51,230 bases of DNA. It comes from Thermodesulfovibrionales bacterium. Lineage in GTDB: Bacteria > Nitrospirota > Thermodesulfovibrionia > Thermodesulfovibrionales > UBA6898. Under the pieces are notes generated by a model. That model was not told the origin of the DNA and made no database searches. It saw only the letters and a program-made list of their open reading frames with translations. The position numbers were made by a program, and so were the translations under genes. The stretch is from assembly GCA_044450345.1 (NCBI GenBank), contig JBIOIY010000013.1, positions 1 to 51,230 of the forward strand. Reading direction: 5' to 3'. Shown piece by piece: positions 1 through 51,230 of the stretch; position 1 is the first letter of the stretch; every line of letters starts with the position of its first letter.

Positions 1-123
1 GCGGGGTGGTATGACCTCGACGTCGTCATGGACGAGCAGATATTGATTGACCTCATCCCGAAACTAAAGAAGGCCGGTGCCTCAGGGATTGTGGAATATC
101 AGTTGAACAAGGTGATCCCCTGA
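1..123 (+). CDS. hisG: ATP phosphoribosyltransferase, long form, C-terminal end (partial)
   Basis: Frame 1 reads AGWYDLDVVMDEQILIDLIPKLKKAGASGIVEYQLNKVIP*, resembling the HisG C-terminal regulatory domain (LIPxLKxAGAxGIxEYxxNK). Truncated by the window edge. Confidence 0.8.
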   Translation, partial: AGWYDLDVVMDEQILIDLIPKLKKAGASGIVEYQLNKVIP

Positions 124-174
124 AAATACGGCGAATATATGTTAACATTCTTTGACAAAACGGTCTATTTTTTC

Positions 175-204
175 TTGACAAGTTTTAAGCGTATGCTGTA
201 AAAT
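175..204 (+). promoter_or_regulatory. Putative sigma70 promoter of speD
   Basis: TTGACA (175-180), 18-nt spacer, TAAAAT (199-204). Confidence 0.45.
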
Positions 205-263
205 GTCTAGCTTAAGAGGGCGAATACGCTCCAAAAAATATAATACTGAAGGGGGGTAAAGGA

Positions 264-671
264 TTGCATGCTTTAGGTACCCATTTATTAGTGGAATTGC
301 GGGAGTGCAACCCGGAAATTCTCAAAGACCTCGAGAAGGTCAAAAACGCGATGGTCTCGGCGGCAAAAGAGGCCAAGGCGACAATCGTCGATATATCCTT
401 CCACGAATTCAATCCTTTCGGTATCAGCGGCATGGTGGTAATAGCGGAATCTCATCTTTCGATTCATACATGGCCCGAATATTCTTACGCGGCTGTGGAC
501 ATATTTACCTGCGGTGATATCATCAAACCGGAAGTAGCAGCGTCTTTTCTCATTGAACGGTTTGAGAGCAAAAGCCCTTCGATCGTTGAACTCAAAAGAG
601 GGATACTCTCTCACCTGAATGAGAAACTGCCGCACAAGGTTACCGGTCCCGAGTTTCAATCTGTTATTTAA
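264..671 (+). CDS. speD: S-adenosylmethionine decarboxylase proenzyme (SpeD/SpeH class)
   Basis: Self-cleavage motif AESHLSIHTWPE and DIFTCG; TTG start. Confidence 0.95.
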   Translation: MHALGTHLLVELRECNPEILKDLEKVKNAMVSAAKEAKATIVDISFHEFNPFGISGMVVIAESHLSIHTWPEYSYAAVDIFTCGDIIKPEVAASFLIERFESKSPSIVELKRGILSHLNEKLPHKVTGPEFQSVI

Positions 672-738
672 AGGAAGTTTTTTGCAGTCTGCTCATGCTC
701 TGTAAGATCAGGCAAGAAACTGCCTGACTTGTCGTGAT

Positions 739-773
739 AAAAAAATCCCCCTTTTCAGGGGGTTTTTATTTTT
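739..773. terminator. Likely bidirectional intrinsic terminator between convergent speD and pgk
   Basis: A-tract, CCCCC-loop-GGGGG stem, then T-tract. Confidence 0.65.
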
Positions 774-788
774 CCACCCTGTCTAAGA

Positions 789-2039
789 TCAAGCGCCTTC
801 CTGTGTCCTGTCGGTAAGGGCGGCAATCCCCGGAAGTTCTTTTCCTTCAAGCAATTGAAGGGAGGCCCCGCCGCCGGTAGAGATGAAAGAGATCGCGTCT
901 GAGACCCCCGCCCTGTGGACAGCGAGGTCCGTGTCGCCGCCGCCCACGATAGTCAAGGCGTAGGCATCCGCCACTGAATGGGCGATCGAAAAAGTCCCCC
1001 GCGAGAAGGCGTCGATTTCGAATATCCCCATAGGACCGTTCCAGAGTATGGTCTTTGCGTTTGCAAGGGCGATAGAAAAGAGTTTCACCGTGGCAGGACC
1101 TATATCGAGGGCCCTCCAGCCCTTGGGGATTTCCATGGTCGGTACTATCTTCGTCTCGGCCCCAGGCTCCAGGGTCTGGGCGATAACGCAGTCGACGGGA
1201 AGATAAAACTTTATGCCCGCGGCCTGCAGTTTTATCCGTATCCGTTCGGCGGTCTCGAGCATGTCGTTTTCGACGAGCGAGTCACCGACCTCGTAACCCA
1301 TCGCTTTGATGAAGGTGAAGGCCATGCCCCCGCCGACAAGGACCTTGTCCACTTTCCCCTCGAGATGTTCAAGGACCCCGATCTTGCCCGAGACCTTTGC
1401 GCCGCCAAGTATCGCCACAAAAGGGCGGACCGGATTATTGACAACGCCCTTGAGATATTCGATCTCCTTTTTCATCAGGAAACCGGTCGCCGAAGGAAGG
1501 AACTTGGCGATTCCCACCGTGGATGCGTGGGCCCTGTGGGCAGCGCCGAAGGCGTCGTTCACGTAATAGTCGGCGAATTTGGAGAGGTTCTTTGCGAACG
1601 CCTCGTCATTTTTTTCCTCTTCGGGATGGAATCTAAGGTTCTCCAGAAGGATCACGTCGCCGTCTTTCATCTTTGAGACGAGGCTTTCGACCTGCGGGCC
1701 TATGCAGTCGGGAGCAAACACGACCTCTTTGTCGAGGAGCCTGTGGAGTCTCTTCGCCACGGGCGCAAGGCTGAATCTGGGCTCGGGTTTCCCCTTCGGC
1801 CTCCCGAGATGGGAGGCCAGGATCACCCTCGCCCCCTCGTCTATGGCATAGTTGATCGTCGGCAGGGTGGAGCGTATCCTGCCGTCATCAGTGATCCTCA
1901 GGTTGTCGTCTAGGGGCACGTTGAAATCGGCCCGGATGAATACCCTCTTGCCCCTGATATCGAGCTCGTCGATCGAAAGCTTGTTGAGGACATCCTTAAT
2001 GGTAACAGGATTGGGATTTGTATTGATCTTCTTCGCCAT
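789..2039 (-). CDS. pgk: Phosphoglycerate kinase
   Basis: RADFNVP, SHLGRP, LLENLRF, NDAFGAAHRAHAS, WNGPMG and STGGGASL motifs. Confidence 0.98.
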   Translation of the reverse strand: MAKKINTNPNPVTIKDVLNKLSIDELDIRGKRVFIRADFNVPLDDNLRITDDGRIRSTLPTINYAIDEGARVILASHLGRPKGKPEPRFSLAPVAKRLHRLLDKEVVFAPDCIGPQVESLVSKMKDGDVILLENLRFHPEEEKNDEAFAKNLSKFADYYVNDAFGAAHRAHASTVGIAKFLPSATGFLMKKEIEYLKGVVNNPVRPFVAILGGAKVSGKIGVLEHLEGKVDKVLVGGGMAFTFIKAMGYEVGDSLVENDMLETAERIRIKLQAAGIKFYLPVDCVIAQTLEPGAETKIVPTMEIPKGWRALDIGPATVKLFSIALANAKTILWNGPMGIFEIDAFSRGTFSIAHSVADAYALTIVGGGDTDLAVHRAGVSDAISFISTGGGASLQLLEGKELPGIAALTDRTQEGA

Positions 2040-3059
<1,020 letters not shown>

Positions 3060-4316
3060 TTAAAAAGTGTATTTAAAGATATTTAAAACCATACCGGTCA
3101 TAAGCTTCGGATAAAAATACGTCGACTTCGGCGGCATCCGCAGGGAGGCGAGGGCGACCTTCTCGACGTCTTCAACCATGGTGGGTCTGAGAAAGAAGGC
3201 CGCACCGAATGCCTTGTCCCTCACCGCCTGCAGGCATTTCCCGATGTCCATTTCGTAGGAAACGCTGTCAATATCGAGAAGCTGCTTGAATATGAGTTCA
3301 TGGAGTACCGTCACATCGAGGTCCCTCAGAGCCTGCGGGACACCGTGAATGCCTTCGCCCTCATAACTCAGGCGGTACCAGGTCTCCCCGCCGGTGTAAA
3401 GACCGTAGACATCGCGCCTCCCCGAAATCGCCTTAGGTATATCAAAGCCGTTCCCCATCTCCTCGATTTCGAAATCATTGGAAAGGAGATCAAGGGCATC
3501 ATTGGGCATGTTCTTCACCAGGCGGTGCGTAGGCAGAATCGTAAGCCCCTCTCCGGCCATGTCCGCAAGGAACATAAGCACATAGTCGTACGGCCTCGGC
3601 GTCTCTGAAGGGCCTTCCTTCTTTCTCATCTCCCGCTGGTACTCGAGTGCGGTCTCGTAACGGTGATGACCGTCCGCGATGAAAACCGCCTTGTCGCCAA
3701 GCTCCTTCTGTATCTCGCCTACCGCCTTCATGTCGCTTACTTCCCACAATCTGTGTACCGCGCCGTCGGGGTCCTTTGCCTCGATGTAAGGCGCGCCGCT
3801 GTTCACATCCGCCAGGACCGCGGCGGTCCTGGCCTCAACACTTCTGTAGAGCGAAAAAATCGGGCTGACATTGGCGCCGCATATCCTCATAAGGTTCAGC
3901 CTGTCTTTCTTCGGCTTGGAATGGGTATACTCATGAGGATGGATGTTTCCCTTGCCCAGCTCCTCAAGCTTGACGAGCCCGAGAAAGCCTCTGAGTCTCT
4001 TCTTCTCAATTCCAATTGTATACGATATTTCATAAGAATAGAAGCAGGGTTTATCGCTTCGATTAAGGACCCCCTCCTGCAGCCACTCCTCAAGGTATGC
4101 CCTGGCCCTCGTATATTTGTTGTCATTGGCGCCGTCCCCGTCCAGCTCCTTTCCGAAGTCGATCCGCACGACATTATAAGGGCTTTTCCGATAGAGTTCT
4201 TCCTTATACTCCGGCGTTATGATGTCGTAAGGAGGCGCAAGCAGTTCCGCGCCTGACGCCTTCGACACGCGCGGTACATTATAAAGGACCCCTTTAAAAG
4301 GGACAACTTCGGCCAT
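3060..4316 (-). CDS. DUF1015 family protein
   Basis: PPYDII, PHEYT, IADGHHRYETA, ILPTHR and MPPKSTYFYPK motifs. Confidence 0.9.
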   Translation of the reverse strand: MAEVVPFKGVLYNVPRVSKASGAELLAPPYDIITPEYKEELYRKSPYNVVRIDFGKELDGDGANDNKYTRARAYLEEWLQEGVLNRSDKPCFYSYEISYTIGIEKKRLRGFLGLVKLEELGKGNIHPHEYTHSKPKKDRLNLMRICGANVSPIFSLYRSVEARTAAVLADVNSGAPYIEAKDPDGAVHRLWEVSDMKAVGEIQKELGDKAVFIADGHHRYETALEYQREMRKKEGPSETPRPYDYVLMFLADMAGEGLTILPTHRLVKNMPNDALDLLSNDFEIEEMGNGFDIPKAISGRRDVYGLYTGGETWYRLSYEGEGIHGVPQALRDLDVTVLHELIFKQLLDIDSVSYEMDIGKCLQAVRDKAFGAAFFLRPTMVEDVEKVALASLRMPPKSTYFYPKLMTGMVLNIFKYTF

Positions 4317-4433
4317 TTTTTCTTACCTCGGGGAAAAAGATTGGATATTCTACCATGCAATTTCTCTTGAATTCCAGTGGAGGAGTGGCCCGACCAGACT
4401 TTGCGCCGAGCGAAGACTTGTTCTCATTTTCTT

Positions 4434-4466
4434 GCTGCTAGCTGACCGCCGATAGCTAAATAGCTG
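4434..4466. repeat. Degenerate tandem heptamer repeat (GCTGANN-like)
   Basis: GCTGCTA GCTGACC GCCGATA GCTAAAT AGCTG in the intergenic region. Confidence 0.5.
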
Positions 4467-4479
4467 CAATATTACTGAT

Positions 4480-5043
4480 TCAAACCCGTCTGCTTCGCAA
4501 CAAGACGGCATGACTTCGTCGTATTTCCCGGTCACCAATTACTTCAAATCCCCGACTTTGCGCAAGGGAAACGGTCCTCTCAAAATCCGGCTTCGTTACA
4601 TGCCCTCTGGGTTCCGCCATCAACAATTTTCCGGTCTGTTTCATTGCATTATATATTTCGGTAAACAGACGTTCCTTGTCAGGCACCTCATGGACTAAGG
4701 CAAAGGCAAGCGCAAAATCGATTTTGCCGGCAACGTCACTCACTCCGAGCGAGCTCTGACTGCATACCCGCGCGTCAATTCTGTCGGTCAGCCCCGCCTT
4801 CTTCGCTCTCGCGACGAGACCTTTAATCATTTTTTCCTGCAGATCAATACAGACCACTCTGCCTTTTTCGCCTACCAGTTTCGCCAACGGTAAAGAAAAA
4901 AATCCCATGCCGCATCCGATATCCAGAACACTCATGCCTTCCTCCACATAAGGCTTCACAATCTCGTCGGGATCCTGCAAAAGACGCCTCAATGGACTCG
5001 CCAGCAAATAACCTAACCACCAGGGACAGACTCTATGACTCAA
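4480..5043 (-). CDS. Class I SAM-dependent methyltransferase
   Basis: VLDIGCGMGFF motif I and HRVCPWW N-terminus. Start moved to the TTG at 5043, after a GAAAGGTG SD-like sequence (ORF track starts at 5058). Confidence 0.85.
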   Translation of the reverse strand: MSHRVCPWWLGYLLASPLRRLLQDPDEIVKPYVEEGMSVLDIGCGMGFFSLPLAKLVGEKGRVVCIDLQEKMIKGLVARAKKAGLTDRIDARVCSQSSLGVSDVAGKIDFALAFALVHEVPDKERLFTEIYNAMKQTGKLLMAEPRGHVTKPDFERTVSLAQSRGFEVIGDREIRRSHAVLLRSRRV

Positions 5044-5404
5044 TTCACACCTTTCCAAGAAACTAGTACTCTATAAAGTGCCACGCTCATTACCAATCAC
5101 CACTAGTAATAATACCCTAATACCTAATAAAGGCAAGAGCTATGTCCAACTGCCTCAACAGCATTTGTGCCTTATTACCCTTAAATACCAGTTAGTCGCT
5201 ATTCACCCTATTAAATTTAATGATTTTCTTCGGTTAACGACAGCAACGCTGCGCAGTTCCTTTTAAACAATTATAATTATAAAGATTTAGCAGGGATCGG
5301 GATCCGCAAGGCGGAATAATATAAACAGGAAGTTAGCGTGTTCCTCAGGAGCACAACTTTTGAATACTGCACTAAAAAAGCACAACCAACTGTCAATTAA
5401 TGCG

Positions 5405-6418
5405 TCATTTCCCAACTACCAGAACCGTGAAGCTGTCCTTGATCATTGTCGGGCGCGGCCTTGCTCCTTCCTCCGCCGGCGCCGCCTGAGGGGAAAACTG
5501 TGCGGCGGGCAAATAGATGTTGTGGGTCCCGGGATCAATCGCCATAGTGCGGGATCCACGCTGCGTAGTAACGGTCTCTACTACCTCGAACTTGCCCGGA
5601 GAAGACTCCCGCACCACTGTAAGCGTACCATCGCCATTAGAGCTGAATGCCAGTCCTGTTTTCGGATCAAAACCGTTTCCATCGACACCTTCGCCAATCG
5701 GCACGGCGGCAATTACCTTGCCGGTCTCCGTGTCCAGGATGGCCATGACCTTGTTGCGGCATCCCGAATAGAGGCGGTGATGCTCCGCATCAAGTCCCAT
5801 TCCCGTGGGTTCCTCGCAAGGCTTAAGTGAATACCTTTTTTTCAACGAGAGTCTACGGCTATCTATTTCAGCTACCTCGCCGGTGTCTTCGACATTTACA
5901 TAGACCTTGCCTTTTCCGTCCGCCGCCGCGAATTCAGGCTTGCCGCCAAGGGCAATCGTACTGATAACCGAACCGGAAGCGGCGTCGATCACAGTGGCGT
6001 CCTTGCTGCGGCCATTGAAAGTGAATATTCGTTTGGATGCAGGGTCGTAAAGGATGGCATCGGGATTATTTCCGGTTTGCACCTGACCGAGGACCTTCAG
6101 TGTTTTCAGGTCGAAAATGGTGGCTGTATTTGCCTTTCCGTTACTGGTAAAGCCCCGGCCCAGCTCCGACGCTATGGCGATCCCATGCACGCCGGGAGTA
6201 TCGGCAATATTGCCTATGATCTTATCCGTGTCGATATCGACCACCAAAACGTGAGTGGACCTGGAAATGTACAGCCGCCTGGCTGCGCCGTCTACAGTCA
6301 GGTAGTCCCAACCCCCATCGCCGCCCAGCTGCAGCCTTTTGATTACGTGATATCCGGGGTCCGCAGCATACGAAATCGTTCCGACAAGGAGACTGCAAAA
6401 CAATAAGAATGCTTTCAA
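5405..6418 (-). CDS. YncE/YVTN-type beta-propeller secreted protein
   Basis: Signal peptide; GGWDYL, TPGVHGIA, PDAILYDP and KPEFA blade repeats. Confidence 0.85.
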   Translation of the reverse strand: MKAFLLFCSLLVGTISYAADPGYHVIKRLQLGGDGGWDYLTVDGAARRLYISRSTHVLVVDIDTDKIIGNIADTPGVHGIAIASELGRGFTSNGKANTATIFDLKTLKVLGQVQTGNNPDAILYDPASKRIFTFNGRSKDATVIDAASGSVISTIALGGKPEFAAADGKGKVYVNVEDTGEVAEIDSRRLSLKKRYSLKPCEEPTGMGLDAEHHRLYSGCRNKVMAILDTETGKVIAAVPIGEGVDGNGFDPKTGLAFSSNGDGTLTVVRESSPGKFEVVETVTTQRGSRTMAIDPGTHNIYLPAAQFSPQAAPAEEGARPRPTMIKDSFTVLVVGK

Positions 6419-6560
6419 GATGTCACCTCTCTTAATAGATCATTTAAGATATTCTTACCATATCAGTTTCAGCCAAAGAAATAAACCACCTCGGCGAGAG
6501 TGTGCGATGTTGGTCAGCCTCTTTCTTGTCATCGGAATTTGCTACAATAATCTAAAAGCG

Positions 6561-8201
6561 ATGCGGGACAAAGATAAAATTATAGGCTGTGCGATACTCA
6601 TCATCGCTTTTGTCCTCTGCTTCACGAACCTCCCTCTCAAGCCTCCCCACTCTGATGAGGGCGGAAACGGTTATTTTGTGAACCAGATATGGGAAAATGG
6701 TTTCTTTATTTACGACCCCAACAACTATCACGGACCGCTCTTGTTTTACCTCTTCCAGATTTCAGAAAAGATCTTCGGCTTTGGTATCGGCTCCTTCAGG
6801 GCCGTAACTGCCTTATTTTCCGTCCTGACCATAGTGCTGATTTTGAAGGGCCGGGACCTCCTCGGGCGTTACGCATCCCTTTTCGCTGCATCGGCACTGG
6901 CGTTGAGCCCCGGCATCACCTTTTTCGGCCGTTCCGCAATTCACGAGCCCGTTTTTGTTTTTTTTCAAATCCTCCTGGTGATGGGATTCCTGAGGGTTAG
7001 AGAGCATGCGGACAGGAAGGGAATTATCTGGTCCTTTGCGGGCTTACTCGGATGTATTTTGTTGAAGGAGACCTTCGTCATACTGGTCCTTTCACTGCTT
7101 GTCGCGTGGGGCTGGTCAGAGTTTTCTCCCCGGATTTCCGACTTCTTTGCAGGGGAAAAGGGGAAGAGCCAAAATAAGAAGGCGAAGAAAAAGAAGAGGG
7201 GAAGAGAGAGAAGGACCCAGGCAAACACAGGAACGGACAAAGAGGGCACGTCACAAACTCTCAGGACAGGGAAGACGGAATCCGCACCGAAGCCCTCGTG
7301 GAGAGACCTGGACAAGTCGTTTCTTCTTAAGGTTGTCTTCGCCTGCGCGGGTATCTGGCTGGCGTTGTTCACGGGTTTTTTTCATCACCGGCAGGGAGCG
7401 ACTGACTTCTTTACGGCACTGACGCCCTGGCTTAAAACCGGTGTCGGCGGTTCAGGGCACGATAAGCCTTTTTCTTACTGGCTCTCATTATTTGGAAGGT
7501 ACGAATGGGCGGCTGCCGCGGGATTTGCCGGGGCGTTCATAGGTGTTGCCGGGCGATCGTGGAAGATGCGGTTTTTCGCCGCCCTGGCGATCATTAACTG
7601 GCTTGTGTATTCCATCATCTCCTATAAGACCCCGTGGTGCGTAATCACTATCCTCTGGCCCTTTATCATCGTGGCCGGTTTCTGGATCGAATTCATTGCC
7701 ATCAGCAGGCGGAAAAGCCCGGTCTTTTGGCTGTCCCTCTGTGTTGCCGTTGTGATAGCGGCGCAATCCGCCGCAGCGAATGTGAGGCTCAATTTTATGC
7801 ATTATACGGACCCCTCGGAACCGTACGTGTATGTCCAGACAAAAAACGACCTGAAGGTAGTCGAGGAGATAATAAGGAAAAAGATACGGTCCTCCCCCGA
7901 TGCCCAAAACATGAGGGTGCAGATTAACCTGAAGGACTCATGGCCTTTCCCCTGGCTCTTCTCCCGGTTCCCCAATACCGGCTTTGGCGATTACCGGAAG
8001 GCCTTCACGGAAAAGGCGGATATCATCTTTGCAGAGGTCACCCACGAGGATAAGGACATTGAGGGGCTCTACCGGCAGCGTAAGATGGACCTGAGGGACG
8101 CCCGTGAGCCGATCTATGTCTACCTGAAAAAGACCTATTTCCAGGGGACAGACCTGCCCGGCTTCGGGCAGTCGGGCATGCCGGAAGGCAAGGGGAGGTA
8201 A
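6561..8201 (+). CDS. GT-C fold membrane glycosyltransferase-like protein (TIGR03663/Agl23-like)
   Basis: PHSDEGGNGYF...YDPNNYHGPLLFY, HDKPFSYW, YKTPW and YVYVQT motifs; many TM helices. Start at ATG 6561 is inferred. Confidence 0.75.
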   Translation: MRDKDKIIGCAILIIAFVLCFTNLPLKPPHSDEGGNGYFVNQIWENGFFIYDPNNYHGPLLFYLFQISEKIFGFGIGSFRAVTALFSVLTIVLILKGRDLLGRYASLFAASALALSPGITFFGRSAIHEPVFVFFQILLVMGFLRVREHADRKGIIWSFAGLLGCILLKETFVILVLSLLVAWGWSEFSPRISDFFAGEKGKSQNKKAKKKKRGRERRTQANTGTDKEGTSQTLRTGKTESAPKPSWRDLDKSFLLKVVFACAGIWLALFTGFFHHRQGATDFFTALTPWLKTGVGGSGHDKPFSYWLSLFGRYEWAAAAGFAGAFIGVAGRSWKMRFFAALAIINWLVYSIISYKTPWCVITILWPFIIVAGFWIEFIAISRRKSPVFWLSLCVAVVIAAQSAAANVRLNFMHYTDPSEPYVYVQTKNDLKVVEEIIRKKIRSSPDAQNMRVQINLKDSWPFPWLFSRFPNTGFGDYRKAFTEKADIIFAEVTHEDKDIEGLYRQRKMDLRDAREPIYVYLKKTYFQGTDLPGFGQSGMPEGKGR

Positions 8202-8203
8202 GG

Positions 8204-9892
8204 ATGGCTCTCGCTTTCTTGATACATCTGGCCGTATCCAGCTTTACGGCGATCATACTCGGTCTGGCGGTGGGGCGGGTGAATACGCCGGTCGCCGTAA
8301 TAAGCCTGGGATTGGGGGCTGTCGCAGGTATCCGGGTATGGCTGAAGTCCAAAGGGGACAGGGGCCTGTTTCCGGATATCACGTTCGCCCCTGCTTTACT
8401 CTACGGTTTTATTATTTTTGCGGGACTGGAGCACTTTCTTTATCTGCTCTATTACGCCTCCCATGGTTTGAGGACACTCCATCTGAATAATTTCGGTGAC
8501 CTCGCCCTGCACATCCAGTACATACGTTTTATCGCGGGAGGCGCGCACTTCTGGCCGGAAAATCCGGGTTTTGCCGGTGACCTTCTGAGATACCCTATCG
8601 GGATGGATATCTATAACGCCCTGTGGGAGATCGTAGGCGTTCCTCTGGGCGGCAATCTCTTCTTGACCGGCCTGGTCATGACCGTTGTCGCGGTATCTAT
8701 GCTGCACCGGTGGATGGGGTGGTGGGGTGTGGGGGCTTTTTTCCTGAACGGGGGACTGGCCAACTGGAGATCCCTCTGGACCGGACGTATTTACGATTTT
8801 CAAAATGCAGCCACCTGGAAGAGTTTTTTCCTTTCGCTGTGGATAACCCAGAGGGGTTTCCTTTTTGCGATACCGGCCGGTGTATATGTCTCAAAAATGA
8901 TAATGGAAACCATTCTCGGCGAGCGGACCCTTCGCAGGGAAGAGAAGGTTATCTGCGCGGTATTATGGGCATCGCTCGCATGGTTTCATCTCCACACCTT
9001 TTTCATTCTTACCCTCGCACTCGGCATATTCATGGTCCTTTATAAGAGGCCCCGGCTGATGTTTGAGGTGGCAATGCCCGCGGTATCAGCCGGCCTTGTC
9101 TTTGTATTCTTTTCTACGGAGGGGCTGACGAGGGCCGGAGTCCTGCACCTTCGGCCGGGCTGGACCGCCGGGCAAGAGAATCTGTTCGCATTTTGGCTGA
9201 CAAATCTCGGTCCGTGGCTGATCTTCGCGGCGGCGGGGCTTTTCTTTGTTTTTGAGAAGTCCTTCGCACGGCTGCGCTGGATTGCGATGCCTGCTTTCGC
9301 ACTCTTCATTGTATTCACCGTGGTAATGGTGGCCCCGTGGGATTGGGACAATATCAAGGTATTGATCTGGCCGTACCTCTTTGTCGCATGGATAGCATGG
9401 AGGACGTGGTTGACCAAACTGCCTTCCCGGGCCGCTTTCGTGATAGGTCTTATCGCCTTTTTCTCGGGGACTATATCGGTTGTCTCTTCTCTTCCCGGCA
9501 ACAGTTCAGGAGTTGAACTCTACCGGGCGTCGGAATTGTGGGATGCGAAGGCGGCCCTTGCAGGCCTGCCGGCCGACTGCGTGCTTGCCGTTGCCCCTGA
9601 TCCCAATCATCCGGCAATGTATTGGGGCGCTAAGGTCGCGATGGGGTATCCCGGACATCTGTGGTCCCATGGGATCGACGGCTCGGCGAGGGAGAATCAA
9701 CTCGAAAGGATGTTCCGGGGAGATGAGGACTGGCTTTCCCTCGCAAAGGGTATCGGCGTGACCCATATCTACTGGGGAGAAAATGAGAAAAGGAAATACG
9801 GCGCCTTGAATCCTTCATGGCAGGCCCGGCTGAAAAACGTCTCCCGGTCACAAACGATCCGGATCTACGATTTGCGAAGTTACTCGGAATGA
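8204..9892 (+). CDS. Polytopic membrane protein, probable GT-C-like glycosyltransferase
   Basis: NNFGDLALHI...WPENP...LRYP first loop, PWDWDNIK, MGYPGHLWSHG; starts 2 nt after the upstream stop. Confidence 0.6.
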   Translation: MALAFLIHLAVSSFTAIILGLAVGRVNTPVAVISLGLGAVAGIRVWLKSKGDRGLFPDITFAPALLYGFIIFAGLEHFLYLLYYASHGLRTLHLNNFGDLALHIQYIRFIAGGAHFWPENPGFAGDLLRYPIGMDIYNALWEIVGVPLGGNLFLTGLVMTVVAVSMLHRWMGWWGVGAFFLNGGLANWRSLWTGRIYDFQNAATWKSFFLSLWITQRGFLFAIPAGVYVSKMIMETILGERTLRREEKVICAVLWASLAWFHLHTFFILTLALGIFMVLYKRPRLMFEVAMPAVSAGLVFVFFSTEGLTRAGVLHLRPGWTAGQENLFAFWLTNLGPWLIFAAAGLFFVFEKSFARLRWIAMPAFALFIVFTVVMVAPWDWDNIKVLIWPYLFVAWIAWRTWLTKLPSRAAFVIGLIAFFSGTISVVSSLPGNSSGVELYRASELWDAKAALAGLPADCVLAVAPDPNHPAMYWGAKVAMGYPGHLWSHGIDGSARENQLERMFRGDEDWLSLAKGIGVTHIYWGENEKRKYGALNPSWQARLKNVSRSQTIRIYDLRSYSE

Positions 9893-9945
9893 GATAATCA
9901 TCTCAACCGTCTTGCCGATTTTGAACATGGAAGCGCCGGGCGTGA

Positions 9946-10125
9946 GAGCCGGTCCGCGGTTATCCCTCTTTAATGGTGGTGGTATTATTTCTCGGCGGTA
10001 TTCAGCGTATCGGCATCGGGATTATGGGCGAGTATCTAGGCAGGGTATACGATGAAAGCAAGATACGGCCTCTGTATTTTTTGAAGGGATATATCCCTCC
10101 CGAACACGAGAGCAAATCAGTTTAA
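9946..10125 (+). pseudogene. C-terminal remnant of a GtrB/YfdH-like GT2 polyprenyl-phosphate glycosyltransferase
   Basis: Reads [45 protein letters not shown]...*; in-frame stops lie just upstream and the catalytic domain is absent. Confidence 0.8.
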
Positions 10126-10272
10126 TCCCGGCTGATCAACCCTCCCCTCGAAGTCCAGGAATTGTTTCGGACTCAGAACGCAAAAAATCTCCGGAAGAGA
10201 TTATAAATTCAGCGTCTTTGCCGGTTTGCTCATGGGGCCGATACCTTTAAGAGAACTCGGTAGCTTTACCTC

Positions 10273-11154
10273 TCAGATATGTTGAGAAGTCGGACCGCCG
10301 GTTTTACGTAAAATTTCGGAGACTTTATTTACTATCTCCCTGATAGGAGCTGGTTTTTTTAAATATTTCAAATTATTCTTTCGAAAGAAGTCCATATGGT
10401 CGTGTGTAGGAGCGCCCGAAAAAAACATGATGCGTTTTCTTATCTCAGGGTCGCTAGCGGAAGCCTGGTTATAGAATTCAATTCCGTCCATCACAGGCAT
10501 ATATATATCCGAAATAATCACATCAAAATATTTTTCTTTTATCTTTTGAAGACCTTCTCTCCCATTCTGCGCGGTCTCGACGTGACCTTCATGCTCAAGA
10601 AGCCTTGATAGGAATTCTAAAATAGACAGGTCATCGTCAATTATAAGTATATGCTCTTTCCACACACGAGGCAGGCTCTTAATTATATAGAGATGTTTGC
10701 GTCCTTCAGGCAAAGATTCCATGAATTGCTCTATCACTCTTAGGTGCCCTTGCATTTTTGCTACTGTAGGCCTGAAATCTCTTTTCTCTCTCAAAGACTT
10801 TACTGCATAGATAAAAATGTCATTCCATTCGGAGTATTCCGTTGTAACAAGACAATCCATGACATTTTCTCTGGTGAAGTTGCCGGCTGATAACAACTCC
10901 CTATTTTTAATGAAGGGGGTTTCGATCTTCTCTTTTGTTTCATCGTCTACAGATATTGAGAAGGGAGGAGCGATATGCTGTGCTAAATACTCCGAAGCGC
11001 TTTCCATAACTTTGGCATGCCATGCCTCTTCACCTGAGAGAAGTCGGAAGAATTTCGAAAACTTTTCATCCTCTTTCAATCCTTCCGCTACTTCACCGTA
11101 AAAAGCACCGGCAAGACGTTCTATAGTGAGAAGCCAGTCAACCGTTTCTTTCAA
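10273..11154 (-). CDS. Response regulator: N-terminal ferritin-like domain plus C-terminal receiver
   Basis: Receiver ILIIDDD...DVIISDIYMPVMDG...KP; N-terminal IERLAGAFY...EEAWHAK. Confidence 0.75.
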   Translation of the reverse strand: MKETVDWLLTIERLAGAFYGEVAEGLKEDEKFSKFFRLLSGEEAWHAKVMESASEYLAQHIAPPFSISVDDETKEKIETPFIKNRELLSAGNFTRENVMDCLVTTEYSEWNDIFIYAVKSLREKRDFRPTVAKMQGHLRVIEQFMESLPEGRKHLYIIKSLPRVWKEHILIIDDDLSILEFLSRLLEHEGHVETAQNGREGLQKIKEKYFDVIISDIYMPVMDGIEFYNQASASDPEIRKRIMFFSGAPTHDHMDFFRKNNLKYLKKPAPIREIVNKVSEILRKTGGPTSQHI

Positions 11155-11486
11155 ATGAACCTCACGATATAAAGTAGCACATAAATGACCTGACTACCAG
11201 TAAAGCGGCGAAACTGAAAGTTCGGGGTCTGCGCCCGCCAGCCAGCGCAGCGTCTCCTCTTCGGTTGTTGTCACCGCCCTTTCGAGCCGCTCCTGCCCTC
11301 GGATAATAGAGAGTCTCACCGCATTGCCTATCGGCCCTCTCTCTTTGCAGGAATGGGAATAGAGTTCCATCCTGCATGACGCATTGATGGCGTTGCATGC
11401 TGATCTACAAAACTGTTGCCCAAGAACCCCTTGTAGGGCTATACTTTAGAAAAGTCTTCATTTCAAAGAGCAATCCGGGAGCGAAA

Positions 11487-12749
11487 ATGCCTTTTTTCGG
11501 TGAGGTTTTTTCAAGTGAGATAATCAAAAAACCGGTCCTTGACCCTAAAGGGGAAGACCTCGGCAGGGTGAAGGACATGGTTATTATAAAAGGAGACCCT
11601 CTGCCGAGGGTATCCGCCCTCATTATCGAGAGGAAGAAAAAGCTCTTCTGGCTTGCCTGGGCAGACCTCAATATCTTCAACAAGAAGATCATATCCTCGA
11701 GGGTCTTTAAAGACAGCCTGAAGCCGTATGAACTGGATGAGAACGACCTTTTGATCCTCAGGGATATCCTCGACAAGCAGATCGTGGATGCCAACGGAGC
11801 CAAAGTGGTGAGGGTGAACGACGTCAAGCTCGAGGGGTATAAAAACGACGCGATCCTGATCGCGGTCGACGTGGGGATGAGGGGCATCCTAAGGAGGCTC
11901 GGTGTCGAAAGGGGGGGAGAGGATTTCCTGAAGTTGTTCAAAAAGACACTCCCCTTTACACTGATAAGCTGGGATTATCTGCAGCCCCTCGAACCGAAGC
12001 TGACGTCAATATCCCTTACCGTGCCGAGGCAGATGCTTTCCGAACTGCACCCTGCCGACATCGCCGACATAATCAGCAGTGTCTCGCAGAAAGAAGGGAG
12101 CAGTTTCTTTAACAACCTCGACATCGAAACCGCTGCGGAGGCATTGTCGGAACTAAAACCTGAAATGCAAGCGGACCTTATCAGTTCGATGACGACGGAA
12201 AAGGCCGCCGATATTATTGAAGAGATGCCCCCTGACGAGGCGGCCGACATACTGAGCGACCTGCCCACTGAAAAGGCCAAGGAGATACTCGAAAACATAG
12301 AGAAGGAAGACGCGGAAGACATCCAGGAACTGCTGGGCCACGAGGAGGACACCGCCGGCGGCCTTATGACCAATGAATATATCGCCTATTCTCCCGACAT
12401 GACGGTCCAGGAGGCGCTGGAACGGTTCAAGGCCGAGGCAAAGGAAGTGGAGACGGTCTACTATATCTACGTTCTCGACAAGGATGAAAAACTCGTAGGC
12501 GTCATATCTCTCCGCGAGGTGCTCCTCGCCGAGAAAGACTGCATCCTCGCTGATACGATGGAGACGAACCTAAAGACTGTTAGGCCGGGCGAAGACGAGA
12601 TGGTTGTGGCGGAGATCATCTCAAAATACAACCTCCTGGCCCTGCCGGTCGTGGACGAGGAAGGCTATATGCACGGGGTCATCACGGTTGATGACGTCGT
12701 CGACATGCTGCTTCCTCCGGCGGCCAAGAAAAAAAGGAGGAAGGTGTGA
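11487..12749 (+). CDS. MgtE-like cytosolic protein (PRC barrel, MgtE_N and CBS pair) with no transmembrane domain
   Basis: LHPADIADII, EMPPDEAAD, EDTAGGLM, YYIYV, LPVVD...GVITVDD; ends at KKKRRKV. Start at ATG 11487 is inferred. Confidence 0.85.
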   Translation: MPFFGEVFSSEIIKKPVLDPKGEDLGRVKDMVIIKGDPLPRVSALIIERKKKLFWLAWADLNIFNKKIISSRVFKDSLKPYELDENDLLILRDILDKQIVDANGAKVVRVNDVKLEGYKNDAILIAVDVGMRGILRRLGVERGGEDFLKLFKKTLPFTLISWDYLQPLEPKLTSISLTVPRQMLSELHPADIADIISSVSQKEGSSFFNNLDIETAAEALSELKPEMQADLISSMTTEKAADIIEEMPPDEAADILSDLPTEKAKEILENIEKEDAEDIQELLGHEEDTAGGLMTNEYIAYSPDMTVQEALERFKAEAKEVETVYYIYVLDKDEKLVGVISLREVLLAEKDCILADTMETNLKTVRPGEDEMVVAEIISKYNLLALPVVDEEGYMHGVITVDDVVDMLLPPAAKKKRRKV

Positions 12750-13981
12750 CCCGCTGGAAGAAATTTCTCCTTTTCCTTTCGGTCATGGGGCCGGGGATTA
12801 TCACCGCCAACATCGATAACGACGCCCCCGGCATCACCACCTATTCCGTTGCAGGGGCGAGGTTCGGCTACGAACTGTTATGGACGCTCATACCGACCAC
12901 CGTGGCGCTTGTCGTTGTCCAGGAGATGATCGCGCGCATGGGGGTCGTTACGGGCAAAGGGCTTTCCGACCTGATACGCGAAAACTATGGGGTCAAAACC
13001 ACTTTTTTCATGATGCTGGGGTTGCTTCTGGCCAACTTCGGCAACACCGTGGCCGATCTTGCCGGATGGGCCGCCAGCATGGAGATACTGGGGTTGAGCA
13101 AATACGTTATGGTCCCTGTCGGCGCGCTGTCGATCTGGATCCTTGTTACGAAGGGAAGTTACCGGTTCGTTGAAAAAATGCTCCTTGTGGCATGCCTGAT
13201 ATATATAGGGTATGTGATCTCCGGGCTTATGGCAAAGCCGGACTGGGGCCCGGTGATGAAGAGCACGTTCATCCCCAGGATCCGCTGGAATTCGGAATAC
13301 ATGATGCTGAGCATAGCCATAATAGGGACAACGATAACCCCCTGGATGCAGTTCTATCTTCAGTCGTCCATTGCCGAAAAAGGGATAAAGAAAGAGCAGT
13401 ACAAGGCGTCGCGGCTGGATGTCGTAATTGGATGTTTGATAACGGACGTCATAAGTTTTTTCATTATCGTTACCTGTGGTGCACTGTTGTTTCCCCACGG
13501 GATTAGGGTCAACGAGGCATCAGAGGCGGCCCTTGCCCTGAAACCGCTTGCAGGGAAATATGCGTATCTCATCTTCTCCCTGAGTCTTGCCAACGCCTCG
13601 CTGCTTGGGGCAATCATTGTGCCTCTTGCAACAGCATATTATATCTGTGAAGCCATGGGTTGGGAGGCAGGGGTGAATAAGTCCTTCAAAGAGGCCCCGC
13701 AGTTTATGTGGATTTACACGATGACCATAGCCCTTTCGTCGGTGGTGATCCTTGTCCCGGGGGCCCCGCTGGTATCTCTTATGGTCTTGTCGGCAGTCAT
13801 CAACGGGCTATTGCTCCCTTTTGTGCTCGTATATGCGCTCTTACTCGTAAACAACAAGAAGTTGATGGGAGAATTCGTTAATCCGAGTGCATTTAATTAC
13901 ATCTCGTGGGGGACGGTTGTGACTATAATTATTCTTACGGGTTTTTTGATCATAACGACCCTATACCCTCTGAAGGGGTGA
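12746..13981 (+). CDS. NRAMP-family divalent metal transporter (NrmT/Mg-type-like)
   Basis: MGPGIITANIDNDAPGITTYS and IGTTITPWMQFY; GTGA overlap with the upstream gene. Confidence 0.9.
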   Translation: MTRWKKFLLFLSVMGPGIITANIDNDAPGITTYSVAGARFGYELLWTLIPTTVALVVVQEMIARMGVVTGKGLSDLIRENYGVKTTFFMMLGLLLANFGNTVADLAGWAASMEILGLSKYVMVPVGALSIWILVTKGSYRFVEKMLLVACLIYIGYVISGLMAKPDWGPVMKSTFIPRIRWNSEYMMLSIAIIGTTITPWMQFYLQSSIAEKGIKKEQYKASRLDVVIGCLITDVISFFIIVTCGALLFPHGIRVNEASEAALALKPLAGKYAYLIFSLSLANASLLGAIIVPLATAYYICEAMGWEAGVNKSFKEAPQFMWIYTMTIALSSVVILVPGAPLVSLMVLSAVINGLLLPFVLVYALLLVNNKKLMGEFVNPSAFNYISWGTVVTIIILTGFLIITTLYPLKG

Positions 13982-14075
13982 AATAAAGGGATGACTTAAG
14001 ATTTTTCCCGGCGAGAGCGGCGATGTAAGATGCGGATGCTTTAGTTTATAATTAATAAGTGCTCACGGAGGATGA

Positions 14076-15149
14076 ATGGTAAAGACGATCGACTGGGACA
14101 ACGGGAAGGTAGTTATGCTCGACCAGTCAAGGCTTCCGATCGAAGTCATCTATATAGAATGTGAAAATTATCTCAAGGTTGCAGAAGGGATAAAAAAGCT
14201 CTGGATAAGGGGCGCTCCGGCTATCGGTATAGCTGCCGCTATGGGGGCCGCCCTTGCCGCCCAGGATATAAAGGCCGACAATTACGAAGGCTTCATCGCA
14301 CAACTGGAACCCGCTTTCGAGGCCCTCCTTGCCACCAGGCCGACCGCGGTGAATATCCGATGGGCAGTCGAGAGGCTGAGGGCATTTCTCGAGAGGAACA
14401 GGGATGAAAACGTCCAGAGGCTAAGGGACCTCCTGATCGAAGAGTCGAAACGGATACTCGATGAGGACATACAGATAAATAAGGCGATCGGCAAGTGGGG
14501 CGCACAGTTTATTCATGACGGCGACACGGTACTGACACACTGCAACGCCGGGTCCCTTGCCACCGGCGGGTACGGGACTGCGACCGCGCCGATGCTCGTT
14601 GCCAGGGAACAGGGCAAGAGGTTCAGCGTCATTGCCGATGAGACGCGGCCGGTGCTTCAGGGGGCCAGGCTTACGGCCTGGGAGCTCATGCAGGAAGGGA
14701 TCCCTGTCACCCTGATCACGGACAATACCGCCGGCGCCCTGATGAAAAATGGCGAGATAAATCTTGCTATTGTGGGCACGGACAGGACCGTACTGAATGG
14801 GGATGTTGCAAACAAGATCGGGACTTATACCGTGGCGGTGCTGTGCAAAGAGCACAACATCCCTTTTTTTGTCGCCGCACCGATGAGCAGCATAGATTTT
14901 TCCATACCTTCGGGCGACCTTATTCCGATTGAAGAGAGGGCCCCTGAAGAAGTGACCCACATATTCGGCACCTGCAGGATCGCACCGGAGGGCGTAAAGG
15001 TGAGAAATCTCGCCTTCGATGTGACCCCTGCCAAATATGTTACTGCGATCATCACCGAAAATGGGGCATTCAGGCCGGGAGATCTGAAGGTCCTTGCACG
15101 GGGTGGTGATACGGACATCGAAAAACTCAGGATCAAAACGGATAAATGA
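14076..15149 (+). CDS. mtnA: S-methyl-5-thioribose-1-phosphate isomerase
   Basis: IRGAPAIG, TRPTAVN, LTHCNAGSLAT, DETRPVLQGARLT, NGDVANKIGT, FDVTP. Confidence 0.95.
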   Translation: MVKTIDWDNGKVVMLDQSRLPIEVIYIECENYLKVAEGIKKLWIRGAPAIGIAAAMGAALAAQDIKADNYEGFIAQLEPAFEALLATRPTAVNIRWAVERLRAFLERNRDENVQRLRDLLIEESKRILDEDIQINKAIGKWGAQFIHDGDTVLTHCNAGSLATGGYGTATAPMLVAREQGKRFSVIADETRPVLQGARLTAWELMQEGIPVTLITDNTAGALMKNGEINLAIVGTDRTVLNGDVANKIGTYTVAVLCKEHNIPFFVAAPMSSIDFSIPSGDLIPIEERAPEEVTHIFGTCRIAPEGVKVRNLAFDVTPAKYVTAIITENGAFRPGDLKVLARGGDTDIEKLRIKTDK

Positions 15150-15198
15150 GAGGACCTTTGCCTTGACATCAAAATATCCTCTGCCCTATCATCAAAAA

Positions 15199-16170
15199 AT
15201 GAATTTGCAGGACGTATTTGACCTTTATGAAGACAAACTCCGTCTTGTCGAACTCAAGATTATGGAGCTATTCAGAAATAAGGCGCCGGTCATCCCGCTG
15301 ATAGGCAGTTATATTACCTCAAGCGGAGGCAAAAGGCTCAGGCCGTTATTTCACCTCATCTGCGCTGACATGGCGGGGTATAAAGGAGATGCCCAGATCG
15401 AGATAGCGGGCATCATAGAATCGATCCATACTGCTTCCCTTCTCCACGATGACATAGTCGATATGGCCGAGACGAGGAGGGGCAAACCTACTGCAAATTC
15501 GGTCTGGGGCAATCAGGTAGTTGTCCTCGTGGGCGATTTTCTGTATTCGAATGCCTTGAAAACCGCGGTGGCACAGAATAACCAGAGGATAATGGAGACC
15601 CTCTCAGAGGCCACGACAAGGATGACCGAAGGAGAACTGCTTCAACTGAACCGGATAGGCGACCCTGACATTACCGAAGAGGACTATATAGAGATCATAT
15701 CTGCCAAGACAGGCGCCCTGATTTCCGCGGCCTGCAGCATAGGGGCGTTACTCGGGGGTCTTCCCCGCGATAAGGAACTTGCCCTTGCGGCTTTCGGAAT
15801 GAAGACCGGTATAGTGTTCCAGATGGCAGATGATATCCTCGATTACATGGCCGATGAAGGCGAACTCGGGAAGAAACTCTGCAAAGACCTTGAAGAGGGC
15901 AAGATAACCCTTCCCCTCCTTTATCTCCTCAGATCTGCGGACGGGGGAGAGATCCTGGAAGTCAAAAAAATAATCGGAGACAACTTCACGGGCGAAGGCA
16001 TCGAGAGGGTCATGGAGCTTCTGAAAAAATACCGCTCTATCGATGAATCCCTTAAAAAGGCCCGTTTGCTTGTCGAAGAGGCAAAATCGGAACTGTCGCT
16101 GTTTGCCGATGGACCTGCCAAGGAGGCCCTCCTTGCAATAGCCGACTACTCCCTGTCCCGAGAAAAGTGA
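15199..16170 (+). CDS. Polyprenyl diphosphate synthase (IspB/HepT-like)
   Basis: [15 protein letters not shown]...[22 protein letters not shown]. Start at ATG 15199 is inferred. Confidence 0.92.
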
Positions 16171-16676
16171 TGCACGACCTCGTCGCACTCGCCAAGAAAA
16201 GCGTCGAGGAGTTCGTCAGACATGGGAAAGCAACGCAGTTCCCCGGACCGCCCCCCCCTGAAATGCAGGAAAAGGCCGGCGTTTTTGTTTGTATCAAAAA
16301 AGACGGGCAACTGAGGGGATGTGTCGGGACCTTTATGCCCTGCCGCGAAAACATCGCGGAAGAAACGGCACGGAATGCCATTTCGGCAGCCACCGAAGAC
16401 CCGCGCTTCCTGCCGGTCGAAGAAGAGGAATTGGGACGGCTGCATTATACCGTTGATGTGCTTTCCGCGCCGGAAAAGGTGAATGATGTGAAAGAGCTCG
16501 ATCCAAAGGAGTACGGGGTGATTGTGGTGTCGGGACAGAGGCGGGGGCTCCTGCTGCCGGACCTCGGGGGCGTGGATTCCGTTGAAGAGCAATTGCGTAT
16601 AGCAAGGATGAAGGCGGGAATATTTCCCGGTGAAAGTGCGGAGATTTTCAGGTTCAGGGTCAAGAGGTATAAATGA
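16167..16676 (+). CDS. amrA: AmmeMemoRadiSam system protein A (AMMECR1 domain)
   Basis: GVFVC...LRGCVGT, EDPRF, GLLLPDL and KAGI motifs. Confidence 0.9.
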
Positions 16677-16969
16677 GGGGCGGCCCGGCTGACTGCGGTG
16701 AAGAATGCGCTCCCGGGAGGTCCGACAGGACACGTCTCGTGCGCAAGCTCCTGCTTGTCCTCCTGCTGATGGCGGTAGTGGCGCTCGAAGGGTATTATAT
16801 ATTTGTCTTACAGGATAAAGTTGAGAGGCAGTCTGAAGAACTGAGAAATATCTCGATAAAGCTGCAGTCTTCGAAAAACGAGAGTGCCGACCTCCGCGAA
16901 GAATTGTCTTCGATAAAAAAAATGGCAGGAGAGGGAAAAGATGGAAATACCGCTGACGGGCAACATTAA
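16673..16969 (+). CDS. Hypothetical single-TM coiled-coil protein
   Basis: Hydrophobic [13 protein letters not shown] followed by a coiled-coil-like segment; overlaps both neighbours. Start is uncertain. Confidence 0.55.
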
Positions 16970-18404
16970 GGATGTGAGTCTCGTAAAACTGCTGGTGCAC
17001 CTCAACCGGAACAGGAAAACCGGCACGCTTTCTTTTAAGACCCCGGTTTTTACGAAGGAGATATATCTGCACGCAGGTGACGCCATCTTCGCGTCTTCAA
17101 CGTATGAAGACGACAGGCTCGGAGAGATGCTGCTTAAGACGGACAAGATAACGGTGGAACAGTATGACAAGTCCGTCGAGATCCTGAAGTCATCAAGGAA
17201 GCGGCAAGGTGCGATCCTTGTGGAACTCGGCTATATCACCCCGAAAGACCTTTTTTGGGGGGTAAAGTATCAGGTCAAAGAGATTATCCACAGCATGTTC
17301 CTCCTGGAGGATGCAGAATATGAATTCAGGGAGGGGCAGATCCCGACGCAGGAAGTCATAACCCTTAAGATGAGCATGGGCAACCTGATCTATGAAGGAG
17401 TGACGAAGATCGACAACTGGACGAGGATACGCAATGAGATGCCTGACACGGATTCCGTATTAAGGTTGTCCGCCGATCCTGTTACCCTTTTCCAGGGCAT
17501 CGAGCTCAGCCCTCAGGACAGGAAGGTGCTTTCTCTTATAGACGGCAAGAAAATGATCAAGGATGTCATCGAAAGTTCGCGGCTCGGCTCTTTCGAGGCC
17601 TTAAAGATTCTCTATGTCCTTTGGGCGATAGGGATTATAGAGCAAGCGACCGCTATTCAGGCTGAGGCCGCTGCCGGTGAGACCGCAGGCGCACAGGAGG
17701 AACCGGCGCTGCTCGATGAGATATTAAGGCCCCACTCAGAAGAGGAGGAATCGCTCCTGAAGCGGATAGACTCACTCTACGGGAAGTTAGGCGGACTGAG
17801 CAAGTATGAATTGCTCGAAGTCGAGGCCGGGGCCGGCACAGAGACGATAAAGAAGAATTATTACAGGCTCGCCAGGGAATTCCACCCCGACCGGTATTTT
17901 GCAGTCACCGACGATTCAGTAAAGGCGAAACTTACCAAGATCTTCGATGCTATTACCGAGGCCTATGAGTCGTTAAAGGACGAAAAAACCCGCGAGGAAT
18001 ATTTACGTACGGCAGTCAGCCCCAGGCAGGAAGTAGAGTCTTCCGGAGGGATGAAGGCCGAGGAACAGTTTAAGAGGGGGGTGGATGAGTTCAAGAAGGG
18101 AAATTTTTTGGGTGCAGCCGATAATTTTAAGTGGGCGACCAAACTGACACCGAAAAGCGCCCAATACTGGAGCTATCTTTCGCTTGCCCTTTCCAAGATG
18201 CCGGGAAAGCTAAACGATGCCGAAGAGGCCCTGCTTGCTGCGGTAAAGCTGGAGCCTTTCAATGCCGATCATTACGCCAACCTCGGACTCCTTTACATGA
18301 AGGCCGGCGTCAGAAAAAGGGCCCGCAGCAATTTCGAAAAAGCACTGAAGATCGATCCATCGAGCGAAAAGGCAAAAAAGGGCATGGAACAGACCACCGA
18401 GTGA
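16941..18404 (+). CDS. DUF4388/PATAN-like domain, J-domain and TPR protein
   Basis: [14 protein letters not shown]...[23 protein letters not shown] (J-domain HPD); C-terminal TPRs. Confidence 0.85.
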
Positions 18405-18427
18405 GGCCCGGACCTGCCGAACCCTCT

Positions 18428-19465
18428 ATGACTATCCGGGAACAGACCGAGGCGCTTGAAGGCAAGGTCCTGCATCCGAGGGCGTGTCTCAGCTCCAGGA
18501 GCAGGGGCCGCGCAAAGGCTGAAAAAGAAGGCGCGATCAGGACCTGTTTCCAACGAGACAGGGACAGGATAATCCATTCAAAGGCGTTCAGGAGGCTTAA
18601 GCATAAAACACAGGTATTTCTTGCCCCGAAGGGAGACCATTACAGGACCCGTCTGACGCATGTGCTGGAGGTCTCCCAGATTGCGAGGACCATTTCGAGG
18701 GCCTTGAGGCTCAATGAAGACCTGACTGAGGCGGTAGCCCTTGGGCACGATCTCGGTCATACCCCTTTCGGCCACGCGGGGGAAGATATCCTGAGGGACA
18801 TACACCCGGGAGGGTTCGACCATTTTAAGCAGAGTCTCAGGGTAGTTGATCTTCTCGAGAGGGACGGGCAGGGGCTGAATCTTACCTATGAGGTGAGAAA
18901 CGGCATTGTGAAGCATTCTAAAGGCAAGGGGCTCATACTGCCTTACAATATGGCAGAGCGGGCGAAGACGCTGGAAGGCCAGGTGGTGAGAGTTTCGGAT
19001 CTGATCGCGTATGCAAATCACGACCTTGACGATGCCCTAAGGGCAGAGGTGATCAGGGAGGCCGACATTCCGAAGAAGATCATGAAGGTACTCGGGGACA
19101 GCCACGCCGGAAGGATAGACACCATGGTGAAGGACTTTATCTACACATCGCTGCGCACGGGTCTCGAAGAGTTGAACATGAGCGAAGAGACATCAGGGGC
19201 AGCTTACATGCTGCGGGATTTCCTTTATGAGCGCGTCTATGAGAGTCAGGTCATCAAACGGGAATTCAGAAAGGCAAAAAAGATATTGGAGGACCTGTAC
19301 GAATATTACCTGGAGCACCCGGAAGAGGTTTCCGGGGACGTCCCATCGGGAAAAAAGGCGAACAAAAACCGCATGGTCTGCGACTTTATCGCAGGAATGA
19401 CCGACAGCTTCGCCCTCATGACCTACGAAAGGATCTTCCTGCCCCAGCAGTGGACTGTCCTATAG
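18428..19465 (+). CDS. Deoxyguanosinetriphosphate triphosphohydrolase-like HD protein
   Basis: [52 protein letters not shown]. Start at ATG 18428 is inferred. Confidence 0.92.
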
Positions 19466-19499
19466 CCATCAGCCGTTCCTCTTACCATCAAGTTCACGT

Positions 19500-21137
19500 T
19501 TATTTAATATCCCTGGCATGATGAATCAGCGGGATAGGGCAGTTGATAAATACGATCCCTCCGCCCCACCACATATCATGACCTCTGAGTGAATAATAAA
19601 CGGGGTGGTAAGAGTTGTAACACACCGGGTCCTTGCCGCAGACAGCTGGATCGGATGTATAATCCGTCTGGTTCTTTGCCGCAGTACCATTTAATGTGTG
19701 CACCTTGTCGGCGTGAGACCAGTAGTCGGTGTAGATGGCCTCGATCCAGGTCGAATAGAAACTGTACTTGAAATTGTAATCAGTGAGAATGTACATTACC
19801 CTCTTGAATTCTCCCGGATAAAGAAACGGAACAACAGCGTTGTACACTGTGGGTGATGCATTTTGAGGATTTTCGGTCGATGAGATCTTTACATAAATAT
19901 TTTGCAGGATGTGAGGATTCACGTCCCACGTATCTGCAATATGATCTTTAGGCATACTTGTATCCATCTGGTCGATTGCATCGGAGGCGGAATACCAGTT
20001 TCCATTTATACATGACCTGTCTGTGTCATTAAACACGTCTATAGGGGTAGGCTCGCTGATGTCTTTTATGCCGATGGCAACGGCGCCGTCTTCAGTTCCT
20101 ATCTTCCCCTTGAATATAACCTGAAGATAGAGGTCCGTCACGTCAACAGGGATGGGGTCATTATCGAAGTTGAATTCAACCTCTACCGGAGCATTCGAGC
20201 TCAAGTCTATCGCCTTGGTTTCGGACACTGAATAAATGAAATCGGTATCATTGGTATCCGCTTTATACTTTGCCACAGCTTGGACCGTTCCGTTTTGCAT
20301 CTGTTCGCTAGGGCTTGCGTTCTTCACTTTCGCCCTGATTCTCGTGAAGTTAGGGTCGGTCGCGCTACCATCGATCATGGAGTATATGAACTGAGAGGGA
20401 GGGGTTATCTCAAGGCGTCTAGTGAGGACATATCCCGCAACCGCACCGTCTTCGCTTCCCATCTTTCCCTTGAAGACAACGATGTACTTGCCTGGTTCTT
20501 TCGCGTCGGCAGGAGGGATGAAGTCGAAGATGTTCGTCTTGTCGTCCATTGTGGATTCCAAATATCCTTTCCCCACCCAGAGGGGGAACCTCTCACTGTT
20601 TGCGTTGTCATAGTAGACAGTGAAATCACCCTCCACCCGCTCACCCGTCTTGTTTACGAAGACAAATCCAGGTGTGCTGCTTGTCTCATAGCTTAGCCTT
20701 ATGTCGCCGCGGAAAAAATAATCAAGAAGAGCGGTAGAGTAGCCGACTGCGCGGGGGAGAAGTAAGGCGGCGTAATCGTTGTAAACGTTGTCATCCAAAA
20801 CAAGTGGTGAATAATCATATTTACCTTTTTTGATGCAATCGTAAGAAATATAGCTGAATGAAGCGATGCGTGTGTCCGCATCGCCCACAGTTTTTCTTAT
20901 ATATACTCTGTTGTCAAATTTGCCATCTTCGGCATCCACCTGTTCTGGATGGTTTATGGCATCAAGATAGTTGGTGTCTGCATATGCCGGATGAGGATAG
21001 TCCCTGAATATAGTGTCTTCACTGAAGAAGTTGGCGTTAGTATATTCAGCAAGCCCGATATTGAATCCCATTGCTAAACTGATATCAGCACCGGTATACG
21101 TGTCTGTATCCCATAGCGCCGAAATAGGCACTGGGGC
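19500..21137 (-). pseudogene. 5'-truncated gene for a hypothetical (probably extracellular) protein
   Basis: Begins mid-domain (APVPISALWDTD...GLAEYTNANFFSEDTIF) inside the upstream ORF, with no signal peptide or convincing start. Internal repeat VFKGK(M/I)GxEDGAVA. Confidence 0.6.
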
Positions 21138-22552
21138 TGCATGGCTGAGACTATCGGAGAAAGCTCCTCGATTATCACCTGAAAAGCTTCCCGATAACGA
21201 CTCTGTGCAGACGGGATAAAGTAGCTTAATCCTTTCTCAATATTTCCCGCCAGTAGCGCCCCCTTCATCCCCTCCCACTTCCCTTTCAAGAGCGCATCTA
21301 TCGCTTCTTTGTTTAAAACCGTTATTGCGATTGAATCCGTATAAGCATTCCCCTGATCGTCCGTTACCGTCACTGTCGGATAATAGATGCCTTCTGTCGT
21401 ATAAGTAAAAGTCACGCCTTCAAAGGTATCCCCGGTATAATCGACAACCCCATCCCCATCAAAATCCATCTGATAACCCACTATCGGATTGGGTGTTGTT
21501 GTGGATACCGAGAAGTAACTCGTAAGCGGCGGAATACCACTTGTGATGTTTGCGCTGAGGGTGATATAGGGCTTCGTTGTATCTGCCTTCACCGCAACCT
21601 CGGCCCTTCCCACTGCGCCGTTGCTGTCTACCCCATTCGCTATGATTACGTTGTCTCCGTCCATGAGTGGCATATTGTTTATCACAAACTGGTTGCCGTA
21701 TATGTCGGCGGCTATTCCATTTATCTTGATCGATATTTCTTTTGCATCAGACGTAAAGGTCCCCCTTACCATCGTCGACGATCTGTTGATCGCTGCATTG
21801 TTTGCCGGATATGTTATGGAGATATTCATGGGCGATACTTGCGTCGGCTGGTAATTGACACTTATGGTCTGTGAACCCTTCTTCCCTATCAACGTCGTTG
21901 CAACGGCTGTTATCTGATTAACGCCTGGGGATAAAGACACTCCCCTTGCGATAAACCGTCCATTGCTTGAGACCGATGCCTTGACTCCGTTGACATTCAC
22001 TGCCGCAACAGGATCAGTTACGGTCCCCTCAACGTCTATTGGCGAAACAGCCAGGGGTGCCCCATCATACGGGAAGATGATATTTACAAACACAGGGGTT
22101 GACACAAGGTTTGCCGAATACGGCTTGTTCAATGTGTTCCTCAAATCTCCGGACAGCCATTTGCCGGGGGATACGGCCGTCATTCCCCCTGCTATCATGC
22201 CGGTGAGCATATACCCTGCTTCACCTGTATCGGGATTTTCCTTTACATACCCTATCCCGGTCCAGTCGTCGTAGGTCATTTCGGTCTGCGGAATGCGGAC
22301 CTTCTGGTTTTGGTTGACGCTGTTCGATATGTCTTCCTTAATGTTTGCGTCGAAGGGAAGCGTGGGCGGGACTGTCGCAATGTTCGTCTTGTCTATTGCA
22401 ATAAGAAGTATCTGATTTGCGTTGGCTATCTCAAACAGCTTTGCCGTCGATATGGAATCTACCCGGAAATCATCTTCAAATATCCTGTGCTCTAAGTCAG
22501 AGCCTTGCAAAGCAGACAACTGCATGAATGTCTTTTGTCTGTCTGTAGAAGA

Positions 22553-22576
22553 GAGCGCATCGCCATGCGCCCCTAC
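22553..22576 (-). repeat. GTAG-type REP-like palindrome within coding sequence
   Basis: Minus strand GTAGGGGCGCATGGCGATGCGCTC. Confidence 0.65.
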
Positions 22577-22810
22577 AGTATTGATTGCGCGAAGCGACGC
22601 GTCGATAAACACCCCTTTCCAATCAAACCCGTGAGGCATGTCGAGGAGGTAGGTAACGTTAATCACCCCACCGACGGTTACCACTGTGGGAATCGGTCTT
22701 GTAACAGTCAGGTGAAGAAGTGACGCAAGCTCGTCCTCCGCCTGGTTCCACCGGTCTATATGGTTGATGGTCTCTTCATACAGGATGGTTTCAGCGTTGG
22801 CGTCTTGAGA

Positions 22811-22875
22811 GGGCGTATCGCCATTTGCCCCTGTATTGTCTCCCTCTTGAGGTAAGGGGGAGCGCGAAGGGGTTA
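22811..22875. repeat. Degenerate REP-like palindrome next to a CCCTCTT...AAGGGGG palindrome, within coding sequence
   Basis: GGGCGTATCGCCATTTGCCCCTGTA (22811-22835) and CCCTCTTGAGGTAAGGGGGAGCGCGAAGGGGTTA (22842-22875). Confidence 0.55.
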
Positions 22876-23446
22876 CTTTTCCCGCAACTATTCCTATCGC
22901 AACAACATTCCCTGCTATTTGCGTATTAGTAACTGCTTCCGTGCCGTTCGGCGATATGAGTTCGATCTTCAGGGAATGCTCCTCTCCCATAGGCAATCCA
23001 TCTATTCCCGCTACGATCATATCCCCGTCCACTTTCAGAATCGGCCTCAGTCTCACCAGATACGCAGGTGTGTTGTCCAGCCCTCCATAGGAATCTATCG
23101 TCTCCTGGTCCTCAACCGTCTCGGGCTCATAGCTTAACGCAAATCTGATGGTTGGAGAGTTTCATTGTATTTACTGTAATGCTGAAGAGTTCGCTGTTAT
23201 TTTTATCGGCTGCCGTGAATCTCACTTTGTGCTTGAGTTCATCCGGTATTTCTGTGTATTCGCCCGTTATCCTCCTCTGCTCAAACTGCATGCTATTGGG
23301 AAGGATTTTCAATATATCGGGCATCAGGGTCCTTGTCATCATCAAGTCCGACGGCTGATACCCGGCGGCCGTCAGCTTTGTCTCCACATATTCGAGGGGC
23401 GTTTGTGTTTGGATAGCACTGAGGTATTCATTTCTTGCGATCAAGA

Positions 23447-23474
23447 GCTGACTGCTGACCGCTGATTGCTGAAA
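23447..23474. repeat. Four tandem GCTGANN heptamers within coding sequence
   Basis: GCTGACT GCTGACC GCTGATT GCTGAAA; encodes FQQSAVSSQ on the minus strand. Confidence 0.75.
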
Positions 23475-24181
23475 GATGTCCATCGGATTATTGTACGTGT
23501 AGCCTGTTCTCTTTATACTGGTATCCAACCCCAGCCAGATGGGGTCGCTGTCGTCTATGATCGCCCCGCGATAGTTGCCGTAAGGTATCCGGCTTTCTAT
23601 CCAGATGTGTTCCACCTGGAAGTTTGATATCTTGCCCCCTGCTATGATGGGGTTATAGGGGATACCGGCCTTTTGAAAGAACTCGGCAATCTTGCCAGGG
23701 TCGTCTATCCCCGTGAGGTTCTTTACCTTTTCTATAACGATGTTCTTTCCCCCGGCGAAGAACTCAATTGTCCCTCTCACGTATCTGGTCGGAAACCCCG
23801 ATGCTCGAAGCAGCGCGGCAAACAGCGTGCTTTGGTCACAGTCGTTTCCGGACTTCTGCTTCAATGTCTCCTCCGCCCCCTTCATACACCCCCAGTACCA
23901 GTCCGTCTCTATGTTGTTCTTTACGTATTCATAGATCAGCACAGGGTTCCAATTGAGAGACTGGGCAAGGGTACCCATCGCCTCCGATATGGGCGCTTCC
24001 TCTGTGCTCTGGGTATCATCAGGAGCGACGGACTTATTGCTGCCTTTGTATGCGGGTACTATTGGAGGGCTCTTGCCGGGTTGTGTCGCGGGATAATTAA
24101 GGTTCCTGTATGGGAGGCTGCCGATGATAGGTCTTTTGGTTTTGGGAAGGATTTGATCAAGAAGCGTTTTGAGGTCTTCGA

Positions 24182-24278
24182 TAACCCCCCTCAGTCCCCC
24201 CTTATCAGGGCGGGAAGCCTGATCGGGCGTATCGTTCTCCTCGGCGAATCCGCCCGGGTGCGGACCATACGCCCCTAC
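24182..24278. repeat. Composite repeat cluster: C-rich palindrome plus a GTAG-type REP interrupted by the 30-bp element
   Basis: TAACCCCCCTCAGTCCCCCCTTATCAGGGCGGG, then GGGCGTATCG[30 bp]CCATACGCCCCTAC. Confidence 0.75.
24235..24264 (-). mobile_element. 30-bp miniature dispersed element, copy 1
   Basis: Minus strand TCCGCACCCGGGCGGATTCGCCGAGGAGAA; 28/30 identical to each of the copies at 29390 and 39333. Confidence 0.75.
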
Positions 24279-24879
24279 AGTGTTTGCCGAGGACTGCAGG
24301 CTTTCAATCAGAGTCAGATATTCCGCAAGGGCCTTTTGATAACCCTCTTCCATGACCCTGTGCCTCTCCAGTGCCTTGGCCCCCCTTGTCTTTACGTCTT
24401 CTTCCCGTGCCCTGAACTTCTCCTGAAGCAATAGATGTGACGCCTTGATGTTTTCAGAGAGGGCCGTTAGTGTACTGATCTCTTTTTGACCAGAATCCCC
24501 TGCCTTGAGTTTCTCCCCCGCCCTCTCAAGTAGCGCTCTGCTTTGTTTGAGTTTCTCCTGGAGGTCCTTCTCTATGTCGTTATACGCTGCGAAACTCCGT
24601 GAGGAAAGCGGAAGCACAATCGCAATTATCAGGACCAGAAGCTTAACAATTCCCCTTGTCACTAACTCCCTCCAAATCAACGCACATCATTTACGATCTA
24701 CTTTAGTGATTTGTCCCCAGTATTCCCCACCTCGGAGGCGCACGCTAATAAATTAGCAGCAGACAGAAACGTTTGTCAATATCAAATTTTTGTTTGCCCA
24801 TTTTTCTTCATGCGTTAAATTCTTGCTCAAAGACCGCCCGATAGTGCAAAATATCAGTCAATTTTAGAATGGGAGAAGA

Positions 24880-25809
24880 ATGCCTGTACGGATAGGAGTC
24901 ATCGGTGTAGGGTACCTCGGACGGCACCATGCAAGGATATATTCAGAACTCAAAGACGCCGAGCTCATGGCCGTTGCCGATGCCGACTCAGGCAGAGCTG
25001 ATGAGATAGCCGGCACATACGGGTGCAGGTCTTTTTCGAAATATACTGACCTCTTTGCCTCCTGCGACGCGGTGAGCATTGTGACGCCGACGACTACGCA
25101 TTATGAGGTCGCGATGGATTGCCTGAGGGCGGGGAAGGACGTCCTGGTAGAAAAGCCGATAACCGCAGCTTTGGAGGAAGGTGAAGACCTTATTCAGGAG
25201 GCGGCGAAGAGAAACCTTATTCTTCAGGTGGGGCATCTCGAACGATATAACCCCGGGATAATAGCCGCATCAAAGATGATAAGGGAGCCCTGGTTTGTGG
25301 AGTCGGAGAGGCTCTCGCCCTTCCTGGGAAGAGGGATCGACGTGGACGTTACGCTCGACCTTATGATACACGATATCGACATCGTGATGAGCATAGTGCA
25401 GGCTAAATTGATAGATATCAGAGCGGTAGGAGAAAGCGTCCTCACGGAAAAGATCGATCTTGCGAAAGTGTGGCTGGAGTTCGAAAACGGATGCAAAGCC
25501 ATGATTACCGCAAGCAGACTCTCTCCCGAGAAGCAGAGAAGGTTGACGGTATTTCAGAAAGAATCCTTTGTGTCCGTGGATTACCAGAACCATGAAGTCA
25601 GGCGCTATTTCAAAAAAGGCCATGATATGTCCGTCGATGTCGTGAAACCGGAAAAAAAAGAACCCCTCATGGAGGAATTAAAAGACTTTATCCGTTGTGT
25701 CGAGACGAGGACGAGGCCCAAGGTATCGGGCCGCGAGGGGCTTGAGGCATTACGGGTGATACTGAAGATAAATGAGATGGTGAGCGATCGAATTCGTCCG
25801 GGACTTTAA
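24880..25809 (+). CDS. Gfo/Idh/MocA oxidoreductase, probable UDP-GlcNAc 3-dehydrogenase (GnnA-like)
   Basis: GVIGVGYLG, VLVEKP, VGHLERYNP, DLMIHDID; lies upstream of an aminotransferase and lpxB. Confidence 0.85.
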   Translation: MPVRIGVIGVGYLGRHHARIYSELKDAELMAVADADSGRADEIAGTYGCRSFSKYTDLFASCDAVSIVTPTTTHYEVAMDCLRAGKDVLVEKPITAALEEGEDLIQEAAKRNLILQVGHLERYNPGIIAASKMIREPWFVESERLSPFLGRGIDVDVTLDLMIHDIDIVMSIVQAKLIDIRAVGESVLTEKIDLAKVWLEFENGCKAMITASRLSPEKQRRLTVFQKESFVSVDYQNHEVRRYFKKGHDMSVDVVKPEKKEPLMEELKDFIRCVETRTRPKVSGREGLEALRVILKINEMVSDRIRPGL

Positions 25810-25835
25810 TAAATATATAATGGAGATAATGCGTC

Positions 25836-26927
25836 ATGATTGTGCCGATGGTAGACCTTAAAAAACAGTTTAATGACATAAAGGATGAAGTGTTCGAGAT
25901 GCTTACGGAGATCCTCGAAAGCTCACAGTATATTCTCGGTCCGAAGGTCCTGGAGCTCGAAAAAAAGATCGCCGAATACCACGGGGTGACCGAGGCGGTG
26001 GGCGTTGCTTCAGGAACCGACGCACTCCATCTTTCGATAGAGGCCCTTGGCATAGGTGAAGGTGACGAGGTGATCACTACTCCTTTTACTTTTTTTGCAA
26101 CGGCGGAAGCGATTCTCTATACCGGGGCGACTCCCGTGTTCGTCGATATAGAACAGGAAACCATGAACATCGACCCTGGAAAAATCGAAGCGGCGGTCAC
26201 TAAACGGACTAAGGCGGTTCTTCCGGTCCATATCTTCGGTCATCCTGCTGACATGGAGAAGATCGCGGCGGTGGCGAAGGAGCACAAACTTAAAATAATT
26301 GAAGATTGCGCCCAGTCATTCGGCGCCTCGGTACACGGCAAGAAGACCGGCAGTCTCGGAGACGCCGGGTGCTTCAGCTTCTACCCTTCCAAGAACCTCG
26401 GTGCCTTCGGAGACGGCGGGATGGTGCTTTTGAATGACCCCTCTGTAGCAGCCGATATACGGAAGCTGCGAAACCACGGCTCAAGAGGCTCTTACAGACA
26501 TGAGTCGGTCGGGTTTAACAGCAGGCTGGACGAGATCCAGGCGGGGGTGCTTTTGGTAAAGATGAAACGTATCGATGCGTACAATAATAAGAGAAGACAG
26601 AAGGCCGCTCTTTATGGAGAGCTTCTATCGGATAGGGTTGAACGCCCTGCGGAAAGACCCGGCTACACCCATGTGTATCATCAGTACACAATCAGAAGCA
26701 GCAGGAGAGATGAGATTCAGGTGCGTCTCCGCGAAAACAATATCTCTTCAGTCGTCTATTACCCTACCCCCCTGCATATCCAGGAAGCGGTGAATTTCCT
26801 GGGTTATAAAAAGGGGGACTTTCCGGTTGCGGAAGAGACTTCGGAAAGGGTCCTCTCCCTTCCCATGTATCCGGAACTGGAAGAAACGTCGATCGCCCGG
26901 ATTGCCGACATCATAAATAATGTCTGA
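25836..26927 (+). CDS. DegT/DnrJ/EryC1/StrS aminotransferase (GnnB-like)
   Basis: SGTDAL, IIEDCAQSFG, FSFYPSKNLGAFGDGG, GFNSRLDEIQA. Confidence 0.9.
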   Translation: MIVPMVDLKKQFNDIKDEVFEMLTEILESSQYILGPKVLELEKKIAEYHGVTEAVGVASGTDALHLSIEALGIGEGDEVITTPFTFFATAEAILYTGATPVFVDIEQETMNIDPGKIEAAVTKRTKAVLPVHIFGHPADMEKIAAVAKEHKLKIIEDCAQSFGASVHGKKTGSLGDAGCFSFYPSKNLGAFGDGGMVLLNDPSVAADIRKLRNHGSRGSYRHESVGFNSRLDEIQAGVLLVKMKRIDAYNNKRRQKAALYGELLSDRVERPAERPGYTHVYHQYTIRSSRRDEIQVRLRENNISSVVYYPTPLHIQEAVNFLGYKKGDFPVAEETSERVLSLPMYPELEETSIARIADIINNV

Positions 26928-28059
26928 GACCGCCATGATCGTTACCGGGGAGACCTCCGGCGAGTTATACGGCTCGCTGCTAGCGGTCTCGCTGAGAAAA
27001 AGGGTCCCCGGCATCAGGATAATCGGCATAGGCGGTGAAAAGATGAAAGAGGCAGGTGTCGAACTCATATCAGGTATCGCGAGCGCGTTCGGACTCGCCG
27101 AGGCTGTTTCTTCCCTTCGCGCGATAAAGGAGACTTTCGCGAAAGCCTCAGAGGCCCTTATTACAGAGAGGCCGGGGGTGCTCGTCCTGATAGATTACCC
27201 TGATTTTAATCTTAAGCTCGCCTCTCTCGCAAAGAAGAAAAAAATAAAGATACTGTATTATGTGAGTCCGCAGGTCTGGGCCTGGAGAAGAAACAGGACA
27301 AAAAAAATAGCCCGTCTGGTCGATAAGATGGCGGTAATACTCCCCTTTGAAGAGGAGCTATACAAAGACACCGGCCTTGAGTGCGAGTTTGTAGGGCACC
27401 CGGTGTTTGACGAGATACAGGGAATGAAGGCCGACAAAGATGCAGAAAAGGAGGCATTGGGCCTGCAGAGAGAACGCCCCCTGCTTTCATTGCTGCCGGG
27501 CAGCAGGCCGCACGAACTTGCAAGGCTTTTGCCGTTGACGCTTGATGTGGTAAGGCGGTCCAGGCAAGAATTCCCCTCTTTCCAGTTTTGTGTACCACTG
27601 GCGCCTAACACGCATTTGGCCGGTCATAGCAAGGTCATAGACGATCTGAAACGGGAAGGGGTTGTCATCAATAAAGGGGAATCGCTGAGGGCCCTGGCGG
27701 CGTCCGATATGGCTGTGATCGCCTCGGGGACAGCGACACTGCAGGCTGTGCTGCTCGGTATACCTTTTGTGGTGATGTATAAGCTTTTCCCTTTGACTTA
27801 CTGGCTTGGAAAGATGATTGTGAGAGTGAAACATATTTCCCTTGTGAATATTCTATCGGGACGCGAGGTCGTAAAAGAGCTCCTTCAGGCCGATGCCTCA
27901 CCGGAGAAGATAATCCATGAGCTGCGGAGGATCACGACCGACATTGCGTACAAGGATAAAATGATCGAGGCCTTCGGCAGGGTCAGGGAAATGTTTTCGG
28001 GCAAGAGCGCCTCCGAAAGAGTGGCAGATATCGCAATCGAGCTGGCGGGATGGAAGTAA
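26920..28059 (+). CDS. lpxB: Lipid-A-disaccharide synthase
   Basis: GETSGELYG, IDYPDFNL, YVSPQVWAWR, FVGHP, LLPGSR, SGTATL. Confidence 0.97.
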   Translation: MSETAMIVTGETSGELYGSLLAVSLRKRVPGIRIIGIGGEKMKEAGVELISGIASAFGLAEAVSSLRAIKETFAKASEALITERPGVLVLIDYPDFNLKLASLAKKKKIKILYYVSPQVWAWRRNRTKKIARLVDKMAVILPFEEELYKDTGLECEFVGHPVFDEIQGMKADKDAEKEALGLQRERPLLSLLPGSRPHELARLLPLTLDVVRRSRQEFPSFQFCVPLAPNTHLAGHSKVIDDLKREGVVINKGESLRALAASDMAVIASGTATLQAVLLGIPFVVMYKLFPLTYWLGKMIVRVKHISLVNILSGREVVKELLQADASPEKIIHELRRITTDIAYKDKMIEAFGRVREMFSGKSASERVADIAIELAGWK

Positions 28060-28071
28060 GTAGGGGTTGAT

Positions 28072-29304
28072 ATGTTCCTTGTCTATAGTCTGCTTTATGC
28101 GGTTGCGGTTTCGATTTTATTCATACCTGAATATCTAAAGCGTTCTAAAGAGCTCAGGAAAAGATGGCTTAGGGAGAAGTTCGGGTACCTGCCTGACGTG
28201 AAGTCTGCTATATGGGTCCATGCCGTCTCCGTAGGTGAGGTCAACGCATCTATCGGGCTTCTCAAAAAATTAAGGGCCGAATACCCGCAATCTCCTCTGA
28301 TACTTTCGACAATCACGGATACAGGGCAGAAAGTCGCGCTGGAAAAGGCACCCGAAGGGACAACGGTGGTATATCTCCCCTTCGATTTGATATACATATT
28401 GGACCGCGGTTTTCGGAGGGCCATGCCCCGTCTATTCCTGGTTATGGAGACCGAGCTCTGGCCGAATATTTTCAGGACGCTCGCCGGCCGCAGAGTTCCT
28501 GTTCTGATGCTCAACGGCAGGATATCTGAGAAGTCCGCTGCAGGGTACAGGAAGATCTCATTTTTTATGAAAAAGGTCTTTTCCTGCGTCAGCGTATTCG
28601 GCATGCAAGGCCAGGTCGATGCAGATAGAATAAGGTATATCGGGGCTGAGAAGACGAAGATCACGGTGCTGGGAAATTTTAAGTTTGATATGGAGATGGC
28701 CTGCGCAATCCCCGACTGGGCCCAGTCCATGGGGGGGCCCATCGTTGTTGCCGGCAGCACACACAAGGGAGAGGAAGAGCTGATTCTGGCGGCCTACTCG
28801 GAAAACAAAGAATTTTCCCCTGAGCTGAAACTGATACTGGCGCCAAGACACCCGGAGCGTTTTGAAGAAGTGGCAGACATGCTTAAGAAGAGCGGCATCC
28901 AGTACACGAAGCGGACCGAAATCAAAGATCTAAATATCTCGGGGGTGTCTGTTATTCTTCTTGACACGGTGGGTGAGTTGTCTTCTGTATACGCGGCCGC
29001 CGATATAGCGATTATGGGAAAAAGCTTTGAAGGGGTAGGAGGGCAGAATCCTCTTGAGCCTGCTTATTGGGGGAAACCTATTATCTGCGGCCCTCATATG
29101 GAGAATTTTCCTTTTATAAAAGATTTTTATCGTGAAGGCGCGGCCTTCGAAGTTGAAGCAACAGCCATCTCTAAGAAGATAAAGGAACTACTTCTTGCCC
29201 CTGATAAGGCGAGGTCGGCAGGCCGAAAGGCGAAAGAGATTTACTTAATGAATTCGGGTGCGGTCGAGCGGGCGATGGATATTATCAGGAAATATCTGGG
29301 GTAA
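28072..29304 (+). CDS. waaA: 3-deoxy-D-manno-octulosonic acid transferase
   Basis: WVHAVSVGEV, METELWPN, GSTHKGEE, APRHPERF, GGQNPLEPA. Confidence 0.96.
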   Translation: MFLVYSLLYAVAVSILFIPEYLKRSKELRKRWLREKFGYLPDVKSAIWVHAVSVGEVNASIGLLKKLRAEYPQSPLILSTITDTGQKVALEKAPEGTTVVYLPFDLIYILDRGFRRAMPRLFLVMETELWPNIFRTLAGRRVPVLMLNGRISEKSAAGYRKISFFMKKVFSCVSVFGMQGQVDADRIRYIGAEKTKITVLGNFKFDMEMACAIPDWAQSMGGPIVVAGSTHKGEEELILAAYSENKEFSPELKLILAPRHPERFEEVADMLKKSGIQYTKRTEIKDLNISGVSVILLDTVGELSSVYAAADIAIMGKSFEGVGGQNPLEPAYWGKPIICGPHMENFPFIKDFYREGAAFEVEATAISKKIKELLLAPDKARSAGRKAKEIYLMNSGAVERAMDIIRKYLG

Positions 29305-29330
29305 GGGATATTCTTTTTCCCTCTTTCTCA

Positions 29331-29446
29331 GTAACGCCCCCGGCCTTCCGCCTCGGCGGATCGCATGAGGAGATCGGCCGCCCCCTCTTTCCGCACCCAG
29401 GCGGATTCGCTGAGGAGAAAAGATAAGAGGGGGATAGGGGGAGTTA
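29331..29446. repeat. Palindromic repeat (inverted counterpart of 29623-29672) carrying two nested insertions
   Basis: GTAACGCCCCCGGCC[variant]..CCCCCTCTT[30 bp]AAGATAAGAGGGGGATAGGGGGAGTTA. With the inserts removed it closely matches the reverse complement of 29623-29672. Confidence 0.75.
29390..29419 (+). mobile_element. 30-bp miniature dispersed element, copy 2
   Basis: TCCGCACCCAGGCGGATTCGCTGAGGAGAA. Confidence 0.75.
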
Positions 29447-29532
29447 TGATCCCGGAGGGGCGTGGGAAGATTTGACTTTCTCCTTGACAGAAGCCTCTCA
29501 AAATATCCACAATTCTGAGGGGATGAAGATAT

Positions 29533-29625
29533 ATGACCGGCATTGATGCATTCAGAGAAAAACTTCAGGTCCTGGTCTCCAAGTTCGAGAAGGACAATAT
29601 CGGGCGGATGAAATTAATAAAATAA
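29533..29625 (+). pseudogene. Short N-terminal gene remnant, possibly of a Type IIG restriction-modification enzyme
   Basis: GAGGGG SD, then MTGIDAFREKLQVLVSKFEKDNIGRMKLIK*. The family call rests only on recalled resemblance. Confidence 0.35.
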
Positions 29626-29672
29626 CTCCCCCTCGCCCCCTCTTAACCTAAGAGGGGGATGGGAGGCGTTAC
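29623..29672. repeat. Palindromic repeat immediately upstream of the DUF559 gene
   Basis: TAACTCCCCCTCGCCCCCTCTTAACCTAAGAGGGGGATGGGAGGCGTTAC; core stem CCCCCTCTTA/TAAGAGGGGG. Confidence 0.8.
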
Positions 29673-29682
29673 AGTAAATCGA

Positions 29683-30069
29683 ATGAAATTCACATTGAAT
29701 GATCCGTTGCAAAAACAGCGGAGAAAGGAATTGAGACATAATCAGACAGAGGCTGAAAAAGCCCTTTGGCTGCATATACGGAACAGACAGTTTTGCGGAA
29801 AGAAATTCTATCGTCAGTACAGCGAGGGTCCTTATATCCTCGACTTCTACTGCCCGCAAATGAAACTCGCAGTAGAATTGGACGGCGGACAACATGCCTG
29901 TGATGAAAACAGGGAATATGATGCTGCCCGTACAGACTACCTGAAAGCCTTGGGGATCGAAATATTGCGGTTCTGGAATCATGAAGCGCTTAACAATACA
30001 GATGACGTCTTAGCCAGGATGGCAGTTAAGATAGAGAGAGAGAGATTACGATTACGCACGGAAAAATAG
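29683..30069 (+). CDS. DUF559 (Vsr-like) endonuclease domain-containing protein
   Basis: RKELRHNQTEAEKALW...KFYRQ...YILDFYC...AVELDGGQH...YDAART...ILRFWN. Start at ATG 29683 is inferred. Confidence 0.92.
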   Translation: MKFTLNDPLQKQRRKELRHNQTEAEKALWLHIRNRQFCGKKFYRQYSEGPYILDFYCPQMKLAVELDGGQHACDENREYDAARTDYLKALGIEILRFWNHEALNNTDDVLARMAVKIERERLRLRTEK

Positions 30070-30142
30070 ATTGCGTATGGATTGTTCGGGGAAACATTAA
30101 AATTGAAAAGCTTTTATGTAAAATAAGAGCAATGAGGCAGCT

Positions 30143-30385
30143 ATGAAAGAGGCCCTTCAGCATATGATAAAGGCGTACATCCGAAAAGGCGAAAAATATT
30201 ATGTTGCCGAATGCCTTGAAATCCCGGTTGTCACTCAAGGCAAGACTCTGGATGAAGCAGTTGCAAACCTTAAAGAGGCAGTTACACTTCATCTAGAAGG
30301 GGAAGATCTTGAGCAATTAGGTCTCGCACCGAATCCGACTTTGATTATCACCATGGAGACGGAGCCCGTAGAAAGTGTCGCCTAA
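30143..30385 (+). CDS. HicB family antitoxin
   Basis: YVAECLEIPVVTQGKTLDEAVANLKEAVTLHLE. Confidence 0.85.
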   Translation: MKEALQHMIKAYIRKGEKYYVAECLEIPVVTQGKTLDEAVANLKEAVTLHLEGEDLEQLGLAPNPTLIITMETEPVESVA

Positions 30386-30417
30386 ATTATTAAAGCAACT
30401 CGCAAGTATCAAATAAT

Positions 30418-31443
30418 ATGCACCTTCTTGAATTCCTATATTATCTCGGTTTTTCGGTCAAACAATATTATTCCGTCGTACATCAAAAACGCCTGCCGTG
30501 CAGGGTGATCAGCATAGGCAACATAACTGTCGGCGGTACGGGCAAAACACCGGCAACGATTGCTGTTGCAGAGGAGGCCCGAAAAAGGGGCATGAGACCT
30601 GTCATTCTTACACGCGGATATAAGGGCAAGGCAAAGGGTCCTTGTTTTGTAACGAAGGGGAAGGGGCTGCTGCTTTCTATCGAAGACGCCGGTGACGAAC
30701 CTGTTCTCATGGCTGAGAGGCTGGACGGGGTGCCAATTATAAAGGGAGGCAACAGGTTCGAGGCAGGCATGTTTGCCATTCGGGAATTGCCTATCGGCGA
30801 ATCGGAATTCGACACATATGTCTTCATCCTGGATGACGGGTTCCAGCACAGGGGTCTTTACAGGGACAAGGATATTGTCCTCATCGATGCAGGAGACCCT
30901 TTCGGAAACGGGATGCTTCTTCCCTTTGGCAGGTTGAGGGAACCGGTAAAATCCCTGTCACGTGCCGATATTGTCGTTTTAACAAAGGCCGGGAGCAAGA
31001 CCGGCCAGGGAGAACTTTGCGGAATTGACATCCTGAGAGAGAAGATAAATAGGTATAAGGAGAAATCAAGGGTCTTTCTCTCCGACCATATCCCTGTATC
31101 ATGCGTACTTTCTTCAGGCCGGGAGAACCCCGCGGACTGGCTTTCCGGGAAGAAGGTCTTCGTGTTTTGCGCCCTTGGATCACCGGACTCTTTTCTACGG
31201 ACCCTGTCGGGGTCAGGCGCCGATATCCGCGGACTTCGCGCTTACAAAGACCATCATCAGTATACCCAGGAAGACATATCCAGGATAAAAACCGAGGCTG
31301 AAGGGCGCGGCGCAGAGTGGATTGTTACCACGGAAAAAGATATAATAAAAGCCAGAAATCTTGATTTGCCGGACAATATCTCGGTAGTCAAGGTCGTTTT
31401 TGCTGTGAGCGACGACTTTTATGACGAGGTGTTTGGTCCCTAG
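30418..31443 (+). CDS. lpxK: Tetraacyldisaccharide 4'-kinase
   Basis: SIGNITVGGTGKTP, LTRGY, GDEP, LDDGFQH, LLPFGRLREP, TTEKD. Confidence 0.97.
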   Translation: MHLLEFLYYLGFSVKQYYSVVHQKRLPCRVISIGNITVGGTGKTPATIAVAEEARKRGMRPVILTRGYKGKAKGPCFVTKGKGLLLSIEDAGDEPVLMAERLDGVPIIKGGNRFEAGMFAIRELPIGESEFDTYVFILDDGFQHRGLYRDKDIVLIDAGDPFGNGMLLPFGRLREPVKSLSRADIVVLTKAGSKTGQGELCGIDILREKINRYKEKSRVFLSDHIPVSCVLSSGRENPADWLSGKKVFVFCALGSPDSFLRTLSGSGADIRGLRAYKDHHQYTQEDISRIKTEAEGRGAEWIVTTEKDIIKARNLDLPDNISVVKVVFAVSDDFYDEVFGP

Positions 31444-31470
31444 GCATTTGTCCTTCCCGGGAGGAAAAGG

Positions 31471-31881
31471 GTGGTAAGGTACATAAACGTAAAGAGCAGG
31501 GCCAGGACCGAGTTCGTCGACATCACAGAGAAGGTCCAGGAGGTTGTAAAAGAGGCCGGTGCAGTCAGCGGAATATGTTTTCTTTATGTGCCGCATACTA
31601 CGGCTGCAGTCACGATAAACGAGGGCGCCGACCCAAGCGTACAGCGTGATATCCAGGCGCTTTTGAACAGGCTTGTCCCCTTCGAAGGCGATTACCACCA
31701 CAGGGAAGGAAATTCTTCCGCCCACATCAAGGCTTCCATGATAGGCATATCAGAGAGCGTCCTTATTGACGACGGCAGGTTGGTCCTCGGCACCTGGCAG
31801 TCGATTTTTTTCTGCGAGTTCGACGGCCCCCGGCACAGGAGGGTGGCCCTTAAATTCATAGGCGATAAAAAGGGCACATAG
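31471..31881 (+). CDS. yjbQ: YjbQ (UPF0047) family protein
   Basis: PHTTAAVTINE, HREGNSSAHIK, LGTWQSIFFCEFDGPR. Confidence 0.93.
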   Translation: MVRYINVKSRARTEFVDITEKVQEVVKEAGAVSGICFLYVPHTTAAVTINEGADPSVQRDIQALLNRLVPFEGDYHHREGNSSAHIKASMIGISESVLIDDGRLVLGTWQSIFFCEFDGPRHRRVALKFIGDKKGT

Positions 31882-31932
31882 CAGCCAGAATCTTTTTTCC
31901 CACTTCCCGATGTCCCGGAGGGCGTGTGAATT

Positions 31933-32760
31933 ATGTCTGAAGACAATACCTTCGACGAACTCTCCTATCTGAGAAATGAGGTCAAGCGACTCAGGCATTC
32001 CCTGAACGTTCTTACCCCGAGGCTGGGTGTGATCCTGAAAAGACGGGGATTTCCTGTTTACAAAAAGGAACCCGGGGACGACCTCCTGGTTCCTGCGGAG
32101 AATTTTTTGGATGAGTATTACAGTATGCTCCATAAGTATTCGTTCCGCCTCTTTCTCCGCGATGTGATAAAACATCAGGATTTTTTTACCCTTGACAAGG
32201 TGACCAGGTATGCCACGTCAGGAGTCACCGGAGAATATATCGAATATGTCCGGCAGATCGGCCTAACAAGAAAGCTTGACTCGGGATTCGCCCTTGGCCG
32301 TCATATCAAGAGTTTCGGGGAGACACTCGAATGGTTTGTCGCGGAGGTCTTTAAAAGGGAATTCGGCGTAGAGGCGATGTGGGGAGTAAAATTCAAAAGG
32401 CCGAATGTAGGCGGGGATTACGATGTGATCGCCAAGCTCGACGGGTCCCTATTATATGCCGAGGTGAAGTCTTCACCCCCGAAACAGATATATGACAGTG
32501 AAATATCGGCCTTTCTTGACAGGGTAGCGGACCTTGCGCCTGAGATTTCGGTATTTTTTATGGACACGGAGCTCAGGATGAAGGACAAGATAGTGCCGAT
32601 GTTTGAAGAGGAGCTCAAAAAAAGGGCATCCTCCCCGCCGGAAGTAATGCGGATCGAAAAAGAACTCTTTCAGATAAGGGACAGAATATTTATAATAAAC
32701 TCCAAAGACAGCATTGTCCGTAATCTTGAAACGGCGCTGAACTGGTATTTGAGGAGGTAG
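31933..32760 (+). CDS. Hypothetical protein with a C-terminal PD-(D/E)XK-like motif
   Basis: FGETLEWFVA...GDYDVIA...YAEVKS. Confidence 0.7.
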   Translation: MSEDNTFDELSYLRNEVKRLRHSLNVLTPRLGVILKRRGFPVYKKEPGDDLLVPAENFLDEYYSMLHKYSFRLFLRDVIKHQDFFTLDKVTRYATSGVTGEYIEYVRQIGLTRKLDSGFALGRHIKSFGETLEWFVAEVFKREFGVEAMWGVKFKRPNVGGDYDVIAKLDGSLLYAEVKSSPPKQIYDSEISAFLDRVADLAPEISVFFMDTELRMKDKIVPMFEEELKKRASSPPEVMRIEKELFQIRDRIFIINSKDSIVRNLETALNWYLRR

Positions 32761-32917
32761 GTTGAAAAAAGATATTGACCTTGAAAGGCATTTTTGGGCC
32801 TTTAAAAATAGTATCATATAGTTCGTAATGTTGCCGAAAAACGGGTATAATATCCGAGTAAAATCCCGACAAATCCTATAGGTATATATTCCTAAAAGAA
32901 TTCATGAGGAGGGTCGT

Positions 32918-34270
32918 ATGAGCATGCAGGAGTTAAGGAAAGTTATCACGGTCGGCAAAGAAGGTATCGAGATAAAGGACCGTAAGGCCCTTTCCGCCTT
33001 GATGGATGGACTTATCTATGAGGCGGTCTTTTCCGATGAAGAGAGGAAGAAAAAGCTCTTGCTTTTCGTTAAGGAAGTCGCAAAGGCTTATGGTGCGGTC
33101 CCTGCATCCATCCAGGGCCTGTACGAAGAGATGGGTAAGAACTATCCCGGGTTTACCGTGCCTGCAATGAATATAAGGGGTCTGACCTATGATTCGGCCA
33201 GAGCTGTTTTCAGAAAGTCTCTTGAAATGAAGGCCGGCGCCTTTATTTTCGAAATCGCCCGTTCCGAAATAGGATATACCAAGCAGAGGCCTCTGGAATA
33301 TGCTGCGGTGGTGCTCGCTGCGGCTGTCCGGGAAGGTTATAGGGGACCTGTTTTTTTACAGGGCGATCATTTCCAACTGGTCAGGAAGAATTTTCTGGGT
33401 GATCCTGCAGCAGAAACAGGCTATGTGAAAGGACTTATTCAGGAGGCGGTAGAGGCCGAATTTTATAATATCGATATCGATTCATCCACCCTGGTCGACC
33501 TAGACAAACCTACGATAAAGGAGCAGCAACGGCCGAATTTCGAAAAGACAGCCGAACTCGCCGTCCTTATAAGAGAGATCCAGCCGAAGGGTATCGATGT
33601 CTCCGTGGGTGGGGAGATTGGAGAGATCGGGAAGAAGAACAGCACGCCCGATGAACTTAAAGGCTATCTTGACGGGTTCAGGGAGACCTTTAAAGGCGGG
33701 AAGGGATTGAGTAAGCTCAGCGTCCAGACCGGAACATCTCACGGCGGGGTTGTCCTTCCCGACGGCACCCTCGCGAAGGTGAAGATAGATTTCGAAACGC
33801 TCCGCCTGTTATCGGATGTCGCGAGAAAGGAATACGGCCTATCCGGTGCTGTTCAGCACGGAGCGTCCACCCTCCCTGAAGAGGCATTTCACATGTTCCC
33901 TGAAACCGGTACGTCGGAGGTGCATCTTGCAACGGGTTTCCAAAACATCATCTATGACAGCAAACATCTGCCTGCCGCTTTCCGGGAAGAGGTATATGAC
34001 TACATCAAGACGGAATTTGCAAAGGAAAAGAAGGAAGACCAGACAGAAGAGCAGTTTATTTACAGCACCAGGAAAAAGGGCTTCGGCACTCTCAAGAAGA
34101 AGTGGTGGGACCTGCCTTCGGACATTAAGAGGCCCATCATGAAGGAGCTTGAGGATAAGTTCGGCCTGCTCTTCGACAAGCTGAAGGTCGGCAATACTGT
34201 AGATATAGTCCAAAAGACGGTCAAGCCCATTGTTGTGAAAAAGGAGATCGACCCGTCCATTCTCGGATAG
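32918..34270 (+). CDS. Class II fructose-bisphosphate aldolase family protein (long, divergent)
   Basis: VPAMN, LQGDH, DIDSS, GEIGEIG, GTSHG and VQHGAS metal-binding motifs. Confidence 0.85.
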   Translation: MSMQELRKVITVGKEGIEIKDRKALSALMDGLIYEAVFSDEERKKKLLLFVKEVAKAYGAVPASIQGLYEEMGKNYPGFTVPAMNIRGLTYDSARAVFRKSLEMKAGAFIFEIARSEIGYTKQRPLEYAAVVLAAAVREGYRGPVFLQGDHFQLVRKNFLGDPAAETGYVKGLIQEAVEAEFYNIDIDSSTLVDLDKPTIKEQQRPNFEKTAELAVLIREIQPKGIDVSVGGEIGEIGKKNSTPDELKGYLDGFRETFKGGKGLSKLSVQTGTSHGGVVLPDGTLAKVKIDFETLRLLSDVARKEYGLSGAVQHGASTLPEEAFHMFPETGTSEVHLATGFQNIIYDSKHLPAAFREEVYDYIKTEFAKEKKEDQTEEQFIYSTRKKGFGTLKKKWWDLPSDIKRPIMKELEDKFGLLFDKLKVGNTVDIVQKTVKPIVVKKEIDPSILG

Positions 34271-34385
34271 GCTGTTCGGTCCCGCAAAATAGGACTGAGA
34301 ACGAAGGGATTTCCAAAACTTCCTTTTTTACCCCTTTCTTTTCGTAATTTATTGACACTACATGGACATATACCATAGCAGTTAA

Positions 34386-34415
34386 CTTGACAACAACTGA
34401 CTAAGGTTATATTAT
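34386..34415 (+). promoter_or_regulatory. sigma70 promoter of dnaJ-hspR-clpB overlapped by a HAIR-like operator
   Basis: TTGACA (34387), 17 nt, TATTAT (34410). CTTGACA-N7-ACTAAGG matches 10/14 positions of HAIR CTTGAGT-N7-ACTCAAG. Confidence 0.6.
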
Positions 34416-34453
34416 ATGACAAATAGTTAAATTAAATTGCTAAAGGGGTGGGT

Positions 34454-35548
34454 ATGTCTCCACAAGTAAAGGATTATTACGAGATACTCGGCATTGACAG
34501 AAAGGCCTCACAAGAAAACGTAAAGAAGGCATACAGGAAGCTGGCGCGCAAATATCATCCTGACCTCAACCCCGGCGACAAGTCCGCCGAACATAAATTC
34601 AAAGAACTTAACGAAGCCTATGAAGTGTTAGGCAACGAGAAAAAGAGGGCTGAATACGACCAGTATGGACGTTCGCCTTCCGAAGGCGGCGGCCCGGGAT
34701 TTGATTATAGGGCATATACGTCAGCAGACAGGTTCGATTCCAGTGGTTTCGGAGACATTTTTTCCGACTTGTTCGGTGCCGGCGGCAGCCCCGGGGCCGC
34801 GGGACTGAAGGGTCCCGACCTTGTTATGGGACTCGAACTCTCTCTTGAAGAGGCGTTTACAGGCGTCACTGAACCGATTTCGTTTACAAGGGAAATGCAG
34901 TGCACTGCCTGCGGCGGCTCGGGTGCCGAGACCTATCAGCAATGCGACAGTTGTAAAGGGACTGGAAAAGTCCAGACGTCCAAGGGTTTCTTTAAGATGT
35001 CCCAGTACTGTACCGCCTGCGGCGGCTCCGGGAAAAAGATAACAAAGGCATGCAGGTCCTGCGCCGGACGGGGAAAGATCGTGCATCCGGAGTCCATCAA
35101 GGTAAAGATACCCGCAGGCGCTGATACGGGTTCGCGTGTAAGGTTAAAAGGAATGGGTGGTCCCGGGCAGGGAGGGGGACCTCCCGGCGACCTGCAGATA
35201 GAAATTACTGTGCGTGAACATCCTGTATTCAAAAGGACAGGCGATAATATCTACGTAGAAGTGCCGGTCACGTTCGGTGAGGCTGCGCTGGGAGCAAAAA
35301 TAGAGGTGCCGACTTTGGACGGTGCCTCTGCGATGACGCTTCCTGCAGGCACACAAAGCGGCCAGAAATTCAAACTATCAGGGAAAGGTTTTCCCTCCAC
35401 TCGCACCGGCAAGAGAGGGGACCAATTCGTTACTATCAAGATCGCCGTGCCGAAGAACGTCACGGACAAGGCGAGGCACGCTATACATGAAATAGAGACC
35501 CTTTACAGGGAATCTCCGCGGAAGGGGATGATTAGGACCAATGAATAA
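34454..35548 (+). CDS. dnaJ: Molecular chaperone DnaJ
   Basis: DYYEILG, KYHPD, G/F region, four CxxCxGxG repeats, C-terminal domain. Confidence 0.95.
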
Positions 35549-35888
35549 AAAAGACAGGAAACAACCCCTATATCTCATAAGCGTTGTGTCCGAGATGCTG
35601 AGGGTGCATCCTCAGACCTTACGGCTATATGAAAAGGATGGCCTCATTACCCCCAGGAGAACGAAAAAACAGAGACTCTATTCAGAGAACGACGTGGAAA
35701 GGCTTAACTTCATATTGCAGCTGACAAGGGAGATGGGCGTGAACAAGGCCGGCGTGGACATTATTCTGAGGATGCGTCACAGGATGGAGGTCATGCAGGA
35801 GGAGATGGAGGAGATGATGGGTCTTCTTGAGGAAGAGATGAGAAGAGATTTCAAGGAAAGGCTGAAGAAGGCATTGCGTGAAGACTAA
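35541..35888 (+). CDS. hspR: MerR-family heat-shock repressor, HspR-like
   Basis: [21 protein letters not shown]...RLYS...GVNKAGV; lies between dnaJ and clpB. Confidence 0.82.
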
Positions 35889-35894
35889 GGAGGT

Positions 35895-38540
35895 ATGATG
35901 GACAAGTTTACTATAAAAAGCCAGGAGGCGATACAGAAAACGCAGACGCTTGCCGAGAGGAAAGGCCACCAGCAGATCGAAGTCGAACATCTAATGTGGG
36001 TATTGCTTGACGACGCTGAAGGCGTTGCATTTCAGATCCTGAAACGGGTGGGGGCAAACACAGAGGCCCTGCAAAAAGACATCGAAGAGGTTATCGACAA
36101 GATGCCGAAGATCGTCGGCGCAACGCCGCTCGGACAGATCTATATCTCTCCCAGGTTGAAAGAAGTCTTTGGTAGGGCAGAAAAGGAGGCCGGGCATCTA
36201 AAGGATGAATACGTCAGTGTCGAGCACCTCCTGTTGGCTGTTCTCTCAGAAGGAGGCCCTTCATCTGACCTTCTCAAGAGATACGGCGCAGACGCTACGA
36301 AGATATTGACCGCGATGCGGGAGATTAGGGGAACTCAGAGGGTGACTGACCAGAACCCCGAGGAAAAGTACCAGGCGCTGAAGAGGTATAGCAAGGATCT
36401 TACTGAACTAGCGGCAAAGGGGAAACTCGACCCGGTTATCGGAAGAGACGAAGAGATAAGGAGGGTAATACAGGTCCTCTCCAGGAGGACAAAGAACAAC
36501 CCTGTCCTTATCGGCGACCCCGGTGTAGGGAAAACCGCTATCGCGGAAGGCCTTGCGCAGCGTATAGTTGCGGGTGACGTGCCTGAGACCCTCAAAGAAA
36601 AGAAGGTAGTATCCCTCGATATGGGGTCTTTGGTTGCGGGATCGAAATTCAGGGGAGAGTTTGAAGACAGGCTTAAAGCGGTGCTTAAGGAGATTGAGGA
36701 ATCGGAAGGCAGGATAATTCTTTTCATCGACGAGCTCCACACATTGGTCGGGGCGGGCGCTGCAGAGGGAGCGATAGACGCTTCCAACATGCTTAAGCCG
36801 GCATTGGCCAGAGGAGACCTGAGATGTGTAGGCGCGACTACGGTGGCCGAATACAGAAAATATATAGAGAAGGACAAGGCCCTCGAAAGACGCTTCCAGC
36901 CGGTATTAATAAAAGAGCCCCCCGTCGAAGACACAATATCCATACTGCGCGGGCTAAAGGAGAGATACGAGGTCCATCACGGGGTAAAGATCAAAGACGC
37001 GGCCCTTATTTCAGCGGCGGTGCTTTCCCACCGGTACATCACGGACAGGTTTCTCCCGGACAAGGCGATAGATCTGGTGGATGAGGCCGCTTCAAAGCTC
37101 AGGATGGAGATAGACAGCATGCCCGTAGAACTGGATGAGATCGAACGGAAGCTCAGACAATTAGAGATAGAAAGACAGGCCATGATGAGGGAGGACTCCA
37201 GGGAGTCGGAGGACAAACTCGAAAAGCTGAAACGCGAAATGTCCGAACTCCAGGGGAAACGGGACGAGTTAAGGGCCCAGTGGCTGTCCGAAAAGGAAAT
37301 CATCGCACGTATCCGAGAGGTGAAGGGAGAGATTGAAAAGACTAAGATAGAGTCGGAAAAGGCCGAACGGGAGGGAGACCTGACAAAGGCGGCCGAGCTC
37401 AGATACGGCAGACTTCTTGAACTCCAGAAATCTCTCGAAGGAGAGAACGAGAGGTTGGGCGAGGCCCAGAAGAAGAGAAAGATGCTCAAGGAAGAGGTCG
37501 ACGAAGAAGATATCGCCCAGGTCGTATCCAAATGGACCGGCATCCCGGTGTCCAAGATGCTTGAAGGAGAGGTCCAGAAGCTGCTCTATATGGACGAACG
37601 GCTGAGGATGAGGGTAGTCGGCCAGGACGAGGCGATAGAGGCAGTCTCCAACGCCGTAAGGCGGGCAAGGGCTGGGATCCAGGACCCTAACAGACCGATA
37701 GGCTCCTTCATCTTTTTAGGGCCGACCGGCGTCGGCAAGACAGAACTTGCGAGGGCACTGGCGGAGTTCCTCTTCGACGATGAAAATGCGATGATAAGGA
37801 TCGATATGTCGGAGTATCAGGAGCGGCATACGGTTTCAAGGCTGATCGGCGCGCCTCCCGGGTATGTCGGGTACGAGGAAGGCGGGCAGCTGACCGAGGC
37901 GGTAAGGAGAAGGCCCTATTCAATCGTTCTCTTTGACGAAGTTGAAAAGGCCCATCCGGAAGTCTTCAACCTTCTGCTCCAGATGCTCGACGACGGCAGG
38001 CTTACCGACAGCCATGGAAAGACAGTCGATTTCAGAAATACAGTGGTGATCATGACGTCGAACCTAGGCAGCGTGCACATCCGGGAGATGCTCGCAGAGA
38101 AGGAAAAGAGCCCCTTTGCATACTGGGTGGACAACACGGACGCTACCTTCAAGGAGAAGGTGATGAATGACCTCAAGGCGTTCTTCAGGCCTGAATTCCT
38201 GAACCGGGTGGACGAGGTCATTATCTTCAACCCGCTTACTAAGGGACTTCTCAAACAGATCGTCGAGATTCAAGTCGACAGGATGAAGAAATATATAAGG
38301 GAGAAGAACATCGACCTCACCCTGACGGAGGGCGCGAAAGAATATTTTGCGGCAATCGGGTTCGATCCGATCTACGGAGCGCGGCCGTTGAAACGGGTCC
38401 TTCAGAAAATGATCCTGAATGAGCTTGCCAAGAAGATCCTCGATGGAACGTTTACCCAGGGCGATACGGTAGAAGTAGATTGCCGGGGAGGTCAGGTCCT
38501 CTTTACTAAGGCCGTGACCGCTGAGATGACCCGGTTGTAA
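35895..38540 (+). CDS. clpB: ATP-dependent chaperone ClpB
   Basis: Two AAA+ modules ([16 protein letters not shown]) and a long coiled-coil middle domain. Confidence 0.97.
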
Positions 38541-38550
38541 GTCTTTCCGT

Positions 38551-38586
38551 GCAGGAAGGGGCTGCGCACCCCTTCCTGCTCTTTTT
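38551..38586 (+). terminator. Intrinsic terminator after clpB
   Basis: GCAGGAAGGGG-loop-CCCCTTCCTGC stem followed by TCTTTTT. Confidence 0.85.
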
Positions 38587-38709
38587 GCCATGTCCCGGCC
38601 GGGACTTCAACTGCGCCTGGGGTTGTGCGGGCTTCTCCGCTTTCAAACAGAACAATTTTATGTGGTATAATTTCAGAATAATTTTGACATTCTCTGTCAG
38701 GAGGAAAGA

Positions 38710-39189
38710 GTGAGCAAGCCGGAAGATAAAGATAAAGATGTTGAATCATTGGAAGAGTCACTTGAAGGATACAAGGGCAAGATTATGCCCGTGAATAAGG
38801 GGTCTCTTATATGGGACAAGGACCTGATATTTGTTGCGAGGACCCAGCGCGGGTATGAAATCGAATTCGATGCGCAGGCACAATGGGGTTGCATCCCTAC
38901 CGAGAGCCTCTTATTGAGTGTTGCCGGATGCATGGCAATCGACGCGGTATCTTTTCTCCAGAAGATGAAGTGCGTGATCTCGAAGTTCAAGATCGATATC
39001 GCCGGGGAGAGAAACCCGACCCCGCCCCAATACTACAAAAAAATCGATATGCTCATCCATATCTCGGGAGAAAACATCACACCAAAAAAGATGGAACGGG
39101 TCATCGCGCTGTCTCAGGAAAAATACTGTTCGGTGTACCACTCTCTGAGGAAAGACCTGGAAGTAAAAGTCGGCTACGAGATCGAATAA
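38710..39189 (+). CDS. OsmC/YhfA family protein
   Basis: PTESLLLSVAGCMAID...EKYCSVYHSL. Confidence 0.88.
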   Translation: MSKPEDKDKDVESLEESLEGYKGKIMPVNKGSLIWDKDLIFVARTQRGYEIEFDAQAQWGCIPTESLLLSVAGCMAIDAVSFLQKMKCVISKFKIDIAGERNPTPPQYYKKIDMLIHISGENITPKKMERVIALSQEKYCSVYHSLRKDLEVKVGYEIE

Positions 39190-39332
39190 AGCCCTGAACC
39201 CGGAAAATACAATTATTGCAGGGACACGTTCCAAAAAACTTTATAATGTCGCAACGTGGATACGTATGGATCAAATGTCCTAATAAAAGTATGAGGTATT
39301 TTTGAGTGTAGAAGGTCTTTATAAAGGTGGCG

Positions 39333-39362
39333 TCCGCGCCCTGGCGGATTCGCCGAGGAGAA
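39333..39362 (+). mobile_element. 30-bp miniature dispersed element, copy 3
   Basis: TCCGCGCCCTGGCGGATTCGCCGAGGAGAA; a GC-rich stretch within AT-rich intergenic DNA. Confidence 0.75.
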
Positions 39363-39432
39363 CAGATAAAGATTTTTTTACACATATCCCTGCAATATTC
39401 TATTGTGAATGCATTTTTCGGATGAAAGGGTT

Positions 39433-40323
39433 CTAGTAGATAAACGTAGCAGGGTCTTTCAGGGCGTGGCAGCGACTGCAGAGCTCCCTGGCCTCTTTTT
39501 TCCCGATGGTCCACGTATGTGCCTTGTGGCAATCGAGACAAACAAGCCTTGCCTTTGTCAGATGCAGATTATGCTGTCCCACGCGCGCCTCGCTCCCATG
39601 GCAGGTCTTCAGACAGTCCTGACTAGAAGGTTTGATTTTGCCGTGAGGATGATGGCAATCGAAACATTTCAACGATGACATGGTCCCCTTGGAAGGGATG
39701 CCTTTGTGACACGTGAGGCATCTGTTCATGTTAATCATCTTAGGGGCCTTCTCGCCGTAACTGTGGCACTTTAGACAGGAAAGCCCTTCCATACCCATGC
39801 CGTGGATGACCTTCTCCCTGTGACAGCCGGAACATGCCTGTTCATTCGGCGCAAATGTGTGACTGCTGCCGGTGTGGCAATTGCTGCAGCTTATGTGCTG
39901 CATGAACACATGCCGGGCATGACCATAAGAATTGCTCAAAGTGACGGAACCCTGCGAGACCTCGGAAAGATGGCAGTCTTTGCAGGAGTTCCAGGGTGAG
40001 ATGCGGCCATGGGTCTGCTTCGTGGTTGTCTCGGTCCCTTTTACGACATAGGAAATGAGCATCTTGTTCTGCTCGAGCATGCTTATCTGATGGCATCTCT
40101 GGCAGGGGAAATCCCTGTGCTTGCTCAGCTGCCATGTCTTAAAGGCCTCTTGCATCATGTGGCATTTTGTGCAGAACTGGGGGTCTTCTTTGGTATACTT
40201 GTAATACCTGAAGCCGACGACCCCCCCCAGAATCGTAAGCAGAAGGAGGAGAAACACGATCGCCTTCTGGTTTTCTTCGATGAAACTCCGGCAGAATGAA
40301 GAAAGAGACTTTTTCCTAGGCAT
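39433..40323 (-). CDS. Membrane-anchored multiheme cytochrome c (NapC/NirT-like N-terminus)
   Basis: N-terminal TM helix, ten CxxCH motifs and one CxxxCH (CLKTCH). Confidence 0.9.
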   Translation of the reverse strand: MPRKKSLSSFCRSFIEENQKAIVFLLLLLTILGGVVGFRYYKYTKEDPQFCTKCHMMQEAFKTWQLSKHRDFPCQRCHQISMLEQNKMLISYVVKGTETTTKQTHGRISPWNSCKDCHLSEVSQGSVTLSNSYGHARHVFMQHISCSNCHTGSSHTFAPNEQACSGCHREKVIHGMGMEGLSCLKCHSYGEKAPKMINMNRCLTCHKGIPSKGTMSSLKCFDCHHPHGKIKPSSQDCLKTCHGSEARVGQHNLHLTKARLVCLDCHKAHTWTIGKKEARELCSRCHALKDPATFIY

Positions 40324-40379
40324 TGCTTGTCTGTCCGGTCTTTACCATCGCCTCGTCAGCACCGAGTAATTATACCATG

Positions 40380-40682
40380 TTATTTACCGGTCAGGAAACT
40401 GAAGAATTTGTAAAGGAAGAACGCAAAGATAAAGCCCATAAAGGCCCCGAAGGCCGCGAGGATAGCGAGCACGACAAGGAATACTATGTTAACGATAATG
40501 CTGTGGGCGTCTACCCCTAGAGACAAGGAGGTGTTTAAATCTTTAGCGATTGCGTCGCGCCAGGTCCCCTTGAGCGCATCGGCAAAGAGCACGTCCATGA
40601 GCACCGATATTACAACACTTAATAGCCCACCCAGTATGGCGCCGAATAAGAGGAATTTTTTTGCCCTTTTCCGGTCTTCCAT
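40380..40682 (-). CDS. Hypothetical two-TM membrane protein
   Basis: Two hydrophobic segments; directly downstream of rho. Confidence 0.75.
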   Translation of the reverse strand: MEDRKRAKKFLLFGAILGGLLSVVISVLMDVLFADALKGTWRDAIAKDLNTSLSLGVDAHSIIVNIVFLVVLAILAAFGAFMGFIFAFFLYKFFSFLTGK

Positions 40683-40685
40683 CCA

Positions 40686-41942
40686 TCATTTGTTCATCAG
40701 GTCAAGAAAGTCTTTATTGCTTTTTGTTCCCCCAAGCTTGCCCATGAGAAATTCCATGCTCTCAACAGTATTGAGAGGATTGAGCACCTTTCGCAGGATC
40801 CACATCTTGTTAAGCACGTCCCTGTCTACCAGCAGTTCTTCCTTCCTTGTCCCGGAACCGTTGATGTCGATGGAGGGGAATATTCTCTTGTCGACGAGCT
40901 TTCTGTCGAGGTGGAGCTCCATGTTGCCGGTGCCTTTGAACTCCTCGAATATCACATCGTCCATCCTGCTTCCCGTGTCGACGAGCGCCGTCGCCATGAT
41001 CGTGAGACTGCCGCCGGTTTCGATATTCCTCGCCGCCCCGAAAAACCTCTTGGGCTTCTGAAGCGCGTTCGAATCGAGGCCGCCTGAAAGGACCTTGCCG
41101 CTTGTAGGCATGATAGCGTTATATGCCCTTGCAAGCCTCGTGATGCTGTCGAGGAGGATGACCACGTTCCTCCTGCTTTCCACAAGGCGCTTCGCCCTAT
41201 CTATGACCATCTCCGAGACCTGGCAGTGTCTCTGAGGAGGCTCATCAAAGGTCGAGCTTATAATCTCCGCAGAAACCTGGCGCTTCCAGTCTGTCACCTC
41301 TTCAGGCCGCTCATCGATAAGGAGGATAATAAGGTGCACGTCCCTGTGATTTTTCTTTATCCCCTTTGCGATCGACTGCAGGAGCATGGTCTTTCCGGTA
41401 CGGGGGGCAGCCACGATCATTCCCCTCTGTCCCATTCCGATGGGGGTGATCAGTTCCATCACCCTTGTTGAAAAATCCGTAGGGTCATATTCGAGCTTGA
41501 GTCTTTCGGTCGGATAGTAGGGAATGAGGTTATCAAAGAGGGGCCTTTTTACGTTTTCTTCGGGTGACTCATGATTAATGGCTTCCACCTTAAGCAGGGC
41601 AAAATATCTCTCGCTTTCCTTAGGCGGCCTTATCTGTCCTGATACGAGGTCGCCGGTCCTTAGATTGAACCTCCGTATCTGGGACGGCGATACATAAATA
41701 TCATCCGGCCCGGGAAGATAGCTGTAGTCCGGAGATCTGAGAAACCCGAAACCGTCGGGAAGGATTTCAAGAACCCCTGCAGAAAAGACATTCCCTGTCT
41801 TTTCCGCCTGCGCCTGCAGGATAGCGAAGATCAGGTCCTGTTTTCGCAGACCAGCAGCGCCCTCGACCTTCAGTTCCTTGGCTACGTCGGTAAGCTCATC
41901 GATAGTCTTTTCTTTTAATTCGGAAATCGAGATATTGCCCAT
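40686..41942 (-). CDS. rho: Transcription termination factor Rho
   Basis: [50 protein letters not shown]. Confidence 0.98.
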
Positions 41943-42162
41943 TTACTATGCTCCTCACTGGGTTTTACTTTTTGGATTCAAATTTCCCGGAAGGTCTATT
42001 CCTATCCAGAGGGATTTGTTGTTTAGAAGAACTCTCTATCTAGTTTACCCTAAATTACAAAAAAAGAAATACCTTTGTCAAGACCAAATAAAAAATTGTA
42101 TCAAGCCCCAAAGGTTGAACAGCCGGTTCACCTGTGTTACACTCAGCAGAACATATCCGGCT

Positions 42163-42897
42163 ATGAAAAGAAATAAGACCCTCGGAATGATCGCAGCTGT
42201 CCCTTTTGAAGGGGATACGATAGCCCGGAACCTGAAGGGCGCCAGGGCAAGAAGCGCTGGCGGACTGATATGGCATTCAGGCAGGCTGGGGCAGGCCGAC
42301 ATTGTCTATGTCGTTTCCGGCATCGGAAAGACCAACGCCGCGCACGCGGCAACCGCCCTTATCCATTATTATTCTCCGGCTCTGATAGTAAACCTCGGCA
42401 TCGGCGGCGCCTATCCCTCTTCCGGACTGAACCCGGGTGACATCGCTGTTGCCTCGAAAGAGGTATACGCAGACGAGGGCGTTTTGCTGCGAAGCGGCTT
42501 TCACAACCTCAAGTTGATTAATTTACCTCTTTTGAAGATAGGACGGCGGCAGTATTTCAATGAGTTCCCCCTTGATACGGGATTAGGAGAGACCATGATG
42601 AAGGCGGCGACGGCTGCGGGATTCAGAGCCATGGAGGGAATATTTGCCACTGTTTCCACCTGTACGGGAACAAAGAAAAGGGCCGAGGAACTTTCAAAAA
42701 GATTCGGCGCAATATGCGAAAACATGGAAGGGGCCGCGGTCGCCCATAGCTGTCTTATTTATGGCATTCCCTCTGCTGAGGTGAGGGGAATAAGCAATAT
42801 AGCCCAGGAGAGGGACATGTCGAACTGGACCATCCGCTCAGCCTCCGGCAACTGCCAGAGGACCGTAATAGAGTTCGTAAATACAGTTAACCTCTGA
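42163..42897 (+). CDS. mqnB: Futalosine hydrolase
   Basis: SGIGKTNAA, GIGGAYP, TVSTCTG, ENMEGAAVA, EVRGISN; near mqnD. Start at ATG 42163 is inferred. Confidence 0.85.
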   Translation: MKRNKTLGMIAAVPFEGDTIARNLKGARARSAGGLIWHSGRLGQADIVYVVSGIGKTNAAHAATALIHYYSPALIVNLGIGGAYPSSGLNPGDIAVASKEVYADEGVLLRSGFHNLKLINLPLLKIGRRQYFNEFPLDTGLGETMMKAATAAGFRAMEGIFATVSTCTGTKKRAEELSKRFGAICENMEGAAVAHSCLIYGIPSAEVRGISNIAQERDMSNWTIRSASGNCQRTVIEFVNTVNL

Positions 42898-42987
42898 TGG
42901 CGGATTGTTTTTATATGATATGCTTTATATATTTGATATATAATATTACTAAATCGGACGATATAATATTTAGTAGGGACAGATGGA

Positions 42988-43188
42988 ATGAAGGACTCGA
43001 TCTATATATACAGCCTGAAGAGGGGATTAGGGGAGTTTTTCTGGAACTCTTGCCCGGTGTGCGGCTGTGTATCCATTAGGACGACCAGATGGGAAGATGG
43101 TTCCGTGGAACACGGTGAATGCAAGACCTGCAACCGCATGTGTGAGTTAATGGAACTGGAAGAACTTTTCGCAAAGGCATCAAGATAA
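42988..43188 (+). CDS. Small putative zinc-ribbon protein
   Basis: CPVC...CKTC pairs; fills the gap before mqnD. Confidence 0.6.
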   Translation: MKDSIYIYSLKRGLGEFFWNSCPVCGCVSIRTTRWEDGSVEHGECKTCNRMCELMELEELFAKASR

Positions 43189-43191
43189 TTG

Positions 43192-44031
43192 ATGGAGACC
43201 CTTTCCCTGGGCTATTCGCCATGCCCCAACGATACCTTCATTTTTTCCCCTCTCGTCAGCGGCAAGATCGATACAAATGGTCTGACATTCAGGGAGATCC
43301 TCGAAGACGTTGAAACGCTGAACCAAATGGCATTAGGATCTCGTCTTGATATCACAAAGGCGTCTTTCCATGCCTTTGGCCATCTGAGGGACGACTATTG
43401 CTTGCTGCGCTCGGGCGGGGCCCTTGGCAAGGGATGCGGACCGCTCGTGGTTGCCCGCGAATCAATTGAAATGCCCGACCTCAGGGGAAAGACGATTGCG
43501 ATACCCGGGGAGCTTACTACGGCCTTTCTTCTTCTCCAGATCTTTGATCCGGAACTCAAGAGAAGGGTGAAGATCATGCCCTTCAGCTCGATAATAGAAT
43601 CGGTCAAAGAGGGCGAGGCGGACGCAGGTCTCATCATCCACGAAAGTCGCTTTACATTTCAGAGGGCCGGACTTAAGAAAGTGATAGATCTCGGCGACTG
43701 GTGGGAAAAAGAGACGGGGCATCCAGTTCCCCTCGGCGGCATCCTCGGAAGGCGCGGGCTCGGAGCTGATCTGCTCCGGCGGGTAGAAATCCTTCTTAGA
43801 AAAAGCGTCGAGTACGCCTTTGCGCACAGGGGGGAATCTGTGTCATATATTAAACGACACGCCCAGGAGCTCGAGGATGAGGTCATCAACCGGCACATTA
43901 ACCTTTACGTAAACGATTACTCTCTCGATATAGGAGACAGCGGGGAGCGGGCAGTTAAAGAACTTTTCAGGATGGCCGAGGGGCGGGGGATAATAAAGAG
44001 TTCAAACAAGTCTTTGTTTATTTCCTCCTGA
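43192..44031 (+). CDS. mqnD: 1,4-dihydroxy-6-naphthoate synthase
   Basis: GYSPCPNDTF, DVETLN, GALGKGCGP, IIHESRF, HINLYVN. Confidence 0.95.
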   Translation: METLSLGYSPCPNDTFIFSPLVSGKIDTNGLTFREILEDVETLNQMALGSRLDITKASFHAFGHLRDDYCLLRSGGALGKGCGPLVVARESIEMPDLRGKTIAIPGELTTAFLLLQIFDPELKRRVKIMPFSSIIESVKEGEADAGLIIHESRFTFQRAGLKKVIDLGDWWEKETGHPVPLGGILGRRGLGADLLRRVEILLRKSVEYAFAHRGESVSYIKRHAQELEDEVINRHINLYVNDYSLDIGDSGERAVKELFRMAEGRGIIKSSNKSLFISS

Positions 44032-44100
44032 TGCTATAATTTTTTGGAGGAATTGTGAAGGGGCCGAATTTCCCAACACAATGGATCGATAAAAATAGAT

Positions 44101-44529
44101 ATGCCGGATAATAGTGAAGACAATCGCCCTGTAAAAGTCAGAAACAGGAGGGTCCATTTTGCGAACGAGCGGACCTTCCTTGCCTGGATAAGGACGAGTA
44201 TTGGGATAATGGCTTTCGGATTTGTCGTTGAGAAGTTCGGGCTTTTCGTGAAGCAGGTCTCCTATTTCCTCGGAAAATCAGGGCATCTTCCGGCCGGCGA
44301 AGCCGTCCCTCAGGCGCCCGCTTCGCCAGGCTACTCTTCGGTACTCGGGATATTCCTTGTGGGTCTCGGCGCCTTGATGGCGGTTCTGGCATTTATTCGT
44401 TACAAGAAAGTCGAAAAACAGATCGATGAAGACAGCTACCAGCCTTCAGCGATACTCGATGCGCTTCTCACGCTGGTTGTTCTCGGCGTAGCGATATTCC
44501 TGATCATATACCTGATTTACAGTATTTGA
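44101..44529 (+). CDS. DUF202 (YidH-like) membrane protein
   Basis: HFANERTFLAWIRT motif. Confidence 0.9.
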   Translation: MPDNSEDNRPVKVRNRRVHFANERTFLAWIRTSIGIMAFGFVVEKFGLFVKQVSYFLGKSGHLPAGEAVPQAPASPGYSSVLGIFLVGLGALMAVLAFIRYKKVEKQIDEDSYQPSAILDALLTLVVLGVAIFLIIYLIYSI

Positions 44530-44578
44530 TCCGTTCATGACCTTCTCGGGCTGTCAGGTCCTTCGCTCCCCCGTCTGC

Positions 44579-44608
44579 TTGACATTATTCACTTTTTGCG
44601 ATTATAAT
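44579..44608 (+). promoter_or_regulatory. sigma70 promoter of the rpmH operon
   Basis: TTGACA, 18 nt, TATAAT; both hexamers match consensus. Confidence 0.75.
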
Positions 44609-44627
44609 TTCTGCTCAGGTAAAAACT

Positions 44628-44768
44628 ATGGGAACATATACAACTTTCCACCCACATAAGATTAAGAAGAAGAGGACTCACGGTTTCCTTGAGAGGATGA
44701 GTACTCCGGGCGGTCGCACCGTAATCAAGAGGAGAAGAAGAAAAGGACGGAAAAGGCTGGCCGTTTAA
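44628..44768 (+). CDS. rpmH: 50S ribosomal protein L34 (absent from the ORF track)
   Basis: [46 protein letters not shown]. Confidence 0.95.
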
Positions 44769-44779
44769 AGCGAAAGAAG

Positions 44780-45136
44780 TTTTTCCATCCTCTCATCAAA
44801 AAAGGGGATTTTAAACGGGTCTTTGAGACCGGCCGCAGATTTTCTTCCAAATATCTAGTGATTTACGCATTGCCCGGTCGGCTTGATCTCAGCAGACTCG
44901 GACTTGCCGTCAGCAAAAAAACCGGTAGCGCAGTGACGCGAAACAGGATAAAACGTCGTCTGCGGGAGTCGGTAAGAAGGCACTTGGCCGAGAAGCCATT
45001 GATGTATGACATCGTGATCGTCGCAAGGGCAGCGGCCGCTGACGCAGAATTCGCCGACTTAGACGGAGTCGTTTCCAAAACATTTGTCGGACTTTTTAAT
45101 GAAGATACTACTGATAGCAATAGTGAAGGCATATAA
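44780..45136 (+). CDS. rnpA: Ribonuclease P protein component (start unresolved)
   Basis: [25 protein letters not shown]. The conserved [11 protein letters not shown] segment is in frame upstream of the first GTG (44858). The start coordinate is approximate. Confidence 0.9.
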
Positions 45137-45308
45137 ATATCTCATCTCCCCTATCCTGCCCGGAAGTTGCAGGTTTGTCCCTTCCTGCTCCGAATATGCG
45201 ATCGAGGCGCTCAGGAAATACGGGGCACTGAGGGGGACTTACCTGTCGGCAAAGAGGGTGGCGAGATGCCATCCCCTTCACCCCGGCGGGTTTGATCCGG
45301 TGAAATAA
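45099..45308 (+). CDS. yidD: Membrane protein insertion efficiency factor
   Basis: [10 protein letters not shown]...[13 protein letters not shown]. Confidence 0.95.
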
Positions 45309-45310
45309 CC

Positions 45311-46873
45311 ATGGAAAACAGAACCCTGATCGCTATTGTCCTCTCGGTCTTCGTGCTCATCGCTTCCCAGTATTTATTGTCGAAACAGGAGCCGCCGGTC
45401 CGGCAGGCGAAGCCTTCCGTAGAAAAAAAGGAAGAGGCGGCCAAACCTGCTGTCCCGGTAGTTGCGGAAACTCCTTCTGCCGATGAAAAGGAGATAAGGG
45501 TCGAAAATGACCTTTATACTGCGATTTTCTCATCAAGGGGCGGTACGGCCAGGTACTGGGAGGTCAAGAAATATAAAGACAAAATGGGGAAGGACGTCAT
45601 CCTTCTGCCAAAACCCGGACCAATGCCGGCTCTCGGAATTGGGGCAAACACGAATTTCGATCTCTCCCGCGTTAACTTCAGCGTATCGGGCGGCGACCTC
45701 AAACTCGACGAAAATAATAAAACCGGCTCGATCGTCTTTGCATATTCCAAAGACGGTGTCTCGATCAGAAGGTCGTATACTTTCTATGCCGGGAGCTATA
45801 GAGTCGATCTCACGGACGAGGCAACGGGGCTTCCTGAATACTGGATAACCCTGGGCTCTGATTTCGGGATCTTCGACAATGCGGCGGGGTATACCCATGT
45901 CGGTCCTGCGCTCCTGAAGGGCGCGACGCTCGAAGAATTGAAGCCCGGAAAACTCGGCGAGCCCAAGACCTTCAAGGATGACCTCAGGTGGATCGCCCAG
46001 GAGGACAAATACTTCTTTTCTGCGATCGTCCCTGCCGGCAAGGTGGAAGAGGCGCGGGCATGGACGCACAACAACTCTCCTGTCATCGCCTTTAAAGGCA
46101 CGCCAGGTGAAAATAAGTTTTATATCTACGCGGGGCCTAAAGACCATGACAGTCTTGCGAAGCTCAACCTTGGGCTCGAGCACATAATCGATTTTGGCTT
46201 TTTTTCCATTATCGCCCGTCCCCTTTTCTGGGTGCTGAAGTTCTTTTATCGGTTCCTCGGCAATTACGGCTGGGCCATAGTCCTCCTGACGATAGTGGTG
46301 AGGATACCCTTCATCCCGATTCTGAACAAGGGGCAGAAGTCGATGAAGAAACTCCAGGAACTTCAGCCAAAGATGAGCGAGATCAAAGAGAAATACAAAA
46401 AGGACCCCCAGAAGATGCAGGCCGAGATGATGGAACTCTACAAAAAATACAAGGTCAATCCTATGAGCGGTTGTCTGCCGATGCTCCTCCAGATCCCTGT
46501 GTTCTTCGCGTTGTATAAAGTCCTCCTGATCGCTATAGAGCTGCGTGGCGCGCCTTTTATGCTCTGGATAACGGACCTCTCGGGGCCCGATACACTTTTC
46601 GGCCATATTCCCAGTTGGCTTCCCCTGCTCGCCGGTTCTGCCGTCGGCCCGCTTCCCATTGTAATGGGCATTACCATGGTGATCCAGCAGAAGATGACGC
46701 CGACAGCCGGCGACCCAAGACAGGCAAAGATGATGATGCTCATGCCGATTGTATTCACCTTCATGTTCCTGAATTTCGCGTCGGGACTTGTCATCTACTG
46801 GCTCACGAACAACATCCTCAGCATCATACAGCAGTTTTTCGTCAACAGAAAAATTTCAAAGCAGACCGCATAA
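45311..46873 (+). CDS. yidC: Membrane protein insertase YidC
   Basis: GNYGWAIV, GCLPMLLQIPVFFALY, WITDLS, GLVIYW. Confidence 0.97.
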   Translation: MENRTLIAIVLSVFVLIASQYLLSKQEPPVRQAKPSVEKKEEAAKPAVPVVAETPSADEKEIRVENDLYTAIFSSRGGTARYWEVKKYKDKMGKDVILLPKPGPMPALGIGANTNFDLSRVNFSVSGGDLKLDENNKTGSIVFAYSKDGVSIRRSYTFYAGSYRVDLTDEATGLPEYWITLGSDFGIFDNAAGYTHVGPALLKGATLEELKPGKLGEPKTFKDDLRWIAQEDKYFFSAIVPAGKVEEARAWTHNNSPVIAFKGTPGENKFYIYAGPKDHDSLAKLNLGLEHIIDFGFFSIIARPLFWVLKFFYRFLGNYGWAIVLLTIVVRIPFIPILNKGQKSMKKLQELQPKMSEIKEKYKKDPQKMQAEMMELYKKYKVNPMSGCLPMLLQIPVFFALYKVLLIAIELRGAPFMLWITDLSGPDTLFGHIPSWLPLLAGSAVGPLPIVMGITMVIQQKMTPTAGDPRQAKMMMLMPIVFTFMFLNFASGLVIYWLTNNILSIIQQFFVNRKISKQTA

Positions 46874-46932
46874 TACCCTGAGACTAAGAATCGGGTTTCC
46901 TTTTTAAAAAGTCGATGGAGTAAACTATTTTT

Positions 46933-48315
46933 ATGAATTCTCTCGAGGATACAATCGCCGCAATATCGACTCCCGTCGGCCAGGGCGGGATAGGGATTGT
47001 ACGACTGAGCGGCCCGGAATCGCTATCGATCGCGGACAGGATCTTCAGACCGGCAAAAAAGACGGGGGTTACGGAGGCGAAGGCCTTTTCTATTGTTTAC
47101 GGTCACGTGGTTGACCACGAGAGCGGGGCAGAGATCGATGAGGCGCTTGTCTCGGTGATGCGGGCTCCAAATTCTTATACAAGGGAAGACATTGTCGAGA
47201 TCAACTGTCACGGCGGCATGGTGGCGGTGAGGAGGATACTCGGACTCGTTCTCGAACAAGGGGCGAAGCTTGCAGACCCCGGGGAGTTTACGAAGAGGGC
47301 CTTTCTGAACGGACGCATAAGCCTTACCCAGGCAGAGGCGGTGATGGACCTCATTTCCGCAAAGACAGAGGAGAGCATGAGGATAGCGGTCGACCAACTT
47401 AGGGGCGGCCTTTCCGAAAAACTTGGCGTGCTTAGAAACTCCCTGATAGAAATCTGCGCGCATGCCGAGGCCTATATCGATTTTCCTGAAGAGGAGATCA
47501 AATCAAAGACACTGGAGGAAATGGGAGGGCGTCTCGGTACAGTCAGAGATGAGTGCGAGCGGTTGTCCCGAACGTTTGAAGAGGCACGGTTCTTCAGGGA
47601 AGGGCTTTCCGTCGCGATCATAGGAAGACCGAATGTCGGCAAGTCGTCCCTGCTGAATGCCTTGCTCAAAAGGGAGAGGGCCATCGTAAATGCAATCCCG
47701 GGAACTACCAGAGATACCATAGAGGAATATCTGAATATTCAAGGACTTCCGGTAAGGATTGTTGATACGGCCGGAATCAGGAGTTCGTCCGAGGCCGTTG
47801 AAAAGGAGGGCATAAGACGGAGCATCGAAGCACTCGAACGGGCAGATTTCGTGATCGCAATGCTTGACGGCAGCGAGACAATGAAAGACGGAGACCGGGA
47901 TATCCTGGAGAAAATAAAAGAAAAGAATGCTGTCGTAGTGATAAATAAATCCGACCTTCCGGGGATGATGAATCTTGACGAAGGGATGCTGCAGGAAAAA
48001 AAATATATCTCCATATCCGCCAGGGATGGTGAAGGCCTTGAGGAGTTGAAGTCCCTTGTTTTTCAGTCGACCCTGACGGACTGGAAGGAAGGCTGTGAGG
48101 GCATTATCGTAACGAACATAAGGCACAAGCTGGCCCTTGACCGGGCATCCGCATCGCTCGCAAGGGCTATTGATATAATGAAGACCAATCAACCCCTCGA
48201 GATTTTGGCTATAGAACTGAGGGATGCCCTCGACCGCATCGGAGAAATTACGGGAGAGGTGACTACCGAGGAACTTCTTAATAAAATATTCAGCGATTTC
48301 TGCATAGGCAAATGA
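46933..48315 (+). CDS. mnmE: tRNA modification GTPase MnmE
   Basis: DTIAAIST, GRPNVGKSSL, GTTRD, DTAG, NKSD, FCIGK C-terminus. Confidence 0.98.
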   Translation: MNSLEDTIAAISTPVGQGGIGIVRLSGPESLSIADRIFRPAKKTGVTEAKAFSIVYGHVVDHESGAEIDEALVSVMRAPNSYTREDIVEINCHGGMVAVRRILGLVLEQGAKLADPGEFTKRAFLNGRISLTQAEAVMDLISAKTEESMRIAVDQLRGGLSEKLGVLRNSLIEICAHAEAYIDFPEEEIKSKTLEEMGGRLGTVRDECERLSRTFEEARFFREGLSVAIIGRPNVGKSSLLNALLKRERAIVNAIPGTTRDTIEEYLNIQGLPVRIVDTAGIRSSSEAVEKEGIRRSIEALERADFVIAMLDGSETMKDGDRDILEKIKEKNAVVVINKSDLPGMMNLDEGMLQEKKYISISARDGEGLEELKSLVFQSTLTDWKEGCEGIIVTNIRHKLALDRASASLARAIDIMKTNQPLEILAIELRDALDRIGEITGEVTTEELLNKIFSDFCIGK

Positions 48316-48464
48316 CAAAAGCTATCAACGGGCAGCCTTTAGTGAAGAATGCGGTAATTTCTCGACGCCGGAGTTTTGACTGTTTCCTGCGTAACGATTA
48401 TTCTATTGATGAGAACAGACGGCTGACTGCTAAAAAGCATAGAGGGGGTTAAAAACAATAAGGG

Positions 48465-50120
48465 ATGGATACCAAGGTCGTATATGTCATAGGGCATAAA
48501 AACCCCGACACGGATTCGATCTGTTCTGCGATAGGGTACGCGCACTTCAAAAACGTGACGGACAAGAGGTATCTCTTTACTCCGGCCCGTGCCGGAAAGG
48601 TCAACGAGGAGACCCGGTTCGTACTCGAGAGGTTTGGAGTGCCGGCACCTAACGAAATAGAGAGTTTAGCAGCCACGGTGAGCGATCTCGTGCTGCAGAA
48701 GCCTATTTTGGTCCACGTCCGAGATTCTGTTCAAGCCCTTGCCCTTTTGATGAGGGAGAAGGGCGTCCGTTCAGTCCCGGTTGTCGACGACGCCGGAAGA
48801 TTTGCAGGTATAGTGGGGCTCAAAGACATAGCGCGGCACTACATGGACAGTGTCGGTTTCACGGACATCTCCGGAACACCCATCAGCCTCGATATATTCA
48901 TCAAGACCCTTGAAGGCCGAGTCATCAGCAATGCGAATAAAGTCGATACCCTGGCCGGAAAGACCATCATCGCATCCATGCAGAAAGGCACTGTGCTTAA
49001 CAAGGTGCGCGCCGGTGATATCGTGATCATCGGGGATCAGCAGGATATCCAGATGGAGATCATACGTGCCGGATGCTCCGCCGTGGTCGTTACAGATGGG
49101 ATGCCTGTAGGAAACGACATCATATCCGCTGCGGAGGAACGCGGCACATTATTGATTTCATCTCCTCATCATGCCTTTGCGACCGTCCAGTTGATGACTA
49201 TGTCCGAACCAGTGTCTTCCATAATGTGCTCGACAAACCCGACGGTCGGCCTCTATACCCCCATCTCCGAACTCCGGAAGACTATCTTGGAGTCTGAATA
49301 CCGTTCGGCAGTTGTTGTAGACAGCGATGAGAGACTGATAGGGTTTGTCACCAGGACGGACCTCCTCAGCCCCGTCAGAAAAAAGGCGATACTGGTGGAT
49401 CACAATGAGATCTCCCAGGCCGTCGACAATATCGATGAGGCGGAGATCATGGAGATCATCGACCATCACCGCGTCGGAGATATCTCTACTGTGGCCCCGA
49501 TATACGTATATAATGACCCCATAGGCAGCACGTGCACTGTTGTGGCTGGCATGATGTTTCTCCACGGGGTGAATATCCCCAATGAGATCGCAGGGCTTCT
49601 TCTTTCGGGGATTCTGTCGGACACCCTTATCCTCACCCTTTCGACTACGACGGATCGTGACCATACGACTGCAGAACGGCTCGCAGAAATTGCAGGGGTC
49701 TCGATCAAGGGGTACGGGAAAGAACTCCTTAAGGCGAGCATCAACATTCAGGGAAAGAGCGCAACAGAGCTGATCGCGGCAGATTTCAAGGAATTCCTTA
49801 TCGCCGGGAAAAAGCTGGGGATAAGCCAGATGATGGTCCTCGACTGTGAGGATATCGATCTCAGAGAAGAAGAATTCCTTGCCGAGCTTGAAAGCCTCAG
49901 AAAGGCGAATGGATACAACCTTACCGCTTTGCTTGTAACAAACCCCATTAATTCCCGGCAGGAACGAGTGCTTCTCAAGGGGGAGACGTGGATCGTCGAG
50001 AAGGCTTTCAATGTAAAGATCGAAGGGGGCATGTGCACACTGCCGAGTGTCCTTTCCAGGAAAAAAGATTTTATTCCGGCGCTCGGACGGGCATTGAGTA
50101 TGGCTGGTTCCGGCGGATAA
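48465..50120 (+). CDS. ppaC: Family II Mn-dependent inorganic pyrophosphatase with a CBS-DRTGG insert
   Basis: GHKNPDTDS, LVDHNE, IDHH, ILSDT, SRKK; CBS/DRTGG region in the middle. Confidence 0.92.
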   Translation: MDTKVVYVIGHKNPDTDSICSAIGYAHFKNVTDKRYLFTPARAGKVNEETRFVLERFGVPAPNEIESLAATVSDLVLQKPILVHVRDSVQALALLMREKGVRSVPVVDDAGRFAGIVGLKDIARHYMDSVGFTDISGTPISLDIFIKTLEGRVISNANKVDTLAGKTIIASMQKGTVLNKVRAGDIVIIGDQQDIQMEIIRAGCSAVVVTDGMPVGNDIISAAEERGTLLISSPHHAFATVQLMTMSEPVSSIMCSTNPTVGLYTPISELRKTILESEYRSAVVVDSDERLIGFVTRTDLLSPVRKKAILVDHNEISQAVDNIDEAEIMEIIDHHRVGDISTVAPIYVYNDPIGSTCTVVAGMMFLHGVNIPNEIAGLLLSGILSDTLILTLSTTTDRDHTTAERLAEIAGVSIKGYGKELLKASINIQGKSATELIAADFKEFLIAGKKLGISQMMVLDCEDIDLREEEFLAELESLRKANGYNLTALLVTNPINSRQERVLLKGETWIVEKAFNVKIEGGMCTLPSVLSRKKDFIPALGRALSMAGSGG

Positions 50121-50132
50121 TACGCTGAGTGA

Positions 50133-50157
50133 GGGGCGTATCGCAATACGCCCTTAC
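50133..50157. repeat. REP-like palindrome (GTAG family variant), intergenic
   Basis: GGGGCGTATCGCAATACGCCCTTAC; same stem as the host repeat at 24225-24278. Confidence 0.7.
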
Positions 50158-50224
50158 ATTATTTATAATCTTTGATCAAATTTTGTATACTATAGCACTG
50201 TAGCTGTCAGCACTTGCCGAATGT

Positions 50225-50311
50225 GCCGGTGTGGTGGAACTGGCAGACGCGCCGGACTCAAAATCCGGTGGGGGCAACCCCGTGTCGGTTCGATTCCGAC
50301 CACCGGCACCA
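50225..50311 (+). tRNA. tRNA-Leu(CAA)
   Basis: GCCGGTG/CACCGGC acceptor stem, CCGGA-CTCAAAA-TCCGG anticodon arm, long variable arm, GGTTCGATTCC, encoded CCA. Confidence 0.97.
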
Positions 50312-50353
50312 TCTATTTTTCTTATCTTATGCCTCTACTCTGCTCGCTCCGAA

Positions 50354-50692
50354 TCATTTCTTCTTCAGGGACGTAATATAGGCGACGATGTCCTTCATCT
50401 GCCCGGAGTTGACATCAATGGCCTTCCCCTCGCCGGCGTTTACGATGCACGCATTAACGGCTTCCTCAAGGGTTTGCTGTGTCCCTCCTGCAACATGGAA
50501 TACTTTTTTCCCTGCCGCATTTTCCAGTCCACTTCCATCCGGATGACACGCGCTGCACGCTCTAGCGCCCCCGAAGGCCTTGGGGTCAATGAAAAGAGCC
50601 TTTCCTTTTTTAGCGTCTCCTGCAGCAAAGACGTCAGAAGACATACATCCCAGAACTATCATGGCCGCCATCAAGTAAAAAAAGATCTTCAT
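50354..50692 (-). CDS. Small periplasmic monoheme cytochrome c
   Basis: AGGAGG SD, signal peptide MKIFFYL..., GDAKKGKALF, CSACH. Confidence 0.88.
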   Translation of the reverse strand: MKIFFYLMAAMIVLGCMSSDVFAAGDAKKGKALFIDPKAFGGARACSACHPDGSGLENAAGKKVFHVAGGTQQTLEEAVNACIVNAGEGKAIDVNSGQMKDIVAYITSLKKK

Positions 50693-50795
50693 AGTATTTA
50701 CCTCCTCTTTTGATTTCAGTGTACTAAGAAATGGGCGTGCCTGCAATCAGGATAGGCAACTGCGTCTCAACGCGTGACAGGTGAAACAGAAAGGC

Positions 50796-50829
50796 AAAAA
50801 AAAGGGTCGCGGCTGTATAGTCGCGACCC
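50796..50829 (-). terminator. Intrinsic terminator after the YeeE/YedE gene
   Basis: Minus strand GGGTCGCGAC-loop-GCCGCGACCC followed by T8. Confidence 0.8.
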
Positions 50830-50848
50830 GAGTGCAGTGGAAGAATAA

Positions 50849-51229
50849 TTACTCTGTTTCTCTAATAAATTTGAAATAGACCATCGTCCAGTTTCCGAGA
50901 ACTATCGCGGTAATGGCCACAAGACTGGCTATGGACATCGTCGACATACCCGTAACACCATGGCCGAGATTGCAACCTCCTGCAACGACCGCACCTATTC
51001 CCATGAGAATACTCCCGAAGAATACCGTAAGAACTTCCTTTGCCGGGGGTATCTTCCATTTGAACTCTTTAAGGCCGGATGAACTGAGTGCTGCGCCCAG
51101 AGGGACGGCGAGGATAAAAAATACACCCCACGTGCCTTTGAACAACCCGATAAAGCTGAATTCAGGGAAAGGGGAATTGGAGCTGTTGGTGAGCACGGAG
51201 TTGAAGAATTCCCTTAAGGGGGTGGTAAT
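50849..51229 (-). CDS. YeeE/YedE family sulfur-compound transporter, C-terminal part (partial)
   Basis: LMGIGAVVAGGCNLGHGVTG motif; open to the window edge. Confidence 0.85.
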   Translation of the reverse strand: MTTPLREFFNSVLTNSSNSPFPEFSFIGLFKGTWGVFFILAVPLGAALSSSGLKEFKWKIPPAKEVLTVFFGSILMGIGAVVAGGCNLGHGVTGMSTMSIASLVAITAIVLGNWTMVYFKFIRETE

Positions 51230-51230
51230 A

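Follow-up and report, generated by a model that had tools for sequence, protein, structure and literature searches.

A 30-bp noncoding repeat of Thermodesulfovibrionales with fixed ends and preferred insertion at hairpin tips is probably a nonautonomous mobile element

Introduction

The HUH/Y1 enzymes of the IS200/IS605 family act on elements that have subterminal hairpins and no terminal inverted repeats, and they work through single-stranded DNA intermediates without target duplication. The two ends of IS200/IS605 elements are different hairpins, insertion takes place 3′ of a fixed tetra- or pentanucleotide, and a strand bias tied to replication is seen. Rickettsia palindromic elements (RPEs) measure ∼100 to 150 bp and are thus much longer than the element described here. 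In 2008, Elhai et al. reportedly described small dispersed repeats (SDRs) of Nostocaceae, which are without coding capacity and nested in other short repeats.

A passage of one later paper gives SDRs as “some 20 bp long” and as repeats that “might be mobile” (PMC2884548), while a passage of another reports no SDR-like repeat outside Nostocaceae in HIP1-rich cyanobacteria (PMC5861425). In T. roseum, GTAG-23 repeats lie within CCGSSCC(n3,4)GGSSCGG palindromes, hundreds of which are empty targets (Di Nocera et al. 2013, PMC3733652), and part of the same paper describes REP-type repeats inside ORFs as well as in-frame RPEs.

Here we analyze a 30-bp repeat in a genome of the Thermodesulfovibrionales (the source genome, G000; 3.19 Mb, 86 contigs, 51% G+C). 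The window, meaning the whole stretch of 51,230 nucleotides that was analyzed, is contig C13 of this genome; positions in it are given as plain numbers and other positions as contig:position. A first-pass annotation of the window had proposed a nonautonomous mini-element that targets other repeats. Many unrelated sites have received the element as one discrete unit of 30 bp whose ends are fixed, and we consider it likely to be a nonautonomous 30-nt mobile DNA element that inserts precisely, prefers hairpin tips as targets, and is moved in trans by an enzyme. Empty sites, 42 unrelated flank contexts from dozens of genomes, and an enrichment of insertion points at hairpin apices all support the earlier proposal.

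A 30-bp repeat with fixed ends

The following copies were identified in the window:

24235–24264, minus strand: element copy 1, 30 bp, exact match to the degenerate 30-mer
29390–29419, plus strand: element copy 2, 30 bp, exact match to the degenerate 30-mer
39333–39362, plus strand: element copy 3, 30 bp, exact match to the degenerate 30-mer

These are the copies of the first-pass annotation, and they were recovered as exactly three matches to the degenerate 30-mer, all with zero mismatch, whereas 0 of 100 dinucleotide shuffles gave a match. Neither is the repeat confined to the window, since a search of the whole source genome returned 3, 10, 17, and 18 matches at 0, 1, 2, and 3 substitutions, respectively. 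The number was still 18 at 4 to 6 substitutions, and the 30-mer family is therefore sharply bounded. A looser hairpin-plus-tail pattern also yielded a diverged 28-nt copy at C2:44508 and two copies of a 27-nt relative (C13:29347 and C46:10652). Three of the 18 copies fall within 15 kb (24235 to 39362) and in three different hosts, which by rough estimate is more clustered than random placement.

A 5-bp stem (positions 1 to 5 with 12 to 16) closes a variable loop of 6 nt, and the remaining 14 nt form a nearly invariant tail, TTCGCYGAGGNGAA. The element starts with TCCGC or CCCGC, ends with GAGGNGAA, and has no coding capacity. Comparison of its ends (TCCGC... and ...GAGAA) bore out the annotated absence of terminal inverted repeats. 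Across 111 copies with unique flanks, positions 2 to 5, 11 to 15, 17 to 18, 23, 26, and 28 to 29 were invariant or nearly so, and variation was found at loop positions 6, 8, and 10 and at positions 22 and 27. The annotated 5′ TCCGC/GCGGA hairpin stands in part. In its favor, pair 1/16 was T/A in 94 copies, C/G in 16, and C/A in 1, under a search pattern that admitted all four combinations; this covariation amounts to one compensatory change that marks a subfamily and may thus be a single event. On the other side, the stability of the hairpin alone is unremarkable (−4.8 kcal/mol; z, −0.8), and a competing GGCG/CGCC stem overlaps the 5-bp stem.

Similarity among copies ended exactly at the 30-bp ends across 42 contexts. 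Old orthologous copies (C2:44508 and one on C19 of genome G001) have diverged about as far as their own flanks. This decay suggests that conservation of the element reflects continued propagation from competent copies and not selection on each copy.

Filled and empty sites

Copy 1 splits the 4-nt loop of a tagged palindrome:

24225–24278, minus strand: GTAG-tagged REP-like palindrome hosting copy 1, GTAG-GGGCGTAT-N4-ATACGCCC

The orthologous stretch in G004, a genome of the same genus, is 83 to 91% identical, and its sole internal gap over 300 aligned bases corresponds to 24235–24264. The empty site reads GGACGTATTG|CCATACGCCCCTAC, with a gap of exactly 30 bp, so the site that had been rebuilt on paper by deleting copy 1 exists as an orthologue. 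No base slides across either boundary of copy 1, and hence its ends are unambiguous and nothing was duplicated at the target. The host family has ∼14 clean members in the source genome, with loops of 3 to 4 nt and in many cases a preceding GTAG, and a long interior was found in the copy 1 host only. Since no other palindrome of this family in the source genome is filled, gene conversion between paralogues cannot explain copy 1. The first-pass annotation had also matched this palindrome to two others in the window; the one at 50134 is a clean family member, but that near 22553 is merely a diverged relative. A contig from metagenome run X2 spans copy 1 in the filled state.

Copy 2 lies in a nested arrangement of repeats:

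29332–29446, plus strand: composite nested repeat with copy 2; outer stem TAACGCCCCC/GGGGGAGTTA, inner module, and H1 with the element
29347–29373, plus strand: 27-nt relative of the element; TCCGCC-loop-GGCGGA plus TCGCATGAGGAGA, inside hairpin GGCCT|TCGGCC
29381–29433, plus strand: H1, host hairpin of copy 2; arms CCCCCTCTT (29381–29389) and AAGAGGGGG, loop AAGAT
29623–29671, minus strand: second, empty copy of the H1 composite in the opposite orientation; loop AACCT

The element sits between the 5′ arm of H1 and the AAGAT loop. With exact arms (CCCCTCTT-x-AAGAGGGG), H1 occurs 27 times on the scanned strand of the source genome, and its interior measures 5 nt in 15 cases and 35 nt (element plus AAGAT) in 11, the remaining one being a 37-nt artefact that spans two hairpins. 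Five empty copies bear precisely the AAGAT/ATCTT loop predicted by deletion of copy 2, as the first-pass annotation had supposed. Empty twins include C1:132994, C10:31543, C8:26887, which is a full composite without the element, and C11:20113, the empty counterpart of C46:17002. Filled and empty forms of H1 pair with every variant of the neighboring module in this genome, and C10:42136 is without both the element and a 21-nt palindromic module. Altogether, 14 of the 18 copies in the source genome occupy the same position of one ∼115- to 125-bp nested composite (outer stem TAACGCCCCC/GGGGAGTTA, inner palindromic module, and H1), which folds as nested hairpins at −30.8 kcal/mol (z, −3.3). The hairpin around the 27-nt relative likewise has an empty form, GGCCTTCGGCC, at C46:17015, C11:20113, and C45:9792.

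Copy 3 lies in the loop of a terminator-like hairpin, TCTTTAT...ATAAAGA, which is followed by a T run and belongs to a larger unit:

39196–39424, plus strand: MITE-like unit carrying copy 3, 229 bp; inverted TTGCAGGGA/TCCCTGCAA near the ends and a terminator-like end

The unit also has promoter-like TTTATAAT / AAAAACTTTATAAT sequences and could be a mobile small-RNA gene. Relatives were found once each in six other genomes. Five members, found in five other genomes, are empty; their sequence, AAAGGTGGCG|CAGATAAAGA, has a gap of exactly 30 bp. They contrast with three filled ones (G000:C13, G000:C2, and G001:C19), in which the element occupies the same phosphodiester bond. The unit itself varies between strains. 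A contig of run X1, from a near-identical strain, skips exactly 39196–39424, meaning that the whole unit is absent, and in four genomes of the same genus the genes flanking this spot are 5 to 19 bp apart, with the unit absent. In a contig of run X7, 39200–39362 is replaced by nine letters, and ..GGCGGCG joins straight to 39363, at the right boundary of the element.

No duplicated base was found in the empty/filled comparisons for the hosts of copies 1, 2, and 3. Precise insertion without target duplication, as first annotated, is thus upheld by an orthologous empty site (G004) for copy 1 and by paralogous empty sites for the hosts of copies 2 and 3.

Copies in coding sequences

ORF 23127–24680 (minus strand), which encodes a transglutaminase-like protein of 517 aa, stays open through copy 1. 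As had been expected from a length divisible by 3, the insertion keeps the frame, and it adds ten codons (..GPHPGGFAEEN..). In genome G041, a CobQ-like ORF of 547 aa is open across an antisense copy together with its host hairpin. The element is tolerated in coding DNA because 30 is a multiple of 3 and because it is open in the frames used. In-frame peptides are thereby put into real genes by the element and its host hairpins, which matters for the annotation of these MAGs.

Beside copy 1, more palindromic repeat material was identified at 24186–24224 of the same minus-strand ORF, namely, GATAACCCCCC..CCCCCCTTATC and a GATCAGGC..GCCTGATC pair. Its conservation in G004 indicates that the N-terminal region of the transglutaminase-like protein is partly built from repeats. 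A membrane-protein family, compared between C36:17700–19100 of the source genome (L196) and paralogues on G004:C7 and G005:C24, has one variable spot between conserved segments. What fills it differs from paralogue to paralogue: the element with a small hairpin, an H1-like composite, or another purine/pyrimidine palindrome, unless the spot is empty. When orthologues of the sites at C15:35298 and C36:18415 were compared, either similarity ended before the site or the site fell in a paralogous family with differing repeats.

Target sites

The 111 unique flanks formed 42 context clusters, the hosts being unrelated in sequence. For each flank the element was removed and the joined 30 + 30 nt were folded as DNA; a junction was scored as apical when a hairpin of ≥4 bp had its apical loop no more than 1 bp away. 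By this measure 64/111 flanks and 24/42 clusters were apical, compared with 562/3,000 random positions of the source genome (19%), a threefold enrichment. With zero tolerance, the apex was hit in 45/111 flanks versus 298/2,000 random positions and 136/817 controls from the same loci. The annotated insertion at or near the loops of host hairpins is therefore a strong preference but not a rule, as 18 of the 42 clusters were nonapical by the 1-bp, ≥4-bp criterion. Several of these lie in repeats that resemble the element itself (a hairpin plus TCGCYGAGGNGA), where the CCCGC subfamily is found between TCGCY and GAGG. Host arms include, among others, CCCCTCTT/AAGAGGGG, CCCCCTTT/AAAGGGGG, CCTCCCTTT/AAAGGGAGG, CTCG/CGAG, CCCG/CGGG, GGGCGTAT/ATACGCCC, and TCTTTAT/ATAAAGA.

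The flanks are typically pyrimidine rich on the 5′ side and purine rich on the 3′ side, with no fixed target word. The 5′ flank avoids A (1 to 3 of 42 contexts at each of positions −4 to −1), and the 3′ flank has A at +1 in 24/42, A at +2 in 27/42, and G at +3 in 25/42. A GATA in the 3′ flank, remarked on for all three copies in the window, proved coincidental, as it occurred within 7 nt in only 4/42 independent contexts. At the CTT|AAG step of H1-type hairpins both orientations of the element were found (source genome copies versus L118).

Distribution among genomes

At least 115 element loci were identified when one genome per species was scanned. Among 80 matches listed, almost all were in MAGs labelled Thermodesulfovibrionales, Thermodesulfovibrionia, Nitrospirae, or “Candidatus Sulfobium,” and two were labelled otherwise; no cyanobacterial title appeared among these 80 of at least 115. 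The element was carried by 17 of 41 relatives at ≤2 mismatches and by 44 of 301 genomes of the class at ≤1 mismatch, and a reversed-pattern control gave 0 matches in every genome of both sets. Positive genomes were concentrated in three families of the order (f1, 15/35; f11, 12/14; f12, 11/35), with few or none elsewhere (f6, 0/54; f10, 0/15; f3, 0/16; f8, 0/18; f18, 3/50). Viral contigs returned 0 matches.

Copy number reached 62 in G043 and 42 in G042, and G250 and G003 are element rich as well. The G042 copies form two internally uniform subfamilies that are distinguished by four linked differences (positions 1, 16, 22, and 27), and the CCCGC subfamily always lies within one larger repeat. 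Many G043 copies are within one terminator-like unit. Because most copies are passengers of larger repeats, copy number overstates the number of insertion events. The element is real, well bounded, restricted to a lineage, and mostly hitchhiking.

Relative to the upstream gene, 28 of 45 intergenic copies had the same orientation, 16 the opposite, and 1 was without a call, a weak bias under crude ORF calling; the same crude calls placed 17 further copies inside ORFs.

Search for a mobilizing enzyme

A family scan of the 41 relatives identified Y1_Tnp genes in 31 and gave no Y1 match in G001, G004, and G012, though the element is present in these three. The source genome has three Y1 genes, namely, an IS200-like gene on C38 (143 aa) and RAYT-like genes on C32 (223 aa) and C77 (140 aa). 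Nothing resembling the element was seen in the flanks of the C38 gene, and the two RAYT-like genes adjoin other inverted repeats, which for C77 is a GGGGCGCAAT/ATTGCGCCCC palindrome. Homologues of the 223-aa protein, the one of the three that the class-wide profile took in, were found in 191/301 genomes of the class, including families with no or few element copies (f6, 33/54; f18, 34/50). This gene (C32:15835–16503; L206:233–904, minus strand) lies between its own 18-bp inverted repeats, TAGGGACACATCCCATTT, and copies 81 to 87% identical occur in genomes of families f5, f6, and f12, which suggests its recent horizontal spread.

An autonomous partner was also sought between close copies at 12 loci of G041, G042, and G043, where crude ORF calls gave housekeeping-looking ORFs only and no transposase. 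When the DUF559-like ORF beside copy 2 was used as a query, it matched its own gene and one weak, split sequence on C8 of the source genome, with no recurrent linkage. A nuclease or transposase gene consistently flanked by the element, which the first-pass annotation had suggested looking for, was thus found at none of the loci inspected, and the Y1 genes show neither linkage nor codistribution with it. GC skew gave no strand bias, with 9 of 18 source genome copies on the G-rich strand, a small sample made up mostly of passengers.

Contigs of four metagenome runs were compared over 23800–39700, again following an earlier suggestion to look for filled and empty alleles in reads, and no polymorphism limited to the element was seen among them.

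Mode of spread and alternative explanations

The data support the view that a very small noncoding element that inserts precisely in other palindromic repeats must be moved in trans. Insertion takes place preferentially at the apical loop or the loop-stem junction of preexisting hairpins (REP-like palindromes, nested repeats, and terminator-like hairpins), after which most copies multiply passively as passengers of the host repeat. In the mechanism we favor, a trans-acting enzyme would recognize the hairpin of the element and its single-stranded tail, cut exactly at both ends, and ligate the element into DNA that is single stranded because it lies at the tip of a hairpin. The nearest analogue for this step is the HUH/Y1 chemistry of IS200/IS605 TnpA and of RAYTs, and its participation here is suggested tentatively, by analogy. 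The HUH/Y1 link drawn in the first-pass annotation holds as far as anatomy goes, given the hairpin, the single-stranded tail, the lack of duplication, and targets prone to be single stranded. It fails the expectations for IS200/IS605 because the element does not have two ends, inserts at no fixed target word, and shows no strand bias, and neither linkage nor codistribution lends it support. It is conceivable, and we put it no more strongly, that the element is a structure-directed, ultra-small single-stranded DNA transposon for which one hairpin and a 14-nt tail would suffice, with arbitrary hairpin tips as targets and an enzyme other than a classical IS200/IS605 TnpA or RAYT. That enzyme might belong to a new subtype of HUH proteins, or it might be a nuclease/ligase or templating activity of another sort, and if this reading is true, its identification would also explain the movement of orphan mini-repeats such as single REPs and cyanobacterial SDRs.

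Explanations other than a mobile element were also weighed. A motif selected by the host, whether a protein-binding DNA site or an RNA module, and spread by recombination or gene conversion would account for the high conservation of the 30-mer across three families of an order, for the many copies in terminator-like units followed by T runs, and for the mild orientation bias toward the upstream gene (28 versus 16); moreover, gene conversion between similar arms could spread the 30-mer in H1-type hairpins. Against this, the 42 contexts are unrelated and include unique coding sequence, the element is found in either orientation with respect to both genes and host hairpins, old orthologous copies have decayed in step with the sequence around them, no Rfam family was matched, and for copy 1 there is no conversion donor, since no other member of its REP family in the source genome is filled. 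We therefore regard a host-selected motif as unlikely. A little less likely again, it seems, is template-directed synthesis: a polymerase or reverse transcriptase would start from a nick in a hairpin tip and copy a dedicated 30-nt template, the break would then be sealed, and each new copy would thus match a master template. The exact length, the lack of target duplication, and the hardly constrained target sequence would all follow from it, as would the striking uniformity of copies within a genome with genome-specific subfamilies, and transposase linkage is absent at paired copies. However, uniform copies are equally expected from a recent transposon burst and from passenger amplification, and no template locus or associated polymerase has come to light. 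Least credible is an origin of the 30-mer from something longer, either as the solo remnant or footprint that a larger element left behind (an IS end or a recombined terminal repeat) or as a segment of a known RNA that extends beyond it. Similarity ends exactly at the 30-bp ends in 42 contexts, paired copies have no IS-like gene between them, and neither Rfam nor viral contigs gave a match; although copy 3 and many copies in other genomes do lie inside larger repeats, such repeats exist without the 30-mer too.

Comparison with described systems

A scan of the whole window against Rfam 15 at gathering thresholds identified only a tRNA, and permissive Rfam scans around copies 2 and 3 gave chance-level matches only (E value, ≥0.8). 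The element thus matches no Rfam family, and the first-pass annotation had recognized no named family in it. Literature searches found no description of it, and it therefore seems to be undescribed.

Several known classes were considered and rejected. A tagged, RAYT-associated REP was rejected, as the element has no GTAG or CGTC and no GTAG at flank positions −4 to −1; the tag seen at copy 1 belongs to the host palindrome and not to the element. A REPtron, with a RAYT gene between repeat copies, was set aside on the location of the source genome RAYT-like genes beside other inverted repeats and on the three Y1-less genomes (G001, G004, and G012). A MITE derived from a DDE transposase disagrees with the absence of both terminal inverted repeats and a target site duplication. 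In place of the two distinct subterminal hairpins of an IS200/IS605-derived miniature, the element has one 5-bp stem with the overlapping GGCG/CGCC alternative, and in place of a fixed 4- to 5-nt target word it has a Y-rich|R-rich tendency, with 9/18 copies on the G-rich strand in a small sample of mostly passengers. IS200/IS605 elements proper thus differ from it in that it has one hairpin, no fixed target word, and no skew bias.

Closer precedents are found among smaller repeats. Like the REPs in target palindromes (PMC3733652), the element is a small stem-loop repeat inside the loops of other small palindromes, but those REPs are tagged with GTAG or CGTC, GTAG often being near a RAYT, whereas it has neither a tag nor a linked RAYT. 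REPs and REPINs are, in the relevant passages of one paper, short palindromic nonautonomous repeats thought to be moved in trans, without duplication, by a domesticated Y1 (HUH) enzyme (PMC3116915); what is proposed to move in those passages is a REP doublet (REPIN), and REPs flank the RAYT gene, unlike the single 30-nt units found here. RPEs, as treated in part of PMC3733652, resemble it as palindromic repeats lying in frame within genes that stay open, but it adds only 10 codons, usually together with a host hairpin. The likeness to the SDRs of Nostocaceae, drawn from citing passages (PMC3116915, PMC5861425, and PMC2884548), is that these are “very small mobile repeated elements” with no known enzyme; they differ in host (Cyanobacteria versus Nitrospirota) and probably in sequence from an element of 30 nt with a hairpin and a conserved 14-nt tail. 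The element is SDR-like, being a dispersed ∼30-nt repeat that is present or absent in identical contexts, nested, and without duplication. We conclude that it represents a new family of very small mobile repeats, REP/SDR-like, with REPs in target palindromes and SDRs as precedents, the SDR comparison being based on citing passages.

The entry of very short repeats, single REPs and SDRs among them, into new sites has long been an unsolved problem, since sites that show a clean state before and after insertion are rare. Such sites are available in the family described here. Its ends are fixed at 30 bp, one of its empty sites is orthologous, its targets are numerous and independent, its subfamilies coexist, and some genomes have 40 to 60 near-identical copies. 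It is thus well suited to a search for the enzyme by phyletic profiling and to a simple in vitro test. Also of note for the annotation of these MAGs, the element with its host hairpins decorates hairpins of the terminator-like kind and gives rise to indels between strains.

Other short repeats and a variable spacer near copy 2

Other mini-modules were identified around the element. The 27- to 28-nt relatives (window 29347–29373, C46:10652, and C4:134404) share its architecture, with a GC hairpin plus TCGC-N-GAGGAGA, and two of them are inside the tetraloop hairpin GGCCT|TCGGCC, the empty form of which is known elsewhere. A host repeat in other genomes, CTCGCCTCGGCGAG-TCGCYGAGGNGAC, has an element-like architecture and is itself a target. 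The composite also occurs both with and without the 21-nt palindromic module, CCTGCCTGCCGGCAGGCATGG, at AGGCTC|CGCCT (C10:42136 versus C10:802 and others), and other mini-modules of the source genome thus also behave as discrete insertions. A palindrome akin to this module was found inside the 3′ arm of H1 at C9:1777.

A short contig that joins 29378 to 29636 probably derives from another repeat copy and was set aside. In contigs of runs X1 and X7, window positions 29308–30417, the whole spacer between the kdtA-like and lpxK-like genes, are replaced by 191 other letters. This spacer holds two composite repeats and an ORF of 136 aa (29659–30069) that is DUF559/Vsr-like, and it has the look of a variable cassette with H1 composites at its borders.
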